In this document: in pieces, positions 1 to 64,000 of the stretch
How the letters are laid out: every line of letters starts with the position of its first letter
How positions within the stretch are numbered: position 1 is the stretch's first letter
From: an uncultured Collinsella sp.
GTDB taxonomy: Bacteria; Actinomycetota; Coriobacteriia; Coriobacteriales; Coriobacteriaceae
Direction: 5' to 3'
DNA: 64,000 bases
NCBI GenBank assembly: GCA_965151385.1
Contig: CBCTZJ010000005.1
Coordinates: 6,935 to 70,934, forward strand
Position numbers and translations under genes: made by a program
Notes under the pieces: generated by a model
Told to the model about the DNA's origin: nothing
Seen by the model: the letters and a program-made list of their open reading frames with translations, nothing else
The model's database searches: none

Positions 1-678
1 TTGGTCAAAGGCGTCCGAGAGCATGGACAGGTCGACGTCCTGTTCCAGGTCGATGGTACCGTTTTTGGTTGCGCTAATGTTCTTGCCGCCGAGCGAGGCA
101 ATCAGGCGCGAAGGCCACAGCAGTGGCTCGTTGCTGCCGATAATCTCGTGGGCAGCTGCCTCGCCGTCGACGATGGGCTCGTCGGATTCGGGCTGATAGG
201 TCCAGCTAAAGTCATCTCCCGAAACGGTGAGCTTGTAGTGCTTCCAGGCGGAGTCTACCTTGGTAGCGGCGGATGAGGCGTTGGAAAACGAGATATCGAC
301 GCCGGCGACGGTGGTGTTGGGGTAGGCAATCTGCGAAAACGCCACGACGCCCACGATATAGACGATAGCGACAAGGCCGAGGACGACGAAGAACGCCGTC
401 TTGCCGCCCGTCTTATTGCCCTTTGCGGAGCGGTTGTCGGCGGGGCCGCGGTTGTTAGAAACTCGAGTGTGCGAAGGGCCCTGGTTGTGACCGGCGCCAT
501 GTGCGGAACGCTGCTGACGCTGCTGATGCTGGCCCTGATTGGGGCGCGGGGAGGTATTTGCCGCGCCGTGCTGTTGGCCATGAGCTGGCGCTACGGGACG
601 CGGCGATTGGATGCCTCCGGGCTGCCTGCTGGGCTGTTGCGGATCGGGGATCAGTTGGCTGCGGTCGATTTGCGACAT
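1..678 (-). CDS. membrane-anchored protein, N-terminal 226 codons only (gene continues past left window edge)
   Basis: Absent from the supplied ORF track. The minus-strand frame is open from 711 to 1 (no tta/cta/tca among + strand triplets starting at position 1). ATG = cat at 676-678, with an aagga SD-like motif upstream. Product has a Gln/Pro/Gly-rich N-terminus, one TM helix (TAFFVVLGLVAIVYIVGVVAF) and an extracytoplasmic domain. Family not identified. Confidence 0.55.
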   Translation of the reverse strand, partial: MSQIDRSQLIPDPQQPSRQPGGIQSPRPVAPAHGQQHGAANTSPRPNQGQHQQRQQRSAHGAGHNQGPSHTRVSNNRGPADNRSAKGNKTGGKTAFFVVLGLVAIVYIVGVVAFSQIAYPNTTVAGVDISFSNASSAATKVDSAWKHYKLTVSGDDFSWTYQPESDEPIVDGEAAAHEIIGSNEPLLWPSRLIASLGGKNISATKNGTIDLEQDVDLSMLSDAFDQ

Positions 679-828
679 CGTATATATTTCCTTCGAGTTT
701 CGCTTTACGGCTCATCGTGTTTTAACTGGGCTTGAATTATAGCGATTACGCAGTTGCTTGTGTTACGAAAACAGTGGCGATAAAGGATAGGTGGGACATA
801 TGTCCCACCTATCGTTCGCTTTTGCTCG

Positions 829-2436
829 CTATCCGCATATTCCGCATTTCGCGCACGCCGAAAGCGCTGCCGGAGCCTGCGCGACGCCGCCCTTGGCCGT
901 CTCGCGCAACGTGGCGGGCAGGGCGTGGCCCACCGAGAGCATGACGTGTGCCATCTGGTCAAACGGCACCAGGCTCTTGATGCCGGCAAGGGCGAGCTGC
1001 GCCGAGCTGAAGGCCGCGGCCACGCCGATGGCGTTGCGGTTTTGGCAGGGCACCTCGACAAGGCCGCCGACGGGGTCGCAAACGAGTCCCAACAGGTTGC
1101 TCAGTGCGATGGAGCTGGCGTCGAGCGCCTGCTCGGGCGTGCCGCCCATCATCTGGACCAGCGCGGCGGCGGCCATGGCGGCAGCGCTTCCAACCTCGGC
1201 CTGGCAGCCGCCCTCGGCGCCGGCGACGCAGGCGCTCGTGGTGAGGTTGAGGCCGATGGCGGCGGCGCAGTAGAGGGCATCCATGACCTGTTCATCGTCG
1301 AGCTGGAGGTGATCGGCGAGCGCCAGCACGCAGCCGGGGACGACGCCCGCGGAGCCGGCCGTGGGGGCGGCAACGATCACGCCCATGGTGGCGGAGCGCT
1401 CGAGCACGGCCATCGCGCGGGCCACGGCATCGGTCTGAACGGGGCCCATCAGGCTTGCGCTTAAATCGTTGCGGTAGGTGGCATCGACGAGCTTGGCCTC
1501 TCCGCCGATAAGCCCGCCGAGCGATCGCTGCGGATTGGCGATGGGGGCCGTGGTCTCCTCGCGCATGACGTCGAGCACGCGGCGCATGGCTGCGATAGCA
1601 TGGGCCTCGCCGGTCAGACGCGCCTCGCGCACGGCCATGACGGCGCCGATATTCAGGCCGAGCTCGGCGCACGCATCGAGCAACTGCTCGCCGTCGTCGA
1701 AGATCTCCTTGGCCGAGACACCGGGGGAGAGCGACGAGGCCGAGCCCGGGAGCTCGATAAACGTGGCGTAATCGACATTGTCGAGCTTGCGCAGCATGGG
1801 GACGACGGTGTCGTCGGGAGCGCCGTCGGTCTCAAAGACGGAATAGGCCTGGCCGCCCACCTCGGTGCGGTAGGTGCGGCAGAAGGCGATGTTGACGTGT
1901 GCGTAGGCGAGCAGGTTCGTGAGTGCTGCGAGCACGCCGGGAACGTCCTGGTGCGCCACGAAGAGCGTGGAATACATGCCCGAGATGTCGACGCCGACGC
2001 CGTTGATGCGGCTGATGCGCATCTTGCCGCCGCCCAGACTCTCACCGCGGACCTGCGCCGTAGAGCCCGTGTCGTCGACCATCTCGATATCGACGGTGTT
2101 GGGGTGGATGGAGGCGTCGTCGCCCTTAATTTCAAAGTGATAGTCGAGGCCCTGCTCGCGCGCAAGGTCAAAGGCTTGCTTGATGTTCTCGTCGTCGGTA
2201 TCGAGCCCCAGGATGCCCGCGACGAGCGCGCGATCGGTGCCGTGACCGCGGTAGGTGTGGGCAAAGGAGTTCCACAGGCCAAAGGCGACCTTGGTGATGC
2301 GGCCTTCCAGCAGGCTGGCGGCAACCTGGGCGCAGCGCAGGGCGCCGGCGGTGTGAGATGAGCTGGGGCCGACCATGACGGGCCCCAGGATCTCGAATGC
2401 CGAGGTCGTAGCTAGTGTTTGCGGCTTGCCTGCCAT
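829..2436 (-). CDS. sdaA: L-serine ammonia-lyase, iron-sulfur type, fused beta+alpha chains
   Basis: ORF 829..2520. Likely ATG at 2436 behind an aaggag SD. N-terminal ILGPVMVGPSSSHTAG motif of the serine dehydratase beta chain, then an ACT-like region and an alpha-chain-like C-terminal half. Confidence 0.85.
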   Translation of the reverse strand: MAGKPQTLATTSAFEILGPVMVGPSSSHTAGALRCAQVAASLLEGRITKVAFGLWNSFAHTYRGHGTDRALVAGILGLDTDDENIKQAFDLAREQGLDYHFEIKGDDASIHPNTVDIEMVDDTGSTAQVRGESLGGGKMRISRINGVGVDISGMYSTLFVAHQDVPGVLAALTNLLAYAHVNIAFCRTYRTEVGGQAYSVFETDGAPDDTVVPMLRKLDNVDYATFIELPGSASSLSPGVSAKEIFDDGEQLLDACAELGLNIGAVMAVREARLTGEAHAIAAMRRVLDVMREETTAPIANPQRSLGGLIGGEAKLVDATYRNDLSASLMGPVQTDAVARAMAVLERSATMGVIVAAPTAGSAGVVPGCVLALADHLQLDDEQVMDALYCAAAIGLNLTTSACVAGAEGGCQAEVGSAAAMAAAALVQMMGGTPEQALDASSIALSNLLGLVCDPVGGLVEVPCQNRNAIGVAAAFSSAQLALAGIKSLVPFDQMAHVMLSVGHALPATLRETAKGGVAQAPAALSACAKCGICG

Positions 2437-2460
2437 GGCTGCTCCTTTACGTGGCTCGTC

Positions 2461-2581
2461 GTCCCGAGGGGCGGGGCATAAGGTCGCCTGCTCGGACAGT
2501 CCTGCTCGCACGGAGAGCACATTAAGTGCTCTCCGGCTCGTGTGGAACTCGCGATCGACCTTATGCCCCGCCCCTCGGGAC
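2461..2581. repeat. perfect 26-bp inverted repeat (2461-2486 / 2556-2581), 69-nt spacer with nested 9-bp hairpin (2512-2520 / 2526-2534)
   Basis: Arms gtcccgaggggcggggcataaggtcg and cgaccttatgccccgcccctcgggac are exact reverse complements. The repeat lies between the metK terminator and the sdaA start. Confidence 0.9.
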
Positions 2582-2679
2582 TAAGGATACATGGTAGAAG
2601 TGCGCGTGCTGCAAAATTCATTAGCTGGCGACGCAGCGTAGGCTCATATCGAAACATCTTCACTGCCAGTTTAATAAAA

Positions 2680-2709
2680 AAGAAGTACCGCTTGGGGGCG
2701 GTACTTCTT
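2680..2709 (-). terminator. intrinsic terminator downstream of metK
   Basis: 12-bp stem aagaagtaccgc / gcggtacttctt with loop ttgggg. On the minus strand it is followed by a U-tract (A-run 2674-2680 on +). Confidence 0.8.
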
Positions 2710-2748
2710 TTGAAAGCGTGTGCGTGTTGTGACCTTGGTGGTTCCTAA

Positions 2749-4029
2749 TTACAGGCCGCAGGCTGCTTTGAGTTCTTCGACTCGGTCGGTTTTCTCCCAG
2801 GTGAAGTCAGGGTCTTCGCGCCCAAAGTGACCGTAGGCTGCCGTCTTTTCGTAGATGGGGCGGCGCAGGTCCAGGTCGCGGATGATGGCGCCCGGGCGCA
2901 GGTCGAAGGTCTTCTCCACGGCCTCGACGATCTTGTCTTCGGCAACATGTGCGGTGCCAAAGGTGTCGACCATGATCGAAAGCGGCTTGGACACGCCGAT
3001 GGCGTAGGCCAGCTCGACTTCGCAGCGGTCGGCAAGGCCGGCTGCGACCACGTTCTTGGCGACCCAGCGAGCGGCGTACGCGGCGGAGCGGTCGACCTTG
3101 GTGCAGTCCTTGCCGCTAAAGGCGCCGCCGCCGTGACGACCGTAGCCGCCATAGGTGTCGACGATGATCTTGCGGCCGGTCAGGCCCGTGTCGCCCATGG
3201 GGCCGCCCACGACAAAGCGACCGGTGGGGTTCACGTAGATATCGGCGTTGTCCCACGGCATGTTCTCGGCAGCCATGACAGGCGAGATGACATGCTCGAT
3301 GAGGTCGTCCTTGATCTTGCCCATGTCTTCGATCTCGGCTGCGTGCTGCGTGGAGATGACGATGGTCGTGACCTCGACGGGCTTGCCGTTCTCGTAGCGC
3401 ACCGTGACCTGGGTCTTGCCATCGGGGCGCAGGTAGGGCAGGGTGCCGTCGTGGCGCACGGCGGCCAGGCGCTCTGCCAGGCGGCTCGCCAGGTAGTGCG
3501 GCATGGGCATGAGGGTCTTGGTCTCGTTGGATGCATAACCAAACATCATGCCCTGGTCGCCGGCGCCGATCAGGTCGATCGGGTCGGTGGTGGCGCCGGT
3601 CTGGGTCTCGAAGGACTCGTCGACGCCCTGGGCGATATCGGGCGACTGCTCATGGATGAGGCTCATAACGCCGCAGGTATCGCAGTCAAAACCGAACTTT
3701 GCGCGGTTGTAGCCAATGCGGCGGATAACGCCACGGGCAATCTCCTGCACATCGACGTAGGCCTGGGTGCGGATCTCGCCGGCGACGATGACGGTGCCGG
3801 TGGTCACGAGGGTCTCGCAGGCGCAGCGGACGTTTTCCACGTTGGCGGGCACGCCGTTGGGCGCAATGTAGCCCTGCTCCTGCAACTCTATTTCTTTAGC
3901 GAGGATTGCGTCGAGGACGGCGTCGCTGATCTGGTCAGCGATCTTATCGGGATGACCTTCGGTCACCGACTCCGACGTAAACACAAAGGACCCGTGTTGG
4001 GGTGGGATGGAACGAAGTTCTTCTGACAT
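2749..4029 (-). CDS. metK: S-adenosylmethionine synthetase
   Basis: 426-aa ORF with canonical MetK blocks ([20 protein letters not shown]). Confidence 0.97.
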
Positions 4030-4041
4030 GATTGTCCTTTC

Positions 4042-4078
4042 AAAAACGCGTCCCGGCGACCGTTACCATTCCGCCGGG
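4042..4078 (-). promoter_or_regulatory. terminator-like hairpin plus U5 in the metK 5-prime leader, just upstream of the SD (possible attenuator)
   Basis: 7-bp GC stem cccggcg (4052-4058) / cgccggg (4072-4078). On the minus-strand RNA it is followed by UUUUU (4042-4046), then the SD aaagga and the ATG at 4029. Confidence 0.4.
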
Positions 4079-4134
4079 CTCTGTATGCAAGGGCACATCA
4101 TAGCGCGTAAATCCAACATTCACACCCTTTCCGC

Positions 4135-4215
4135 ACCTACTCATTGGGGACAGACTTAAATGACCAGTCGGGTGCTCATTGGGTAGTCATTTAAGTCTGT
4201 CCCCAATGAGTAGGT
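4135..4215. repeat. perfect 30-bp inverted repeat (4135-4164 / 4186-4215) with 21-nt spacer in the metK-gltX divergent intergenic region
   Basis: acctactcattggggacagacttaaatgac and gtcatttaagtctgtccccaatgagtaggt are exact reverse complements. Confidence 0.9.
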
Positions 4216-4296
4216 CAATGCCCTTTGTGCGGAGGTGGGCATTGTTGCTTTATACTGGTGCGGTTAGACATCCATCCTGCAATCGAGGAGATTTCC

Positions 4297-5772
4297 ATGG
4301 CATCAGACGTTCGCGTCCGCTTTGCACCCTCACCGACGGGCAAGTTGCACATCGGCGGTGCCCGCACCGCTATCTATAACTGGGCTTTTGCCCGCGCAAA
4401 CGGCGGCACGTTCATCCTGCGCATCGACGACACCGACCCCACCCGTTCCACCGACGAGAACACGCAGATCATCCTGCGCGCCATGCGTTGGCTGGGTCTT
4501 GACTGGGACGAGGGCCCCGAGGTGGGCGGCGACTTTGGTCCCTACGCACAGACCGAGCGCCTGGACCTGTACAAGCAGGCCGCCCAGAAGCTCTGGGACG
4601 AGGGCAAGGCCTATCCCTGCTTCTGCACCAAGGAGCAGCTCGAGGCCGATCGCAAGGCCGCTCAGGAGCGCAAGGACCCCTTCCAGGGCTATCAGCGCCG
4701 TTGCCGCGATCTGGATCCCGAGGAGGCCCGCCGCCGCATCGAGGCCGGCGAGTCCTACGTCCTGCGCATCAAGGTGCCCGAGGACCGCGGCGACGTCGTC
4801 ATCCACGACGCCGTCCACGGTGAGGTGACCTTCGACGCCAAGGAGCTCGACGACTTTGTCATCTTCCGCTCCGATGGCACGCCCACGTACAACTTCGCGA
4901 CCGTCGTCGACGACGCCATGATGAAGATCACCCATGTCATCCGCGGCGACGACCACCTGTCCAACACCCCGCGTCAGGTCATGGTCTATGAGGCCCTCGG
5001 CGTGCCCGTGCCTACGTTCGCCCACATCTCCATGATCTTGGGTGCCGACGGCAAAAAGCTCTCCAAGCGCCACGGCGCCACCTCGGTGGAGGAGTACCGC
5101 GACGCCGGTTACCTGTCCGATGCCTTCGTCAACTATCTGGCTCTGCTGGGCTGGTCGCTCGACGGCGAGACCACGATCATCCCGCGTGATGTCCTGGCCA
5201 GCAAGTTCTCGCTCGACCGCATCTCCAAGAACCCGGCGACCTTCGATCCCAAGAAGCTCGACTGGGTCAATGCTGAGTACATCAACGGCATGACCGATGC
5301 CCAGTTTGCCGACGAGATCATGGTCCCCGAGCTGCACGAGGCAGGCCTCATCGAGGGCAACGTCGAGTACGGCGAGGACTGGATCGACGCGCTCGCTGCC
5401 ATCGTCAAGCCGCGCACCAAGATGCCGGCCGACGCCGTGACCGTCGCCGCTCCCATCTTCGCTACGGCCGATACGCTCGAGTATGATGAGAAGTCCGTCA
5501 ACAAGGGCCTGGCCAAGGAAGGCATGAGTGCCATCCTGGATGCCGCCAAGGTCGCGCTCGAGGGTGTTACCGAGTGGACGGCTGCCAACATCGACGCCGC
5601 GCTTGAGCCGCTGCCCGAGCAGATGGACCTTAAGAAGCGCGTGGTGTTCCAGGCCGTGCGCGTCGCCGTTTGCGGCAACATGGTGAGCCCTCCGCTGGGC
5701 GAGACCATGGCGCTCGTCGGCCGCGACGACTGCCTGGCGCGCATCGACCGCGCCCGCACGATGGCGCTGTAG
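4297..5772 (+). CDS. gltX: glutamate--tRNA ligase
   Basis: ORF 4225..5772. ATG at 4297 behind a gaggag SD. Class I HIGH (PTGKLHIGG) and KMSKS-like (KLSKRHG) motifs. Confidence 0.95.
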   Translation: MASDVRVRFAPSPTGKLHIGGARTAIYNWAFARANGGTFILRIDDTDPTRSTDENTQIILRAMRWLGLDWDEGPEVGGDFGPYAQTERLDLYKQAAQKLWDEGKAYPCFCTKEQLEADRKAAQERKDPFQGYQRRCRDLDPEEARRRIEAGESYVLRIKVPEDRGDVVIHDAVHGEVTFDAKELDDFVIFRSDGTPTYNFATVVDDAMMKITHVIRGDDHLSNTPRQVMVYEALGVPVPTFAHISMILGADGKKLSKRHGATSVEEYRDAGYLSDAFVNYLALLGWSLDGETTIIPRDVLASKFSLDRISKNPATFDPKKLDWVNAEYINGMTDAQFADEIMVPELHEAGLIEGNVEYGEDWIDALAAIVKPRTKMPADAVTVAAPIFATADTLEYDEKSVNKGLAKEGMSAILDAAKVALEGVTEWTAANIDAALEPLPEQMDLKKRVVFQAVRVAVCGNMVSPPLGETMALVGRDDCLARIDRARTMAL

Positions 5773-5795
5773 TAGCCGCGTAAACGTATGTATCC

Positions 5796-5829
5796 GAGCC
5801 CCGTTCACCCGAGCGGGGCTCTTGTTTCT
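5796..5829 (+). terminator. intrinsic terminator after gltX
   Basis: 8-bp stem gagccccg / cggggctc followed by ttgtttct. Confidence 0.7.
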
Positions 5830-5860
5830 GTAGACGTATGGGATGGGAGGTACAGGGACC

Positions 5861-8314
5861 ATGGTCGAGCAACATTCGCTGTTTGGTTCGCCGGAACCGG
5901 AGGAGGTTCCGGTGAAGCCAGTGCCTGCCGCTGCCTCGGCTCAGCCTAAGCCTGCGCGCGAGCCCATTGCCGCCTACGCGAGCGTGGTCCTCGACATCCC
6001 GACGCGTGCGCTGTCCGAGCCATTCGCCTACGGCATCCCCCGGTCCCTTGCCAACGAGGCTCAGATTGGGTCTACGGTCCTGGTCCACTTTGGTAACCGT
6101 GCCGCCGCGGGCTATATCGTCGACATCGCGCCCGAGCTGGGCGACCTGCAGGGCAACAACGCCCTCGACCCCGCGCGCATTAAAGCCATCGAGGCTATCC
6201 TCAGCAAACCGCTCTTTACCGCCGAGGCCGCCCGTATCGCACGCTGGATGAGCCGCGAGTACGTTGCAACGCTTTCCGAGTGCCTGCGCCTGTTCTTGCC
6301 CCCGGGCGGCAGCCCGCGCGTGGTCAAGGGCGATGACGGGGCGTGGACGGTTGAGCGCCCAGCCGTCAAGCCTATTCAAAACCGCTGGGTCATGCTCACG
6401 CCTGAGGGTTTCGACTATACGCCGCCCAAGACCGCCGTTCGTCAGCGCCAGCTCATCGAGGCGCTTCAGTGCGGCCCAGTCACGACGCGCGATCTTAACT
6501 TGCTCTACAACAACATGTCGGCGACCATTAAGGCGCTCGAAAAACGTGGTGTCGTCGTGGTGGAGGAGCGCCGAGCCTGGCGTGGCTGCAGCGAGCAGAC
6601 TACGCTGTCCTCGGCAAGCGGCAAGGCGCCGGTCGCGCTCACGGACGGGCAGCAGCAAGCACTCGCGCAGATTGAGCGCGCCCGTCTTGACGCCCACGGC
6701 GACGTGGTCCTTGTCGACGGCGTCACCGGATCCGGTAAAACTGAGGTCTACCTTTCCGCCATCGAGCGCGTGCTCGCGGCTGGCCGTTCGGCCTGCGTGC
6801 TCGTGCCCGAGATCTCGCTGACGGCCCAGACCGTCGGCCGCTTCCGCTCGCGCTTTGGCGAGACGGTCGCGGTCTTCCACTCGCGTCTTTCGGCCGGCGA
6901 GCGCCTGGACCAGTGGGACATGGTCGCCAGCGGTGCTGCACGCGTGGTCGTGGGCGCCCGCTCGGCGCTCTTTTGCCCGCTTAGCGACTTGGGTCTCATC
7001 ATCATCGACGAGGAGCACGAGACCAGCTACAAGCAGGGCTCCAGCCCGCGCTACCACGCGCGCGAGGTGGCGGCCGAGATGGCGCGTCGCTATCGCTGCC
7101 CGCTCGTACTGGGCTCGGCTACGCCTTCTGCCGAGGCCCTCGACCGCTGCCGCCGCGGCACGTACAACGGTGTCACCTGGACGCGCGTCGAGATGCCCGA
7201 GCGCCCGGGACACGCCGTGCTACCCACGGTCCGCATTGCCGACCTGCGCCGCGAGTTTTCGCACGGCAGCCGCTCCATGTTCTCTAAACCGCTGATGGAA
7301 GGTTTGGAGCGCGTTGTAGAGCGCCGCGAGAAGGCTGTGCTGCTGCATAACCGCCGCGGCTTTGCGCCGTTTTTGATGTGCCGCGAGTGCGGTTGCGTTC
7401 CCACCTGCAACCACTGCTCTACGGCGCTTACGTACCACGAGCGCACCCATACGCTGCAGTGCCACACCTGTGGTTCGTCCTGGCGCGTGCAGCCGTATCC
7501 CGCGCCCACGAGTCGTTGCCCCAAGTGCGGCAGCCGTTACCTGGCAAAAATGGGTCTGGGCTCGCAGCAGATCGAGGACGCGCTGCACCAGATGCTTCCC
7601 GAGGATGTCGCCATCATTCGCATGGATGCCGATTCCACGCGTGGCAAGGACGCGCATAAGAAGTTGCTCGAGCAGTTCGATGCCGCCGATTGCGCGGTGC
7701 TGCTGGGCACCCAGATGATCGCCAAGGGCCTCGACTTTCCCGAGGTCACGCTTGTGGGTGTAGTCAATGCCGACTTTGCGTTAAAGCTGCCCGATTTTAG
7801 AGCGGGGGAGCGCGCCTACGATTTGCTTGAGCAGGTCGCGGGCCGTGCCGGACGCGGCGATCGCCCTGGCGAGGTTATCATCCAGACCTATCTGCCCGAG
7901 GACCCGGTCATTCGCGCCGTTGCCGAGCACGACCGTTCGATCTTTACCGACTATGACCTGAACCAGCGCCGCGACGCCCTGTATCCGCCGTTCGTTCGCC
8001 TGGTCAACATTTTGGTGTGGTCGGCGAATCGTGCTAATGCGCAGGACTATATCGGGCGCATCGCAAGGCTGCTCAAGCGTCGTTGGCATGCCGCCGCTCC
8101 CGACTTTTTGCGGGCGGGCAGCGCGGTGCCGCAGGTGCTGGGCCCGGCTTCATGTGTAATCGAGAGAGCTAAGGACCGTTATCGCTTCCACCTGCTTGTG
8201 AAGTCGCCCGTAGGGTACCATGTCTCTGATGATATCGACGCCTGCCTCAAAGAGGTGGGCTCCGTGCGAGGCGTGAGCGTGAGCGTTGACGTCGACGCCT
8301 ATGATTTGATGTAG
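5861..8314 (+). CDS. priA: primosomal protein N-prime (replication restart helicase)
   Basis: Walker A GVTGSGKTEVY, a DEEH box and a Cys-rich zinc-binding insert (CRECG...CNHC...CHTCG...CPKCG). The start could be 5843 or 5861 (gggagg SD precedes 5861). Confidence 0.93.
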   Translation: MVEQHSLFGSPEPEEVPVKPVPAAASAQPKPAREPIAAYASVVLDIPTRALSEPFAYGIPRSLANEAQIGSTVLVHFGNRAAAGYIVDIAPELGDLQGNNALDPARIKAIEAILSKPLFTAEAARIARWMSREYVATLSECLRLFLPPGGSPRVVKGDDGAWTVERPAVKPIQNRWVMLTPEGFDYTPPKTAVRQRQLIEALQCGPVTTRDLNLLYNNMSATIKALEKRGVVVVEERRAWRGCSEQTTLSSASGKAPVALTDGQQQALAQIERARLDAHGDVVLVDGVTGSGKTEVYLSAIERVLAAGRSACVLVPEISLTAQTVGRFRSRFGETVAVFHSRLSAGERLDQWDMVASGAARVVVGARSALFCPLSDLGLIIIDEEHETSYKQGSSPRYHAREVAAEMARRYRCPLVLGSATPSAEALDRCRRGTYNGVTWTRVEMPERPGHAVLPTVRIADLRREFSHGSRSMFSKPLMEGLERVVERREKAVLLHNRRGFAPFLMCRECGCVPTCNHCSTALTYHERTHTLQCHTCGSSWRVQPYPAPTSRCPKCGSRYLAKMGLGSQQIEDALHQMLPEDVAIIRMDADSTRGKDAHKKLLEQFDAADCAVLLGTQMIAKGLDFPEVTLVGVVNADFALKLPDFRAGERAYDLLEQVAGRAGRGDRPGEVIIQTYLPEDPVIRAVAEHDRSIFTDYDLNQRRDALYPPFVRLVNILVWSANRANAQDYIGRIARLLKRRWHAAAPDFLRAGSAVPQVLGPASCVIERAKDRYRFHLLVKSPVGYHVSDDIDACLKEVGSVRGVSVSVDVDAYDLM

Positions 8315-8332
8315 CAACCCGAAAGGATGGCC

Positions 8333-8869
8333 ATGGAAGCCAACGGAATCGTACTGTCGCCCGACCCTCGTCTGCGTCAGGAGTGCGCCGTCATCGAGGA
8401 GATCACCCCGGCGATCGAGGCGCTTGCCGAGAAGATGAAGAAGATGATGTTCGAGAACGGCGGCTGCGGCCTGGCTGCCCCGCAAATCGGCGAGCTCATC
8501 CAGCTCGTCACCATTGACTGTGACTACAGCGACAAGAACGACTATGATCCGTACGTGCTCATCAATCCCGTCATTGTTGAGCAGAGCGACCATCTGGTGC
8601 CGTTTAGCGAGGGCTGCCTGTCCATCCCCGGCATTAGCTGCGAGATCGAGCGTCCCGACCATGTCGTCGTCGAGGCGTACGACCTGGATGCCAACCTGAT
8701 TCGCTATGAGGCCTCGGGCGATCTGTTCTGCGTGTGCCTACAGCACGAGATCGATCACCTGCACGGCAACACCATGTTCGAGCGACTGAAGCCAATGCAG
8801 AGGCTCAAGGCCGTCAAGGAGTACCAGGACGCCCTGGCCCGCGGCGCTCGACCGGGCGAGACCGAATAG
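8333..8869 (+). CDS. def: peptide deformylase
   Basis: GCGLAAPQIG, EGCLSIPG and HEIDHL motifs. The start is 8327 or 8333. Confidence 0.93.
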   Translation: MEANGIVLSPDPRLRQECAVIEEITPAIEALAEKMKKMMFENGGCGLAAPQIGELIQLVTIDCDYSDKNDYDPYVLINPVIVEQSDHLVPFSEGCLSIPGISCEIERPDHVVVEAYDLDANLIRYEASGDLFCVCLQHEIDHLHGNTMFERLKPMQRLKAVKEYQDALARGARPGETE

Positions 8870-8880
8870 GTTAATTGTCC

Positions 8881-8982
8881 GTCCCTGGGATGGGGCCCAC
8901 ACATATCATCCCGTGCTCAAACATTCTCGCTGCGCTGCGAAACTGCGCGCGGGACGATATGTGTGGGCCCCATCCCAGGGAC
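8881..8982. repeat. 33-bp inverted repeat with one mismatch (8881-8913 / 8950-8982), 36-nt spacer, between def and fmt
   Basis: gtccctgggatggggcccacacatatcatcccg versus the reverse complement of cgggacgatatgtgtgggccccatcccagggac. There is a single a/g difference. Confidence 0.9.
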
Positions 8983-9198
8983 TACGTTGTCGCTCTTCGT
9001 TTCGCCCGGGTGCCGTCGGGCCAGGGAGGGGCGTCTTCGCTGATAGGTGCTTTGTTGGGAGGGCTGCTTTTATGCGGCTCTTTCTTTGTTTTTGGGTATA
9101 TTTGAACGTGCTGAATTGTTATTGCGGATGGGCTGGGTACTTGGCTTTCCGCTGTTGTTTGTAGCCGTCTCGGCTTTGGTTGAGGGGAGACGTCCTTT

Positions 9199-10119
9199 AT
9201 GCGAATTGTGTTTATGGGTACGCCTGATTTTGCTGTGCCTTCGTTGACTTCGCTTGTTGAGGCTGGGAACAAGATTGCGCTTGTCATTACTCGTCCTGAT
9301 GCTGTTCGTGGGCGTGGTAAGAAGCTTGAGCCTTCTCCCGTTAAGGCCAAGGCGCTTGAGCTTGGTCTGCCGGTTGTTGAGGCTAATCGTATGACGCCTG
9401 AGGTTGTTGAGGCGCTCCAGACTGCCCAGGCTGACATTTTCTGCGTGGCTGCCTATGGCTGCATTTTGCCTAATGAGGTTTTGCATATGGCGCCGCTTGG
9501 TATTGTGAATGTTCATGCGTCCTTGCTGCCTCGCTGGCGTGGCGCTGCTCCCATTCAGCGTGCCATTCTTGCTGGTGATGATGTTGCTGGCGTTTCCATT
9601 ATGCGTATTGGACATGGCGTAGATACGGGCGCTTATTGCGCCCAGGCGTCTACGTCGGTTGCCGGTAAGCATGCCGAGGCTTTGACTATGGAGCTTGGTG
9701 AGCTTGGCGGTAAGCTGCTTGCCGATACGCTTCCCTCGCTTGCCGATGGCTCGGCTGTTTGGACTGAGCAGGATGAGTCGCTTGTCACGCATGCTGCCAA
9801 GATTTCTAAGCAGGAGATGCGTCTGGATCCTCAGATGGCGGCGCTTGATTGCGTGCGTCATGTGCTTGCCTCGTCCGACACCGCTCCCGCCCGTTGCGTG
9901 ATTGCCGGCAAGACCGTGCGCGTGCTCGATGCCGCACCGGCAGATGTGTCGCTTTGCGAGGGGCTCGTCGCCGTTCAGGCCAAGCGCGTCTACCTTGGCC
10001 TTTCCGATGGTGCGGTTGAGCTGCTCGAGGTTAAGCCCGACGGTAAGCGTGCCATGGCTGCTTCTGCCTGGGCTGCCGGCCTGCAAGGTGCCGATCTGAC
10101 GTGGGGTGTTTTGTCATGA
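9199..10119 (+). CDS. fmt: methionyl-tRNA formyltransferase
   Basis: MRIVFMGTPDFAVPSL N-terminus and HASLLPRWRGAAPIQ motif. Codon usage is atypical (see findings). Confidence 0.93.
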   Translation: MRIVFMGTPDFAVPSLTSLVEAGNKIALVITRPDAVRGRGKKLEPSPVKAKALELGLPVVEANRMTPEVVEALQTAQADIFCVAAYGCILPNEVLHMAPLGIVNVHASLLPRWRGAAPIQRAILAGDDVAGVSIMRIGHGVDTGAYCAQASTSVAGKHAEALTMELGELGGKLLADTLPSLADGSAVWTEQDESLVTHAAKISKQEMRLDPQMAALDCVRHVLASSDTAPARCVIAGKTVRVLDAAPADVSLCEGLVAVQAKRVYLGLSDGAVELLEVKPDGKRAMAASAWAAGLQGADLTWGVLS

Positions 10120-11516
10120 GTAAGCTGTCTCCCGCGCGCAAGCTTGCGCTCGACGTGCTGATGGAGGCCGATCGCCGCGGCATGTATGCGCGCGACGTGC
10201 TCTCTGCCCGCGCTACGGCCAAGGCCATCGACCAGCGCGATTCCGCGTTTGCCGCCCGCTTGGCGCTGGGTGTGGCCGCTACGCAGGGTATTTTGGACGA
10301 GCTGCTCGATCAGTTTCTCGATAAGCCTAAAAAGGTTGCGCCGCGTGTTCGCATGGCACTTCGTATCTCGGCCTTCGAGATGCTCTACCTGCATACCCCA
10401 GGTCGCGTTGCCGTGAGTCAGGGCGTTGAGCTGGTTCGCAGCGGCGCTAAGTCTGCCGCGGGCCTGGCTAATGCGGTGCTGCATAAGGTTGCGGACAACG
10501 TCGAGGATTTTGCCACCGCCGCGGATGCCGATGATTCCGAGCGCCGCCTGGTGCGTCTGTCTCGCTTGATGGGTCTGCCGCGCTGGCTCTGCGCTCGCAT
10601 TATGGCATCGTTCGACACGTCCGAGGGCGTGCTGAACTTTGCCGGTAACTTGGCACCTGCGCCGCTCGCTCTGCACGAGAACGCCTTTGCAACCAAACCA
10701 GATCCGTACATTTCACAGCTTGTTGCGCCGGTGTTCCCGGGCTGCCATGCGCCGGTCGATGCGCAGGCCACCGTTGCGTCGGGCGTGCTTGAACGCGCGG
10801 CTGCCGTGGCCTCGGACCTTAACGCCCAGCTCATCGCTACCGCGGCAACCCGTCCTGGGCGTTGCCTGGAGATCGGCGCCGGTCGCGGCACCAAGACCTA
10901 TGTGATGATGTGCCAGGCAAAGCGTGCCGGCTACGACCGCCAGCACACTGCACTCGATTTGCACGACCGCAAGTGCGACCTGAATCTCGCGCGTCTGCAT
11001 AAGGCTGGCATCAAGGGTGTTCGCACCGTCTCGGGCGATGCGTGCGAGCTCGATGCGGTGCTCACGTCGTTCGATGCCATGCTTGGTAAACCTGTCCTGT
11101 TCGATACGGTGTTTATCGATGCCCCGTGTTCGGGCACCGGCACCATGCGCCGTCATCCCGAGATTCCCTGGCGCCTTGCCGAAAGCGACGTGACGTGCGA
11201 GTTACCCAAGCTGCAGCTGACGATGCTCAAAGAGGCCGCCGAGCGCGTTGCCAAGAATGGCGAGCTCATCTATGCGACGTGCTCGGTCTTTGATGAGGAG
11301 AACGCGCAGGTCGTGGATGCCTTCCTGGCCTCTCCCGAGGGCGCCGGCTTTACCGTGGCGCCGCTCTCCGAAGCCCAGATACTGCAGCTTCCCGAGTTTG
11401 AACAAGCCAAGAAGCTCGTCTCCGTACGCCAAAACGACCGCGGGCTTTTCCAGAGCGTCCCCGTAAACGCCGACTCCTACGACGGCCACTTCTGCGCCAG
11501 ACTGGTCCGCAAGTAA
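10116..11516 (+). CDS. rsmB: 16S rRNA (cytosine967-C5)-methyltransferase
   Basis: ATGA overlap with the fmt stop. NusB-like N-terminal domain and SAM MTase core with DAPCSGTGTMRRHPE and ATCS motifs. Confidence 0.9.
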   Translation: MSKLSPARKLALDVLMEADRRGMYARDVLSARATAKAIDQRDSAFAARLALGVAATQGILDELLDQFLDKPKKVAPRVRMALRISAFEMLYLHTPGRVAVSQGVELVRSGAKSAAGLANAVLHKVADNVEDFATAADADDSERRLVRLSRLMGLPRWLCARIMASFDTSEGVLNFAGNLAPAPLALHENAFATKPDPYISQLVAPVFPGCHAPVDAQATVASGVLERAAAVASDLNAQLIATAATRPGRCLEIGAGRGTKTYVMMCQAKRAGYDRQHTALDLHDRKCDLNLARLHKAGIKGVRTVSGDACELDAVLTSFDAMLGKPVLFDTVFIDAPCSGTGTMRRHPEIPWRLAESDVTCELPKLQLTMLKEAAERVAKNGELIYATCSVFDEENAQVVDAFLASPEGAGFTVAPLSEAQILQLPEFEQAKKLVSVRQNDRGLFQSVPVNADSYDGHFCARLVRK

Positions 11517-11522
11517 CTACTA

Positions 11523-11589
11523 AGTTGCGGTGAAATAGGGATTGAAAAGCGGCTTCTACCCGCCAAACAGTCCTTATTTCACCGCAACT
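11523..11589. repeat. 15-bp perfect inverted repeat (11523-11537 / 11575-11589; 20 bp with one mismatch) downstream of rsmB
   Basis: agttgcggtgaaata / tatttcaccgcaact. There is no clear U-tract. Confidence 0.8.
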
Positions 11590-11706
11590 CATAAGGAAGA
11601 TTTTTCTGGGAATGGGACTAATAAATCGGGTATGAAAGTAAGCGGTTGGGTTTGGTAAGTTTCTGGATGCATGAACCGCTCGCAGATTTAATATTGAGGG
11701 GTTAAA

Positions 11707-12654
11707 ATGATCGATCTTAATAGTGACAAGATTGACAATCCTGAAGATAATACTCAGGAAAATGAAGAGGTTGAGAATTCTTCGATTAAAAAGCGGGTAA
11801 TTATTGGTGCCGGTATTGTTGCTCTGCTCCTTGCTGGTTGTGTCGGTGGTTATGCTGGTTACAATTACAAACAAGCATGTAGTGAACATAATCAGCAGGT
11901 TGAAGTTTTGTATTCAAAGGCTAGCGATAGTGTTGCTGCCTTTAAGGCTGATCCTGGGTTACTAACTTTTGAGCAACGTCTTGATACCATTAAAAATGCT
12001 CAAAATAATAAAGAGATTTTGAATAAAGAAATCTCTAATGACAGTTTTAAGTATGCGGATGGCACTTCCCCTGATTGGACTAAGCTGCTTAATAAGTATG
12101 ATTCCATTATTAAAGGCTGCCGTAAGGCTCAAAATAATGAGTGGAATACTTCTCTAGTTGATCATGCTAATTTTGATGTGAATTCTACTGAAGATACTGA
12201 CTCTCTCCAGCAGCATATTAATAGCCTCAATGGTCTTCTTAATGATATTTCTAACAAAGATAATCAGAAGCTGATTTTTGAAGATGCCAAAAAGGATTCT
12301 AAAAAATTCATCGATCAAATCAATGAACAGATTAGTCGTTATCAAACTCGTATTGATGATTTAAACAAGGCAAAAGCTGAAGCTGAAGCTGAAGCGAAGG
12401 CTCAAGAGGAAGTAACAGCACAAGCTCAACAGCAGACTTCTCAGCAGAATAGTTATTCTAGCGGTAGTAACTATTCTAATAATAATTCTGGTGGATCTTC
12501 TAGCAGTATTTCTTCTTCCAATAATAGTGGTGGTAAGTATGTCATTCGTCAATTAGATCAATATGATGCAGCTGGTAACTATATCGGGTCTACTCATTGG
12601 TATAGCGATGGTACCTGTGACGATCCCTATTCTGCCGGTATGGGCGGATTTTAA
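11707..12654 (+). CDS. hypothetical membrane-anchored protein, AT-rich orphan
   Basis: 315-aa ORF with an acidic N-terminus, one TM helix (VIIGAGIVALLLAGCVGGYAG), a coiled-coil/AEAEAEAKAQ segment and a Ser/Asn-rich linker. A 60-nt sample (12001-12060) is 25% GC. Confidence 0.6.
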   Translation: MIDLNSDKIDNPEDNTQENEEVENSSIKKRVIIGAGIVALLLAGCVGGYAGYNYKQACSEHNQQVEVLYSKASDSVAAFKADPGLLTFEQRLDTIKNAQNNKEILNKEISNDSFKYADGTSPDWTKLLNKYDSIIKGCRKAQNNEWNTSLVDHANFDVNSTEDTDSLQQHINSLNGLLNDISNKDNQKLIFEDAKKDSKKFIDQINEQISRYQTRIDDLNKAKAEAEAEAKAQEEVTAQAQQQTSQQNSYSSGSNYSNNNSGGSSSSISSSNNSGGKYVIRQLDQYDAAGNYIGSTHWYSDGTCDDPYSAGMGGF

Positions 12655-12698
12655 AATATACTAATTTTTAAAAATAATTATCGACCCATAGCGCAAAG

Positions 12699-12736
12699 AA
12701 GCGGCCCCGCGATCGGAGTTGATCGCGGGGCCGCTT
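12699..12736. terminator. 16-bp GC-rich hairpin between convergent genes (bidirectional terminator candidate)
   Basis: aagcggccccgcgatc / gatcgcggggccgctt with loop ggagtt. Confidence 0.7.
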
Positions 12737-12740
12737 GTCA

Positions 12741-12977
12741 CTAGTGGCTATGCGGGCAGTTGGCGCAGCAGCCGCTGGTGGCGTTGGTGCTGGAGCCGCC
12801 GCTTCGCTGGTCGGTGTTGTAGAAACCGCTGCCTTCGAACTTAATTCCGCTGGCCGAGAACGTCTTGGATGCCGGGGCACCGCAGCTGGGGCATACGACC
12901 TCGGGCGTCTCGGACATGGGGTGTTCTACCTCAAACACGTTGCCGCAGCTCGTGCACTTGTAATCGTAGCGCGCCAT
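12741..12977 (-). CDS. FmdB-family zinc-ribbon protein
   Basis: MARYDYKCTSCGNVFEV...CPSCG signature (CxxC-CxxC) with a Gly/Ser tail. Confidence 0.85.
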   Translation of the reverse strand: MARYDYKCTSCGNVFEVEHPMSETPEVVCPSCGAPASKTFSASGIKFEGSGFYNTDQRSGGSSTNATSGCCANCPHSH

Positions 12978-13065
12978 AATACTTCCTTTTCAGCACAAAG
13001 CGGGCAGATCGCTCTGCCCGCAAAAATTCAAACAGCTGTAACTGTACCCTATATCGGGGGTTTTA

Positions 13066-16000
13066 TCACGCTTCGCCCCAGAATCTATGAGTGTTGCGCA
13101 GGAGCTTCGCAGTTTTCTCCTCGGCTGCCGCAACGTCGGTTTCCTGCGCCTGCCATGTCCAGTTGCCTGTGGCCACACCCGGCACGTTCATACGTGCATC
13201 GTCGCCCAGCCCCAGTATGTCCTGCAGCGGCATCATAACGAGCGGAGCATCGCTTGCCAGGGCATCGCCCATGAGCTCGCTTGCCAATGCAATGCCGCTC
13301 GGCTCGTCGCCGCCCGCAAATGAATGCGTGCACCAGCCGGCGAGCGTCGAGGTGTCGTGCGTCGAGGTGTACAGGATCTTGCCCGGTGTGGGATGAATTC
13401 CGCAGCGAACGTCGTAATCGCTAAACTCCAGCACGTCCATGCCGGGGAAGCCGCAGGTCGAAGCCATCGCACGAACGCCAGGCGTCAGATAGCCCAGATC
13501 CTCGGCGATAAAGTTGAGCGGACCCAGTTCGTCGTAGGCCGTCTGGAACAGGTCTTTGCCCGGTCTCGCCAGCCAGCGGCCGTCGGCACAGGCCTTGCCG
13601 GCAGGGATGCTAAAGTAGCTGTGGAAGCCCAGGAAGTGGTCCAGGCGCACACGGTCGTAGAGCGCGAACGCACGACGCAGGCGATCCATCCACCAGCTAT
13701 AGCCGTTTTCCTTCATGTGATCCCAGCGGAAGGTGGGGTTTCCCCACACCTGGCCCTCGGGCGCAAAGTTGTCGGGCGGCGCACCCGAAATCTCAATTGC
13801 CTTGCCGGTGTCGGACAGCCAGAAGTTCTCAGGCTCGCTCCATGCGTCGGCCGAATCATCCGAGACATACATGGGGATGTCGCCGATGACCTCGATGCCC
13901 TTCTTGTGTGCATAGTTCATGAGCTCGCACCAGGCAAGGTCAAAGCGATACTGCATGTACGCCTGCAGCTCGGCCTCGTCGTGGAAGCGCTTGTCATCGA
14001 TCAGGTGCTCGTTGTAGCGCGCGACATCCGCCGGCCAATCGTGGCGCGACAGTCCCTCAAAGTGCTTCTTTACCGCCATGTAGACGCAGTACTTCTCGAG
14101 CCAGTCGGCGTTGCGATGTTTAAACGCCGTGTACAGCGGGTCGGCATCCTCGCCGCCGCGGGCCTTCCAGGTGACGAAGTCGGCGGCCAGCTCCTCGTGG
14201 CTCTCGGGCAGCAGGTCGATATTGCCTGCAAAGGCCGAGGGGCCGGCATAGGGGGAGCGGAAGAAGTCCGTGGGATTGACGGGCAGGACCTGCCAGTAAC
14301 GCATGCCCATGGCGGCCAGGTGGTCGATAAAACGACGCGTGGGCGCACCGATTGTGCCGGGCTTGCCGTCATCGGTCGGCACCGAGGTGATATGGCACAC
14401 GACGCCTGCGCCATGATCGAGCGGCTCCTGCAGGCGCTTCTCGGCATGGTGATAGATGATCGAAGAGCCCAACGGGTACAGGTCGAGCGTAACCGTGCCG
14501 TTGTGGATCTCGCACTCGTGGCCGCTGATCACGTCGCTTGCGCATTCGCCGAGCGCCGGGATCGTCACGCAGTGCGAATTGCGCAGACTGCGGTTGATGA
14601 TAACCGTCGCGGCCTCGCCGTCTTTGCCCGTGCGGGTGTAGGCCAAGACGTCGTCGTTGAGCGCGAAGGCCTTGATCTCGCCATTGACCATAAAGGGCAG
14701 CGCGCGGCGAACGGCAGACGCGTTCTTAACAATGGCCAGCGTATCGAAATCGTGGAGCTGGTCCTTGGTCGGCAGGGTGCGGCGGTTGCCCGGATCGGTG
14801 AGGCCCTCCAAGCCGTATTCGTCGCCGTAATAGATCGAGGGCACACCCGGGAAGGTCATCTGCATGAGCGTCGCCAACCAAAAGCGGCTCTTGGCCAGGC
14901 CCATGGAATTCTCGTCCAGGCGCCACTTGCTGCGCTCGCTCTCGGGCAGCTGCGACTCGTCGGGGCCGCCGCCGAGTACCGAGATAATGCGCGGACGGTC
15001 GTGGCTCGAAAGCAGATTGAGTGCGCAGGACAGGGCCTCGCGCGGGTAGTTCTCGCGCAGGGTTTCGATGTCCTCGGCAGCCTGATAGGCGTTCTTGTAG
15101 CCCATCAAAAAGCCGATGACCATGTCGCGGAAGGGGTAGTCCATGGCAGAGTCGAGCTCGGAGCCCTGCAGATAGCGGCGCAGATGGCCATAGCTGATCT
15201 TGTTGGAGGCGTCTTCCCAGACCTCGCCGAGCAGCAGCGCGTCGGGCTTCTCGGCGAGCACGGCCTTTTTGATCTCGGCCAGGAAGTCATCGGAAAGCTC
15301 GTCGGCCACGTCCAGACGCCAGCCATGGGCGCCGGCGCGCAGCCACTTACGAATCACGCCGTCCTTGCCCAGCAGCTTTTCGCGCACAAGCTCGGAATTC
15401 TCGTTGATGGCTGGCATGTTGCCCACGCCCCACCAGCAGTCATACGAACCGTCCTCATGGAAGTAAAACGCATCGCGCCACGGCGAGTCCTCGCTCTGCC
15501 ACGCACCGACGCCGGGGTAATTGCCGTAGCGGTTAAAGTAGATCGAGTCGTCGCCCGTATGGTTGAAGACGCCATCCAGGATGATGGAAATGCCGAGCTT
15601 CTCGGCTGCCTCGCACAGCTCCGTAAAGTCCTGCTCGGTGCCCAGGATCGGGTCGATCTTGGTGTAATCGGCCGTGTCGTAGCGGTGGTTGCTCGCGGCC
15701 TCAAAGATCGGGTTGAGGTAGATGGCCGTAAAGCCCAGCTCGGCAATGCGGGGCAGGTCATTTTGGATACCCTTGAGCGAGCCGCCGTAAAAATCCCAGG
15801 TCTTGATGGAGCCGTCTTCGGCACGCTCGTACTCGGGCGGTTCGTTCCAGTCCTCGACCATGCGGCGCTGGATTCCGTTGCGCGGTTTTTGGACCTCGGC
15901 CAGCGTGCGCTCGTGCCAGTTTTCGTCGCGGGCATAGCGATCGGGGAAGATCTGGTAGACCATGCCGCGCTCGTACCACTCGGGACGCACTTCGCGGTGC

Positions 16001-16362
16001 TTGTAAACGGTAATCTGGAACGACGGGACCTCGGCGTAGTTGTAGGTTACGCCCTCGCCACCGGTGCGGCCTTGTGGCGCACCCAGGCGGACCTCGGGCT
16101 GGCCCTCGATATTGCAGATAAAGCTGTACCAGATAAGACAGGGCTCAGTGCACTCAAGCTCTACGGTAAATATGCCGTCGCCCTCGTGCGTCATGGGATA
16201 CAGAGACTCACCGATCTCATCGACCCAGGTGCGCAGGGTGAGCGTCGCCTGGTTGGGGTCGGCATCCTCCAAAATCACCGAGAGCGAAACGGAAGTTCCA
16301 GTGGTCACAGCGCCAAACGGAGTACGAAACTGCGGCAGACGGCTGTTGTGAATCAATCTCAT
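13066..16362 (-). CDS. fusion protein: GH13 alpha-amylase/neopullulanase-like domain + GH77 4-alpha-glucanotransferase (amylomaltase)
   Basis: 1098 aa. The N-terminal half has GH13 blocks (DGVFNHTG, GWRLDVADE, EVWED, SHD). The C-terminal ~500 aa resembles MalQ (YWQVLPVNP, HFLGF, FIAEDLG). Confidence 0.88.
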   Translation of the reverse strand: MRLIHNSRLPQFRTPFGAVTTGTSVSLSVILEDADPNQATLTLRTWVDEIGESLYPMTHEGDGIFTVELECTEPCLIWYSFICNIEGQPEVRLGAPQGRTGGEGVTYNYAEVPSFQITVYKHREVRPEWYERGMVYQIFPDRYARDENWHERTLAEVQKPRNGIQRRMVEDWNEPPEYERAEDGSIKTWDFYGGSLKGIQNDLPRIAELGFTAIYLNPIFEAASNHRYDTADYTKIDPILGTEQDFTELCEAAEKLGISIILDGVFNHTGDDSIYFNRYGNYPGVGAWQSEDSPWRDAFYFHEDGSYDCWWGVGNMPAINENSELVREKLLGKDGVIRKWLRAGAHGWRLDVADELSDDFLAEIKKAVLAEKPDALLLGEVWEDASNKISYGHLRRYLQGSELDSAMDYPFRDMVIGFLMGYKNAYQAAEDIETLRENYPREALSCALNLLSSHDRPRIISVLGGGPDESQLPESERSKWRLDENSMGLAKSRFWLATLMQMTFPGVPSIYYGDEYGLEGLTDPGNRRTLPTKDQLHDFDTLAIVKNASAVRRALPFMVNGEIKAFALNDDVLAYTRTGKDGEAATVIINRSLRNSHCVTIPALGECASDVISGHECEIHNGTVTLDLYPLGSSIIYHHAEKRLQEPLDHGAGVVCHITSVPTDDGKPGTIGAPTRRFIDHLAAMGMRYWQVLPVNPTDFFRSPYAGPSAFAGNIDLLPESHEELAADFVTWKARGGEDADPLYTAFKHRNADWLEKYCVYMAVKKHFEGLSRHDWPADVARYNEHLIDDKRFHDEAELQAYMQYRFDLAWCELMNYAHKKGIEVIGDIPMYVSDDSADAWSEPENFWLSDTGKAIEISGAPPDNFAPEGQVWGNPTFRWDHMKENGYSWWMDRLRRAFALYDRVRLDHFLGFHSYFSIPAGKACADGRWLARPGKDLFQTAYDELGPLNFIAEDLGYLTPGVRAMASTCGFPGMDVLEFSDYDVRCGIHPTPGKILYTSTHDTSTLAGWCTHSFAGGDEPSGIALASELMGDALASDAPLVMMPLQDILGLGDDARMNVPGVATGNWTWQAQETDVAAAEEKTAKLLRNTHRFWGEA

Positions 16363-16460
16363 AATACGGTCCAGTTCAATAGAATCACGGCCTGCGGGCC
16401 ATGGGCTTTACGCACAGGATATAAGTATATCTGTTGTACACAGGCTGTATAAACAACATC

Positions 16461-16700
16461 CGTTTACCATCGGCGAACGGTTGTCCTAGAAAATCGTTTT
16501 ACCATCCAAATTATCGCGATATTCGAAAACGCCCAGGCGGATACTATTTGTAGTCAAACAAAAGTACATCGGTTTACTACGACGAATTGAATGATCTCAA
16601 CCACGGTCAATTTGGTGATATTAAATCCGCAGGTAGAAGCGTTGCCAATTTCATAGAATACTCTCCGTGGTCGGCCAGAGCTATTTTGTCGTAGTAAACC
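16461..16700. promoter_or_regulatory. cluster of CGTTT(T)ACCAT-type boxes upstream of the GH13-GH77 gene
   Basis: cgtttaccat at 16461-16470 and cgttttaccat at 16495-16505. ggtttactacgac at 16571-16583 has an exact inverted copy at 16688-16700. Confidence 0.5.
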
Positions 16701-16732
16701 GGTCCTCTTTTTAATAGAGAAGTTCAACCAAG

Positions 16733-16761
16733 AAGAGGGCGCCTGGTTGGGGCGCCCTCTT
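16733..16761 (-). terminator. hairpin terminator downstream of glgA
   Basis: aagagggcgcc / ggcgccctctt stem with loop tggttgg. Confidence 0.65.
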
Positions 16762-16791
16762 TTGCGTTGGATTAAGTTTTAATCGTCCAGA

Positions 16792-19071
16792 CTAGTGACG
16801 CTTGCGGGTGGCCGTTGCCTTGCGGACGGAGGTCTTCTTGGTCGGAGCCTTTTCCTCGGCTGGAGCGGCGGGGGAGACCGGGGCCTTCTTGGCGGGCTCG
16901 GCCTTTGCCGTAGCCTTTGGAGCGGTCTTGACCTCTGCGGCCTTCGGCGCCGGCTTGGCCTTTACTGACGGCTTTTCCTCGGCCTTAGCCTTTGCCTTGG
17001 GAGCTGCAGCCTTGGTTGTGGCCTTTTTGGCCGTCGTCGTAGTGCGCTTGCGCGTGGTGGTCTTGGCGGCCGGCTTTGCCTCGACAGTTACCTCGGCCTT
17101 GGACTCGGCGGTCGTCTCCACCACTTCGGCGGCCGGCTTTGCGGCGGCCTTCGTCGTGACAGTCTTCGTGGTCGTCGACTTCGTTGCCGTGGTCTTTTTG
17201 GCTGCCGTGGCCTTCTTGGCAGTCGTGGCCTTGGTTGCAGCCGTCTTCTTGGCAGCGGTCTTGGCCGGAGCCTTTGCCGCCGGCTTAGTCTCGGCGGCGG
17301 CCTCGTCCTTTACCTCGGGAGCGACCTCGGCCTCGGTGGCCTTCTTGGCAGCGGCGGTCGTGCGCTTGCGCGTGGTCGATGCCTTGGTAGTGGTTGCCTT
17401 GGTGGCGGTGGTCTTCGTGGTCGTGGCCTTTTTAGCCGTCGTCTTGCGGGCCGTCGTCTTCTTGGCGGCAGGCTTCGCAGCGGGCTTAACCTCAGGCTCG
17501 GGCTCGTGAGTAGCCTCGACCTTCACCTCAGGATCGGCCTTAACGACCTCAGCAGCAACCGGCTCCTCGACAGTCGTCGCAGTCTCCACACCCGCCGGCC
17601 TCTCAATCTCCGGATGCATAAAGAAGTACAGGTCCAGATACTTGTCGGCCGAGCGCGTCCAGCTAAAGTCCTGGCTCATGGCCTGCGTGACCAGCTGGTT
17701 CCAAGCGTCGCGGTTATCCCAGAACAGGCGCGCCGCGCGGAAGACCGCGTCGCCCATCTCGTCGCCATTAAAGTTGCTAAACGAGAAGCCCGTACCCTCG
17801 CCGGTAAACTCGTTATACGGGATAACGGTGTCCTTCAAGCCACCGGTCTCGCGCACGATTGGCAGGGTGCCGTAGCGCATGGCGATGATCTGCGACAGAC
17901 CGCAGGGCTCAAACTTCGAAGGCATCAGGAACATGTCGGCGGCGGCGTACATACGCTGCGACAGCGCCGGGTCAAATTCGATGCGCGCGGCCATGGTGCC
18001 GGGGTACTTGTCCTGGAAGTAGCGCAGGCCGTCCTCGTAGTCGCGGTCGCCGGTACCCAGCACGGCCACCTGAACGCCGCCGGACAGGATGCGGTCGAGT
18101 GCGTACATGACCAGGTCCATGCCCTTCTGGCGCGTCAGGCGCGTGACCATCACCATAAGCGGGCGGTCGTCGCGAACCTCGAGGCCCAGCTCCTCCTGCA
18201 GCTTGGCCTTGCACACGGCCTTGCCGGAACGGTCGTCAACCGTGTAGTTGGCGGCAATGCGCTTGTCGGTTGCCGGGTCAAAGGCCGCCACGTCAATGCC
18301 GTTGAGGATGCCCTGCAGCGCGTAGGAGCGCTCGCGCAGCACGCCGTCCAGGCCCTCGCCAAACTCGGGCGTCTGGATCTCGCCCGCATAGGTGGGGCTC
18401 ACCGTGGTGATGGCATCGGCATAGTGCAGCGCGCCCAGCATGTAGTTGATGCTGCAGACGTCGCAGCGCAGCTGCGTAGCTGCCGCCGGAATATGCGCCA
18501 CACCCAGGATGTCTTCCATCACGGAGTCGCTAAACTGGCCCTGGAACGCCACATTGTGGATCGAGAACACGGTCTTGACGCGGTCGTACAGCGGCAGGCC
18601 CTGGTAGAACTCGCGCAGGAACACGGGCGCAAGTGCCGTCTGCCAGTCGTTGCAGTGTAGGATGTCGCACTCAAAGCCCTCGGGCAGGTGCTGCAGGCTC
18701 TCGGTGATGGCCTTGGAGAAGAACGCGAAGCGCTCGCCGTCATCAAAGAAGCCGTACGGATAGTCGCGCGCAAAGTAGCGCTCGTTGTCCACGAACATAT
18801 AGGTGACGCCGTCGCGCTCGAGCTTCTCCAGCCCGCAGTACTCGTTGCGCCAGCCCAGGCTCACGTAAAAGTCGGCAAAGTGCTCCATCTGCGCCTTGTA
18901 CTCGTCCTTGATGGTTGCGTACTTGGGCACCATCACAATGACTTCGGCACCGGCGCGCACGAGTGCCGCAGGCAGCGAGCCCGCCACGTCACCCAGGCCA
19001 CCGGTCTTAACAAACGGTGCGCACTCGGCCGAGGCAAACACGATCTGCATCTTTTTGCTGGAATCTGCCAT
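16792..19071 (-). CDS. glgA: glycogen synthase with ~270-aa Lys/Ala/Thr-rich C-terminal tail
   Basis: N-terminal KTGGLGDV motif and a GT5 core of about 485 aa, then a low-complexity basic tail (AAKKATTAKK..., TTRKRTT twice). The start is 19083 or, more likely, 19071 (gggaga SD). Confidence 0.92.
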   Translation of the reverse strand: MADSSKKMQIVFASAECAPFVKTGGLGDVAGSLPAALVRAGAEVIVMVPKYATIKDEYKAQMEHFADFYVSLGWRNEYCGLEKLERDGVTYMFVDNERYFARDYPYGFFDDGERFAFFSKAITESLQHLPEGFECDILHCNDWQTALAPVFLREFYQGLPLYDRVKTVFSIHNVAFQGQFSDSVMEDILGVAHIPAAATQLRCDVCSINYMLGALHYADAITTVSPTYAGEIQTPEFGEGLDGVLRERSYALQGILNGIDVAAFDPATDKRIAANYTVDDRSGKAVCKAKLQEELGLEVRDDRPLMVMVTRLTRQKGMDLVMYALDRILSGGVQVAVLGTGDRDYEDGLRYFQDKYPGTMAARIEFDPALSQRMYAAADMFLMPSKFEPCGLSQIIAMRYGTLPIVRETGGLKDTVIPYNEFTGEGTGFSFSNFNGDEMGDAVFRAARLFWDNRDAWNQLVTQAMSQDFSWTRSADKYLDLYFFMHPEIERPAGVETATTVEEPVAAEVVKADPEVKVEATHEPEPEVKPAAKPAAKKTTARKTTAKKATTTKTTATKATTTKASTTRKRTTAAAKKATEAEVAPEVKDEAAAETKPAAKAPAKTAAKKTAATKATTAKKATAAKKTTATKSTTTKTVTTKAAAKPAAEVVETTAESKAEVTVEAKPAAKTTTRKRTTTTAKKATTKAAAPKAKAKAEEKPSVKAKPAPKAAEVKTAPKATAKAEPAKKAPVSPAAPAEEKAPTKKTSVRKATATRKRH

Positions 19072-19161
19072 ATTGTCTCCCATGTTGCAATTCGAGAATA
19101 GCCGCCTGGCGCTAACCGGGCGGCTATTCTACATGTTACGAGCGATGTTGCGGTGCCAACG

Positions 19162-20289
19162 TTAACGTACGATGGTGGTGTCGGAAGTTAACGGAGCCTT
19201 GCCCAGCACCAGGATGTTCTCGGGCGTGCCGCGAAGCTCGGTGTTGGTGGGAACCACATTGTTCTTGTCCAGGATGGCATTCTCAACGCGAGCGCCGCTC
19301 TTGATGATGCAGCTCTGGTTGATGATCGAGTTGGTCACCGAGGCGCCCTCCTCAACCACGACGCCGCGCGACAGGATCGAGTTGCGCACGGTACCCTTGA
19401 TGATGCAGCCGGCAGAGATGATCGAGTTGCACGCGTGGCTGCCGGTCGCATAGCGCGAAGGCGGCACGTCGTGGGCCTTGGTCAGGATCGGGCGCTCGGG
19501 ATCGAAGAGCTGGTCGGCCACGGTCTGGTCGAGCAGGTCCATGCTGCGACGATACAGCGACTTCTCGCTAAACACGCCCACGACCTCGCCCTTGTATTCG
19601 TAGCTGCACACGTCGATGTTGCCAAAGTCGCCCTGGAGTGCCTCGAGCAGGTCCAGATAGTCGGCGGCCTGGTAGTGGTCGATAATCTCGAGCAGCGTCT
19701 CGCGGTTGACGATGCAGCAGTCCATAGAGGCGTTGTCGCCGTACGCGACGCCAGCGCTCACGCCCGTCAGGCGACCGTTCTCGTTAATCTCGAGTTTGGT
19801 CTCGTCATCGACGTTGCGCGTGGCCTTGCAGTACACCACGGTCATCTGGGCACCGGAGTTCTCGTGCGCGTCGATGATGGTGTTGAGATCCATGTTAAAG
19901 ATGATGTTGGTGCCCATCATCACAACATAGGGCTTGTCCGAGCGCTGGAACAGCGTCTTGTTGGAGATGATGTCGCGCAGCAGGAAGCGCATGCCGCCCT
20001 TGGTGGTGCCATACGCGTTGCCGGGCACCATGAACAGGCCGCCCTTCTTGCGGTCCAGGCCCCAGTCCTTGCCCGAGCCAACGTGGTCGATCAGCGAGCG
20101 GTAGTTGCCCGGCATGACGACGCCGACGGTCTTAATGCCGGCATTCATCATGTTGGACAGCGGAAAGTCGATCAGGCGGTAGCGGCCCAAAAAGGGAACG
20201 GACGCGATGGGGCGGTCCTTGAGCAGCACGCTACCGTAGCTCGAAGAGTAGTTAGCGGTGATATAACCGATGGCCTTGCGATTGATCAT
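19162..20289 (-). CDS. glgD: glucose-1-phosphate adenylyltransferase, GlgD subunit
   Basis: Paralogue of GlgC that lacks the GGxGxRL motif. It starts at MINRKAIGYI, 4 nt after the glgC stop, behind a gaaggggg SD. Confidence 0.85.
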   Translation of the reverse strand: MINRKAIGYITANYSSSYGSVLLKDRPIASVPFLGRYRLIDFPLSNMMNAGIKTVGVVMPGNYRSLIDHVGSGKDWGLDRKKGGLFMVPGNAYGTTKGGMRFLLRDIISNKTLFQRSDKPYVVMMGTNIIFNMDLNTIIDAHENSGAQMTVVYCKATRNVDDETKLEINENGRLTGVSAGVAYGDNASMDCCIVNRETLLEIIDHYQAADYLDLLEALQGDFGNIDVCSYEYKGEVVGVFSEKSLYRRSMDLLDQTVADQLFDPERPILTKAHDVPPSRYATGSHACNSIISAGCIIKGTVRNSILSRGVVVEEGASVTNSIINQSCIIKSGARVENAILDKNNVVPTNTELRGTPENILVLGKAPLTSDTTIVR

Positions 20290-20293
20290 CGGA

Positions 20294-21442
20294 TCATTCC
20301 CCCTTCCCGATAACGACGTCATTTCCAACGACGGCCGTATCCTTGGTGGTATCGACAGAGCCGAGCTTCACGCCCTCTTCGACCGTGGAGTTCTCGCCCA
20401 AAATAGCGCGGCAGATGTGCGCGCCGCTCTTAACGTGCGCACCCGGCAGCAGCACGGAGTCCTCGACCACGGCGCGCTCCTCGATGATGACATCGGTCGA
20501 AAGGATCGAGTGGCGTGCGGTGCCGTAGATCTTGCAGCCGTTGGAGACCAGGCAGTCGTCCAGGCGGCCGTCCGGGCCAATGTAGTGCGGCGGACGCGTG
20601 GTGATGTTGGACATGATGGGGAAGTGCTTGTCGAACAAATCGAACTCGGGGTTGTTGCCCAGCAGGTCCATCGAGGTCTCGTGGAAGCTGGCGATGGTGC
20701 CGACGTCCTTCCAAAAGCCGTGGAACTCGTAGCTGTACAGGCGCTTGCCCTCGCCGAGCAGCTTGGGGATGATGTCCTTGCCAAAGTCGTGGCTCGAGCG
20801 CTGGTCCAGAGCGTCCTCTTCGAGTGCCTCGATCAGCACGTCGGCCGAGAAGATGTAGATGCCCATGGACGCGAGGTTCGAATCGGGCTTATCGGGCTTC
20901 TCGGTGAACTTGGTGATGCGGCCGTCCTCGGGGTCGGTGGTCAGGATGCCAAAGCGGCTGGCCTCTTCCCACGGCACGGGCATGACGCTCACCGTGAGGT
21001 CGGCGTTGTTCTCAATGTGCGTCTTGAGCATCTTACGGTAGTCCATGCGATACAGGTGATCGCCCGAAAGAATCAGGACGTACTTGGGGTCGTTGGCCTT
21101 GATGTAGTCGAGGTTCTGCGTAATGGCGTCGGCCGTGCCCGCATACCATGCGCCGCCGGTCTGCGTCTCGTACGGCGGCAGGATCGATACGCCGCCGTCA
21201 CGGCTGTCCAGATCCCAGGCCTCGCCGGAGCCCACATAGGCATGCAGCAGGTAGGGACGGTACTGCGTCAGAACGCCCACCGTGTCGATGCCCGAGTTGG
21301 AGCAGTTGGACAGCGAAAAGTCGATAATGCGGAACTTGCCACCAAAGCTAACCGCCGGCTTAGCGATCTTTTGGGTGAGTGCCCCCAATCGGCTGCCCTG
21401 TCCTCCTGCGAGGAGCATCGCGATGCATTCTTTCTTACTCAT
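20294..21442 (-). CDS. glgC: glucose-1-phosphate adenylyltransferase
   Basis: [10 protein letters not shown] motif and a left-handed beta-helix C-terminus. Confidence 0.95.
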
Positions 21443-21550
21443 CGATTTCTCCTTCTGTCATCGATGTTCCTAAACCCATTAGCGACGGGCGCGGCGCAAC
21501 GTCACGCCCGTCGAGTAATGCCGTGCTGGCATAGGGGAGCTCGTGCGCCT

Positions 21551-23977
21551 TTACGCGTGCCAGATCTCGTCGCGGTACTCGCGAATGGTGCGGTCGCTCG
21601 AGAACCAGCCGCTCGAGGCGGTGTTGAGCAGTGCCTTGCGGTTCCAGGTCTCCTGGTCGCCGTAGCTGCCCGTGAGCTTCTCCCACGCATCCACGTAGCT
21701 GCGGAAATCGGCCATGACCAGGTCGGGGTCGTTGTTGTTCATGAGCTCGTTGTAGATGCTCTCAAAGTTGCCCGAAAGACCCGCAAAGGTGTTGTCCTTG
21801 AGCTCGTCCATCACGCGGCCCAGACGCTCACGGTCGCCGTTGAGGGTATCCCACGCAAAGTAGCTGTTCGATGCCCAGAGCTGCTCGACCTCGGGGGCGG
21901 TCAGACCAAAGATGGCCTCGTTCTCGCGACCGGCCAGGTCGGCGATCTCGATGTTAGCGCCGTCGAGGGTGCCCAGCGTAATGGCACCGTTCATCATGAG
22001 CTTCATGTTGGACGTGCCCGAGGCCTCCTTGCCGGCCGTGGAGATCTGCTCCGAAATCTCGGCGGCGGGGTAGATGAGCTGGGCGTTGCTCACGCGGAAG
22101 TTGGGGATAAAGCAGACCTTCATGACCTCGTTGACGCGCGGATCGTTGTTGATGACGTCGGCCACGGAGTTAATGAGGCGGATGGTCTCCTTGGCAAAGG
22201 TGTAGCTCGAGGCAGCCTTGCCGCTAAAGATGAAGGTCGTCGGCGTCACGTGGAAGTTGGGATCGGCGATGCGACGGTTGTAGATGTCCATCACCTTCAT
22301 GATGTTCATGAGCTGGCGCTTGTAGGCATGGAAGCGCTTCACCTGGACATCGAAGACGGTGTTGGGGTCAATGATCAGACCGGTTTCGGACTTGACATAG
22401 GCGGCCAGGCGCTCCTTGTTGGCGCGCTTGGAGGCACCCACGGCCTTCAGGAACTCGGTGTCGTCCTTAAACTCCTTGAGCTTCTCCAGCTCAAAGGCGT
22501 CCTTCAGCCAGCCGTCGCCAATGGCCTCGGTTACGAGCTTGGCATAGGTGGGGTTGGCCTCGGCAAAGAAGCGACGGTGCGAGATGCCGTTGGTCTTGTT
22601 GTTGAACTTCTCGGGCGTCAGGGCGTAGAAGTCCTTGAGCACGATGTTCTTGATGATGTCGGAGTGGATCTTGGCCACGCCGTTGACGCTGTGGCTGCAG
22701 ATCACGGACAGGTTGGCCATGCGAATCTCGCCGTCCCACAGGATGGCGGTCTGGCGCAGACGCTCCTGCCAGCCCTCCTGCGTGGTGTCGAACGACTCGT
22801 GCCAACGACGGCTGATCTCGTCGATGATCTGGTACACACGGGGGAGGAGCTTGGAGAACATGCCGATGGGCCACTTCTCCAGGGCCTCGGGCAGGATGGT
22901 GTGGTTGGTGTAGCTCACGACCTGCGTCACGATGCTCCAAGCGTCATCCCACTCGAGCTTTTTCTCGTCGATGAGGATACGCATGAGCTCGGGACCGCAC
23001 ATGGCGGGATGCGTGTCGTTGGTGTGGATGGCCACAAACTGCGGCAGCAGCTCCCAGTTCTCGCCGTGCTCCTTCTCAAAGGTGTCGAGCAGGCTGTAGA
23101 TGCCGGCCGAGACAAACAGGTACTCCTGCTTCAGACGCAGCAGACGGCCGTGCTCGCCGGCGTCGTTGGGGTAGAGGATGGCGCTGATGGCCTCGGCCTC
23201 GGCGCGCTCGGCATCGGCCAGGGCATAGTCGCCGCGGTTGAAGGCCTCAAGGTCAAAGTGCTCCTCGACCGGCTCGGCGGCCCAGACGCGCAGCTTGTTG
23301 ACGGTCTCACCGGCATAGCCCACCACGGGGATGTCATAAGGGACGGCCAGAATGTCCTGCGTGTCCACCGTGCGGTAGAACGTGCGTCCGTTCTCCTCAA
23401 AGCCCTCGACGTGGCCGCCAAACTTAATGGTCACGGCCTTGTCCTGACGTCGGACCTCCCAGGGATAGCCGTGGGTGAGCCACTCGTCCGTGGCCTCGAC
23501 CTGGCTGCCGTTGACGATCTCCTGCTTAAACAGGCCGTAGCGGTAGCGCATGCCGTTGCCGTAGCCGGCGATGCCCTCGGCTGCCATGGAATCCAGGAAG
23601 CATGCGGCCAGACGGCCCAGGCCACCGTTGCCCAGCGCCGGATCGGGTTCCTGGTTCTCGATGACGGAAAGGTCGAAGCCCATGTCGTCGAGCGCCTCGG
23701 CGACCATGTCGCGCACGCCAAAGTTGAGCAGGTAGTTATCGAGCAGGCGACCGATCAAAAACTCGATCGAGAAGTAGTACACGCGCTTCTTGCCCTCGGC
23801 GGTGGCACGGGCGTCGCTCTTGGTGGCAACGGTGCGGGCCTTCTCGGCCACGAGCTTGGCCAGGGCGTTAAAGCGGTCCAGATCGCTGGCGGCCTCGACG
23901 CTCTTGCCGCTAATGCTCATGACGGCATCGCGATAGAGCTCGGTAAACTCCTGCTTGTTGTCGAAGATCTTATTCAT
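21551..23977 (-). CDS. glgP: glycogen/maltodextrin phosphorylase
   Basis: 808 aa, GT35 family, with the EASGTSNMK pyridoxal-phosphate lysine motif. Confidence 0.95.
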   Translation of the reverse strand: MNKIFDNKQEFTELYRDAVMSISGKSVEAASDLDRFNALAKLVAEKARTVATKSDARATAEGKKRVYYFSIEFLIGRLLDNYLLNFGVRDMVAEALDDMGFDLSVIENQEPDPALGNGGLGRLAACFLDSMAAEGIAGYGNGMRYRYGLFKQEIVNGSQVEATDEWLTHGYPWEVRRQDKAVTIKFGGHVEGFEENGRTFYRTVDTQDILAVPYDIPVVGYAGETVNKLRVWAAEPVEEHFDLEAFNRGDYALADAERAEAEAISAILYPNDAGEHGRLLRLKQEYLFVSAGIYSLLDTFEKEHGENWELLPQFVAIHTNDTHPAMCGPELMRILIDEKKLEWDDAWSIVTQVVSYTNHTILPEALEKWPIGMFSKLLPRVYQIIDEISRRWHESFDTTQEGWQERLRQTAILWDGEIRMANLSVICSHSVNGVAKIHSDIIKNIVLKDFYALTPEKFNNKTNGISHRRFFAEANPTYAKLVTEAIGDGWLKDAFELEKLKEFKDDTEFLKAVGASKRANKERLAAYVKSETGLIIDPNTVFDVQVKRFHAYKRQLMNIMKVMDIYNRRIADPNFHVTPTTFIFSGKAASSYTFAKETIRLINSVADVINNDPRVNEVMKVCFIPNFRVSNAQLIYPAAEISEQISTAGKEASGTSNMKLMMNGAITLGTLDGANIEIADLAGRENEAIFGLTAPEVEQLWASNSYFAWDTLNGDRERLGRVMDELKDNTFAGLSGNFESIYNELMNNNDPDLVMADFRSYVDAWEKLTGSYGDQETWNRKALLNTASSGWFSSDRTIREYRDEIWHA

Positions 23978-24071
23978 ACGTTCCTTTCCCCCGGGGATGT
24001 TTCTCCCGGAACGGTTATGACTTGTATCCTACGCCCCCACGGGACGGGTAATTGCACCCGTAACGCTTTTG

Positions 24072-26330
24072 TTACGCTTTCTTGGCAGGAGCCTTAACAG
24101 CAGCTGTCTTGGCCTTGGGAGCAGTCTTTTTGGTGACCGCCTTCTTGGCCGTGGTCTTGGAAGCGGTCTTAGCGGCTGGCTTGGCAGCCTTCGCCTTGGC
24201 CGGAGCCTTCTTAGCAGCCGCGGCCTTGGGCTTTACCGAGGACGCACGCTTGCGCGTCGCCTTCTTGGGCTTCTCGACCACAGGCGGCTTATAGCTGCTG
24301 GGACCGCGGCGTTTAAGCACCACGCCTGCCAGGCCGGGCACCTTCATCTCGATGGAGTCCATCTGCCCGTTCCAGGGATAAGGCTCGCTCGAGCAGGTGT
24401 AGGGCTCCTCACCGGCGTATCCGCTGCCGCCAAATTCGGGACGGTCGGAATCGAAGATGACCTCCCAGTCACCCTCGCGCGGCACGCCCACACGGAAGCT
24501 CTCATAGCTCGCCGGATCAAAGTTGATCAGGATCACCAGGTCGTCATCGACGTCCTCGCCCTGACGCACAAAGCTCACAATGGACTGCTTGGAGTTGTCC
24601 GCGTCGATCCAGGTAAAGCCGTCGTCGGTGTAGCCGCGCTCGTACAGTGCGGGCTCGGCGGTGTACAGGTGGTTGAGCGCCTTGATAAACGCCTGATGAT
24701 GACGGTGAGTCTCGTACTCCTCGGTCAGGAACCACTGGATGGACTCGTAGTAGCGCCATTCAATAAACTGACCGATCTCGTTGCCCATAAAGTTGAGCTT
24801 GGCACCGGGGTGTGTCATCTGGTAGAAGGCCAGCGTGCGCAGGCCGGCAAACTGGCGCCACCAGTCGCCCGGCATGCGGCCGATGAGCGAGCACTTGCCG
24901 TGCACGACCTCGTCGTGGCTCAGCGGGCAGATGAAGTTCTCGGTAAAGGCGTACATGATGGAGAACGTGAGCAGGCCGTGGTTGCCGGGGCGCCACGGAA
25001 AATCGGTCTGCATGTAGTGCAGGGTGTCGTTCATCCAGCCCATGTCCCACTTGTAGTGGAAGCCCAGGCCGCCGTCCTGCGGCGGATAGGTCACGAGCGG
25101 CCACGCGGTGGACTCCTCGGCCATCATCATCACGTCGGGGTAGTGTGCCTCAACAGCGCAGTTGACCTGACGGATAAACGCGCTGGCGTCCAGGTCCTCC
25201 TCGGTACCGTACTTGTTGAACTTCTTTTGGCTGGGATCGTCAATGCCAAAGTTGAGGTACAGCATACTGGACACGCCGTCCATGCGAATGCCGTCCACGT
25301 GGAAGTTCTCGAGCCAGTACAGCACGTTGGAGACCAGGAAGGAGCGGACCTCGCCGCGGGCGAAGTCAAACTTGTGCGTGCCCCAGTTGGGGTGAATCTC
25401 GTGTTCAAACAGCATGTGGCCGTTAAAGGTGGCAAGGCCGTGGGAGTCGGCGCAAAAACCGCCGGGTACCCAGTCCATGATCACGCCGATGCCTGCCTCG
25501 TGGCACGCGTCGATAAAGTGCATGAGCTGCTGGGGGTTGCCGTAGCGCGACGTGGCGGCGTAGTAACCGGTCGTCTGGTAGCCCCAGGAGCCATCGAAGG
25601 GATGCTCCATAAGCGGCATGACCTCGATATGCGTGTAGCCCATGTCGCGCACGTAGTCCACGAGCTCAACCGACAGGTCGTCGTAGGTGTAAAACTCACC
25701 GCGCTGCGCGGGGAAGGGGTCCATGGGACCGGGGTAGTTGCCGTACTCGTCGGGCTCGCCCTGCGGCGCGTCGCCGTGCCGCTTCCACGAGCCAATATGC
25801 ACCTCGTAGATGTTAAGGGGCTGAGACATGTGGTTGTGGCTGGCGCGGCGCTTGAGCCATGCAGCATCGTTCCACTGGTAGCCATCGAGGGTCCACAGCA
25901 CGCTCGCCGTTCCCGGAGGGCACTCAGCCTTAAAGGCGTACGGATCGGCCTTGTAGAGCTTTTCGCCCTCGTTGGTCTCGATAAGGTATTTATAGAGCTG
26001 ACCTTGCTTGGCGCCAGGAATAAAGCCTTCCCAAATAGCGCTCGTATGCATGGGCACCAGCGGGTTGGCTTCCTCGTCCCAGTCGTTAAATTCGCCAATG
26101 ACATGGACGCTCTTTACGTCGGGCGCCCAAACGCAAAAACGCCAGCCGCGCGTACGGTTCTGCGTGTCGGGGTGCGCGCCCATCTTTTCCCAGCTGCGCT
26201 CCCACGTACCGATGCCAAACAGATAGACATCGTCTTTGGTGAGCTCCGGCGCATGCGGGGCGGCTTTACGGGTAGCAGGCTTTTTGGTTGCTGGCTTTAG
26301 CTTTGTATCGCTCACGTTTGATCCCATCAT
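24072..26330 (-). CDS. glgB: 1,4-alpha-glucan branching enzyme with ~75-aa Lys/Ala-rich C-terminal tail
   Basis: GH13 branching-enzyme blocks (DWVPGGF, GIRMDGV, AEEST, SHDE). The tail reads KKATRKRASSVKPKAAAAKKAPAKAKAAK.... The start is uncertain (26330/26327 or upstream). Confidence 0.93.
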   Translation of the reverse strand: MMGSNVSDTKLKPATKKPATRKAAPHAPELTKDDVYLFGIGTWERSWEKMGAHPDTQNRTRGWRFCVWAPDVKSVHVIGEFNDWDEEANPLVPMHTSAIWEGFIPGAKQGQLYKYLIETNEGEKLYKADPYAFKAECPPGTASVLWTLDGYQWNDAAWLKRRASHNHMSQPLNIYEVHIGSWKRHGDAPQGEPDEYGNYPGPMDPFPAQRGEFYTYDDLSVELVDYVRDMGYTHIEVMPLMEHPFDGSWGYQTTGYYAATSRYGNPQQLMHFIDACHEAGIGVIMDWVPGGFCADSHGLATFNGHMLFEHEIHPNWGTHKFDFARGEVRSFLVSNVLYWLENFHVDGIRMDGVSSMLYLNFGIDDPSQKKFNKYGTEEDLDASAFIRQVNCAVEAHYPDVMMMAEESTAWPLVTYPPQDGGLGFHYKWDMGWMNDTLHYMQTDFPWRPGNHGLLTFSIMYAFTENFICPLSHDEVVHGKCSLIGRMPGDWWRQFAGLRTLAFYQMTHPGAKLNFMGNEIGQFIEWRYYESIQWFLTEEYETHRHHQAFIKALNHLYTAEPALYERGYTDDGFTWIDADNSKQSIVSFVRQGEDVDDDLVILINFDPASYESFRVGVPREGDWEVIFDSDRPEFGGSGYAGEEPYTCSSEPYPWNGQMDSIEMKVPGLAGVVLKRRGPSSYKPPVVEKPKKATRKRASSVKPKAAAAKKAPAKAKAAKPAAKTASKTTAKKAVTKKTAPKAKTAAVKAPAKKA

Positions 26331-26548
26331 GACGCGGCAGCGTGTTGCCTTGGTGACTACATGCGAAAGGTCCAAGGCTGCACGAATCGAAGGGACGGCG
26401 ATAGTTCTATGATTCGTTCCACCTCGCGTGCTCGGTGGAACTTTCGGCAAAAACTACGATAACACCTGTACGTTAGTTTTATGAACGAAAGTGGATTTGC
26501 GGTGGCGTTTAATCGGTAAGCGCCACGTTTATACCACTGGCAGAATTG

Positions 26549-26640
26549 CGATGGTAAAACTCTTGACAGCTTTACCAATTAGGGTTTCTAGATTGTTAGG
26601 TTGACGTTTGGTAAAACGTTTTTAGCAGGTTGTTTACCAT
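26549..26640. promoter_or_regulatory. four CGTTT(T)ACCA-type boxes arranged as two inverted pairs in the glgB / HAD divergent promoter region
   Basis: tggtaaaac 26552-26560 with tttacca 26571-26577. tggtaaaac 26609-26617 with gtttacca 26632-26639. This is the same motif as at 16461-16505. Confidence 0.5.
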
Positions 26641-26661
26641 TTGACATTGAAAGGCTCGTTT

Positions 26662-27351
26662 ATGGACCGCATCGCTGCCCCAAGTGTTGCTTTTATTTTC
26701 GATTGCGACGGCACGCTGGTTAATAGCACCCCCGTTTGGGCCTATGCCCAGCCCGGGTTATTGCACCGCCACGGGGTTGACGTGACGGTCGACGATTTTG
26801 CCCAGTTTGAGCATTTGTCGCTCGAAGACGAGTGCCAGGCCTACCACGACATCTGGGGCATTGGTGCAAATGGCGAAGAGCTCTACCGTGAGCTGAGCGA
26901 CATCCTGATTGATGGCTACTCCAAGGTGCCGCCGCGCGAGGGCCTGCTTGCATTTTTAAAGCAGGCGCAGGAGGCCGGTATTGCCCTGTGCGTTGCCACG
27001 TCCACGCCGGCCGAGCTGGTTACGTCTGCGCTTGGGGGTGCCGGGCTCGATACCTACATGGAGTTTGTGACCACCACGGGCGAGGCGGGGCGCTCCAAGC
27101 AGTTTCCCGATGTGTACGAGCTAGCGTTGCGCCGTCTGGAGGAGCGCCATGGGCATAAGTTTGAGCGCGCGTGGGTGTTTGAGGATGCTGTTTTTGGCCT
27201 AAAGAGCTCTGGCACCGCAGGCTTTAAGCGAGTGGGCATCTACGACCCGCACGGTCGCATGGAGCGCGACAAGGTTCGCGACAACTGCGACATCTTTATC
27301 GATAGCTATGAGGACCTGGATCTGGCCCGCGTTCTTACGTTTGAGGGATAG
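26662..27351 (+). CDS. HAD-superfamily hydrolase (subfamily IA, phosphatase/beta-phosphoglucomutase-like)
   Basis: FDCDGTLVNS (DxDGT) motif I, a later TS motif and a DAVFG-type motif. ATG at 26662 behind gaaagg. Confidence 0.8.
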   Translation: MDRIAAPSVAFIFDCDGTLVNSTPVWAYAQPGLLHRHGVDVTVDDFAQFEHLSLEDECQAYHDIWGIGANGEELYRELSDILIDGYSKVPPREGLLAFLKQAQEAGIALCVATSTPAELVTSALGGAGLDTYMEFVTTTGEAGRSKQFPDVYELALRRLEERHGHKFERAWVFEDAVFGLKSSGTAGFKRVGIYDPHGRMERDKVRDNCDIFIDSYEDLDLARVLTFEG

Positions 27352-27360
27352 GCGAGAGCT

Positions 27361-28029
27361 GTGGCTTGTAAGGTGTTAGTGGTCTGTGGCTCGCCCGTGG
27401 TGGCGAGCGCGGATTTGCTGCGTCAGCTGGCGGGGGAGTGCGACCACGTTGTCGCCGTGGACCGCGGGCTCGACGCGCTGCTGGTCGCAGGGCTGGGCTG
27501 CGACGTATATGTGGGAGATGCCGACACGGTGAGCGACGCCGGCTGCGCGTTGGTCGATGCTGCCGAGGCCTTTGAGGTAGAGCGCCACGACCCGTACAAG
27601 GACTATACCGATCTGGCACTGGCGCTCGATTCCGTTCGTCGTCGCTGGCCGGGTGCCGAAGTAGTTGCGACCTGCGCCACCGGCGGCCGCCCGGATATGG
27701 CCCTTTCCGTACTGGGGCTGCTCGCGAGCTACGAGGATGCTCCCATCTGGATCGCCGAGGACAAGGTGGTCGCCCGCATCCTCCACGCTGGCGAGTCGTG
27801 GGCTATCGAAGGCGCCGAAGGCAAGACGTTTTCCATCATCGCCATAGCCCCCAACACCAATGTAAGCGAACACGGCCTAGAGTGGGAGCTAGATCACAGC
27901 CCCCTGGGCCTGTTAGCCGATACGGGCATTAGCAACATAGTCCGATCCACCGCAGAGATCGAAGTCCATACTGGCACTGCAATAGCGTATTTGCTGCATC
28001 GGGGTTCTATCAGGACGGTGGGCGAGTAG
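27361..28029 (+). CDS. thiN: thiamine pyrophosphokinase
   Basis: AVDRGLDALL...VGDADTVS (GDxDS-like) pattern and a ~220-aa size. GTG start. Confidence 0.65.
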   Translation: MACKVLVVCGSPVVASADLLRQLAGECDHVVAVDRGLDALLVAGLGCDVYVGDADTVSDAGCALVDAAEAFEVERHDPYKDYTDLALALDSVRRRWPGAEVVATCATGGRPDMALSVLGLLASYEDAPIWIAEDKVVARILHAGESWAIEGAEGKTFSIIAIAPNTNVSEHGLEWELDHSPLGLLADTGISNIVRSTAEIEVHTGTAIAYLLHRGSIRTVGE

Positions 28030-28110
28030 GAAAACCCGTAAGTGTGAGAAGCAATTGCAAAATACTTCTTGCACAACCAAGAATCTTCCCCTATAGTATC
28101 TCCTCGTCAC

Positions 28111-28186
28111 GGGGGCGTAGCTCAGCTGGGAGAGCGCTTGACTGGCAGTCAAGAGGTCAGGGGTTCGATCCCCCTCGTCTCCACCA
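28111..28186 (+). tRNA. tRNA-Ala (anticodon GGC)
   Basis: The cloverleaf folds by hand: acceptor GGGGGCG/CGTCTCC with the G3:U70 Ala identity pair, anticodon loop CTGGCAG, T-loop GGTTCGATCC and an encoded CCA. Confidence 0.95.
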
Positions 28187-28197
28187 CCGTGAATGCA

Positions 28198-28226
28198 AAG
28201 CCTCCGGGAAACCGGAGGCTTTTTTC
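28198..28226 (+). terminator. intrinsic terminator after tRNA-Ala
   Basis: aagcctccgg / ccggaggctt stem, loop gaaa, then ttttt. Confidence 0.85.
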
Positions 28227-28971
28227 ATATACAATCACCGCGCAAATCAAAGTGACGCCACACCAACACCCATACCCAAAAAAGTTGCGCAATTTATTTC
28301 CCATTTCTGTACATAGTTTGTTAACCCAACATAATTCCTTTTTGAATTTCACGTCGTCAGCGTTGTGGCTCGGGCGGTGCGTGTCAACAGCCGCACCTGC
28401 ATAAACCTGCGTCAATGTGAACAAGTTTGCAAAATAACCCCCTTAAGCACTGCAAATAAACGATATGTTGCCGCGCGCGGCCTAAATCGGTTTCTAGCCG
28501 CCTTGTGCTAGGATATCTATCGTTACATGGGTTCAACTGCGCTCACGGCTTAACCGGTCGCGAAGCACGGGGCAGATCAGCATCCGGCCGTAACGGCGGT
28601 GCCAGAAAAACCACGAGCTCAAATAGCGTCGTCATGCGTATCGCATCGAATGTATCTGTTCTTGTCTATGTGCAGGCTGTTCTTTCGATTCGTTATTTTA
28701 TGACAAAGCGTAGCAGTCCTACAGCTGTTTGCGCGTGGTCTAGTTTTGTTCCCGCTTGACTGGATCGCGCGCAGCCAGCTGGAGTCGCGTTCATTTTTGC
28801 GATACACGTTCGCGACTCTAGCCACTGCGCTTATACATACCGTTCGCGGTGGGGCAGAGCCACGTGCTTGTCTAACTGGGCTCAGGGTTTGAATATGGAG
28901 CGCCTTCGCGCACAAGCGCCCTGGCGAAGCCATACCCAAACCCCGTGAGCCACACGTAAGACAGCAAGGGG

Positions 28972-29526
28972 GTGGTGCTCGTGTGGTATGTGATCCAGGT
29001 CATTAACGGTCGCGAAGACGTAATGCGCGAGCGCATCGAGCGTATGGTGCCGGCCGGCGTCATGCAGGAGCTCTTTTATCCCCAATTTCAAACCGAGATC
29101 AAAGTACACGGCGAATGGGTAAACACGACCAAGCCGCTCTTTCCCGGTTACCTTATCTGCGATACGGCAGATCCCCGTACCGTGCAACAGTATCTGCTGC
29201 GCATGGACGACTTTGTTCGGGTGTTATCTCAGGACGGTCAGTTTGTGCCGCTGGCAAAAGAAGAGGTCCAGCTTATTGGCAGCTTTACTCATGCGGGAGA
29301 CCGCGTAGTGCCTATGAGCGAGGCCCTAAAAGACGGTGATCAGGTCGTAGTGACGGCTGGTCCGCTGCTGGGCCATGAGGGACTTATCAAAACCATTAAC
29401 AGACGCAAGAGCACTGCTTATTTGGAGCTTGACCTGTGCGGCCGACGCGTAACTACGCGCGTTGGTCTTGCCGTGCTTTCGGCCGAGCAGCGCGTAATGC
29501 GAAACCTTAAAAAGGCGATCGCCTAG
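28972..29526 (+). CDS. NusG-family transcription antiterminator paralogue (LoaP/UpxY-like) heading the polysaccharide locus
   Basis: The WYVIQV..GRE NGN-domain start and a KOW-like GDQVVVTAGPLLGHEGLI. It is the first gene of the locus, after a ~745-nt ORF-poor leader. The start may be GTG 28981. Confidence 0.8.
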   Translation: MVLVWYVIQVINGREDVMRERIERMVPAGVMQELFYPQFQTEIKVHGEWVNTTKPLFPGYLICDTADPRTVQQYLLRMDDFVRVLSQDGQFVPLAKEEVQLIGSFTHAGDRVVPMSEALKDGDQVVVTAGPLLGHEGLIKTINRRKSTAYLELDLCGRRVTTRVGLAVLSAEQRVMRNLKKAIA

Positions 29527-29602
29527 CTGCTGGCGTCTGTTTAAAGGAGCAAGGGAATCCCCGGGGCGGGGATAACGGGATCAATAGGGAAGAGAACAAA
29601 TC

Positions 29603-31483
29603 TTGAACACCGAATCTAAGAGCGCAAAGCAAAAGGGGAAACTGAGCGCATTTGAACCGTATGCGTTGATGGCATATGACATTGTGGCGACTTTTATTGC
29701 CGTGTTTGTTGCATCGTGGGGAACGCAGCATTGGGCTACCTTTAGTGGGGCTGCCGTCGCATGCCCGGCAATTGCCGTTCTCGCGGTTATCAACGTCATC
29801 GTTTTTTGGCTCTTCCATATGTATAGTAGCCTGTGGCGTTATGCGAGTATTTCCGAAGCTGGCCGCATCGTTGCCGCAGTAACTGTTAGCTCTGTTATCG
29901 GCGACGTTATCTTTAATGCTTTCTTTGGCAAGGGCATGTCACTTCGCGAGGATGTCATGGCTTGGGCCATTTTGGTCATCATCTGCGGTGGTGGCCGTTT
30001 TGCTATCCGCGCTATGTACGGCAGTCAGCTCTGGCGTTTTAAAAGCAATTCCGATGCGCATCTCCCGCGTACGCTCATCGTAGGAGCAGGGGAGACCGGC
30101 TCTCTTTCCATCAAACGTATGCTCAACGGAGACCCCGATATGATCGGTGATCCGGTTGCCGTTGTCGACGATGATCCTAATAAGCAAAAACAGCGTATTC
30201 ATGACGTTAAGGTCTGCGGTACTTGCGCCGATATCCCTACTATTGCGCACGATTGTGAAGCGGAACAGATCGTCGTAGCAATTCCGAGTGCCACGCATGA
30301 AGAGCGTCAGCGTATCTATGACCTGTGCATGAAAACAGGTCTTAGGGTCCTCACGCTCCCCAATGTCCGTGATATTCCACAGAATGGTGTAGGCAGGGTT
30401 GCCCTTCGTGAGGTCGAAATCAGCGACTTACTTTCTCGTGAGGAAAAATCGCTTGATCTTAACCAGATGGGCTACGTTACCGGTAAGCGCATTTTGGTCA
30501 CGGGCGGCGGCGGATCTATTGGCTCAGAGCTTGTACGTCAGCTGCTTCCGGCAAAACCTGCGCAAATCGTGTTGTTCGACATTTACGAGAACACTACCTA
30601 TGAGCTGTATCACGACATCATCAAGACCGCTCATGATCAAGGCACTGATATTCAAGTCTATATCGGCTCCATTACACATCTCCCAGCGATTACCAAGGTC
30701 TTTGAAAAGTACCATCCTCAAGTTGTTTTCCACGCTGCAGCCCATAAGCACGTTCCTCTTATGGAACACAACGCCCGCGAGGCAATCGAGAATAACGTTT
30801 TTGGCACGCTCAACGTCGTGCGCCTTGCCGACAAGTACCAGTGCAGCCACTACGTGCAGATTTCTACCGATAAGGCCGTTAATCCCACCAACGTCATGGG
30901 TGCCACCAAGCGTATGGATGAGATGATAGTTCAGTATTATGCGGCAAACAGTAAGACCATCTTTACGGCTGTTCGCTTTGGCAATGTTCTGGGTAGTCAT
31001 GGATCGGTCATCCCGCTGTTTAAGCGCCAGCTTCGCGAGGGTGGCCCTATCACCATTACGGACAAGGATATCACGCGTTACTTCATGACCATCCCCGAGG
31101 CCAGCAAGCTTGTCATTACTGCCGGAGCTTTGGCGCATGGCGGCGAGATTTTTGTACTGGACATGGGCGAGCCGGTCAAGATCTACGACCTTGCCATCAA
31201 CCTTATTACGCTGAGCGGACTTAAGCCTGGCAAGGATATCCAGATCAAAGAAGTCGGACTGCGTCCTGGCGAAAAGATGTACGAGGAGCTCCTAATGGAC
31301 AACGAGCAGCTCCTGCCGACCGAGCACTCCGAGATTCGCATTTCCACAGCCGAGGCCGACAAGATGGAAGAGATCAAAGACAAGCTCGAGAAGCTTCATG
31401 ACTGCCTCGACAAGGATAACGACACTGTTAAGTCCGTTCTTGCTGAGGTTGTACCTACATATCATCCGCAGTTTAACGATTAG
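29603..31483 (+). CDS. membrane-bound UDP-sugar 4,6-dehydratase (CapD/PglF family)
   Basis: Four N-terminal TM helices, two Rossmann motifs (VGAGETGS; TGGGGSIGSEL) and a CapD-type core. Confidence 0.88.
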   Translation: MNTESKSAKQKGKLSAFEPYALMAYDIVATFIAVFVASWGTQHWATFSGAAVACPAIAVLAVINVIVFWLFHMYSSLWRYASISEAGRIVAAVTVSSVIGDVIFNAFFGKGMSLREDVMAWAILVIICGGGRFAIRAMYGSQLWRFKSNSDAHLPRTLIVGAGETGSLSIKRMLNGDPDMIGDPVAVVDDDPNKQKQRIHDVKVCGTCADIPTIAHDCEAEQIVVAIPSATHEERQRIYDLCMKTGLRVLTLPNVRDIPQNGVGRVALREVEISDLLSREEKSLDLNQMGYVTGKRILVTGGGGSIGSELVRQLLPAKPAQIVLFDIYENTTYELYHDIIKTAHDQGTDIQVYIGSITHLPAITKVFEKYHPQVVFHAAAHKHVPLMEHNAREAIENNVFGTLNVVRLADKYQCSHYVQISTDKAVNPTNVMGATKRMDEMIVQYYAANSKTIFTAVRFGNVLGSHGSVIPLFKRQLREGGPITITDKDITRYFMTIPEASKLVITAGALAHGGEIFVLDMGEPVKIYDLAINLITLSGLKPGKDIQIKEVGLRPGEKMYEELLMDNEQLLPTEHSEIRISTAEADKMEEIKDKLEKLHDCLDKDNDTVKSVLAEVVPTYHPQFND

Positions 31484-31498
31484 GGATAAGGAGCCAAG

Positions 31499-32752
31499 AT
31501 GGACATTAAACCCTTCGAGAATAAGGTTTGGCTTAGTTCGCCGACCATGCATGGTGATGAGCTTAAATACATCACCGAAGCCTACGAGACTAACTGGATG
31601 TCGACGGTAGGCGAGAACATAAATGAGGTCGAGCGCCAAATGGCCGAAAAGATTGGTTGCGGCTATGCCGTTGCCCTTTCTTGCGGTACTTCTGCGCTGC
31701 ATCTTGCCATGAAACTCGCTGGAATTAAGCCCGGTGATGAGGTCCTTTGCAGCGATATGACGTTCGACGCTACGGTGAACCCAGTTGTATATGAGGGTGG
31801 CGTCCCTGTATTTATCGATACTGAGCGCGATACCTGGAACATGGACCCCGTTGCCTTGGAGAAGGCATTTGAGCTGCACCCGACTGCTAAGGTCGTTGTG
31901 GCGGCACATCTTTACGGTACGCCCGGTAAGGTCGATGAGCTTAGGGCCGTTTGCGATGCACATGGAGCTATTCTTGTTGAAGATGCCGCCGAGTCGTTGG
32001 GTGCCACCTATAAGGGCGTTCAAACGGGCACCTTCGGCGATGTCAGCGCAATCAGCTTTAACGGCAATAAGATCATCACCGGTTCCGCTGGTGGCATGCT
32101 ATTAACGGACAGCAAAGAAGCAGCCGATAAAGCGCGCAAATGGTCAACTCAGTCGCGCGAAGCTGCTCCGTGGTACCAGCACGAAGAGCTGGGTTACAAC
32201 TATCGCATGAGCAACGTGATTGCAGGCGTAGTGCGTGGCCAGATTCCCTATCTGGAGGAGCATATTGCCCAAAAGAAGGCTATTTACATGCGTTACAAGG
32301 AGGGCTTCAAGGGGCTGCCGGTGAGCATGAACCCCTATGACTCCAGCGTTTGCGAGCCGAATTTCTGGCTTTCCTGCATGCTTATTGATTCTGATGCCAT
32401 GTGTAAACAGGTTCGCGGTGAGAGTGAGGCTCTTTACGTAAGCGAGTCTGGTAAGAGCTGCCCCACCGAAATTCTTGAGGCTATCGCCGCCATCAATGCA
32501 GAAGGCCGTCCCATTTGGAAGCCTATGCACATGCAGCCAATCTATCGCATGAACGCATTTGTGACACGCGAAGGAAATGGTAGGGCTAAGACAAACGCCT
32601 ATATCTCTGGCGGTGCAACGGGTGCAGATGGCTTGCCTTTGGATGTAGGCGCCGACATCTTCCAGCGTGGTTTATGTCTGCCCTCTGATAATAAGATGAC
32701 GCCCGAACAGCAGGACCGCATTATCGAGGTCATCAAGGGGTGCTTCGCGTAA
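31499..32752 (+). CDS. DegT/DnrJ/EryC1/StrS-family sugar aminotransferase (PglE-like)
   Basis: PLP-dependent fold. An SFNGNKIIT Lys motif and typical length. Confidence 0.88.
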
Positions 32753-33408
32753 TGGCGCAAGCCGTCCACAAAGCTAACTTTTACGAGCGCTGCGTGAAGC
32801 GAGCGCTCGATTTTATCATCGCTCTTGCTTTTATAGTGCTGTTCTGGTGGATGTACGCTATCCTGGCCATCTTGGTTAAGATCAAGTTGGGTACTCCTGT
32901 GCTGTTTACTCAGGAGCGACCTGGCAAGGGTGAAAACATCTTCAAGATGTATAAGTTCCGCACAATGACCGACGAGTGCGATGCGAACGGCGAACTGCTG
33001 CCTGACGAGGTGCGCCTGACTAAATTCGGCAGCGCCTTGCGTTCCACAAGCTTGGACGAGTTGCCCGAAGTGTTCAACATCTTAAAGGGCGACATGAGCC
33101 TGATTGGACCTAGGCCGCTTCTGGTACAGTACCTGCCCCTCTACAACGAGGAACAGCGCCACCGCCATGATGTGCGGCCAGGTATGACGGGTTGGGCGCA
33201 GGTGAACGGGCGCAACGCTCTTAGCTGGGAGCAGAAGTTCGCCTATGACGTGGAATACGCTCGCAATTGCACCTTCACTATGGACCTAAAAGTGTTCTTA
33301 ACAACGTTCAAGGTAATTTTCAGCCGAAGTGGAATTAGCAGTGGCACCTCGGTGACTATGGAAGCGTTCACAGGTACGCCATCAGATGGAAAGGTTGAGA
33401 CTCGATGA
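32752..33408 (+). CDS. small monotopic phosphoglycosyl transferase (bacterial sugar transferase, PglC/WbaP C-terminal type)
   Basis: TAATG overlap with the upstream gene. [28 protein letters not shown]-like (DELPEV) and SLIGPRP motifs. Confidence 0.9.
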
Positions 33409-34520
33409 AGGTGCTGATCCTTGCCAATAATGATGGAGGCTTGCTTCATTTTAGGGGTGAACTGATCGCGGAACTCGTTAAAGCTGGGCATGAGGTTAAT
33501 TTCTGCATACCAAGCGGCGAGCTGGTTCCTGAGATTGAAAAACTCGGGGCTTCCTTCATTGATAATCCATTTCTAATTAGGCGTGGCACGAATCCAGTAG
33601 ACGATATCCAACTGATTCGTTTTTATCGAAAGGTGCTCAAAAGGATCCAACCCGACATTGTGTTTACATATACAATTAAACCAAACGTGTATGGTGGTAT
33701 TCTCTGCGGTAAGTTCGGTATTCCCTACCTTGTTAATATTACAGGATTGGGTACTGCGGTCGAGAATGATGGACCGCTTCAGAAGTTAACACTCGGGCTT
33801 TATAAGCTAGGGCTGAAGAGGGCACAGGTCGTTTTTTTCCAAAACGAGGCGAACAGGGATTTTATGCTATCCAGGGGGATCGTAGGGAATCGTTGCGATC
33901 TGTTGCCTGGCTCCGGAGTTAATCTTCAGCGATTTCGTCTTTTGGACTATCCAAAAGACGATGGGGTTATTCGTTTCTTCTTCTTCGCTCGAGTAATGCG
34001 TGAAAAAGGCATCGAAGAATTCCTCGAAGCTGCTAGGCAGATTCGAGGAAGGCACCCAAATACAGAGTTTCATGTCTGCGGCAGCTGTGAGGAAGAATAC
34101 AGAGGTTCCCTCGAGGCTTGCGAGAAGGACGGCGTCGTCATCTACCACGGAAGCGTCAAAGACGTGCGGTAGATGCATGCCCTGTCAAGCTGCACGGTGC
34201 ATCCCACTTTCTATCCGGAGGGTATGTCGAATGTCCTGCTGGAGAGCTGCGCCTGCGGCAGACCGATCATTACGACGAACCGGCCTGGGTGCAGGGAGGT
34301 CGTGGATGACGGCGTTAATGGCTTCGTCGTAAAGCAGAGAGACGCGGAAGACCTTATCTCAAAAATCGAGAATTTTCTTGCCCTGTCCTATGCCGAGAAA
34401 AGGGAGATGGGCCTGAACGGCAGGAGAAAGGTCGAGAGGGAGTTCGACAGGCAGATAATTGTCGAGCGCTACCTGAAGGAAATGGCGGTTATAGAAGAAG
34501 CGAAGGAGGCGCGCCGTTGA
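33405..34520 (+). pseudogene. GT4-family glycosyltransferase interrupted by a single in-frame TAG (34170-34172)
   Basis: ORFs 33405..34172 and 34173..34520 are in the same frame and are separated only by TAG. The second part carries the EG(M)SNVLLES...G.P motif that normally follows directly in GT4 enzymes. Confidence 0.8.
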
Positions 34521-35067
34521 GGGGGGCGGTGAACAACGTTATCAGCGCTACATGGACATTTTTAAGGATGTCCGTTTGGAAAATTGGGCTGATGGGAAGC
34601 CTTCACCTCAAAGGCGCGATCCAAAGGATTTCACACAATGAGGTTTGTAATTTCAATGAGGGCTCGAAAGTCAATATCGGGTGCACCGTCCGAATCCTCA
34701 GCGGAAGCAAGATTAAGGAGAGAAAAGGCTCGAACTCTACAATCGACGGCAACGTCCGCATCAACTATAACCGCATGGACATCTGTCATGACGCGGTAAC
34801 TATCGGCGCAGGCACAGAGTTCGGACCAAATGTCCTCGTTTACGAACATGACCATACCTTCATGGAGGGGTCCTCAAAGAGGGCTTCTTCGTATGCGTAC
34901 CGGTGGAGATTGGAGAGAACTGTTGGCTAGGCGCGGGAACGATAATCCTTCGAGGAATGAAAATCGAGGCGAACTCGGTGGTCTCGGCGGGAAGCATCGT
35001 GAAAGGCGAGTTTTCCAGCGATTCCTTGATCTTGCATCGGCGCACCACAGAAGTTCGGGGCTGCTGA
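34517..35067 (+). pseudogene. hexapeptide-repeat (LbH) acetyltransferase with a -1 frameshift near 34876
   Basis: Frame 2 reads ...VYEHDHTFMEGSSK and then runs out. Frame 1 continues KEGFFVCVPVEIGENCWLGAGTIILRGMKIEANSVVSAGSIVKG to TGA 35065-35067, which overlaps the next ATG (TGATG). Confidence 0.7.
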
Positions 35068-36044
35068 TGGCTAATATGGATGGCGTCATCCATAGGGGAA
35101 TGACGGCCACCATCGTCATGGCGACGTACAACGGAAGGCAGTTCCTTCGGGAGCAGCTTGACTCGATTGTTTCGCAGGGGCGACAGGCTGACGAGGTGGT
35201 GATCGTCGACGACTGTTCGAGCGATGGCACGCCGGAGTACATCGATGCGTACATTGATGAGCACGGCCTGACGGACACATGGAGGATCTATCGCAACGAG
35301 AAGAACCTCGGGTTCGTTGGCAACTACCTCAAGGGATGCTCGCTCGCGAAGGGTGATGTCGTCTTTTTCTCCGACCAAGACGACGTTTGGGCGGATGGCA
35401 AGATTTCCAAGATGATGTCCGTGTTTGAGAGGCACGAGGACGCGCTCGTAGTGTCGTGCGACACGACGATCATCGACCAGGACGACAGGCCCGACAACAC
35501 ATTCCAGACCTCGCTTAGGCGCACGGGGGAGGGAGTATGGAAGGTTGACTTCGACCAGCAGGTCTCATCTATGCTCAGTAGCGGCCTGACGCTTGGCGTG
35601 AAGCACTCCTTTATGGATGAGATGACTCCCATCATCGAGCGCGAGGACCTCGTGTACGATTCGCCGCTCGGGCTCTTCGCGGCGGCCAAGGGCGGATTCT
35701 ACCGCGTCGGCGGAGAGGCACTTGTCCTGCACAGGGTTCACAGGAGCAACGCATCCGCGCCCACCTATTCTCTGAAGTCGAGACTGTCAAACCCCGAACA
35801 GCACATTAAAGGCAGAAGGCATCAGCTTAAGCATATTAAGGCATGTAGAAAGTACTGCGCCAACGAGCTGGATTCCAGTACGCTCGACCGACTTGATGAG
35901 GAGATTGCGGCACGCGAGGTTGCCGTCAAAGCCATGGAGGAGCGAAAGCCGCTACCGCTTATAGCGCAATTGATTAAGAAGGGGCCGATGGCCAACGAGA
36001 AAATTAGCATTGTGAACCTCATTGTCGCCCTAAGGAGGCATTGA
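35067..36044 (+). CDS. GT2-family glycosyltransferase
   Basis: IVMATYNGRQFLREQLDSI...VVIVDDCSSDGT motif. Confidence 0.85.
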   Translation: MANMDGVIHRGMTATIVMATYNGRQFLREQLDSIVSQGRQADEVVIVDDCSSDGTPEYIDAYIDEHGLTDTWRIYRNEKNLGFVGNYLKGCSLAKGDVVFFSDQDDVWADGKISKMMSVFERHEDALVVSCDTTIIDQDDRPDNTFQTSLRRTGEGVWKVDFDQQVSSMLSSGLTLGVKHSFMDEMTPIIEREDLVYDSPLGLFAAAKGGFYRVGGEALVLHRVHRSNASAPTYSLKSRLSNPEQHIKGRRHQLKHIKACRKYCANELDSSTLDRLDEEIAAREVAVKAMEERKPLPLIAQLIKKGPMANEKISIVNLIVALRRH

Positions 36045-36868
36045 TGAGGGGCATTGCGGCCTGCATCGTTACCTACAACCCGGAGCTTGCGCGCTTTTCG
36101 GAATGTCTGTCCGCTGTAGCCGAACAGGTGGAACACGTTTTTGTCGTGGACAACGGCTCAAACGAGACGGGTGGGGTGGAAGCGCTCTGCCGTGAATATG
36201 ACAATGCAATTTTCGTTCCCCTGGGGGAGAACAAAGGCATTGCTGCCGCCCTCAACATGGGATGTGCTGCCGCAGACGAGAAGCGCTGCACCGCCGTATT
36301 GACGCTCGACCAGGACTCGGTATGTGAAGATGGCTTGGTGGAGAAGCTGGCGGCGCATTTGGCTAAAGACGTTGGGATCGCTGCACCTTGGATTTCTTAC
36401 GCGGGCAATGAGGAATATTACGATTTGCCGCAAGATGGGCCCTACGAGGTCGAATGGACGATAACCAGCGCGTCGTTGACGAGCCTTGGCGCCTGGAGGA
36501 AGATCGGCGGTTTTGACGAGGCATTGTTCATCGACAGCGTTGATCGCGATTTCTGCATTCGACTCCGTAGAGCCGGCTATCGCGTGGTCATTGACCCTGC
36601 GACTTCACTGTCCCATGAACTTGGAGACATGCGCTGCGTCCGGATTCTCGGCAAGGTAATTCACGTCACCAACCACAGCAGTTTTCGCAAGTACTACATA
36701 GCCAGAAATAAAATTCTTCTCTTTAGAAAAAGCGAGATTGCTCTTCCTGTATGTCTCAAAGAGGAAGTGCAGGAAGCTATTAAGATCATATTTGAACAAA
36801 ACCGTATGTCGAAAGTTGTCGCAATCATTCGTGGAGTTCATGACGGACTATCGCGTAAAGCGAACTAG
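36041..36868 (+). CDS. GT2-family glycosyltransferase (rhamnosyltransferase-like)
   Basis: ACIVTYNPE...VVDNGSN...LDQDS pattern. ATGA-type overlap with the upstream gene. Confidence 0.8.
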   Translation: MMRGIAACIVTYNPELARFSECLSAVAEQVEHVFVVDNGSNETGGVEALCREYDNAIFVPLGENKGIAAALNMGCAAADEKRCTAVLTLDQDSVCEDGLVEKLAAHLAKDVGIAAPWISYAGNEEYYDLPQDGPYEVEWTITSASLTSLGAWRKIGGFDEALFIDSVDRDFCIRLRRAGYRVVIDPATSLSHELGDMRCVRILGKVIHVTNHSSFRKYYIARNKILLFRKSEIALPVCLKEEVQEAIKIIFEQNRMSKVVAIIRGVHDGLSRKAN

Positions 36869-38159
36869 AGCGACGTATCGGAAGGTTGCCGTGCTATATC
36901 TATATTCTTTAACACTGCTCATAATGCTTGGCCTCGTGATTTTGATTACGCGAGATTTATTTGCACATAACGCGTTGTCTCTCTTAGCATGGGTGATGGC
37001 GTTTTTCTCTCTAGTAAATTGCGGATATAGGATTGATGAAAACAGTCCGGCCTATCTTGTTTTAGTTATAGGGATACTTGCGTTTCAATTCTTCTTTTTA
37101 TTCTCAGCTGGTTCCAGAAAAGAACATGAGGCCAACGGACACGAGGCACTATTCTCTTTGGACAATGAGAACTTGAAGAAAATACTTGTGATTGAGGTAT
37201 TGGTCGTTGCGGTTGTATTCGCTTGCTTTTTGACACAAGTGCCACAGGTCGAACAAATAACGACTCTGCTTACTACTATGAAATCGGGAGATTCGGACAA
37301 TGCGTTGAAGATGCCGTCTTGGATGGGATATGCGGAAAATATTATCGAAGGATTCTCGATTGCTATCCTGTTTTCGTACTTCAAGTGCGATGAGACGATC
37401 AGAAGGCAAAATTCAAAGCTTATTGTATTGCAGGTGATTTTAGGACTTGCATGTTGTTTTTTAAAATTAAGCAGAAATGGTTTTTTGTGGTACCTACTGC
37501 CGTTGGTGGCTGTGTTTGTAAAAGGCAAAAAACTTTCGTTTAGGCAGTGCGTATATGTGCTGCTTGTTGGCTCGGTTGCCTTCCTTGTGATATTTTTCGG
37601 TTTCGCCTGGCTTAAATATGGATATAGATACTCCACGTTCAATTTCGGTGAATTATTCTCTGATCAGTTCATTAGCTACCTTGCATCTCCCCTTGTTTGT
37701 TTCCAGCTATTTTTCGATTCTTATCAGCCGAGTGGAACGTTCTCTAACACGCTTCGATTCTTTTCGGCGTTTAACGTGGCCCTTGGCCTGGGCGATGGCG
37801 CGAACGAACTTGTCCAGCAATTTATATATATCGCCAATGGCGTATCCAGCAATGTATACACCATGTTCCAGTATTACTGCGATGATTTTGGCGTCGTATA
37901 CAGCATTATTATGAGTGCGATTTTGGGCTTGATGTCTGGTTTTTGTTACAAGCGAGAGAATGTTGATGCACTGTTTGGATACCTAAGCTGTCTGCTTCTA
38001 TATCCGGCCTTTATGCAGTTCTTCCAAGATCAGTATTTTTCGCTTGCTTCTACTTGGCTGCAACTTCTTTTTGTGGGGCTTATTGTGTTTAGAACCAAGC
38101 TTGTTTTGCATCGCGTTGATGCTGAGCAAGTCAATTCTTCTCAGGAGTTAAAATGCTAG
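36840..38159 (+). CDS. polytopic membrane protein, putative Wzy-type polysaccharide polymerase
   Basis: About 10 or more predicted TM segments, position inside the locus, very AT-rich (37441-37500 is 33% GC). No sequence motif was recognised. The start is uncertain (36738-36840). Confidence 0.55.
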   Translation: MTDYRVKRTRATYRKVAVLYLYSLTLLIMLGLVILITRDLFAHNALSLLAWVMAFFSLVNCGYRIDENSPAYLVLVIGILAFQFFFLFSAGSRKEHEANGHEALFSLDNENLKKILVIEVLVVAVVFACFLTQVPQVEQITTLLTTMKSGDSDNALKMPSWMGYAENIIEGFSIAILFSYFKCDETIRRQNSKLIVLQVILGLACCFLKLSRNGFLWYLLPLVAVFVKGKKLSFRQCVYVLLVGSVAFLVIFFGFAWLKYGYRYSTFNFGELFSDQFISYLASPLVCFQLFFDSYQPSGTFSNTLRFFSAFNVALGLGDGANELVQQFIYIANGVSSNVYTMFQYYCDDFGVVYSIIMSAILGLMSGFCYKRENVDALFGYLSCLLLYPAFMQFFQDQYFSLASTWLQLLFVGLIVFRTKLVLHRVDAEQVNSSQELKC

Positions 38160-38788
38160 GAATCCGAACGAAAATTAGGCATGTATCCGCTTCTTTAAAG
38201 TGGGCCAAAGCCAATGAGCACAACAGAACACAACTCGGGCGTTGGACAATCGGGCTCGACAATGTCACAATTGGCGATTACTCCTACGGGGAAATCAACG
38301 TTCTTACGGCGTCCAAGCAACCCAAGCTTGCCATAGGCGAATTATGCTCGATTGCGCCAAATGTGACTTTCGTTATTCACAACAACCATCCCATCGACCA
38401 TTTCACGACGTTTCCTCTGCGCCGCTTTGTCCTGGGAGAGACTTACGATGAGGCTTGCGGGAACGGCGGTATCGTCGTCGAAGAAGACGTTTGGATTGGT
38501 TACGGCGCGACCATCTTGGACGGCGTCCATATAGGCCGGGGGGGGGTCGTCGCAGCAGGAGCAGTCGTCACCAAGGACGTGGAGCCTTACACGATCGTTG
38601 GGGGTGTGCCGGCAAAACCTGTCAAGAAACGCTTCAGCCAGGACGTCATCGACCGGCTCCTTGCGCTCGACTACTCGAAGGTGGACAGGCGTTTCGTGGA
38701 GACGCATATCGAACAGCTCTATCGTCCGCTGGACGAGCGCTCCATTGGGGAGCTGCTAGATGAGCCAGGGGACAGGCATGAACTATAG
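38153..38788 (+). CDS. hexapeptide-repeat acetyltransferase (XAT/Vat-like)
   Basis: VWIGYGATILDGVHIGRGGVVAAGAVVTKDVEPYTIVGGVPAKPVKKRF. Confidence 0.85.
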   Translation: MLGIRTKIRHVSASLKWAKANEHNRTQLGRWTIGLDNVTIGDYSYGEINVLTASKQPKLAIGELCSIAPNVTFVIHNNHPIDHFTTFPLRRFVLGETYDEACGNGGIVVEEDVWIGYGATILDGVHIGRGGVVAAGAVVTKDVEPYTIVGGVPAKPVKKRFSQDVIDRLLALDYSKVDRRFVETHIEQLYRPLDERSIGELLDEPGDRHEL

Positions 38789-40196
38789 GTCTTTGGCGGG
38801 CAACATGGTTGTCGCGTTCGCGGCCCAGGGTATCTCGTTCTTGGCGAGCGTCGCTATGTCACTTCTCGTGCCGAAGGTGCTCGGCGTCGAGACGTACGGC
38901 TATTGGCAGCTGTTTATTTTTTACGCGAGCTACTCAGGCTTCTTCATGCTCGGTCTCAACGACGGTATCTACCTCATCGAGGGCGGTAACACGAGGGGCG
39001 AGATAGACAAGCGAGCTGTGAACTCGCAGTTCCGCTTCGGCATGGCATTCCAGCTCGTCGTGGCCGCCGTCATCGCCATCATCGCCGTTGTTTGGGCGCC
39101 CGAGGCGCAGCGCTCGTTCGTCCTACTGGCGTTCGCCCTCTACACCGTGCTCTATAACCTTGCCGGATTCCTTGGCTATATCTTCCAGTCGATGAACGAG
39201 ACCAAGCTTTTCTCGTATTCCACCATGATCGACCGCCTGGTGTTCCTGGCCATCATCCTCGTGATGGTATTTATCCGGGTCCCTGATTTCGAGCCCTATG
39301 TTTTCGCCTATCTAATTTCGAAAGCCTGTTCATTGGCCTATTGCATCGTTCGCTCCCGTGATTTCTTCGCAGCCGGAGCACTGGCCTTGACGGAGGCCGT
39401 CAAGCTGAGCCTTTCGAGCATGAAGGTCGGCTTCGCACTGATGATATCGAACGTTGCCTCGATGCTCGTCCTGGGTGTTGCGCGCGCGCTGGTAGACAAA
39501 GCCTGGGGAATTGAGGCCTTCGGGCGCGTGTCGTTCTGGCTCTCGATGGTGAACTTCTTCATCACCTTCGTGTCGCAGGCGAGCATGGTGCTGTTCCCGG
39601 CGCTTAGGCAGGGCACCGAGGGAGAACGAAGAGCTTTCTACCGCTTCGTTCGCGACATGATGGAGGTGACGTTTCCTGTGGTCTATCTCCTGTATTTCCC
39701 GATGGCATGGGTGCTGTCTCTCTGGCTTCCGCAATACGCCGACACCATGCACTATTTCGCGATTCTGTTGCCCGTCTGCGTGTTCGATACGAAGATGAAC
39801 CTGTGCTGCACCACGTATTTTAAGGTGCTGAGGGAGGAACGGACGCTCCTCAAGGTGAACCTTTGCACGCTAGCGGGCAGCATAGCGCTTTGCACCATTG
39901 GCGTTTACGTGATCGGATCGCTCGATGCCGTCTTGCTTGGCACCGTCGCATGCATCGTTTGCCGTTCCCTTTGGTCGGAACGGCACTTGAACGCGAAAAT
40001 TGGGGTTTCCACAACACCCGCCCCCATCGAAGAGGTCGTGCTCACCGCTGTGTTTGTGGCGCTAGCGCTTTGCGCGCCCGCGTTTGTTGCCGTCCTGGGG
40101 TATTTGGCGCTTTACGCAGCTTATTTGGTACTGAACAGGCATTCGGCGCGAGACATGCTTGCCTTGACCAAGCGCGTGTTTACGCGAGGGAAATGA
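38778..40196 (+). CDS. Wzx-type flippase (MOP/polysaccharide biosynthesis protein family)
   Basis: About 470 aa with 12-14 TM segments, in a locus context. The alternative start is 38760. Confidence 0.7.
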   Translation: MNYRSLAGNMVVAFAAQGISFLASVAMSLLVPKVLGVETYGYWQLFIFYASYSGFFMLGLNDGIYLIEGGNTRGEIDKRAVNSQFRFGMAFQLVVAAVIAIIAVVWAPEAQRSFVLLAFALYTVLYNLAGFLGYIFQSMNETKLFSYSTMIDRLVFLAIILVMVFIRVPDFEPYVFAYLISKACSLAYCIVRSRDFFAAGALALTEAVKLSLSSMKVGFALMISNVASMLVLGVARALVDKAWGIEAFGRVSFWLSMVNFFITFVSQASMVLFPALRQGTEGERRAFYRFVRDMMEVTFPVVYLLYFPMAWVLSLWLPQYADTMHYFAILLPVCVFDTKMNLCCTTYFKVLREERTLLKVNLCTLAGSIALCTIGVYVIGSLDAVLLGTVACIVCRSLWSERHLNAKIGVSTTPAPIEEVVLTAVFVALALCAPAFVAVLGYLALYAAYLVLNRHSARDMLALTKRVFTRGK

Positions 40197-40262
40197 ACGG
40201 ATGCATAGCGCGGCTGGTCTGGAATAGATACTCAATTACTCAACTTAGAAAGGAATAGCACA

Positions 40263-42204
<1,942 letters not shown>

Positions 42205-42218
42205 GAGGGGAGAGACAG

Positions 42219-43679
42219 ATGGCAGACATCGCATTCGAGAAGGACCTGACCGTCGCCGAGACCGGCATCGGGGGCCTCAAGGTCGTCGACCTCGCCGTGC
42301 ACGGCGACTCGCGCGGCTGGTTCAAGGAGAACTGGCAGCGCGCCAAGATGACCGCCCTGGGCATCCCCGACCTCCGCGTCGTCCAGAACAACGTCTCCTA
42401 CAACGAGAAGAGGGGCGTCACCCGCGGCATCCACGCCGAGCCCTGGGACAAGTTCATCTCCGTCGCCCGCGGCAGCGTCTTCGGCGCCTGGGTGGACCTG
42501 CGCGAGGGCAGCGCCACCTACGGGAAAGTCTTCACCTGCACCCTGGACCCAAGCAAGGCCATCTACGTCCCGCGCGGCGTGGGCAACTCCTTCCAGGCCC
42601 TGGAGGACGGCACCGCCTACACCTACCTGGTGGACGCCCACTGGTCGCTGGAGCTGAAGAGGACCTACACCTTCGTGAACCTCGCCGACCCGGAGCTCGC
42701 CATCGAGTGGCCCATCCCGCTGGACCAGGCCACCGTCTCCGAGGCCGACCTCAACCACCCGATGCTCGCCGACGTCGTCCCGATGGCGCCAAGGAGGACC
42801 CTCGTCACCGGCTGCAACGGGCAGCTGGGGCATGCCGTGCGCGCGCTCGCGGAGGAGCGCGGCGTGGCGAAGGACTTCGACTTCTGCGACATCGACACCT
42901 TCGACATGTCAGACCCGGCGGCCTATTCGCAGTACGACTGGTCGCTCTACGGCACGGTCATCAACTGCGGCGCCTACACGGCGGTAGATAAGGCGGAGAC
43001 CCCCGAGGGCCGCGTGACCGCCTGGAAGGCCAACGCCACCGGCCCGGCGCTGCTCGCCCGCACCTGCGCCGAGCGCGGGATCACGCTCGTCCACGTGTCC
43101 AGCGACTACGTCTTCGACGGCACGGCGGAGGTCCATGACGAGGAGGAGCCCCTCAGCCCGCTGTCCGTCTACGGCCAGACCAAGGCCGCCGGCGACATCG
43201 CCGTGGCCGGCTGCCCGCGCCACTACATCATGCGCTCCAGCTGGGTCATCGGCGAGGGGCACAACTTCGTCAAGACGATGAAGTGCCTGTCCGACCGCGT
43301 CGCCGACCCCGAGGACGGGCTCACGCAGGTCACGGTCGTCGACGACCAGCTGGGCCGCCTGACCTTCACGCGCGACATGGCCGAGGCCATCTTCCACGTG
43401 TTGGACTCGAAGGCCCCCTACGGCACCTACGACTGCACCGGCTCCGGCGCCGTGAAGAGCTGGGCCGATATCGCCCGCGCCGTCTTCGAGGCAGCCAACG
43501 GCAACGGGGACAAGGTCGTGCCGGTTTCGACCGCCGACTACTACGCCGGCGCCGCCGGCCCCGTCGCCCCGCGCCCGGTCCACTCCGCGCTCGACCTTTC
43601 CAGGCTCGAGTCGGCTGGGTTCCATATGCCCGACTGGGAGGAAGAGCTAGGGGAGTACCTGGAGAATTATTTTGATTAA
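42219..43679 (+). CDS. fused dTDP-4-dehydrorhamnose 3,5-epimerase / dTDP-4-dehydrorhamnose reductase
   Basis: The N-terminal ~195 aa are RmlC-like (HGDSRGWFKENW). The C-terminal ~290 aa are RmlD-like (VTGCNGQLG, SSDYVFDG). ATG at 42219. Confidence 0.88.
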   Translation: MADIAFEKDLTVAETGIGGLKVVDLAVHGDSRGWFKENWQRAKMTALGIPDLRVVQNNVSYNEKRGVTRGIHAEPWDKFISVARGSVFGAWVDLREGSATYGKVFTCTLDPSKAIYVPRGVGNSFQALEDGTAYTYLVDAHWSLELKRTYTFVNLADPELAIEWPIPLDQATVSEADLNHPMLADVVPMAPRRTLVTGCNGQLGHAVRALAEERGVAKDFDFCDIDTFDMSDPAAYSQYDWSLYGTVINCGAYTAVDKAETPEGRVTAWKANATGPALLARTCAERGITLVHVSSDYVFDGTAEVHDEEEPLSPLSVYGQTKAAGDIAVAGCPRHYIMRSSWVIGEGHNFVKTMKCLSDRVADPEDGLTQVTVVDDQLGRLTFTRDMAEAIFHVLDSKAPYGTYDCTGSGAVKSWADIARAVFEAANGNGDKVVPVSTADYYAGAAGPVAPRPVHSALDLSRLESAGFHMPDWEEELGEYLENYFD

Positions 43680-43692
43680 TGAAAGAGAAACT

Positions 43693-44733
43693 ATGACTAA
43701 TCAAAAAGTACTCGTGACGGGAGCCGCTGGCTTCATCGGCGCATTCCTCGTCAGGAAGCTACTCGAGGAAACCGATGACACAATCGTCGGCCTCGACAAC
43801 CTCAACAGCTACTACGACCCCGGCATCAAGGACGCGCGCCTTCGCATGCTCGCCGAGGCCGATGCCGACGGCCGCTTCACCTTCGTGCGCGGCGACCTGT
43901 GCGACGCCGCCCTCATCGAGCACCTGTTCGCGGAGAACGGCTTCGACGTCGTTGTGAACCTCGCCGCCCAGGCGGGCGTCCGCTACTCCATCGAGAACCC
44001 GCGCGCCTACCTCGAGAGCAACCTCGTCGGCTTCTTTAACATCCTCGAGGCATGTCGCCACCATCCGGTCAAGCACCTGGTCTACGCCAGCTCCAGCTCG
44101 GTTTACGGCGGCAACAAGAAGGTGCCGTTCTCCGAGGAGGACCGCGTCGACTCGCCGGTGTCGCTCTACGCCGCCACCAAGAAGTCCAACGAGCTGATGG
44201 CCGCCGCCTACTCCAAGCTCTACTCCATCCCGGCCACCGGCCTGCGCTTCTTCACCGTGTACGGCCCCATGGGCAGGCCCGACATGGCCTACTTCGGCTT
44301 CACCGAGAAGCTGCGCCGAGGCGACACCATCAAGATCTTCAACATGGGCGACTGCCGCCGCGACTTCACCTACGTCGACGACATCGTCGAGGGCGTGAGG
44401 CGCGTCATGGACGCCGCGCCCGAGGTGAAGATGGGCGAGGACGGCCTGCCGCTCGCCGCGCACCGCGTCTACAACATCGGCAACTCGCACCCCGAGAACC
44501 TGCTCGACTTCGTCGACACGCTGCAGCGCGTGCTGGTGGAGGAGGGCGTGCTCCCGGCCGACTACGACTTCGAGGCCCACAAGCAGCTCGTGCCCATGCA
44601 GCCCGGCGACGTGCCCGTCACCTACGCCGACACCACGGCGCTCCAACGTGACCTGGACTACAAGCCCGCGACGCCGCTTGAGGACGGCCTGAGGGCCTTT
44701 GCCAAGTGGTATAAGCGCTACTACAACATTTAG
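43693..44733 (+). CDS. NAD-dependent nucleotide-sugar epimerase (UDP-glucuronate 4-epimerase-like)
   Basis: VTGAAGFIGAFL, YAATKKSNE (YxxxK) and an NLNSYYDP motif typical of Cap1J/LpsL-type enzymes. Confidence 0.85.
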   Translation: MTNQKVLVTGAAGFIGAFLVRKLLEETDDTIVGLDNLNSYYDPGIKDARLRMLAEADADGRFTFVRGDLCDAALIEHLFAENGFDVVVNLAAQAGVRYSIENPRAYLESNLVGFFNILEACRHHPVKHLVYASSSSVYGGNKKVPFSEEDRVDSPVSLYAATKKSNELMAAAYSKLYSIPATGLRFFTVYGPMGRPDMAYFGFTEKLRRGDTIKIFNMGDCRRDFTYVDDIVEGVRRVMDAAPEVKMGEDGLPLAAHRVYNIGNSHPENLLDFVDTLQRVLVEEGVLPADYDFEAHKQLVPMQPGDVPVTYADTTALQRDLDYKPATPLEDGLRAFAKWYKRYYNI

Positions 44734-44802
44734 GAAATCATGGCCCTGTAACAGGGGCCATTTTTCTTGCTGATTATTGCTCTTTGACAATTGGAGAATG
44801 AC

Positions 44803-46062
44803 ATGAAGATTGCTGTCGCAGGCACCGGTTACGTCGGTCTGTCCCTCGCCGTCCTGCTCTCGCAGCACAACGAGGTTCACGCGCTGGACATCGTTCCCGA
44901 GAAGGTCGAGAAGATCAACAACTATATGTCGCCCATCCAGGACGACGAGATCGAGCGCTTCCTGGCGGAGGCCAAGGCGGGGGAGCGCCAGCTCGACCTG
45001 CACGCCACCGTGGACGTGGCCGAGGCCTACGCGGGCGCCGACTACGCCGTCATCGCCACGCCCACCAACTACGACTCCGACAGGAACTTCTTCGACACCA
45101 GCTCCGTCGAGGCCGCCATCGCCGCCGTGCGCTCGGTTAACCCGGACGCCTGGATCGTCATCAAGTCGACCATCCCCGTCGGCTACACGGCGGGCCTGCG
45201 CGAGAGGCTGGGCGACAGCAAGATCTTCTTCAGCCCGGAGTTCCTGCGTGAGAGCAAGGCGCTCTACGACAATCTGCACCCCAGCCGCATCGTGGTGGGC
45301 GCGCCCAAGGAGGACGCCGAGGCCGTCGCGGCGGCCGAGCGTTTCGCCGGCCTGCTCGCTCAGGGCGCCGATCCAGTCGAGCTCGAGCGTGTCAACGCGG
45401 ACGGCTCAAGGGGCATCCCCGAGCTCGTGCTGGGCACCACCGAGGCCGAGGCCGTGAAGCTCTTCGCCAACACCTATCTGGCTCTGCGCGTGGCCTACTT
45501 TAACGAGCTCGACACCTACTGCGAGGTCCGCGGCCTCAACACCCGCGACGTCATCGACGGCGTCTGCCTGGAGCCGCGCATCGGGTCGCACTACAACAAC
45601 CCCAGCTTCGGCTACGGCGGCTACTGCCTGCCCAAGGACACCAAGCAGCTGCTGGCCAACTACAAGGACGTGCCCCAGAACCTGATCGAGGCCATCGTGG
45701 ACGCCAACCGCACCCGCAAGGACTTCGTGGCCGACGAGGTGCTGCAGATGGTGTGGGACCGCGTGTACGCCGGCAAGGAGAAGCCGGTCGTGGGCGTGTA
45801 CCGCCTGACGATGAAGTCGAACTCCGACAACTTCCGCGCGAGCTCCATCCAGGGCGTCATGAAGCGCGTGAAGGCCAAAGGCGTGCCCGTGGTGGTCTAC
45901 GAGCCCACGCTGGACGCGCCGGAGTTCTTCGGCTCCGAGGTGACCCACGACCTGGAGGCCTTCAAGGCCGGCTGCGACGTGATCGTCGCCAACCGCTGGA
46001 GCGACGAGCTCGCGGACGTGGCGGACAAGGTGTACACAAGAGATCTGTTTAAGAGGGATTAG
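44803..46062 (+). CDS. ugd: UDP-glucose 6-dehydrogenase
   Basis: [14 protein letters not shown], the catalytic GGYCLPKD and a C-terminal [13 protein letters not shown] block. Confidence 0.95.
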
Positions 46063-46065
46063 GAA

Positions 46066-46761
46066 GTGTCTTTTTCACATTCGATCTGCAGCCCCACACG
46101 TAAGCTTGTAATAATCGGAGCAAGTGGGCATGGAAAGGTTATCGCCGACATCGCGCTGATGTGCGGATACGCGGACATTCTCTTTCTTGATGACAACCCT
46201 GCAGTTTCGCAATGCGCCGGATTCCCGGTTGTAGGAACGTCCTCAATGGCCGGAAAGCTCGGAGGCCGCTGTGATTACGTTGTCGCGATCGGCAACCCCA
46301 TGGCGCGAGAACGGATTCAGGAAAGCATCGATGGCAAACTGGTGACCCTTGTTCATCCTAATGCCACAATTGGGCGATGCGTAGAAATTGGTGAGGGCAC
46401 CGTCGTAATGGCTGGTGCCGTGGTTAATTCCGATACCGTTATCGGCAAGGGTGTGATTGTGAACACTTGTGCTTCGGTTGATCACGACTGTCGAATAGCC
46501 AATTACGTTCATGTATCCGTGGGGGCACATGTTGCGGGCACTGTGGATATCCATGAGCGCACGTGGCTCGGAATCGGGAGCTGCGTGACCAACAATGTGT
46601 CCATCTGTTCGGACTGTATGGTAGGTGCAGGAGCCGTCGTTGTGCGCGATATAGATGTATCCGGGACTTATGTAGGCATTCCGGCCAGGTTTTCACACGT
46701 TAATGAAAACTGGCCTTCTGCTGGACTAACTTCTCGGCAAAAGCCGACGCTCCTAGAATGA
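46066..46761 (+). CDS. NeuD/PglD-family sugar N/O-acetyltransferase
   Basis: A KLVIIGASGHGKVIADI Rossmann-like N-terminus plus a hexapeptide-repeat C-terminus. GTG start 3 nt after the ugd stop. Confidence 0.8.
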   Translation: MSFSHSICSPTRKLVIIGASGHGKVIADIALMCGYADILFLDDNPAVSQCAGFPVVGTSSMAGKLGGRCDYVVAIGNPMARERIQESIDGKLVTLVHPNATIGRCVEIGEGTVVMAGAVVNSDTVIGKGVIVNTCASVDHDCRIANYVHVSVGAHVAGTVDIHERTWLGIGSCVTNNVSICSDCMVGAGAVVVRDIDVSGTYVGIPARFSHVNENWPSAGLTSRQKPTLLE

Positions 46762-46981
46762 CGGGCTGTTCGGGGACTGTAAAAACAATCACAAGACCCG
46801 AGGGATACCTTCATTAGCAGACGACCCACTATCTTTTCTTGTATAGCGAAAACAATGATGTCGAAATGCAGCTAAACTCTTAAATTTTTTTGACATACGT
46901 TAAGTTTTAGATTCAATTGTTTAAGAAGCAATCGGATTAAAATCACCTAGTTTGTCAAACATTAGGCGTAGCTGAGCGCGT

Positions 46982-47417
46982 CCTGCCCAAGGACACCAAG
47001 CAGCTGCTGGCCAACTACAAGGACGTGCCCCAGAACCTGATCGAGGCCATCGTGGACGCCAACCGCACCCGCAAGGACTTCGTGGCCGACGAGGTGCTGC
47101 AGATGGTGTGGGACCGCGTGTACGCCGGCAAGGAGAAGCCGGTCGTGGGCGTGTACCGCCTGACGATGAAGTCGAACTCCGACAACTTCCGCGCGAGCTC
47201 CATCCAGGGCGTCATGAAGCGCGTGAAGGCCAAAGGCGTGCCCGTGGTGGTCTACGAGCCCACGCTGGACGCGCCGGAGTTCTTCGGCTCCGAGGTCACG
47301 CACGACCTGGAGGCCTTCAAGGCCGGCTGCGACGTTATCGTCGCCAACCGCTGGAGTGACGAGCTTGCAGATGTTTCAGAGAAGGTTTATACAAGGGACT
47401 TATTTAAACGCGATTAG
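46982..47417 (+). pseudogene. ugd 3-prime fragment, copy 2 (last 145 codons)
   Basis: 46982-47296 is identical to ugd 45627-45941. 47297-47417 differs at 21 mostly synonymous positions. There is no 5-prime part of the gene. Confidence 0.95.
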
Positions 47418-47430
47418 CTGAAAGGCGATA

Positions 47431-48606
47431 ATGGAAAAGAATATTCAGTTCAAAAATGATGGCCGTCTGAAACTGCTGATCATCGTGGGCACCCGCCCCG
47501 AGGTCATCCGCCTGTCCGAGGTCATCAAGAAGTGCCGCCGCCACTTCGACTGCCTGCTGGCTCACACCGGGCAGAACTACGACTACACGCTCAACGGCAT
47601 CTTCTTCCGCGACCTGGAGCTCGCCGACCCGGACGTCTACCTGGACGCCGTGGGCGCGGACCTGGGCGAGACCGTGGGCAACATCATCGCCTCGAGCTAC
47701 AAGCTCATGGTCGAGGTCAAGCCCGACGCGCTGCTGATCCTGGGCGACACCAACAGCTGCCTGTCCGCCATCGCGGCCAAGAGGCTCCACATCCCCATCT
47801 TCCACATGGAGGCGGGCAACCGCTGCAAGGACGAGTGCCTGCCCGAGGAGACCAACCGCCGCATCGTCGACGTGATCTCCGACGTCAACCTGGCCTACTC
47901 CGAGCACGCCCGCCGCTACCTCAAGGACACCGGCTGCGCCCCCGAGCGCACCTACGTCACGGGCTCGCCCATGGCCGAGGTCCTGCGCGCCAACCTGGGC
48001 AAGATCGAGGCCTCCGACGTCCTGACCGAGCTCGGCCTTGAGCCCAAGCGCTACATGCTGCTGTCCGCCCACCGCGAGGAGAACATCGACACCGAGGCGA
48101 ACTTCACGAGCCTGTTCACCGCCATCAACGCGCTTGCGGAGAAATACGACATGCCGATCCTGTACTCCTGCCACCCGCGCTCCCGCAAGCGCCTGGAGGC
48201 CACCGGCTTCGAGCTCAACCCGCGCGTGCGCATGCACGAGCCCATGGGCTTCCACGACTACAACTGCCTGCAGATGAACGCCTTCGCGGTGGTCTCCGAT
48301 TCGGGCACGCTGCCCGAGGAGTCGAGCTTCTTCGCGAGTGTCGGGCATCCTTTCCCGGCGGTGTGCATCCGCACCTCCACCGAGCGCCCCGAGGCGCTGG
48401 ACAAGGCCTGCTTCACGCTGGCCGGCATCTCCGAGAGGGGCCTGCTCCAGGCCGTCCACACCGCCGTCGAGCTCGACGCGGAGGGGTCGCTCCCCGAGGC
48501 CCCCGTTCCCGACTACGCCGGCGAGACCGTGTCCACCAAGGTCGTCAAGATCATCCAGAGCTACACCGGCGTGGTGGACAAGATGGTGTGGAGGAAGAAC
48601 CTGTAA
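47431..48606 (+). CDS. wecB: UDP-N-acetylglucosamine 2-epimerase (non-hydrolysing)
   Basis: The IIVGTRPEVIRL N-terminus, HMEAGNR and typical length. Confidence 0.9.
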   Translation: MEKNIQFKNDGRLKLLIIVGTRPEVIRLSEVIKKCRRHFDCLLAHTGQNYDYTLNGIFFRDLELADPDVYLDAVGADLGETVGNIIASSYKLMVEVKPDALLILGDTNSCLSAIAAKRLHIPIFHMEAGNRCKDECLPEETNRRIVDVISDVNLAYSEHARRYLKDTGCAPERTYVTGSPMAEVLRANLGKIEASDVLTELGLEPKRYMLLSAHREENIDTEANFTSLFTAINALAEKYDMPILYSCHPRSRKRLEATGFELNPRVRMHEPMGFHDYNCLQMNAFAVVSDSGTLPEESSFFASVGHPFPAVCIRTSTERPEALDKACFTLAGISERGLLQAVHTAVELDAEGSLPEAPVPDYAGETVSTKVVKIIQSYTGVVDKMVWRKNL

Positions 48607-48636
48607 TCGACGGGGTTTGAACTATGGAGTCGCTGG

Positions 48637-49350
48637 ATGGCAAAAGAATCCGATAGTTTTGCCAAGAATTTAGCAATTTCGGTTATAACCGGCCTGTTTA
48701 CTATTGGCGCCGAAGTGGCTGCAGCCTATTTGGTGCCACAGGTACAAAATCCGATAATAGTTAACAATAATGTTGTTATATCTACAGACGATTATGAAAA
48801 AGCGGTAGACAGGATTCAAGAGCTCGAAGAAGAGCTTAATGAACTGAGGCCTGTGAACTCGAACGAGAACAGCAGCACTGGAAACAGCGCTGCTTCTGGC
48901 GTATCGAGCCGGGCATTATTGAAAGATAAGCCCGGCTCGTCATCCAATTATTCACAGTCAGGCGATACGAACGCGAAAGATACTGCGGGAAATCTCTATG
49001 ACCCCAACCACTGGGGAATTATTGGATCTTGCTCAGCTTGCAGTGGCTTTGCCGACTATTATTTGGGCGGAAACTATTCCAAGCTGTCCATTACCATCGC
49101 CCCTTCCAGCACAAATATTGATGGAAAGGGCAACTCTACTTCATTCGAAATTCTTGTTAAATACAAAGGCGATTCCGATTTCAGATGCATTCATACTGAA
49201 AAAAACATTAATAAATCGACCTCTCCAATTCAGCTTGAGAACTTAGATATTTCTGGTGCCGAATGGATTGAATTCAAAGCTATAGAAAATGTAGATGAGG
49301 GCCATTTAAACGGCAACGTACTAATGATTGCGGATGCCATTGTTGGTTAG
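48637..49350 (+). CDS. hypothetical membrane-anchored protein, AT-rich
   Basis: One N-terminal TM helix (LAISVITGLFTIGAEVAAAYLV), a short coiled coil, a Ser/Asn linker and a beta-rich C-terminal domain of unknown family. Confidence 0.55.
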   Translation: MAKESDSFAKNLAISVITGLFTIGAEVAAAYLVPQVQNPIIVNNNVVISTDDYEKAVDRIQELEEELNELRPVNSNENSSTGNSAASGVSSRALLKDKPGSSSNYSQSGDTNAKDTAGNLYDPNHWGIIGSCSACSGFADYYLGGNYSKLSITIAPSSTNIDGKGNSTSFEILVKYKGDSDFRCIHTEKNINKSTSPIQLENLDISGAEWIEFKAIENVDEGHLNGNVLMIADAIVG

Positions 49351-49972
49351 TTTCTAGCCTACTTGGCGTTTGTGCTTAGAGCTTCTAGCTGCAACTGTTG
49401 TTGATATCCGGAGAAGAAAAATTACTAAGATTGGTTCATAGTCTGTGCGTTTGATAGAAACTAATCGACCTGCGTCGACATCCGCGGAGATGCTGCGGGC
49501 GATTCGCTGTTTACGTTCACATTGCTCGCCATTCTGGCCATCGGCTACATTGCCTTCGCCGTGCTGTTTGTCTGTTTCAAGATATTCATCGACAGGCTCG
49601 TCGCCCGCTGGCGCCATAACGCTTTGACCGAGAGCGAGCGGGCGTGGGCGCAGGACGGGGAGCGGGCTGCCCTGTCGCTGTGAGGGAGGATCTGTTCTCT
49701 CGAGAGCTGTGAAAAGCCCTCGGCATCGGCAGGCGGGTCAGCTCAAAGGACATAGCCACGATTCTTCTGACGAGGGCTACGTTCGCGGTCAACGTCGCGA
49801 CGATGGCGCTGGGCCTCGCTGCTTAGCTACCTCGGGCAGTGTGGCCGCACCTTTTGCCGAAACGGGCGTTCTTTTTGCCGAGTGGCCGCTGTCGTCCGCT
49901 TTCGCTAAAAGCTACAAAGTGGGAAAATGGCCGATGTACCAAAGGCTCGATTGAGGAAGCAGGAGCACTGGC

Positions 49973-51583
49973 ATGTCGCGCAAACCTAAGCGTCTCGAAC
50001 CGTTCGGCATCAAGGGGATTGAAGTCTCCAGGTTCCGTGCCATGCACGATCTCGAGATTGGGCTCGGGCAGCTCGTTACCGTGATAGCGGGACAGAATGG
50101 GACGAGCAAGTCCACCATATTGGGCATGCTGGGGCAACCGTTCGGGCTCAGGGACAGGAGGACCATCTTCGGTAGGCCGTTCAGCACCAAGTTCACCGAC
50201 ATATTCAACATGTCGCCCGAGCACGATATCCCGGGCGAGCATCTCTATTACGTCGATTTCAGGGACGAGGCCATTTCCGGATCCCAGGGGCAGCACGTCC
50301 AGGTCAAATCGTTTAAGCGTCCCGCAAAAGACAAATCTTCCATTCGTATCGTGACCGGCTCCTCCCGAGCCAAGGGCGAGGGTAACATTGACTACCCCGT
50401 AATCTACCTCGGCCTGAAAAGGACCAACCCGGTCGGCGAGTTCCTTAACCCGCAGGCCGAGCAGACGGACTTTTCGGAAAGCGAGATCGAGCGCTTTAAC
50501 CAGTGGTACGCTCGCGTTATGGTCGACCAGGAAAAAACCACCGATGTTGTCAGGATGTCGAAGCACGGCCAGAAGGAGACCCTTCTCGTCAACACCGCCA
50601 CCTACGACTACCTCGCCAACTCCGCCGGGCAGGACAACCTTGGACAGATATTGGGCGCCCTCATCTCCTTTGAGCGGCTCGCCGACGTCATGGGCGAGGA
50701 GTACAGGGGTGGCCTTCTCCTGATCGACGAGCTCGACGTGACTCTGTTCCCCTCCTCCCAGGTGAGACTTTTCGATTTGCTGAAGGAGCGGGCCGCTGCT
50801 CAGAGGGTGCAGGTTGTTTTCACCACCCACTCGATGACGCTCCTTGAGAAGGCCGTCAAGGAGACGCAGGGCAAAAACGATGCGGTTAAGGTCCTGTATC
50901 TCAAGAAGAGGGAGTCCGGGATCAGGCTGACGATAAATCCGCCGATAGACGAGATTCAAGCCGACCTCATGGTTGAGCCGCTGAGGCCGAAAAAGGGCCC
51001 CAAGGTCGAAATCTGGTGCGAGGACGACGAGGCGAAGTGGGTGCTCGGGCAGATAATGCCTTCGCGGCTGAAGCGGAAATGCGATATTGTCTCCGCGAAG
51101 CTCAGCTGCGGCGAGCTGGGAGAGCTCGCCGTTAGGGACATAGCCTCGCTGCGAGGCGTGTGCTTCGTTGTGGACGCCGATTCAAACAGGGGTGCGGCAA
51201 AGAAGATAAAGGATTGCGCCAGAAGATTCGTGCTACCTGGAGGCGACAAGTCGCCTGAGCAGTCCATATACGATTTGCTTTGCGGCCTCTCGGACGAAGA
51301 CGACTTTTGGAGCAATGGCAGGCATTACACCAAGCAGGTCATGCTCAGCCGATTTGCCGACTCAAAGCGCGACTTCGAGCACAACGGCGGGGATAAGGAG
51401 CGCAAGCACTACAAGAAATGGTTCAGGAGAGAAAAGGCCGAAGGGCTGTGGGGCGAAAACGGCTTGGCTGTCGCCGCCATCTGGAAAGAGAGGTATGAAT
51501 CGGAGATTAGGGACTTTAACGAGAAACTCGAGCGAAGAGTTGACGCAATCATAAAACGGCAGCAGTATGAACGGGAACAATAG
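49973..51583 (+). CDS. OLD-family-like ATPase with C-terminal Toprim-like region
   Basis: Walker A GQNGTSKST and Walker B LLLIDELDVTLFP. The C-terminus has EIWCEDDEAKW (Toprim Glu) and, about 55 aa later, CFVVDADSN (DxD). Confidence 0.6.
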   Translation: MSRKPKRLEPFGIKGIEVSRFRAMHDLEIGLGQLVTVIAGQNGTSKSTILGMLGQPFGLRDRRTIFGRPFSTKFTDIFNMSPEHDIPGEHLYYVDFRDEAISGSQGQHVQVKSFKRPAKDKSSIRIVTGSSRAKGEGNIDYPVIYLGLKRTNPVGEFLNPQAEQTDFSESEIERFNQWYARVMVDQEKTTDVVRMSKHGQKETLLVNTATYDYLANSAGQDNLGQILGALISFERLADVMGEEYRGGLLLIDELDVTLFPSSQVRLFDLLKERAAAQRVQVVFTTHSMTLLEKAVKETQGKNDAVKVLYLKKRESGIRLTINPPIDEIQADLMVEPLRPKKGPKVEIWCEDDEAKWVLGQIMPSRLKRKCDIVSAKLSCGELGELAVRDIASLRGVCFVVDADSNRGAAKKIKDCARRFVLPGGDKSPEQSIYDLLCGLSDEDDFWSNGRHYTKQVMLSRFADSKRDFEHNGGDKERKHYKKWFRREKAEGLWGENGLAVAAIWKERYESEIRDFNEKLERRVDAIIKRQQYEREQ

Positions 51584-51620
51584 AGAGGCCGCTTGTTCGA
51601 CACATTGAGGAGGTGAGAAG

Positions 51621-52454
51621 ATGGCGACTACGTACACGCCCATCAGGTATCCTGGCGGGAAGACGAAGCTGTACCCCGAGATCAGGGCGATCCTCGAGAT
51701 GAACGACTTGCTTGGGCATCCCTACGCCGAGCTGTTCGCCGGCGGTGCGGGGCTGGCCATCAAACTTCTCCTGAAGGGCGACGTGTCCTCGATCGTGATT
51801 AATGATTACGACCGCGCCGTGTACTGCATGTGGGGTGCCATCGTCAATCACGCCGAAGAGATGTGCGAGTTCATCGACTCCGCCGTCTTGAACATCGAGA
51901 CCTGGAAGAAGATGCGCGACATGTACCAGAATCATGACGGGGTGGGTGATTTTGAGCTCGGCAAAGCGGCTTTCTACCTCAACAGGACGAACGTGTCGGG
52001 TATCTTGAGTGGCGGCGTCATAGGCGGGCTCGAGCAGACCGGCAACTACAAGATGGACGTTCGCTTCAACCGCAGGACCTTGAAGAAAAAGGTCATGGAC
52101 ATCGCGGCGCGAAGGGACGACATTGAGGTGACGAGACTCGACGCGGAGGACTTCATCGACGATAGGATGGGCGACTCTGAACTGTTTGCCTACCTCGACC
52201 CGCCGTATGTGCAGAAGGGCCCCGGTCTGTATCGCAGCGCGTTCGACGAGGCGAAGCATAGGTCGCTCGCCCGAAAGGTCGGCGATGCCAGGAGCAAGTG
52301 GGTCGTGACCTACGATGCCGACAAGCTCATCGACGACATCTACGGCAATTACGAGCGCGGGGACCTTGAGATTAGCTACACGGCCAACGTGAAGACCGTC
52401 GGCAGGGAGAAAATCATTCTCGGACCGGGCCTTGTCTGGCCTGAAGAGCTCTGA
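51621..52454 (+). CDS. dam: DNA adenine methyltransferase (Dam / D12 class)
   Basis: The N-terminal YPGGKTKLYPEI SAM-binding motif and the catalytic DPPY (YLDPPYVQKG). ggaggtg SD. Confidence 0.88.
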   Translation: MATTYTPIRYPGGKTKLYPEIRAILEMNDLLGHPYAELFAGGAGLAIKLLLKGDVSSIVINDYDRAVYCMWGAIVNHAEEMCEFIDSAVLNIETWKKMRDMYQNHDGVGDFELGKAAFYLNRTNVSGILSGGVIGGLEQTGNYKMDVRFNRRTLKKKVMDIAARRDDIEVTRLDAEDFIDDRMGDSELFAYLDPPYVQKGPGLYRSAFDEAKHRSLARKVGDARSKWVVTYDADKLIDDIYGNYERGDLEISYTANVKTVGREKIILGPGLVWPEEL

Positions 52455-52472
52455 CGCTTGGGGCTCACCCCC

Positions 52473-52508
52473 TTATGTTTCAAAAAGGCCACACTTTTTG
52501 AAACATAA
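52473..52508. repeat. perfect 15-bp AT-rich inverted repeat 19 nt after the dam stop
   Basis: ttatgtttcaaaaag / ctttttgaaacataa with loop gccaca. Confidence 0.85.
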
Positions 52509-52614
52509 CCCAAAAGTTGAGCCTTGATGCGCTGCCCTAAACCCTCCTTACCGTTCGCCTGCGTTTGCATTGGTGCTGTACGCAGCTAGGATATGCGCGT
52601 CGCGACAGCCCATC

Positions 52615-52692
52615 TTACGGCCGCGGTCGGCGGCTGGCCTTTATCGAACGGGCGTGAACGTCGAGCCCTGTGAAAGTGTTAACATTGTTCAT
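52615..52692 (-). mobile_element. IS110-family transposase N-terminal fragment (remnant)
   Basis: MNNVNTFTGLDVHARSIKA resembles the DEDD transposase N-terminus (xGxDVHxxS). It is truncated after about 25 codons. Confidence 0.35.
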
Positions 52693-52899
52693 CGAATGCC
52701 CCTTCCATGAATGCGGTGTAGGCGCTGGTTGTTTGAACGCCATTATTGTCGGCCTAATCCGCGGATAAGCATGCAGGAGGGTTTTCCGGCTTTTCATGTC
52801 CTGCTCATAGCGTCTTGCTTTAGTTTTTCTGATGTTGCCAAGACTTATCCGGTTTTGAGCTTTTGTCCGATAAATCTCTTGCTGTTCGTCCAGATCCAT

Positions 52900-53165
52900 T
52901 GATTTGACAATCGTTTGGGCCTTTTAGCACGGTATCCTTCGAGTGTAACCAGAACTGTATTTCCTTGGGAGGCGAATCTATACAGACATTGATGCCTCTT
53001 CGCACGACTGACGGACTTGATAAAAAGGACCTTGGCATAGGTAAAAAGTGACTCGCGAAAGACGGGGCTCGCCGTAAGCACAAGAATAACGCGTGTTCGA
53101 CCTCGTCGGTGGTCAACGAAGGCGCCTAGCGGGGTTCCGATGTAAAGCGGGTGGACCTTGAGGCC
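52900..53165 (-). mobile_element. IS66-family TnpB (Orf2)-like remnant, frameshifted
   Basis: VDHRRG...SPVFRESLFTY resembles TDMRKG...DPFSGxLFVF. A second frame gives KEIQFW, which resembles EEGQFIWP. The fragment is degenerate. Confidence 0.35.
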
Positions 53166-53199
53166 TCTGCGGTACCCCGCTTCTTCCGTTATGACGTCA

Positions 53200-53544
53200 G
53201 ATTCGGTGAGCTGCGCGTTGTTGGCCAAAGCGAGCCCCGCCGATAAGGTTGCTGCAATCAAAGACCCCGAGGTGCTCGTCAGCGTACACCACTTGAAGTC
53301 CAATTCCGACAACTTCCGCGCGAGCTCCATCCAGGGCGTCATGAAGCGCGTGAAGGCCAAAGGCGTGCCCGTGGTGGTCTACGAGCCCACGCTGGACGCG
53401 CCGGAGTTCTTCGGCTCCGAGGTGACCCACGACCTGGAGGCCTTCAAGGCCGGCTGCGACGTGATCGTCGCCAACCGCTGGAGCGACGAGCTCGCGGACG
53501 TGGCGGACAAGGTGTACACGAGGGATCTGTTTAAGCGGGACTAG
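53200..53544 (+). pseudogene. ugd 3-prime fragment, copy 3
   Basis: 53305-53519 is identical to ugd 45823-46037. The upstream ~100 nt still read as a diverged Ugd (LLAKASP...[21 protein letters not shown]). The 5-prime boundary is approximate. Confidence 0.9.
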
Positions 53545-53609
53545 GGACTAGGGGAGAGAGCAGAACCAGGCTGAACGGCTTCAATCATTCGCTAGCTTAA
53601 CCGCGTCGA

Positions 53610-53660
53610 GGGCGGGGTGTATCGGCTAATACCGATACACCCCGCCCTTCGTTGTTCTTT
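53610..53660 (+). terminator. strong intrinsic terminator after ugd copy 3
   Basis: 16-bp perfect stem gggcggggtgtatcgg / ccgatacaccccgccc, loop ctaata, then ttcgttgttcttt. Confidence 0.85.
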
Positions 53661-53858
53661 GCAATTAAAATTCGCCTAATTCGAGCGAGCGTAGGCCATC
53701 ATTTATTGGAATGCGGGTGTTGATAACGCATTGGGACCGTTGGCCCCGTGTTCTACGCGGAAACATATACTGCTAATGGCAGGAATTAATCATCCCTATA
53801 TAGAAGCCGTTTGATTAAACTAATAGTGTGAAATGAAGCTAATTATTTAAGGTCAGTA

Positions 53859-55406
53859 ATGGTGCTCCAATCCTATGACAAGCTTTTCGCTCCTTCCAAG
53901 GCCTACTGGGCTTATTGGCAAGAGCTTACGGAGGATGCTGTCTACAACGGACTAATTATTGAAGGATGGTTTGCCGACAAACTACCTCCTATTTTTACGG
54001 CTGAAAAATTTCTTTCTTATTGCAATAATCGCAAAATGGCAAGTAACAATTCGCCCTCAGATTGGATTAGATTTAATTACATACGTTGCAATGGTCAATA
54101 TCGAGAGTTTGGCATTCCGACCCCCTTTACATATGAGCGCTTGGCACGCGGTATAGCCGATAGCTGGAACGAAATAGTTTGTCACGTTCAAAAACAAACT
54201 TTATTGCAGTCTTATTCGGTTAGCAGAATTCATCCTCGCTTGATTCCTGATTCGCAGGCTATTTTCCAAATGAACTATTCAAACTGGATGAACGACCCTA
54301 GTCCAGAACCTGCCATTCTTATTGGGAAGCAATATGTTGTCAAATGCGACATATCCACCTGTTTTCCAAGTATATATACGCATTCTTTGTCGTGGGCGAT
54401 TATGGGTAGGGATAGGGCGAAACAAGACAGGACAGTTCGTCCAGATAACTGGGCGAATAAAATTGACAAATTGCTTCAAAATGTGTCCGACGGTGAGACC
54501 CACGGGCTATTGATTGGACCACATTCTTCGAATGTAGTCTCAGAACTAATTCTTACAGTCATCGATGCCAATTTATACAATAAAGGCTATCGATTTATTC
54601 GTAATATTGATGATTACAACTGTTACGTCGCTTCACAACAAGAGGGCGAGGGTTTTATCCTCTCGTTACAAGAAGAACTGTCCAAGTTTCGCCTGAGACT
54701 GAATCAAAAGAAAACTGAGGTACTGGAATTACCCATGGCGCTCTCACAAAGCTGGGTGAATTCTTTAAGGCGTAATGAGCCAATTAAGTCGGATCCGCTT
54801 GGATACAAGGACGTGTCATCCTTTTTGGAATACGCGATCAGCCTACTTCCCTCTTATCAAAATAATGCCTCAATATTGTTGTATGCATTTAAAATGCTCA
54901 CATCGCATTCGTTGAACCCTTCGGCAAAAGCCTATTTTCGAGATTTTGCTATACACCTCGCAATCGTATATCCATACCTTCTGCCGACATTTGAGGAAAC
55001 GGTAATTGAGCCGTTGAACATGAGCGAGGAATATATCGAGTGCCTCTCAAACAGCATCATCTATGAGTGCCTTAATCGTGGCGACTATCTTTCGGTTTGC
55101 TACGGACTTTACTACGCAATTAAATATGACTTTGAAATTGATGTACCCGAATTTGAGGATATCGAAAAGTCCAATGACTGCCTGCTGTATTTATTCGTCT
55201 ATTTATACGCCAAGCACTTTAAAAATAAAGCTTTGCTTGATCGGCTAAACGATCTTGCAGAGGAATTTCCTGAAGAAGGTCGCGAATTTGAAGAGATGTG
55301 GCTTTTTCTCTACCATATACGATCAAAAGAGTGCTTACCGTCTGATGAGTGGAAGGCCATTAAAAAGAGGGGAATCAAGTTCATTAAACCCGAATATTTA
55401 AAATAA
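53859..55406 (+). CDS. reverse transcriptase, Abi/UG (defence-associated) class
   Basis: RT motifs in order: REFGIPTP; VVKCDISTCFPSIY (motif A, D164); GLLIGPHSSNVVSEL (B); FIRNIDDYN (C, D251-D252); LRLNQKKTEV (D/E). A ~220-aa helical C-terminal extension follows. The two 60-nt samples counted are 35-42% GC. Confidence 0.85.
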   Translation: MVLQSYDKLFAPSKAYWAYWQELTEDAVYNGLIIEGWFADKLPPIFTAEKFLSYCNNRKMASNNSPSDWIRFNYIRCNGQYREFGIPTPFTYERLARGIADSWNEIVCHVQKQTLLQSYSVSRIHPRLIPDSQAIFQMNYSNWMNDPSPEPAILIGKQYVVKCDISTCFPSIYTHSLSWAIMGRDRAKQDRTVRPDNWANKIDKLLQNVSDGETHGLLIGPHSSNVVSELILTVIDANLYNKGYRFIRNIDDYNCYVASQQEGEGFILSLQEELSKFRLRLNQKKTEVLELPMALSQSWVNSLRRNEPIKSDPLGYKDVSSFLEYAISLLPSYQNNASILLYAFKMLTSHSLNPSAKAYFRDFAIHLAIVYPYLLPTFEETVIEPLNMSEEYIECLSNSIIYECLNRGDYLSVCYGLYYAIKYDFEIDVPEFEDIEKSNDCLLYLFVYLYAKHFKNKALLDRLNDLAEEFPEEGREFEEMWLFLYHIRSKECLPSDEWKAIKKRGIKFIKPEYLK

Positions 55407-55445
55407 TGACTGGATGTAATTATTTTCGTCTGCAGAGGTGCAACT

Positions 55446-57239
55446 ATGACTGGGCGTATTCCTTGGACGCGATATTCAGGTGAAGATATAGAATCGGTTC
55501 TAGCGACGTTAATTTCTCTTGAAGAGCGTGACGCCATTAAAATTCGACCTTCTAGGGGCGATGGTGGAATTGATCTTATCGTTTACCCTGATACCGAAAC
55601 GGTCAATGTATATCAAATTAAGAAATTTGCTGAAAACCTAAAGAGCAGTCAGAAGGCTCAGATTGAGAATTCGTGGAAAGAATTATTGACAACTACTGCT
55701 GATTTGCATTTAAAAATCAATAACTGGCATCTTGTGATGCCATTAGATCCCACAAACGAGAATCTAAGATGGGCTAAGGAACTGGTTGAACCTTCTGGTA
55801 CTAAATTCATCTGGGATGGCCTTTCAAGAGTTGATGGCTGGGCGTCCAAACACCCAGAAGTAATAAATTATTACTTTTCAAATGGAAAAGAAGAGGTCTC
55901 TGAGTATGCTGCGAAGCTGCTCTCCTTGGCCAATCTTCCAGACTGCAGCGATCCAGCCATTCTCGAGAGTAGGCTGCGCGATCTTTGTTCCAATCTAGAT
56001 AAACTGGATCCATACTATGCATATTCAGTTCACGTGCTCTCAGAATACGACAAACGCGATGATCTTTGCCCACGTGTCCCTGGTGTTGTTATGTCCCAAA
56101 TTCTAGTAACCCCTGGAGCGGGCCGAATCGCAATCGACGTAATTGAAAAAACGCCAATTGCTTCAATGCTGCATCCATTAACCTTTTCAGTGAAAATCAT
56201 TGCAGGGACCGACGATGAAAAAGAGCAAGCCCAGAATTTTATTGAATATGGCGTGCCCTTCTCTTCGTTGCCAGCGGAAGTAATTGATCAAAATTGCCAA
56301 TTACCTGTTGGACGTTCCTGCGATGGTATTCGAAAGGGAATCATTAAGGCCCTTGACCTGCCCGTATCAAATTGCATAAGAACGGCCTCTTTATTCTGGG
56401 AAGGATGCGGTGAACTGCGGTTAATAGTTGACAAAGCCACCCATGGAACTAAAGGGGTATTCTTTTCTGCCCACGATGCGACGGAAACATTCAGATTGAA
56501 CTTTAAGTGGAATGCAAGTCAGCCCGGCGGCACCATTAACTACGAGTTTTCATTTAGCAATTTAGCCAATAAACGCTCTCGAGACGTTGCAAGAACCTAT
56601 CGATTCTTAAGCGAAGCCACTGATAAAAAAGTTGAGCTCCGAATCAATGGCATGAGCGCTCTCTATTTTAATCTCGGCATTAGGGAAGATCTGGTTGTGA
56701 CAGTTAATGATATATACAGTCTGGCGGTTGCGTTAGAAACCGTTAACGGGGCCGCGGACAGCGAGATGCCATTTCCTGACCTTTGTGAAGCTACTAGAGG
56801 AGAAATTGCAAATCTAAGAGTTGCAGCAAGGCTGCTCGATGGCGAAGCAGTTGTATATAGCTGGGAATCACATGGGTTTAATCTAGAAGGGGATGAAGTC
56901 CAAAACTTTGAATACCCCTCTTTAGCGCGCTGGATTAAGCCTTTAGCTGTTAAGCTTGGAAGCAAAGAGGCATTCTGCGGTTTTGCGCAGACTACTCTAG
57001 TAATTGGTTCTTCAGAGTGCTCAACAGACCAAATAAATGATTCTGAACGTAAGCTAGTCTTAAACCCAGATGATCAGTACGGTAACAAAGCTATATGTGT
57101 AATGGTTTCACCAAATGAAGATGTACTGAAGGACCGAGATACTTTATGGACCGTTCGTCCTCCAAAAGTAGACGACTGGTTAACAATGGTTGAAGCTGCC
57201 GAATCATCAGCTGGAGGTTTAAAGCAATTGTCAAAGTAG
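55446..57239 (+). CDS. PD-(D/E)xK (Mrr-like) nuclease-domain protein with a large uncharacterised C-terminal region
   Basis: The N-terminus reads SGEDIESVLATLI...RGDGGIDLIVYP...VYQIKKF (D..D...QxK signature). The remaining ~450 aa have no motif I recognise. It lies 40 nt downstream of the RT on the same strand and has similarly low GC. Confidence 0.6.
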   Translation: MTGRIPWTRYSGEDIESVLATLISLEERDAIKIRPSRGDGGIDLIVYPDTETVNVYQIKKFAENLKSSQKAQIENSWKELLTTTADLHLKINNWHLVMPLDPTNENLRWAKELVEPSGTKFIWDGLSRVDGWASKHPEVINYYFSNGKEEVSEYAAKLLSLANLPDCSDPAILESRLRDLCSNLDKLDPYYAYSVHVLSEYDKRDDLCPRVPGVVMSQILVTPGAGRIAIDVIEKTPIASMLHPLTFSVKIIAGTDDEKEQAQNFIEYGVPFSSLPAEVIDQNCQLPVGRSCDGIRKGIIKALDLPVSNCIRTASLFWEGCGELRLIVDKATHGTKGVFFSAHDATETFRLNFKWNASQPGGTINYEFSFSNLANKRSRDVARTYRFLSEATDKKVELRINGMSALYFNLGIREDLVVTVNDIYSLAVALETVNGAADSEMPFPDLCEATRGEIANLRVAARLLDGEAVVYSWESHGFNLEGDEVQNFEYPSLARWIKPLAVKLGSKEAFCGFAQTTLVIGSSECSTDQINDSERKLVLNPDDQYGNKAICVMVSPNEDVLKDRDTLWTVRPPKVDDWLTMVEAAESSAGGLKQLSK

Positions 57240-57480
57240 GCTATTCTTACGATTTCCACCTGTAAGGGTCCTTTGTTACAGACTTAGGATTTTATGAACG
57301 CCAATCGACTCGAGGCGATTCATCCTTTCACCGATTGGCAAAACGATTTACACCTAATTTTGCGAATCGATTACAGGCTTTTAGCCTGCCCGTGCCTTGA
57401 TCTCGCTACACTAATACCTACTGCTACCAGGACATTTCCTGGTACATCTTTCATTGGCTCTTGCGAAGATCGGAGCGGTT

Positions 57481-58575
57481 ATGTTTGCCACCGCGTTCTA
57501 CACCAGCCGACACTACATTCTGCTTACCGTCATGGCCTGCCTATGCGTTTTGCTGGGCGGGCCTTCTTATGCCGCGGGCGCGGATAGCCTGTTCATTGCG
57601 GGCGACACGTACTGCGAACCGGGCGTGTCGGGTCCCGGATGGACTTGGACAGATAAAGATCATCTTGAGCTTAACGGCTATGCGGGCGAGGCCATCGGCG
57701 CCGACGGCGACCTGGTGGTGACGCTTGTGGGGCAAAACTCTGTGGTCGAGACGTATGCGCCCGATGCGGACATTTCCATGAGCGGCATGGAGGTGTGGGG
57801 AAACCTTACGCTTTGCGGCCCCGGCTCGCTCACGGCGACGGGTTCGCAATGCGGGATCCATGTGGCCCAGGCGCTGGTGGTGGACGGCTGCACGGTCGAT
57901 GCCAGGGCCGACGGAGCAGGCGTTCTTGACCAGGCTGTTGCCGGCGTTGCCGCAGGCAGCTTGACAGTACGTGGCGGCGGGCGCGTTGTTGCCGCGGGCG
58001 CGGGATCCGATACTGGCTTGCGCTTTTATGGTGTGCGTTTGCTCGACGAGGGGTTTGGTGCTGACGTTGCGAGCGAGACGCTTGTCGTGGATGCCTCCTG
58101 GCTGGATGCGACCGGTACGGATGCCGGCGTTGCCTGCAATCGCGGGTCGCTCGTGGCTGCGCACTTTGTGACTCCTGCAGGCGGAGCCTTTGGCGCTGCC
58201 GGCGTGGTGGATGCTGACGGGGCCGTGGCACCGCACGTGGTCATTGAGCCCGATGGTGCCACCGCCCCGGCGGGGGAGACCGTTACACCCGGCGGCGAGG
58301 TGCCGGGGGATGACACGGGCGAGACTACTGGTGGCGCCGACCCCGCTGCGAGGCAACCCGGTGCGGGGCCGGCGACGGATCCTGCGGTGAAACCCGCAGC
58401 AACGTCGCTCAAGACAACGGTCACCAAGACCACAGTCACCAAAACGACCAAGCCCAAATCCGCTATGGCAACAACACCGGCACTTCCCAAGACCAGCGAC
58501 AGCCACTGGATAGCTGCCTCTTTAACGCTATTCCTGCTGGGGACAGTGCTTCTGAGCGCCGCATATCGCCGCTAA
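57481..58575 (+). CDS. secreted, probably sortase-anchored surface protein
   Basis: A signal peptide ending in AAGA. The C-terminus has LPKTS plus a hydrophobic stretch and RR. High GC. The start is ATG 57481 (ggag SD) or TTG 57454. Confidence 0.65.
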   Translation: MFATAFYTSRHYILLTVMACLCVLLGGPSYAAGADSLFIAGDTYCEPGVSGPGWTWTDKDHLELNGYAGEAIGADGDLVVTLVGQNSVVETYAPDADISMSGMEVWGNLTLCGPGSLTATGSQCGIHVAQALVVDGCTVDARADGAGVLDQAVAGVAAGSLTVRGGGRVVAAGAGSDTGLRFYGVRLLDEGFGADVASETLVVDASWLDATGTDAGVACNRGSLVAAHFVTPAGGAFGAAGVVDADGAVAPHVVIEPDGATAPAGETVTPGGEVPGDDTGETTGGADPAARQPGAGPATDPAVKPAATSLKTTVTKTTVTKTTKPKSAMATTPALPKTSDSHWIAASLTLFLLGTVLLSAAYRR

Positions 58576-58722
58576 TGCGGTACGACGCACCTGGCAGCAA
58601 TACAAGAGCTCTGTAGGAGCTTTAAGGGCAACGCTTTCTTATTACTTCTCTGTACCACCTTTGGGGGTAACCACCGTGCCATACCTTGGTGCTATACTCG
58701 GAGCCCTAAGGAAGTGGTTCAT

Positions 58723-59505
58723 ATGTACTTGAGCGATACTAAGATTCAGGAGCTAATCGACAGCGAGGTTCTGCTCCATGCCGATGCTTCGAACATCGGA
58801 CAGGTTACGTATGACTTGCGCACCGACGGCTTCTACATTAACGAGAACAAGCAGTCCGAGGTCGAACTCGGTCCTGGTGATTCGACATTCGTCTCTTGCG
58901 TTGAATGTGTTGCGTTGCCAAACGATTTGACCGCTAGCGTACTTCTGCGTAATTCGCGCATTCGCCAGGGGCTTTCTTTGGATGCGCCGCTATATTTCCC
59001 CGGACATGGAACACGGCTGTTTTACCGTGTTACAAACGTAAGCGGCAACACTATTACGCTCGATAAGTCAAAGGGTATAGCGCAGGTTGCATTCCAGCGC
59101 GTTGATGGCATGGTGGCCCATCCTTACCACGGCGCTTTCTCTGATGAGCTCAACTTTAAAGGACTTGCAGATTATTCCGACGTCTATGCCGGGGAACTTA
59201 AAAAGGTCGAGGACAAGAAGGAAGAAATCATCAATATCGAGTCCCGTATCTATGGCAACGTCCTGGCCCTCTTCGCCATTTTCGCTGCGATCTTTACGCT
59301 CGTAAACGTCAACGCCGGAGGTCTGTCCTCCAATATAACAACCGTCAACTTTGTTGCACTCGACCTGCTGATTATTGGCGGTTTTCTGGTCCTAGCGTCC
59401 GCAATCGAGGCCTTCCTTGTTAAGGACAAAGAAAAGAAGGCGAGGTTGCCTCTTGCATTAGGTATCGTTTGTATTGTCGTGGCAGTGGTTCTTGCATTTC
59501 AGTAA
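58723..59505 (+). CDS. dCTP deaminase/dUTPase-fold domain fused to a C-terminal three-TM module
   Basis: [13 protein letters not shown]..., [36 protein letters not shown] and FPGHGTRL...TNVSG match Dcd-family blocks. Residues ~185-260 form three hydrophobic helices. aaggaag SD. Confidence 0.6.
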   Translation: [260 protein letters not shown]

Positions 59506-59560
59506 GTAGGGCGGCTCAAGTCGTGGGAGACTTGACCTAAGGTACGATCAATTGCTCCTG

Positions 59561-59600
59561 AGTGAGGGTATTGGCTTACGCCAATACCCTCACTTTCTTT
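59561..59600 (+). terminator. intrinsic terminator
   Basis: 15-bp stem agtgagggtattggc / gccaataccctcact, loop ttac, then ttcttt. Confidence 0.85.
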
Positions 59601-59720
59601 GAATAGGGCAACAAACAGGGCCAGCTGTCAGAGTTCGTGTCTTATAGGAATAATTCAATTCACGCCGCGTTACATCCAGTCTGCTCTTTATACTCGGATA
59701 TCAACACTAAGGAGGCAGCC

Positions 59721-59828
59721 GTGCTTTGGAGCTATGTTCAGCTTGATGATGGCACCCAGTTTGCCTACTCAGAGACAAGAGAAGACGGAACCGTTCGCGT
59801 AGCCGTCGAGCGCCCGATTGAGACATGA
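59721..59828 (+). CDS. small ORF (35 aa) translationally coupled to the MNT gene
   Basis: GTG behind an aaggagg SD. ATGA overlap with 59825. The N-terminus VLWSYVQLDDG is paralogous to MLWGNVQNDDG of ORF 63276. Confidence 0.45.
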   Translation: MLWSYVQLDDGTQFAYSETREDGTVRVAVERPIET

Positions 59829-60124
59829 TTTCGACTACCGACATATCCACCGCGGTCTCCCGCGTGCTGACTCAATACGACGTCAGCGAAGCGTATTTAT
59901 TTGGCTCGTTTGCCCGAGGCGAGCAAACGCCCGATAGCGATATTGACTTGCGCCTAGTCTGCGGCAGCACCATGACGTTCGGCACGCTTTACGAACTCTC
60001 TCATGAACTCGAGAAGGAACTTGGGCGAAAGGTCGATATCGTCACCAACCCACCAGAGCACATGCGCCCGCCCTTCCGCAAAAGCATCGAGCAGGAAGAG
60101 GTGCGCATCTATGAAGTGCTGTAA
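59825..60124 (+). CDS. minimal nucleotidyltransferase (MNT-type antitoxin-like)
   Basis: LFGSFARGEQTPDSDIDL (GSxxRGxxxxxSDxD) motif, 99 aa. Confidence 0.85.
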   Translation: MISTTDISTAVSRVLTQYDVSEAYLFGSFARGEQTPDSDIDLRLVCGSTMTFGTLYELSHELEKELGRKVDIVTNPPEHMRPPFRKSIEQEEVRIYEVL

Positions 60125-60299
60125 GCAGGACGAGCAGCTTGCGAATACCAGCCCGAGGCCTTTCCCTTTCAAAGAACCCAACCCGGAGACCCTCGAGGCC
60201 ATTCGCGAAGGTGATGCATACTTTGCGGCAGGGGGGTCCGGTCGCTTCGACAACGGCGCTGATCTTATCGATGCAGCTCTAAAAGCTCCTGAAGTGTGA
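60111..60299 (+). CDS. DinJ/RelB-antitoxin C-terminal-like small ORF (possible remnant)
   Basis: PFPFKEPNPETLEAIREGD...GRFDNGADLIDAAL parallels E. coli DinJ LPFDLREPNQLTIQSIKNSEAG...DADDLFDKL. There is no RHH N-terminal half and no downstream toxin. Confidence 0.4.
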   Translation: MKCCKQDEQLANTSPRPFPFKEPNPETLEAIREGDAYFAAGGSGRFDNGADLIDAALKAPEV

Positions 60300-60345
60300 A
60301 AGAGTTTAACCACCGAAGAGACGGTCGTCTTGGAGGTGCCAGATC

Positions 60346-60371
60346 GGCGAGGTACGTACCTCGCCATTTTT
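60346..60371 (+). terminator. intrinsic terminator
   Basis: Perfect 20-nt palindrome ggcgaggtacgtacctcgcc followed by attttt. Confidence 0.8.
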
Positions 60372-60532
60372 GTACGATTTGAATCAAATGTCTAAGCATT
60401 TGAACCTGCATATCGACGAGGTCGGCAATGCGGATAAGCCTTTTTCTGCCTAGCGGCAGGCCTAATTCGCGATATCCTTCATGTGTTATACTTGAGCCAT
60501 AAATTCTGTTTCAAGTATTCGAAAGGCTTGAG

Positions 60533-61708
60533 ATGAAGTTGTTAAAGGTTTGCTTCGACCATCTCACGATGTTCGAAGACGGGTTATTCGATATCGATTT
60601 GTTCGCCTCCGACCGCGTGACGGCCTCCGATGAGTCGGCTTTCGAACTGGCGGACCATCTCTACGTGAATAGCGTCGTTGCGCTGGCGGGCATTAACGCT
60701 ACGGGCAAGACGACAGCACTGAACCTGCTGGAGCTCGCCTGCCGCATTGTTGACGGCTCTCCGGCGCGCGGCGGCGGGCTCCCATCAACGTTCCCCGCCG
60801 CGTTCGACGGCCCGTCCAAGCTCAAGTGCGTCATATGGCACGCAGATCGTCTTTACTTGCTCGAGTCGGTGCTGCAGACTGTCGAAGGAGGCGACGACGG
60901 TCCCGAGCTGACGTTCTCCGATGAGGTGATTTCTTCGCTGCCAGCCAAGGCCCTCAAGCGCTCGACCCTGGCATCCTGGGCCGAAATCGAGAAACTCGCG
61001 TCCCCGCTGTGCGACCGTGCTCAGATGCCGGACTCTTGGGCGGCGCTTACGCCGCCTGACGTTTCCGTCGCAGCCGCTGTGCTCGCCAAGGACTTCGGCC
61101 ATCGCATCCGAGCGATAGCATTGCGCGACGGTGGCTTCCGCCTCACTGAGCAATTCAACGGTCTCGACGACGTGCTTCGTGTTTTCGACTCTGGCATCGA
61201 GCACCTCGAGGTCCGGGACTCCGGTCGCGCCTTCGTACTGACGTTTACAGGTCGCGAGCCCATCACGATCTCCGAGCGGGGGCTCACCGAGGTGCTCTCC
61301 TCCGGCACTGTACGTGGCCTAGGGCTGGTGCAGCGCGCAATGAGGGTCCTGCGCTCCGGCGGCTACCTTTTAGTCGACGAGGTGGAGAACCACCTTAACC
61401 GCCAACTGGTTAACGTCGTGCTTGATCTGTTTGCCGCCCGCGGGACCAACCCCAACGGCGCGACGCTGGTTTTCACGACTCACTACCCGCAGCTCCTCGA
61501 TCACGTGCACCGCAAGGACAACGTGTTCTTTCTCGCCCGACGCAACAGCGGTGCGCGCGTGGTGAAGTACGCCGACCGCGTGAAACGCATCGAGAACAAG
61601 AAATCGGAGGTATTCGCCTCGAACTTTGTGAAGGGGACCGCTCCGCGCTACGCCGACGTGCGCGCGCTTAAGGAGCTCGTCGCAGAGGAGGTGTCCGATG
61701 AGCGGTGA
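60533..61708 (+). CDS. AAA/ABC-type ATPase (AAA_21-like)
   Basis: Walker A GINATGKTT, Walker B YLLVDEVENHL and a downstream FTTHYPQLL. Confidence 0.75.
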   Translation: MKLLKVCFDHLTMFEDGLFDIDLFASDRVTASDESAFELADHLYVNSVVALAGINATGKTTALNLLELACRIVDGSPARGGGLPSTFPAAFDGPSKLKCVIWHADRLYLLESVLQTVEGGDDGPELTFSDEVISSLPAKALKRSTLASWAEIEKLASPLCDRAQMPDSWAALTPPDVSVAAAVLAKDFGHRIRAIALRDGGFRLTEQFNGLDDVLRVFDSGIEHLEVRDSGRAFVLTFTGREPITISERGLTEVLSSGTVRGLGLVQRAMRVLRSGGYLLVDEVENHLNRQLVNVVLDLFAARGTNPNGATLVFTTHYPQLLDHVHRKDNVFFLARRNSGARVVKYADRVKRIENKKSEVFASNFVKGTAPRYADVRALKELVAEEVSDER

Positions 61709-62228
61709 TGGCGGCTTTTGCTTTTCGGGGTACCATCCGGTAATCTCCTGCGAGGGCACCGCGGAAAAGGTGACCGTGGACATTCTGCTCGAGGCGGACG
61801 CGCTCGTCTTTCCAGAGGCCGACGTCGTGGACGTCACCCGCCTGCGCAAGGCCTCCGATATCCAAGATAACTACCTCAACTTAGACTATGACTGGCCAGT
61901 CTGCATCGTCAGGGTGCTGGACTCGAGGAAAGAACGCTTCAAACTCGGCAACCTGTACGCCGGCCGCTTCCCGGTGGTTAGCTACGTGACCCATCCCGAG
62001 ATAGAGGTGCTGGCCATTATTCGAGAGGGCTCGTGGAGACGCTGGCACGGCGGACGCATGAAACCGAGCGACTTCTGCAAACAGGAGCTCGACATGCACG
62101 AGGTAAAGAGGGAAGGCTTCCTCAAAAGTTATTGGGATGCCGATTCGCTTACGGCAGCCGCCAGGGAATACAAGCGACTTTCGAAGATCCCCAAGGGCGA
62201 GTTGTGCCTGGCAGACCTCATCCGGTAA
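61698..62228 (+). CDS. small partner protein of the ATPase, weakly Toprim/RloB-like
   Basis: 11-nt overlap with the ATPase gene. VISCEGTAEKV (acidic Glu as in Toprim/RloB) and DYD about 44 aa later. The assignment is weak. Confidence 0.4.
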   Translation: MSGDGGFCFSGYHPVISCEGTAEKVTVDILLEADALVFPEADVVDVTRLRKASDIQDNYLNLDYDWPVCIVRVLDSRKERFKLGNLYAGRFPVVSYVTHPEIEVLAIIREGSWRRWHGGRMKPSDFCKQELDMHEVKREGFLKSYWDADSLTAAAREYKRLSKIPKGELCLADLIR

Positions 62229-62343
62229 AGGCTTGCAGCCACCGCAATACCCATAACGCTTCCCAAGACTACCGGCTGCCGCTTGATTGCCCTTTTCTCG
62301 GCGCTTTTCTTGCCGTGCACAACACAGCCATAACGCCCATTTC

Positions 62344-62467
62344 CGGAAGTGCGGGGAAAAATCGCAACCAGCCGAGCACAAACCAAATTTTGGCGTCAAA
62401 ACCGCAGCTCACGAAAGGGTATAACCGGGGTCTGCTTGGCGGAACTCGGTCTTTCCCCGCACTTCCG
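62344..62467. repeat. perfect 16-bp inverted repeat (62344-62359 / 62452-62467) with 92-nt spacer in a 346-nt gene-free gap
   Basis: cggaagtgcggggaaa / tttccccgcacttccg. Confidence 0.85.
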
Positions 62468-62574
62468 AACTCGGAGAGTCTTAGAAGCCAGTATTGAATA
62501 TCGGCAGCCACTTGCCGAAAATCCATTTGAGGGAATTCGTATCGTCGATATCATTCGAGAGGGGATGACGGGCA

Positions 62575-63264
62575 ATGACCCACGCTTACAGTGAGATGTA
62601 TCTCGAGGATGCCATGAGAACGCTGGGCGAGGCGGTCGATTTTGCCCTCTGTGACCAAGGGCTGACTCCAGCCGAGTTGACGGCGATCCTGTCGAACGCT
62701 TTAGAGATGAAACAGTTTGAGCGCGGTATGCCTCGCGTCGTCTGCGGCATGGCGGGCGACGAGCTCGCGCGCGATATTATCGCCCATGCGGGACTAAGCC
62801 CCGCCGAATGCAGGGAGATCTATCCGTTCGACCGTTCGCCTCAGTATTGGGCGGGCTGGGTTTTGGCCTATACGCAATGGAGGTGCGGCTTGGGCTTTAA
62901 TGAGCTACTCGAAGTCACCCCGCTCGATTGGATCATCGGCTCGTACGATCCGCTTCACGAGGCCTCCGAAGACAAATTCGCCCAGATTGTCATTGATAAA
63001 TGGAACAACGCCCAGGCAGACAAAAAGGGCCTCAAAGCGGCACGAAAGGCGGCCGGACTAACGCAAAAACAGCTCGCCGCCCAATCGGGGGTTAAGCTTC
63101 GCGCCATACAACTCTACGAGCAGAATCAGCTTGACCTACGCCGTGCCTCGGTCTACTCGGCATTGGCGCTCGCAAAAACCCTAAACTGCGCCATCGAAGA
63201 CCTCGTCTGGCAACCGGTTGCCCTGGAGTACGACTCGCGGGTTATTCCATCCATAGAGCTATAA
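62575..63264 (+). CDS. XRE-family helix-turn-helix protein with uncharacterised N-terminal domain
   Basis: C-terminal LKAARKAAGLTQKQLAAQSGVKLRAIQLYEQ HTH_3 pattern. Confidence 0.8.
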   Translation: MTHAYSEMYLEDAMRTLGEAVDFALCDQGLTPAELTAILSNALEMKQFERGMPRVVCGMAGDELARDIIAHAGLSPAECREIYPFDRSPQYWAGWVLAYTQWRCGLGFNELLEVTPLDWIIGSYDPLHEASEDKFAQIVIDKWNNAQADKKGLKAARKAAGLTQKQLAAQSGVKLRAIQLYEQNQLDLRRASVYSALALAKTLNCAIEDLVWQPVALEYDSRVIPSIEL

Positions 63265-63275
63265 AGGAGGCAGAC

Positions 63276-63461
63276 ATGCTTTGGGGCAATGTTCAAAATG
63301 ATGACGGCGCTGGCATAGCTGTTCAAGAAGATCATTCAATAGCGCACGAGGCAAATTCAACATTACCGATTTCGCTCGACGGCGTCACGTCTATCGACGA
63401 TGCTATTCGGCTGACTATTGCGGTCATGCCCAACGCGCTCAGACTCTTGGAGAACTCATGA
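63276..63461 (+). CDS. small protein upstream of Doc (putative antitoxin)
   Basis: 61 aa, aaggagg SD and ATGA overlap with the Doc gene. Confidence 0.55.
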   Translation: MLWGNVQNDDGAGIAVQEDHSIAHEANSTLPISLDGVTSIDDAIRLTIAVMPNALRLLENS

Positions 63462-63973
63462 TGGCGAACACGAAGCGGGGCACGCATCCGTTCGCGCCGC
63501 TCGTGCTCGACGATGCCGGTTCGCTCGAAGCTATGGCCGCGGCCGTGATGCGTCTACACAGCACGCTGATGACCGTCGGGCGCTGCTATACGACCGACGC
63601 CGCGGGCGACCGTGCCGCACTTGAGCTTGGACGCGTCGAGTCCGTACTTGCAGGTTCATTCTGTACGATATTCGGCCAATCGCCGGCCGATCGCTTCGCA
63701 GACATCTTTGACCAGGTCACCTACGTGGCCGAGCACATGGTCAAGGACCACATCTTTGAGGACGGCAACAAACGCACCAGCCTTGTCTTTGCGTTGTCCG
63801 TCTTAAGGTTCGCCGGCACTCCGGTCGTGCTGTCCGACAGCCCCGAGCCCAAAGACAATCAATACTATGCCTGGATCCAGGACCTTGTTTCCAGTCGCCG
63901 CACGACCAGCGAGCTAGCCGAAGAGCTGCGCCGCGGTTGTGTTGTAGGCTCGGGCGACCCGTCGCGCGTATAG
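63458..63973 (+). CDS. doc: Fic/Doc-family toxin (death-on-curing type)
   Basis: HIFEDGNKRTS matches the Doc motif Hxx(D/E)(A/G)NKR. 171 aa. Confidence 0.85.
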   Translation: MMANTKRGTHPFAPLVLDDAGSLEAMAAAVMRLHSTLMTVGRCYTTDAAGDRAALELGRVESVLAGSFCTIFGQSPADRFADIFDQVTYVAEHMVKDHIFEDGNKRTSLVFALSVLRFAGTPVVLSDSPEPKDNQYYAWIQDLVSSRRTTSELAEELRRGCVVGSGDPSRV

Positions 63974-64000
63974 AATCTAAGCATCCGCACGCCAGTTATT

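Follow-up and report, generated by a model that had tools for sequence, protein, structure and literature searches.

Why does a Collinsella genome carry the end of one housekeeping gene three times, each time followed by different DNA? The question arises from a 64,000-nt stretch of one contig (the window, to which all positions refer) of an uncultured Collinsella of the aerofaciens group. The window holds a pglFEC/rml-type polysaccharide operon, in which Pfam searches identified a PglF-like dehydratase, a DegT aminotransferase, a PglC-like Bac_transf protein, glycosyltransferases, a hexapeptide acetyltransferase, rmlA, rmlB, rmlCD and an epimerase. Its terminal and last conserved gene is ugd (GC 0.66). 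The region from ugd to about position 57323 is hypervariable among strains; homology is regained at the right border, which contains a 373-aa gene (57454–58575, GC 0.64). Behind the intact ugd, whose repeated tail we call copy 1 (c1), stand two direct copies of that tail, both truncated at the 5' end: c2 (46982–47417) and c3 (Table 1). Comparison with related loci makes it likely that the array arose by serial, integrase-independent insertion and displacement of cassettes at the 3' border of the operon, anchored by ugd homology, and that the tails are the scars of these events.

Table 1. Features of the ugd locus and its surroundings in the window
Feature	Positions	Strand	Evidence and remarks
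Upstream polysaccharide (EPS/CPS-type) operon	29603..44733	+	Pfam
Intact ugd, UDP-glucose 6-dehydrogenase, 419 aa	44803..46062	+	Pfam PF03721/PF00984/PF03720; ATG at 44803
c1, 436-nt ugd tail repeated downstream	45627..46062	+	Repeat search, base-by-base comparison
Cargo 1, PglD/NeuD-type N-acetyltransferase	46066..46761	+	Pfam PglD_N + Hexapep; GC 0.53
AT-rich spacer, ending at non-homologous junction with c2	46762..46981	+	GC 0.39
c2, block identical to ugd 45627–45941, 315 nt	46982..47296	+	Base-by-base comparison
c2, diverged 3' block, 121 nt, 20 substitutions	47297..47417	+	Base-by-base comparison
Cargo 2, wecB-type UDP-GlcNAc 2-epimerase	47431..48606	+	Pfam Epimerase_2; GC 0.65, host-like
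Cargo 2, 237-aa ORF without family match	48637..49350	+	GC 0.43
Cargo 2, AAA_15/AAA_21 ATPase of OLD/Gabija/PtuA type	49973..51583	+	
Cargo 2, N6-adenine DNA methyltransferase	51621..52454	+	Pfam; PADLOC best match PD-Lambda-5_B, E 2.5e-99
Non-coding or decayed cargo 2 tail	52455..53079	.	AF11-11 homology stops at 53079
Pre-c3, non-ugd DNA left of c3	53080..53293	+	
c3, 251-nt ugd tail	53294..53544	+	Repeat search, base-by-base comparison
Terminator-like hairpin, 18-bp stem, 64 nt past c3 stop	53608..53649	+	
Cargo 3	53859..57239	+	GC 0.41–0.44
Right border of variable region, from which most other Collinsella loci are homologous again	57323..58575	+	

An earlier note on this DNA had described three copies of the ugd 3' end with mosaic boundaries, and both a repeat search and base-by-base comparison recovered them at the same positions. 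The search returned a three-copy family (45812–46063, 47167–47418 at 92% and 53294–53545 at 98%) and a two-copy family (45627–45926 and 46982–47281, 100%). Repeats of 251–436 nt at 95–98% identity are far above chance, and they begin at different ugd positions, nt 825 for c2 and nt 1010 for c3. The diverged end of c2 had been credited with 21 substitutions, one more than we count; its near-synonymous character and third-position bias stand, with 17 of the 20 at third codon positions and AD to SE as the sole protein change. For c3, the 215-nt identity between its core (53305–53519) and ugd 45823–46037 was reproduced exactly, with two mismatches at the 5' edge, four at the 3' edge, no indels and no amino-acid change. 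The 3' end of c3 is a GC-rich variant, unlike that of c1. Both frames remain open (130 aa in c2, 128 aa in c3). The left junction of c2 (46981/46982) is sharp; an apparent extension to 46941 in tblastn proved spurious, with about 30% identity and an in-frame stop.

The DNA to the left of c3 contradicts the earlier description. About 100 nt had been taken for a diverged Ugd, yet only about 6 of 18 residues agree, with a gap, and the whole of pre-c3 is without similarity to any of about 170 ugd genes. Pre-c3 is 81% identical to a segment of L002–L004 that lies between the start of a 678-aa gene on the minus strand and an old ugd fragment; this identity marks it as one flank of a junction that is old and shared. 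The hairpin behind c3 is probably the original operon terminator, and no comparable hairpin lies behind c1 or c2.

The cargo is poorer in GC than ugd (0.39–0.58). Cargo 1, 919 nt in total, contains a single acetyltransferase, which is present in some strains and absent in others and has a GTG start 3 nt past the ugd stop. The pair in cargo 2 previously called 'OLD-like ATPase plus Dam' resolves into an AAA_15/AAA_21 ATPase and a methyltransferase matching PD-Lambda-5_B. Neither Pfam nor blastx against ORFs of the comparison loci confirmed the IS66 and IS110 remnants. Cargo 3 consists of a Drt4-type defence reverse transcriptase (53859–55406) and a 597-aa ORF (55446–57239). PADLOC matches in the window are Drt4 (E 6e-186), PD-Lambda-5_B and AbiLi (E 5e-29). 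The earlier view of all bracketed segments as captured cargo needs an exception for wecB, which lies directly behind intact ugd in L016 and whose host-like GC suggests a native gene in an alternative arrangement, not foreign cargo.

We compared the window with other Collinsella loci. In L016 (Collinsella sp. AF11-11), intact ugd is directly followed by cargo 2, from wecB through the methyltransferase, and L016 10825–16925 matches window 46982–53079 at 96.5% over 6.1 kb. The AT-rich changes in the last ~45 nt of c2 (from 46017 onward in ugd coordinates) are common to the intact ugd of this strain and are linked to wecB; the c2 alleles at 45942, 45945 and 45981 also occur in L009, and two of them in L001. 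Likewise, the first ~118 nt of the c3 downstream flank are 85% like the flank of intact ugd in L012, another Collinsella, in a match that spans window 53294–53662 (85%). The boundaries thus behave as the fossil recombination junctions that had been proposed.

Cassette content varies around a constant anchor, as the earlier note had suggested. An identical 419-aa Ugd is encoded on nine other contigs, and these differ in cargo. L003 equals L004 plus a unit of exactly 1,355 bp (ugd tail, acetyltransferase and spacer), with flanks 99.7–99.9% identical. In L003, cassette-linked bases are found at the 3' end of c1 and at the 5' end of c2, and the 3' end of c2 with its flank equals the ugd end and flank of L004; these alleles fit a reciprocal crossover. 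The A at 46038 in c1 occurs only in tails with the acetyltransferase directly behind. The spacer–c2 junction is identical in L002, L003, L005 and L007, and it is seen before two different downstream contexts. L172 shares cargo 2, pre-c3 and c3 but becomes unrelated 2 nt behind the stop codon, and it has other genes where the window has cargo 3. Across L001–L006, L009, L011, L016, L181, L183 and L186, different genes fill the interval from ugd to the 373-aa gene/DCD/HTH/Fic genes, so the arrangement is not a fixed one.

These comparisons contradict a purely local origin, in which the tail was duplicated in tandem within this lineage and unrelated DNA was inserted later, without ugd-anchored transfer between strains. 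Recent local duplication is expected to leave direct repeats with 215–315 nt of identity, as seen here. However, the distinct 3' end of each tail travels with a flank found behind the intact ugd of another lineage, one junction occurs in two downstream contexts, the 1,355-bp unit is exactly present or absent in near-identical strains, and the c3 junction, shared with L002–L004 at 81%, must be old and either widely exchanged or inherited. We regard this origin as very unlikely.

In this lineage, c1, c2 and c3 each have an A at 45879, whereas 14 of 14 other sequences, including the c3 of L172, have G. Because this lineage-private base sits in every copy, it indicates gene conversion among them, as the earlier note had proposed; L002 and L003 likewise have strain-specific bases common to their own c1 and c2, and the informative sites are few in all. 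Part of the identity among the copies comes from crossover points or recent insertion, and that of c1 and c2 could be mostly a matter of recency rather than conversion. Old unconverted fragments in L004 and L009 are only ~91% identical to the ugd of their own genomes.

Could the array have been created during assembly, by joining contigs of co-existing strains through a shared ugd tail, so that the tails in truth lie on separate molecules? Perfect repeats of 215–315 nt exceed assembler k-mers, and the order of segments across the 315-nt repeats comes from short-read assemblies, several of which agree. Because of the repeats, such assemblies break at the locus: contigs L007, L008 and L090 terminate in or near one. 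Against an artefact, the non-homologous junctions (spacer to c2, pre-c3 to c3) are unique and must be present in reads, they recur in contigs of several samples, and the distinct 3' ends of the copies leave one linear path that uses every edge. Nearly identical or independent assemblies repeat the junctions in four cases: L005 has all three copies within 12.5 kb at 99.97% identity and with one private SNP in c2, L002 and L003 repeat those of ugd, acetyltransferase and c2, and L172 that of cargo 2 and c3. Long contigs, namely L181 (265 kb) and L177 (291 kb), bear truncated tails as well, as do NCBI assemblies. We therefore assign this explanation almost no probability.

Serial insertion and displacement would proceed as follows. 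For each cassette, one non-homologous join would have placed cargo beside a 5'-truncated ugd tail; homology-facilitated illegitimate recombination (HFIR) or circularisation of a fragment could account for this first step. The resulting unit of tail and cargo, flanked by ugd homology on both sides, could then enter any ugd-bearing genome, as the comparison of loci indicates. A circular form would need one crossover for this, linear DNA two. On arrival, the unit would give the intact gene its new 3' end and shift the resident tail downstream with whatever lay behind it. An order of events, taken solely from junction sharing and divergence, can be proposed for the window. The oldest layer would be c3, its terminator and the DNA behind. 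Cargo 2 would have arrived second, as a block running from an AT-rich ugd end through wecB and the ATPase–methyltransferase defence pair to pre-c3, by a crossover between ugd positions 45823 and 45941. The 1,355-bp unit with the PglD-like acetyltransferase would be the most recent arrival, its crossover lying upstream of 45942. The abrupt changes from identical to diverged blocks would mark the ends of crossovers or conversion tracts, and conversion would maintain the identical cores. The substitutions would be mostly synonymous because each tail recently belonged to the working ugd of another lineage, the fragments themselves being free of selection.

No recombinase was found, and the exact 1,355-bp indel with its reciprocal allele pattern is compatible with homologous recombination through a circular intermediate or with HFIR. 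The perfect repeats of 215–315 nt should also permit RecA-dependent loss of cassettes, and they predict unstable, possibly heterogeneous cassette content; PglD-type acetylation, in an operon with genes for PglF/E/C-like enzymes, would be one example. Deletion through the repeats, as suggested earlier, fits the difference between L003 and L004, which may be a loss or a gain.

Islands that carry an integrase also stack at tRNA genes or gene 3' ends, where direct repeats of the target 3' end separate them. The ugd layout resembles such stacking: the target gene is intact, homology breaks exactly at its stop codon, and no more than 24 nt separate three or four independent junctions from the catalytic Cys codon. 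Integrase-bearing islands that target the ugd 3' end and carry a replacement tail could thus have accreted in tandem, the direct repeats being attL and attR. This reading is already disfavoured, and we consider it highly improbable. Pfam and PADLOC detected no integrase, transposase or recombinase domain in the cargo ORFs or in the small ORFs of the gaps; the cargo genes match other families or none, and cargo 1 holds one acetyltransferase in its 919 nt. Unlike the repeats of stacked islands, the ugd repeats are long, unequal and differ in their start positions, with independent junctions at no fewer than nine sites (ugd nt ~727, ~734, 818, 825, 831, 841, 874, ~909 and 1010). No motif common to the sequences left of the junctions was found, and the clustering near the Cys codon is not significant, a rough estimate giving ~0.2 such clusters by chance.

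Capsule and O-antigen switching proceeds by recombination in conserved flanking genes, as at the Klebsiella K locus (galF...ugd) and the pneumococcal dexB...aliA locus. There, as here, the crossovers that exchange variable gene sets take place in conserved sugar-nucleotide genes bordering the polysaccharide locus. Those exchanges are double-crossover replacements, normally without serial partial copies of the flanking gene; the Collinsella locus, in contrast, has left such copies of ugd behind.

The array is most closely paralleled by rhs tip displacement and by the orphan immunity arrays of Vibrio T6SS loci. In the 'C-terminal displacement' arrays of rhs genes, an intact gene is followed by 5'-truncated repeats of its 3' part, of varied length and nearly identical to the upstream gene; each repeat precedes different, lower-GC DNA, and the same modules stand behind the intact gene elsewhere (Jackson et al. 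2009, PMC2935791). The mechanism put forward there is homologous recombination by way of circular intermediates, and it involves no dedicated recombinase (PMC2935791). The ugd array agrees in its intact gene and truncated repeats of varying length (436 nt in c2, 251 nt in c3, further lengths in other strains), in how closely these repeats match their own ugd (identical over 315 and 215 nt, with the private allele at 45879 in all copies) and in having displaced modules behind intact ugd elsewhere (cargo 2 in L016, the c3 flank in L012, the L003 c2 end and flank in L004). In rhs genes, however, the protein itself changes, through its toxin tip and immunity gene, whereas Ugd is unchanged or altered at two residues, the variable part being separate downstream polysaccharide-modifying enzymes and anti-phage systems. 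The anchor here is a housekeeping sugar-nucleotide dehydrogenase; on this analogy, a displacement layout already known from rhs toxin loci is found at an ordinary metabolic gene.

In Vibrio cholerae, T6SS modules are added serially behind a conserved anchor and the older one is retained downstream, for which homology-facilitated illegitimate recombination and ordinary homologous replacement were proposed, with no integrase evidence found (Kirchberger et al. 2017, PMC5361080). Serial insertion behind a conserved anchor, with the older module pushed downstream, is common to both systems. In V. cholerae a new effector takes the place of the old one, and selection favours keeping the immunity gene; the ugd locus, in contrast, loses nothing, and what it retains is fragments of the anchor gene and the entire earlier cargo.

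Hotspots with core-gene flanks include the core defence hotspots of P. aeruginosa (PMC10250203) and chromosomal hotspots of horizontal gene transfer (PMC5635113). The interval from ugd to the 373-aa gene resembles them in differing by strain and in being enriched in anti-phage systems, with Drt4, a PD-Lambda-5-like pair and AbiL-, SIR2-, KAP-, TIR- and Schlafen-type genes across strains (related loci carry SIR2, KAP, ThsB-TIR, RloB and Schlafen domains). To our knowledge, descriptions of core-flanked hotspots include no repeated truncated copies of the flanking gene between cassettes. The ugd locus differs in that its copies record single events and in that the hotspot belongs to a polysaccharide operon.

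The repeated tails would thus be a record of single acquisition events at a hotspot for surface polysaccharide and anti-phage functions, in a genus that is abundant and highly strain-diverse in the human gut, and the locus offers a concrete integrase-free mechanism for the turnover of defence islands beside core genes. A more speculative extension, which we hold at low probability, is that the ugd tails are portable homology arms of an integrase-free cassette platform across Collinsella: RecA-dependent circles, such as the 1,355-bp unit, would be excised, move between strains and re-enter any ugd, while conversion keeps the arms competent. If this is true, a common gut commensal would be able to change its polysaccharide decoration and its anti-phage repertoire rapidly and reversibly.

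Finally, selection might have kept the truncated copies for a function, as stand-alone UDP-binding-domain proteins or as cis elements driving cargo expression. Their open frames and almost entirely synonymous changes would agree with this, as would the recurrence of one 130-aa form in 83 blocks of the collection and the start of wecB 14 nt past the c2 stop, by which the tail preserves a native upstream context. The synonymous bias is better explained as inherited, since the same alleles occur in the intact ugd of L016, L009 and L001, and conversion accounts for identity to the resident gene. Moreover, the 5' ends vary by event and no start codon is conserved, while older fragments (L004, L009, L176) either lack both ends or have decayed to ~91%. 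Certain database fragments, P0015 and P0012 among them, are ugd genes with a frameshift. A retained function is therefore improbable, and serial displacement remains the preferred account of the tails. Each of the 120 matches listed for the c2 ORF is itself a short ORF from a Ugd tail, whether on contigs of 100–540 kb, in NCBI records or elsewhere; by this measure, truncated ugd tails are common in Collinsella. Pseudogene fragments of this kind would explain the many stand-alone 'UDP binding domain-containing protein' annotations, the label that NCBI gives to these ORFs.

A repeat search and a base-by-base comparison of the window recovered the intact ugd gene and, behind it, two more tail copies in direct orientation, confirming the earlier note's description of three direct copies with an identical/diverged mosaic. 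We refer to the 3′ end of the intact gene as c1 and to the downstream, 5′-truncated copies as c2 and c3. The first 315 nt of c2 equal ugd 45627-45941 without a mismatch. Its last 121 nt carry 20 substitutions (21 in the earlier note), 17 of them at third codon positions, and the only change at the protein level is AD to SE. In c3, a core of 215 nt equals ugd 45823-46037, with two mismatches before it, four after it and zero amino-acid changes relative to Ugd. Neither copy contains an indel. Apart from these, tblastn detected no ugd fragments in the window; a 31-nt repeat (45038/48509, 74% identity) was put down to chance. Promoter scans gave no signal above the shuffled expectation near the tails.

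Features of the ugd locus and its right flank (window positions)
Feature	Position	Strand	Description
Intact ugd	44803-46062	+	ATG start, 419 aa, all three UDP-glucose dehydrogenase domains
Cargo 1	between c1 and c2		PglD/NeuD-type acetyltransferase (46066-46761) and AT-rich spacer
c2	46982-47417	+	direct copy of ugd tail
Cargo 2	between c2 and c3		wecB, 237-aa ORF, AAA_15/21 ATPase, PD-Lambda-5_B-matching methyltransferase
c3	53294-53544	+	direct copy of ugd tail
Terminator-like hairpin	53608-53649		18-bp stem, GC-rich, then T-rich run; 64 nt after c3
Drt4-type defence reverse transcriptase, then 597-aa ORF	53859-57239		PADLOC E 6e-186 for Drt4
Shared right flank	from ~57323		373-aa gene, dCTP-deaminase-like gene, HTH and Fic genes
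dCTP-deaminase-like gene	58714-59505		right flank
AbiLi-like AAA_21 ATPase	60533-61708		E 5e-29; right flank
176-aa partner of AbiLi-like ATPase	61698-62228		right flank
HTH_3 gene	62575-63264		paired with Fic gene
Fic gene	63458-63973		paired with HTH_3 gene

An exact look-up of the window's Ugd protein led to contigs from other samples (compared contigs and loci carry L numbers). The closest genomes belong to the aerofaciens group of Collinsella, with Ugd identities of 89-97%. L005 has the same three-copy arrangement, 99.97% identical over 12.5 kb, and an assembly artefact as the source of the repeats is contradicted. L002 and L003 share the order ugd, acetyltransferase, c2 and then continue with genes unlike those of the window, and L004, L001 and L006 lack the acetyltransferase and have other genes directly after ugd. 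An exact look-up of the acetyltransferase returned the same arrangement only. A scan of metagenome contigs with Ugd gave at least one Collinsella-like locus, the matches listed being otherwise almost all from distant taxa. The finding of the same Ugd with differing cargo among related contigs supports the earlier interpretation that cassettes were captured through ugd as a homology anchor. On sequence comparison, the tails are supported as scars of serial insertion anchored by ugd homology: every insertion would push the tail and cargo of the one before it farther downstream, crossovers inside ugd sequence would shuffle the cassettes later, and gene conversion would homogenize the tail copies.

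The flanks of L003 and L004 are 99.7-99.9% identical, and the two contigs differ by exactly one unit of 1,355 bp that consists of a ugd tail, the acetyltransferase and the spacer. L003 carries cassette-linked bases at the 3′ end of c1 and the 5′ end of c2, while the 3′ end of its c2 and the adjoining flank equal the ugd end and flank of L004. A circular unit entering by one crossover would be expected to leave this allele pattern, and so would linear DNA with ugd on both sides of the cargo entering by a double crossover. The spacer–c2 junction is one and the same in two downstream contexts, that of L003 and that of the window, which indicates that the unit moved by recombination within ugd sequence.

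Other genomes hold the parts of the array in different combinations. Collinsella sp. AF11-11 (L016) has cargo 2 directly behind its intact ugd (L016 10825-16925 versus window 46982-53079, 96.5%), and this ugd carries the AT-rich final ~45 nt of c2. The c2 alleles at 45942, 45945 and 45981 (ugd coordinates) also occur in L009, and the first two of them in L001. Because its alleles are split among L016, L009 and L001, the diverged part of c2 is a mosaic in its own right, put together from circulating alleles, and its mostly synonymous substitutions were inherited from working ugd genes. The flank of the intact ugd in L012 resembles that of c3 up to 53662 (85% over window 53294-53662), and L172 has cargo 2, c3 and the segment to the left of c3 in common with the window, diverging 2 nt past the stop codon. 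A purely local duplication of the ugd end is contradicted.

The earlier note's suggestion of recent gene conversion is supported. Position 45879 is A in c1, c2 and c3 of both the window and L005, and G in all 14 other sequences, c3 of L172 among them; within L002 and within L003, c1 and c2 have strain-specific bases in common. Fragments that escaped homogenization, in L004 and L009, are ~91% identical to their own ugd. The L009 fragment (12658-12966, Collinsella aerofaciens MAG) is cut at both ends, covers residues 239-346 and lies 1.4 kb downstream of the intact gene.

To the left of the tails, very diverged ugd sequence was considered and rejected: neither tblastn with 170 Ugd proteins nor blastn at word size 7 showed co-linear ugd similarity left of c2 or c3, so these are true non-homologous junctions. 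In particular, 53080-53293, part of which the earlier note had read as diverged Ugd, has no detectable Ugd similarity. Counted on DNA sequence, the independent junctions number at least nine (ugd nt ~727, ~734, 818, 825, 831, 841, 874, ~909 and 1010), and their left-hand sequences are unrelated to each other. Candidate origins are homology-facilitated illegitimate recombination and fragment circularization. Site-specific integration is contradicted, as no recombinase domain is present in any cargo or gap ORF. Four of the nine junctions (L183, window c2, L181 and L189) fall within ugd nt 818-841 (window 45620-45643), no more than 24 nt from the codon for the catalytic Cys (nt 826-828). We make no claim of a hotspot there, given a rough estimate of ~0.2 such clusters by chance, by which the clustering is not significant, and a sampling biased by query choice. 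L190 has a scrambled form of the motif at this codon. The junction between 53080-53293 and ugd also occurs in L002-L004 (81% identical), with a shortened ugd part that has only 90.6% identity to the resident ugd. It is an old junction, whose ugd part in the window has been replaced by resident sequence.

Truncated ugd tails are found elsewhere in Collinsella. The 130-aa c2 ORF had no exact match on look-up; in a protein search, its best 120 matches were all short Ugd-tail ORFs of 111-226 aa, some of them from 100-540-kb contigs and some from NCBI records. A role of the tails as functional paralogs is contradicted. Junction positions derived from the N-terminal extensions of these 120 proteins were dropped, since frameshifted ugd accounts for several of these extensions (P0015, P0012, L190). 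Four proteins (P0033, P0038, P0046 and P0090) join Ugd residues ~11-74 straight to residue ~289 and are probably internal ugd deletions, not 5′ truncations. The truncated tails elsewhere lie between polysaccharide or defence genes on one side and the conserved right flank on the other; among the defence genes are those of SIR2, DUF87, KAP NTPase, ThsB-TIR, Schlafen and AAA_13 type. One 130-aa tail ORF, P0047, is protein-identical across contigs in 83 blocks of the collection. In L173-L180 (about 9864-10393 in most) its neighbour is a conserved Schlafen/AlbA_2 gene, where a highly variable defence region ends on the right, with SIR2, DUF87, KAP NTPase, ThsB-TIR, caspase-like and helicase genes.

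The architecture agrees point by point with the 'C-terminal displacement' of rhs genes, where direct-repeat partial cores of varying length are near-identical to the upstream gene and followed by low-GC DNA, and where recombination with circular intermediates has been proposed (PMC2935791). It also agrees with the orphan immunity arrays of the Vibrio cholerae T6SS, ascribed to homology-facilitated illegitimate recombination (PMC5361080). Unlike in these systems, the anchor, ugd, is a housekeeping gene and its protein stays the same, and the cargo is made up of independent genes for polysaccharide and defence. At the same time the locus is a defence hotspot flanked by core genes (PMC10250203, PMC5635113). 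Literature searches on truncated ugd fragments and Collinsella defence hotspots turned up neither this locus nor arrays of ugd tails.

The polysaccharide operon begins near 29603, ends with ugd and encodes a PglF-like dehydratase, a DegT aminotransferase, a PglC-like phosphotransferase, glycosyltransferases, rmlA/B/CD and an epimerase. The GC content is 0.66 in ugd and 0.39-0.58 in the cargo, except for wecB (0.65). The hairpin looks like the operon terminator; none of its type follows c1 or c2, which places both cargos between the ugd coding end and this apparent terminator. PglF-like, PglE/DegT-like and PglC-like genes open the operon (29603-33408), and the sole PglD-type acetyltransferase is the mobile cargo 1 behind ugd, which, judged by the gene families, could complete a di-N-acetylbacillosamine-type pathway.

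In the ATPase–methyltransferase pair of cargo 2 (49973-52454), the methyltransferase matches PD-Lambda-5_B strongly (E 2.5e-99), while the neighbouring ATPase gives only generic AAA_15/OLD/Gabija/PtuA-type matches, with PD-Lambda-5_A absent among its best 25; judged by these matches, the pair may be a variant two-gene system. The IS66/IS110 remnants that the earlier note placed in cargo 2 were not confirmed: there was no Pfam match and no blastx match to ORFs of the compared loci, one IS110-type transposase included. The sole hint is what we take to be an IS110-like N-terminal motif in the ORF at 52615-52899(−). Beyond the hairpin, the 597-aa ORF has no Pfam match and a weak N-terminal LmuA/Avs2-like match (E 1.8e-5). 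As most descriptions of Drt4 treat it as a single-gene system, the 597-aa gene may be a Drt4 partner or a separate system. From ~57323 the sequence is again common to most Collinsella loci, and parts of the set at 58714-63973 recur in L004, L181 and L183.

Follow-up and report, generated by a model that had tools for sequence, protein, structure and literature searches.

A divergent DRT4 reverse transcriptase and an Mrr/Cap4-type nuclease as probably independent defense genes at a site of cassette exchange in Collinsella

The reverse transcriptase (RT) and nuclease genes that adjoin one another in a 64,000-nucleotide stretch of DNA from an uncultured Collinsella sp. (GCA_965151385.1 CBCTZJ010000005.1:6935-70934; the window) most probably represent two independent single-gene defense determinants lying side by side, in a slot remodeled by homologous recombination (probability approximately 0.75). 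The preliminary description had proposed a new RT-based two-gene system, which is not borne out: the RT is assigned to the stand-alone type DRT4, and the two families are not mutual neighbors outside one syntenic Collinsella locus. The slot lies between a repeated 3′ end of ugd and the nuclease gene, and DRT4 and Gabija have been swapped within it. The relevant features are as follows.

53294-53545, + strand: ugd 3′ end (third of three copies), which anchors the exchangeable slot on its left side
53608-53649, + strand: intrinsic terminator closing the ugd fragment (18-bp stem with 12 GC pairs, then a T-rich tail)
53650-53858, + strand: RT leader, including the promoter region, with no conserved noncoding RNA (ncRNA)
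53859-55406, + strand: DRT4 (UG15) class 1 UG/Abi RT, 515 aa, with the priming Tyr140, the catalytic D251/D252, and a C-terminal alpha-repeat region
55311-55445, + strand: final ~95 nt of the RT gene and the 39-nt spacer, the right breakpoint of cassette exchange
55446-55925, + strand: Mrr/Cap4-type PD-(D/E)xK domain, residues 1 to 160 of the 597-aa protein (E16...D39-x3-D43...Q57-x-K59)
55926-57239, + strand: helical linker and beta-rich middle and C-terminal domains, residues 161 to 597, a fold family without a match
57425-57444, + strand: weak terminator-like hairpin 3′ of the nuclease gene (8-bp stem, then a T-rich tail)

The reading frames of the RT (515 aa) and the nuclease (55446-57239, 597 aa), which share a strand, and the strong terminator ahead of them are as first described. 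Within the 39-nt gap between the genes there is a ribosome-binding site (GAGG) but no terminator was predicted, and the genes are therefore probably cotranscribed in the window; this cotranscription is a product of history and not a functional requirement. The low GC content noted previously was also confirmed (0.39 to 0.45 over both genes versus 0.65 for ugd) and extends to third codon positions: GC and GC3 are 0.41 and 0.44 for the RT and 0.44 and 0.38 for the nuclease, compared with a GC3 of 0.94 for ugd. Defense-type neighbors are likewise present: on the upstream side, a PD-Lambda-5_B-like methyltransferase accompanied by an ATPase, and on the downstream side, an AbiLi-like ATPase as well as a PDC-S09 nucleotidyltransferase. 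The RT and the nuclease are both encoded by foreign DNA of low GC content within a defense island.

Profile classification supports the earlier placement of the RT in the Abi/UG (DRT) group, outside retrons, group II introns, and diversity-generating retroelements, and further assigns it to a named type. By sequence, it is a member of the characterized single-gene antiphage system DRT4/UG15. The PADLOC Drt4 model (PDLC02178) matches at 6e-186 (617 bits), with residues 14 to 513 covering profile positions 3 to 504 of 506, whereas the next non-Drt4 match, Drt6, scores 7.7e-90, and AbiK and Drt8 also fall far below Drt4. The NCBIfam Drt4 equivalog (NF041749) is the best NCBIfam match by far (366.6 bits; E value, 2.3e-109) but lies below its cutoff of 450 bits, indicating a divergent DRT4 subclade. 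The closest relatives of solved structure are E. coli DRT4/UG15 proteins (21ou_A, 1.2e-48 over residues 66 to 495). That alignment extends to chain residue 485 of 540, equivalent to residue 495 of 515 in the RT, so that the fused C-terminal alpha-repeat domain is, on sequence grounds, present. The five RT motifs occur in the order originally quoted (residues 82, 160, 216, 246, and 279), and D251 and D252 are indeed the IDD aspartates. They align with D240/D241 of E. coli DRT4 (RNIDDY versus RYIDDY), and Tyr140 (QMNYSN) aligns with Y125 (IMNYED), the palm priming residue that is absolutely conserved in 174 DRT4s. The RT is under purifying selection (dN/dS of ~0.11 between alleles). The retron and Drt2 models reach only E values of ≥9e-4, and a retron-, DRT2-, or DRT9-type assignment was rejected on this basis, together with the lack of an Rfam match and of conservation or structure in the leader.

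The window RT thus shares with DRT4/UG15 (E. coli 12-c8-a; PDB 21ou, 9ltm, and 9vdo) a full-length profile match, the domain order (N-terminal region, RT palm, and C-terminal alpha-repeat), the priming tyrosine (MNY) and xIDD motif, and an occurrence in defense islands without a conserved partner or ncRNA. It differs in its divergence (a score of 169 bits against E. coli DRT4), in having NIDD instead of YIDD, and in its host, an actinobacterial gut anaerobe. DRT4 is a single-gene, ncRNA-free, template-independent, Tyr-primed system (PMC12783706), and UG15 is listed as a stand-alone multidomain protein (PMC9226505). By homology with E. coli DRT4, the window RT would form a hexamer, rely on its own Tyr140 for protein priming, and synthesize random single-stranded DNA (ssDNA) without a template. 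A phage DNA-binding protein would shield this ssDNA from host exonucleases, and DRT4 would then kill the infected cell. It should require no partner protein and no ncRNA.

The N terminus of the 597-aa protein is a PD-(D/E)xK nuclease domain of the Mrr/Cap4 type, with an alpha-beta-beta-beta-alpha-beta core. The Mrr-type signature was correctly located (GDGGIDLIV from residue 38 and VYQIKKF from residue 55, with D43 and K59). W7, G38, G41, D43, Q57, and K59 are invariant in 57 divergent homologues, and E16 and D39 are conserved in ≥90%. The family, which is large, stand-alone, and without a name, comprises 968 clusters at 50% identity, mainly from Actinomycetota and gut metagenomes. Its best profile is the nuclease region of PADLOC LmuA (profile positions 30 to 133 of 343), matched by 48 of the 57 members. 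Pfam Mrr_cat (PF04471) weakly matches seven of the 57 (best E value, 1.7e-4), a precomputed PF04471 match exists for one Streptomyces relative, and the window protein has none at an E value of ≤1. In an AlphaFold2 model built with a multiple-sequence alignment (pLDDT, 88.6), the best structural match is the N-terminal domain of Avs4 (8dgf_B; Foldseek probability, 1.00), in an alignment spanning only 162 columns; N.BspD6I, EcoT38I, EcoO109I, Cap4, and Card1 also match (probabilities of 0.8 to 1.0). As previously noted, the remainder of the protein has no recognizable motif: the C-terminal part has no Pfam, NCBIfam, or PADLOC match in any of the 57 members and no credible Foldseek match in the PDB or BFVD. 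The dN/dS ratio, 0.105 over the nuclease domain, climbs to 0.31 in residues 371 to 588. The gene is mosaic through intragenic recombination, and its pseudogenization in several loci (L007, L014, L019, L060, L063, L064, L067, and L068) indicates that it is dispensable.

The nuclease resembles Mrr/Type IV enzymes in its D...QxK signature and fold and in being encoded by a single gene in defense islands, usually without a methyltransferase. Unlike those enzymes, it carries the catalytic domain at the N terminus rather than the C terminus, itself gives no Mrr_cat match at an E value of ≤1, and has a C-terminal part of ~400 aa without a known reader domain. In Lamassu LmuA and in Avs2 and Avs4, the same domain type is an infection-activated DNA-degrading effector, but the window protein lacks an LmuB/SMC partner and a STAND NTPase, and the rest of it is unrelated. 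Membership in Lamassu was rejected because only the LmuA nuclease region matches and the nuclease gene is flanked not by LmuB but by DRT4 and by the gene for a surface protein without a PADLOC match. Membership in Avs was rejected because only residues 17 to 112 match Avs2, in its N-terminal region, and Pfam and PADLOC reveal no NTPase domain. The protein may be a self-contained defense in the style of Type IV restriction or of a sensor-nuclease, in which the C-terminal region would provide target recognition or infection sensing. That the family constitutes a new single-gene antiphage system with a novel sensor domain is a tentative proposal, to which we give somewhat less than an even chance.

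Collinsella loci show that the gene 5′ of the nuclease is exchangeable. The nuclease lies 3′ of DRT4 in 19 of 40 informative loci and 3′ of Gabija in the other 21; the loci were drawn from 20 GTDB genomes (7 with DRT4, 11 with a p183+GajA+GajB Gabija cassette, and 2 with cut loci) and 24 Collinsella-type metagenome loci (12, 10, and 2, respectively). The ugd 3′ end forms three direct 252-nt copies in the window (45812-46063, 47167-47418 [92%], and 53294-53545 [98%]), and the same fragment lies 5′ of the DRT4 cassette in L013, L049, and L052 and 5′ of the Gabija cassette in L008, L009, L015, and L048. In RT-less loci, blastn homology to the window starts at 55311-55317, and Gabija-bearing loci retain, 5′ of the nuclease, a remnant of the 3′ end of the RT gene, indicating that RT plus nuclease is the older arrangement. 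Gabija, whose proteins are unrelated to the window pair, fills exactly the same slot in about half of the loci, and it also adjoins two divergent members of the nuclease family (L107 and L080); this adjacency is best read as defense-island clustering.

These data bear directly on the strongest alternative, a lineage-specific two-gene system of Collinsella in which the nuclease serves DRT4 as accessory effector or regulator, for example by trimming the protein-linked ssDNA or by being activated by it, and was later co-opted by, or is tolerant of, Gabija. The tight same-strand spacing without a terminator, the nuclease found immediately downstream of all 19 sampled Collinsella RTs of the clade (spacer, 39 to 43 nt), the RT relic, which makes the pair ancestral at this locus, and the similar GC and GC3 of the two genes, distinct from the Gabija cassette (about 0.51 and 0.56), favor this view, and the pair may have arrived as one unit. 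Furthermore, ssDNA-degrading nucleases have a key role in the DRT4 model (PMC12783706), and a PD-(D/E)xK partner is known from a UG7/DRT8 variant (PMC9226505). The linkage, however, derives entirely from one syntenic locus and so represents one evolutionary event. Where Gabija has replaced the RT, the nuclease is intact and under equal purifying selection (dN/dS, 0.196 among Gabija-context versus 0.232 among RT-context copies). In L007, the RT is intact beside a nuclease with a stop codon.

The genomic co-occurrence expected of a functional pair, whose lack the preliminary description had itself named as refuting its proposal, was also absent elsewhere. A DRT4-like RT was found within about 5 kb of the nuclease in none of 34 divergent groups (<80% identity; 70 loci). 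Conversely, among DRT4 relatives at 44 to 62% identity (11 loci, six proteins), none of the five readable downstream flanks contained the nuclease family, the contig of L035 ending 56 nt after the RT, and the downstream genes differed among relatives. E. coli DRT4 is, in addition, self-sufficient. We regard a two-gene system of this kind as unlikely, at around one chance in ten. The DRT8/UG7 variant (Mestre et al. 2022), in which an RT gene adjoins a PD-(D/E)xK nuclease gene as in the window, is the architecture that the preliminary description had in mind. The window RT was rejected as UG7/DRT8, since the Drt8 model reaches only 2.3e-29, over residues 127 to 290 only, versus 6e-186 for Drt4, and the window nuclease, unlike that partner, has no conserved RT association.

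The wider neighborhoods of the nuclease family also inform two equally improbable readings of the protein. No neighbor family recurs in more than 3 of the 34 groups, and the neighbors include Gabija, Wadjet JetA, an Mrr_cat-nSTAND1 protein, nSTAND3, GmrSD, KwaB, Shedu SduA_C, a retron, and Type IV and Type IIG enzymes, with some copies on actinobacterial plasmids. A sequence-specific Type II/IIS-like enzyme with its methyltransferase elsewhere (e.g., the Dam-like enzyme at 51621-52454) would fit the structural matches to N.BspD6I, EcoT38I, and EcoO109I, the “restriction endonuclease” annotation of some relatives, and the DNA methyltransferase (C5, N6/N4, or Eco57I type) within about 3 kb in 5 of the 34 groups, adjoining in most and sometimes divergently transcribed. 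Some of these methyltransferases, however, already own an endonuclease (BstXI type or Type IIG), and an adjacent methyltransferase is missing from the other 29 groups and all Collinsella loci, which is compatible with Type IV restriction. The 51621-52454 gene scores as PD-Lambda-5_B and does not occur in the other nuclease-bearing Collinsella loci. This reading is accordingly improbable.

A nondefense role in DNA repair, recombination, or mobile-element maintenance at the island edge is improbable to the same degree. The nuclease is constant at the locus while defense cassettes vary, plasmid copies lie near relaxase, type IV secretion system (T4SS), and ligD genes, and no whole PADLOC system matches, all of which such a role would accommodate. 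Several features nevertheless argue for defense: the gene is foreign DNA, low in GC within a 65%-GC host; it is patchily distributed, often pseudogenized, and internally mosaic, and its C-terminal part evolves faster; its neighbors in unrelated taxa are overwhelmingly of the defense type; and its nuclease domain is of the kind that serves Lamassu and Avs as an effector.

The nuclease could, finally, be a module shared by any upstream Collinsella cassette, which with DRT4 would sense or process protein-linked random ssDNA as an executioner or a brake on autoimmunity. It is kept in view because every sampled RT of the clade has the nuclease 39 to 43 nt downstream and the pair seemingly arrived together, although we hold it to be slightly less probable again than the two preceding readings. 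If true, no DRT4 variant before this one would have had an accessory effector.

The preliminary description also suggested that the 210-nt untranslated stretch upstream of the RT (53648-53858) encodes a template ncRNA, as in DRT2, DRT9, or retrons, and counted five CTAAT pentamers within it. Four are present (53676, 53773, 53820, and 53839); the fifth (53626) sits in the terminator loop. Some pentamer occurs at least four times in 11.5% of shuffles of the stretch, so that the repetition is within chance. Only the last ~55 nt (TTTGATTAAACTA ... TTAAGGTCrGyAATGG) are common to loci with the 80%-identical RT allele, the leader folds no better than its shuffled versions (z = +1.24), Rfam gave no match, and DRT4 is template independent; a template ncRNA here is thus very improbable indeed.

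As the mechanism of DRT4 was solved in 2025, a divergent DRT4 in the window is expected to yield little new RT biology. The nuclease family is of modest interest: apart from a weak Mrr signal, it is covered by no model in Pfam, NCBIfam, or PADLOC; it is found consistently in defense islands; and it combines its nuclease domain with an unmatched region of ~400 aa that is predicted to be well folded and evolves faster than that domain. The family is thus a reasonable, if modest, lead toward a nuclease defense of a new single-gene type. The locus itself, in which an RT relic was left behind, illustrates cleanly how cassettes are exchanged in nature in the genome of a gut commensal.

The two open reading frames (ORFs) of the pair agree in coordinates, length and strand with the preliminary description, and all the protein motifs quoted there were found where they had been placed. 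The genes are separated by a 39-nt spacer containing a GAGG ribosome-binding site and are preceded by a terminator.

53608-53649: terminator with an 18-bp stem
53859-55406 (plus strand): reverse transcriptase (RT), 515 aa
55446-57239 (plus strand): nuclease, 597 aa

GC content across both genes is 0.39 to 0.45 versus 0.65 in ugd, and GC3 is 0.44 for the RT, 0.38 for the nuclease, and 0.94 for ugd.

The RT, whose pairing with an Mrr-like partner had not been recognized as a named type, was classified by profile search as DRT4 (UG15). It matched PADLOC model PDLC02178 (Drt4) over its whole length (6e-186, 617 bits), far above Drt6, UG30, UG14, AbiK, Drt3b, and Drt8, and its best NCBIfam match was the Drt4 model (366.6 bits, below the 450-bit equivalog cutoff). 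Its top matches among solved structures were the cryo-EM entries of Escherichia coli DRT4/UG15 (1.2e-48, residues 66-495), whose priming Tyr125 (IMNYED) aligns with Tyr140 of the RT (QMNYSN) and whose catalytic YIDD residues D240/D241 align with D251/D252 (NIDD). UG15 is listed among stand-alone multidomain class 1 RTs (Mestre et al. 2022, PMC9226505). The DRT4 system consists of one gene, requires neither noncoding RNA (ncRNA) nor a partner protein, and assembles as a dimer of trimers with Tyr125 as the protein primer (Wang et al. 2025, PMC12783706). It constitutively makes random single-stranded DNA (ssDNA), which is cleared by host 3'-5' exonucleases; toxicity sets in once the ssDNA 3' end is protected by a DNA-binding protein of the phage (T5 ORF55) (PMC12783706). 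The Drt4 profile matches, the alignment with solved structures, and the published DRT4/UG15 work indicate that the RT adds a divergent member to a family that is already known and whose mechanism has been characterized.

The nuclease itself matched nothing in Pfam or NCBIfam, and its PADLOC matches were weak, N-terminal, and limited to LmuA and Avs2. Sequence and profile searches against PDB and tblastn against phage genomes found nothing. Its family comprises 968 representatives at E <= 1e-3 and 570 at E <= 1e-10 in a 50%-clustered library, most of them 560 to 600 aa and aligned full length, with relatives publicly labeled "hypothetical protein" or "restriction endonuclease." A protein search with a Collinsella-free profile of the family still returned mostly Collinsella clusters, and a genome-contig scan with the single protein as query returned Collinsella loci only. 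A 57-sequence alignment, whose members share 22 to 38% identity with the window protein apart from one Collinsella relative at 84%, has G38, G41, D43, Q57, and K59 among its invariant residues, and E16 and D39 are nearly invariant; these residues form an Mrr-type D...QxK signature. The nuclease part of LmuA (PADLOC) was matched by 48 of the 57 members and Pfam Mrr_cat weakly by seven, while NCBIfam was matched by none. The single-sequence AlphaFold model was unusable (pLDDT 33.8), and a confident model based on a multiple-sequence alignment was used instead (pLDDT 88.6, pTM 0.71). Structural comparison by Foldseek recovered a nuclease fold in the first ~160 residues, with high-probability matches to the Avs4 N-terminal nuclease, N.BspD6I, EcoT38I, EcoO109I, Cap4, and Card1; with the full-length model, the helical linker and the beta-rich middle and C-terminal domains gave no credible match. 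PCNA- and Hsp70-like alignments of the C-terminal part were discarded (probability < 0.2, root mean square deviation of about 20 Å).

Co-occurrence outside Collinsella was assessed for 34 nuclease groups below 80% identity, sampled at 70 loci from metagenomes and actinobacterial plasmids (Rhodococcus, Mycolicibacterium, Pseudarthrobacter, and Micrococcus). Pattern-based locus finding used a 12-sequence alignment, the 57-sequence alignment being too divergent. No DRT4-type RT was found within about 5 kb of the nuclease in any of the 34 groups (70 loci). The only other RT adjacency seen (L032:2994-4824) involves an RT of a different class: a retron-like pair (STM3845/RcaT-type protein and 306-aa RVT_1 RT) lies 177 nt upstream of the nuclease-family member. 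Conversely, among DRT4 relatives with 44 to 62% identity to the window RT (11 loci), no nuclease-family gene was found downstream, the flank being readable for five of six proteins (in L035 the contig stops 56 nt past the RT). This DRT4 clade adjoins varied defense genes, as illustrated by a 61%-identical relative followed by a gene starting ILGNGFD with a weak AbiH match (L045:2204-3409, 4.9e-4).

Within Collinsella, the genus from which the window comes, the sequence upstream of the nuclease is exchanged. In 20 species-level genomes a surface-protein gene, the same in every case, followed the nuclease, which was preceded by DRT4 in seven and by a Gabija cassette in 11 (a 183-aa protein, p183, with GajA, 4.4e-184, and GajB, 1.9e-153), with two loci cut; the corresponding counts among 24 Collinsella-type metagenome contigs were 12, 10, and 2. 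The Gabija cassette occurs in L002, L003, L006, L008-L010, L014-L016, L018, and L019 and in L047, L048, L054, L055, L058, L060, L063, L065, L066, and L068, with GajA split in L003 and L065. Among the papers searched, we found none linking Collinsella with Gabija or related defense systems. Both cassette types have a ugd 3' end copy as their left anchor.

About 3800-7800 in loci with 8-kb flanks: Gabija cassette, in the same chromosomal slot as DRT4
45812-46063, 47167-47418, and 53294-53545: three direct copies of the ugd 3' end, 92 to 100% identity
45627-45926 and 46982-47281: further matching ugd 3' repeat

The ugd copies bracket an acetyltransferase-like gene (46066-46761) and a block of ~5.9 kb (47419-53293), and the third lies immediately before the DRT4 cassette. 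The ugd 3' end seems to have served repeatedly as an anchor for recombination or integration as the island grew. In Gabija-type loci, homology to the window starts about 95 nt before the RT gene ends (55311-55317), and a decayed RT relic of that length therefore survives upstream of the nuclease. The relic shows that RT plus nuclease was the older state of the slot; because the two genes are also similarly low in GC, they may have been imported together. Their adjacency is a single historical event at one syntenic Collinsella locus.

Purifying selection acts on the nuclease whatever the upstream cassette (median dN/dS of 0.196 for copies in the Gabija context and 0.232 for those in the RT context). 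Pseudogenes occur both with the RT (L007 and L064) and with Gabija (L014, L019, L060, L063, and L068). The gene is an intragenic recombination mosaic in which blocks of 98 to 100% identity lie beside blocks of 76 to 88% (L003, L004, L013, and others). L013 stays about 98% identical to the window across the RT and the initial third of the nuclease gene and drops to 76 to 88% thereafter, and L003 is about 90% identical over the nuclease 5' half and 100% over 56511-57100. The nuclease domain has a dN/dS of 0.105 and residues 371-588 one of 0.31; the mosaic and the C-terminal rise fit the pattern expected of a specificity domain under diversifying pressure.

We interpret the two genes as separate defense determinants that each act independently, because the nuclease keeps its frame and constraint after Gabija replaces the RT, neither family associates with the other elsewhere in the sampled loci, and DRT4 is experimentally self-sufficient; cotranscription of the two genes here is probably an accident of history. 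The preliminary proposal of a new RT-based two-gene system is contradicted by its own test, the failure of the genes to co-occur at the loci sampled beyond this one syntenic Collinsella locus. A coupled system confined to this lineage would account for the RT never occurring without the nuclease within the Collinsella loci sampled, but is unlikely.

Neighbors of the nuclease family include Gabija, Wadjet JetA, an Mrr_cat-nSTAND1 protein, an nSTAND3 protein, GmrSD, KwaB, Shedu SduA_C, Type IV and Type IIG enzymes, a BstXI endonuclease, SocA/Panacea, and integrases, which is typical defense-island and mobile-element content; a nondefense role is very improbable. No neighbor family recurred in >3 of the 34 groups. 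Gabija, adjacent in Collinsella, L107, and L080, was rejected as the true partner given its absence from the other 32 groups. DNA methyltransferases (C5, N6/N4, or Eco57I type) were present within about 3 kb in five of the 34.

L070:3910-5262 (minus strand): methyltransferase
L102:633-1733 (plus strand): methyltransferase
L098:6091-7323 (minus strand): methyltransferase, about 3 kb from the nuclease gene
L086:4603-5748 (minus strand): methyltransferase
L078:1930-5992 (plus strand): methyltransferase

The four other than that of L098 directly adjoin the nuclease gene, and two of the five are transcribed divergently from it in the style of restriction-modification (R-M) pairs, so a subset of the family might be true R-M endonucleases. 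With so few linked methyltransferases, Type II R-M is not the main reading of the family. That the window protein is an ordinary Type II enzyme whose methyltransferase lies elsewhere is very unlikely. The most likely mode of action is self-contained nuclease defense, in which DNA would be cut by the Mrr/Cap4-type domain and specificity for a target or for infection would come from the C-terminal domains. By analogy with Mrr-family enzymes and the Cap4/Mrr effector domains of Avs and Lamassu, a solitary nuclease lacking a linked methyltransferase should be either modification dependent (Type IV-like) or held inactive until infection.

The 210-nt leader (53648-53858), suggested earlier to encode a template ncRNA, had no Rfam match, folded less stably than its own shuffles (z = +1.24), and was poorly conserved; DRT4 being template independent, the idea that the RT copies an RNA encoded there deserves almost no credence. 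Four of the five CTAAT copies counted previously lie within the leader, the fifth being in the terminator loop outside it, and some pentamer reaches at least four copies in 11.5% of leader shuffles. In Collinsella loci with the other RT allele (80% identity), conservation is confined to the ~55 nt immediately before the ATG; upstream of this the sequence is unrelated and different genes precede. This second allele has a dS of about 1.0 relative to the window allele, and two low-GC genes replace ugd upstream of it.

L007:4145-5026: gene for a 293-aa protein with weak matches to PADLOC candidate PDC-S31
L007:5230-5892: gene for a 220-aa protein

The same arrangement occurs in L004, L012, L017, L050, L051, L053, and L059.

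Other genes of the island are as follows.

49973-51583: ATPase with weak NsnB/GajA/PtuA-like matches
51621-52454: Dam-like methyltransferase following the ATPase (PD-Lambda-5_B, 2.5e-99)
52615-52899 (minus strand): short ORF ending in an IS110-like transposase N terminus (MNNVNTFTGLDVHARSIKA), by eye only
58714-59505: 263-aa ORF, intermediate GC (0.50), hydrophobic C-terminal third, no PADLOC match
59825-60124: 99-aa nucleotidyltransferase (PADLOC candidate PDC-S09, 2.8e-20)
60533-61708: AbiLi-like AAA ATPase (PADLOC, 5.3e-29), overlapping the start of the next ORF
61698-62228: 176-aa ORF, no matches
62575-63264: 229-aa protein containing an HTH
63458-63973: 171-aa protein with a Doc/Fic-like FEDGNKRT motif by eye, no PADLOC match

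The first two possibly form a PD-Lambda-5-type system, and the short ORF, situated between the methyltransferase gene and ugd copy three, resembles the remnant of a truncated IS. The 263-aa ORF is present in only some Collinsella loci, e.g., L018. The nucleotidyltransferase probably represents the MNT component of a pair of the MNT/HEPN type, the AbiLi-like ATPase and the 176-aa ORF are likely a two-gene abortive-infection pair, and the 229-aa and 171-aa proteins, judged by eye, are likely a toxin-antitoxin pair.

The orphan nuclease family and the swap of DRT4 and Gabija cassettes upstream of it are modestly interesting by-products of the analysis.
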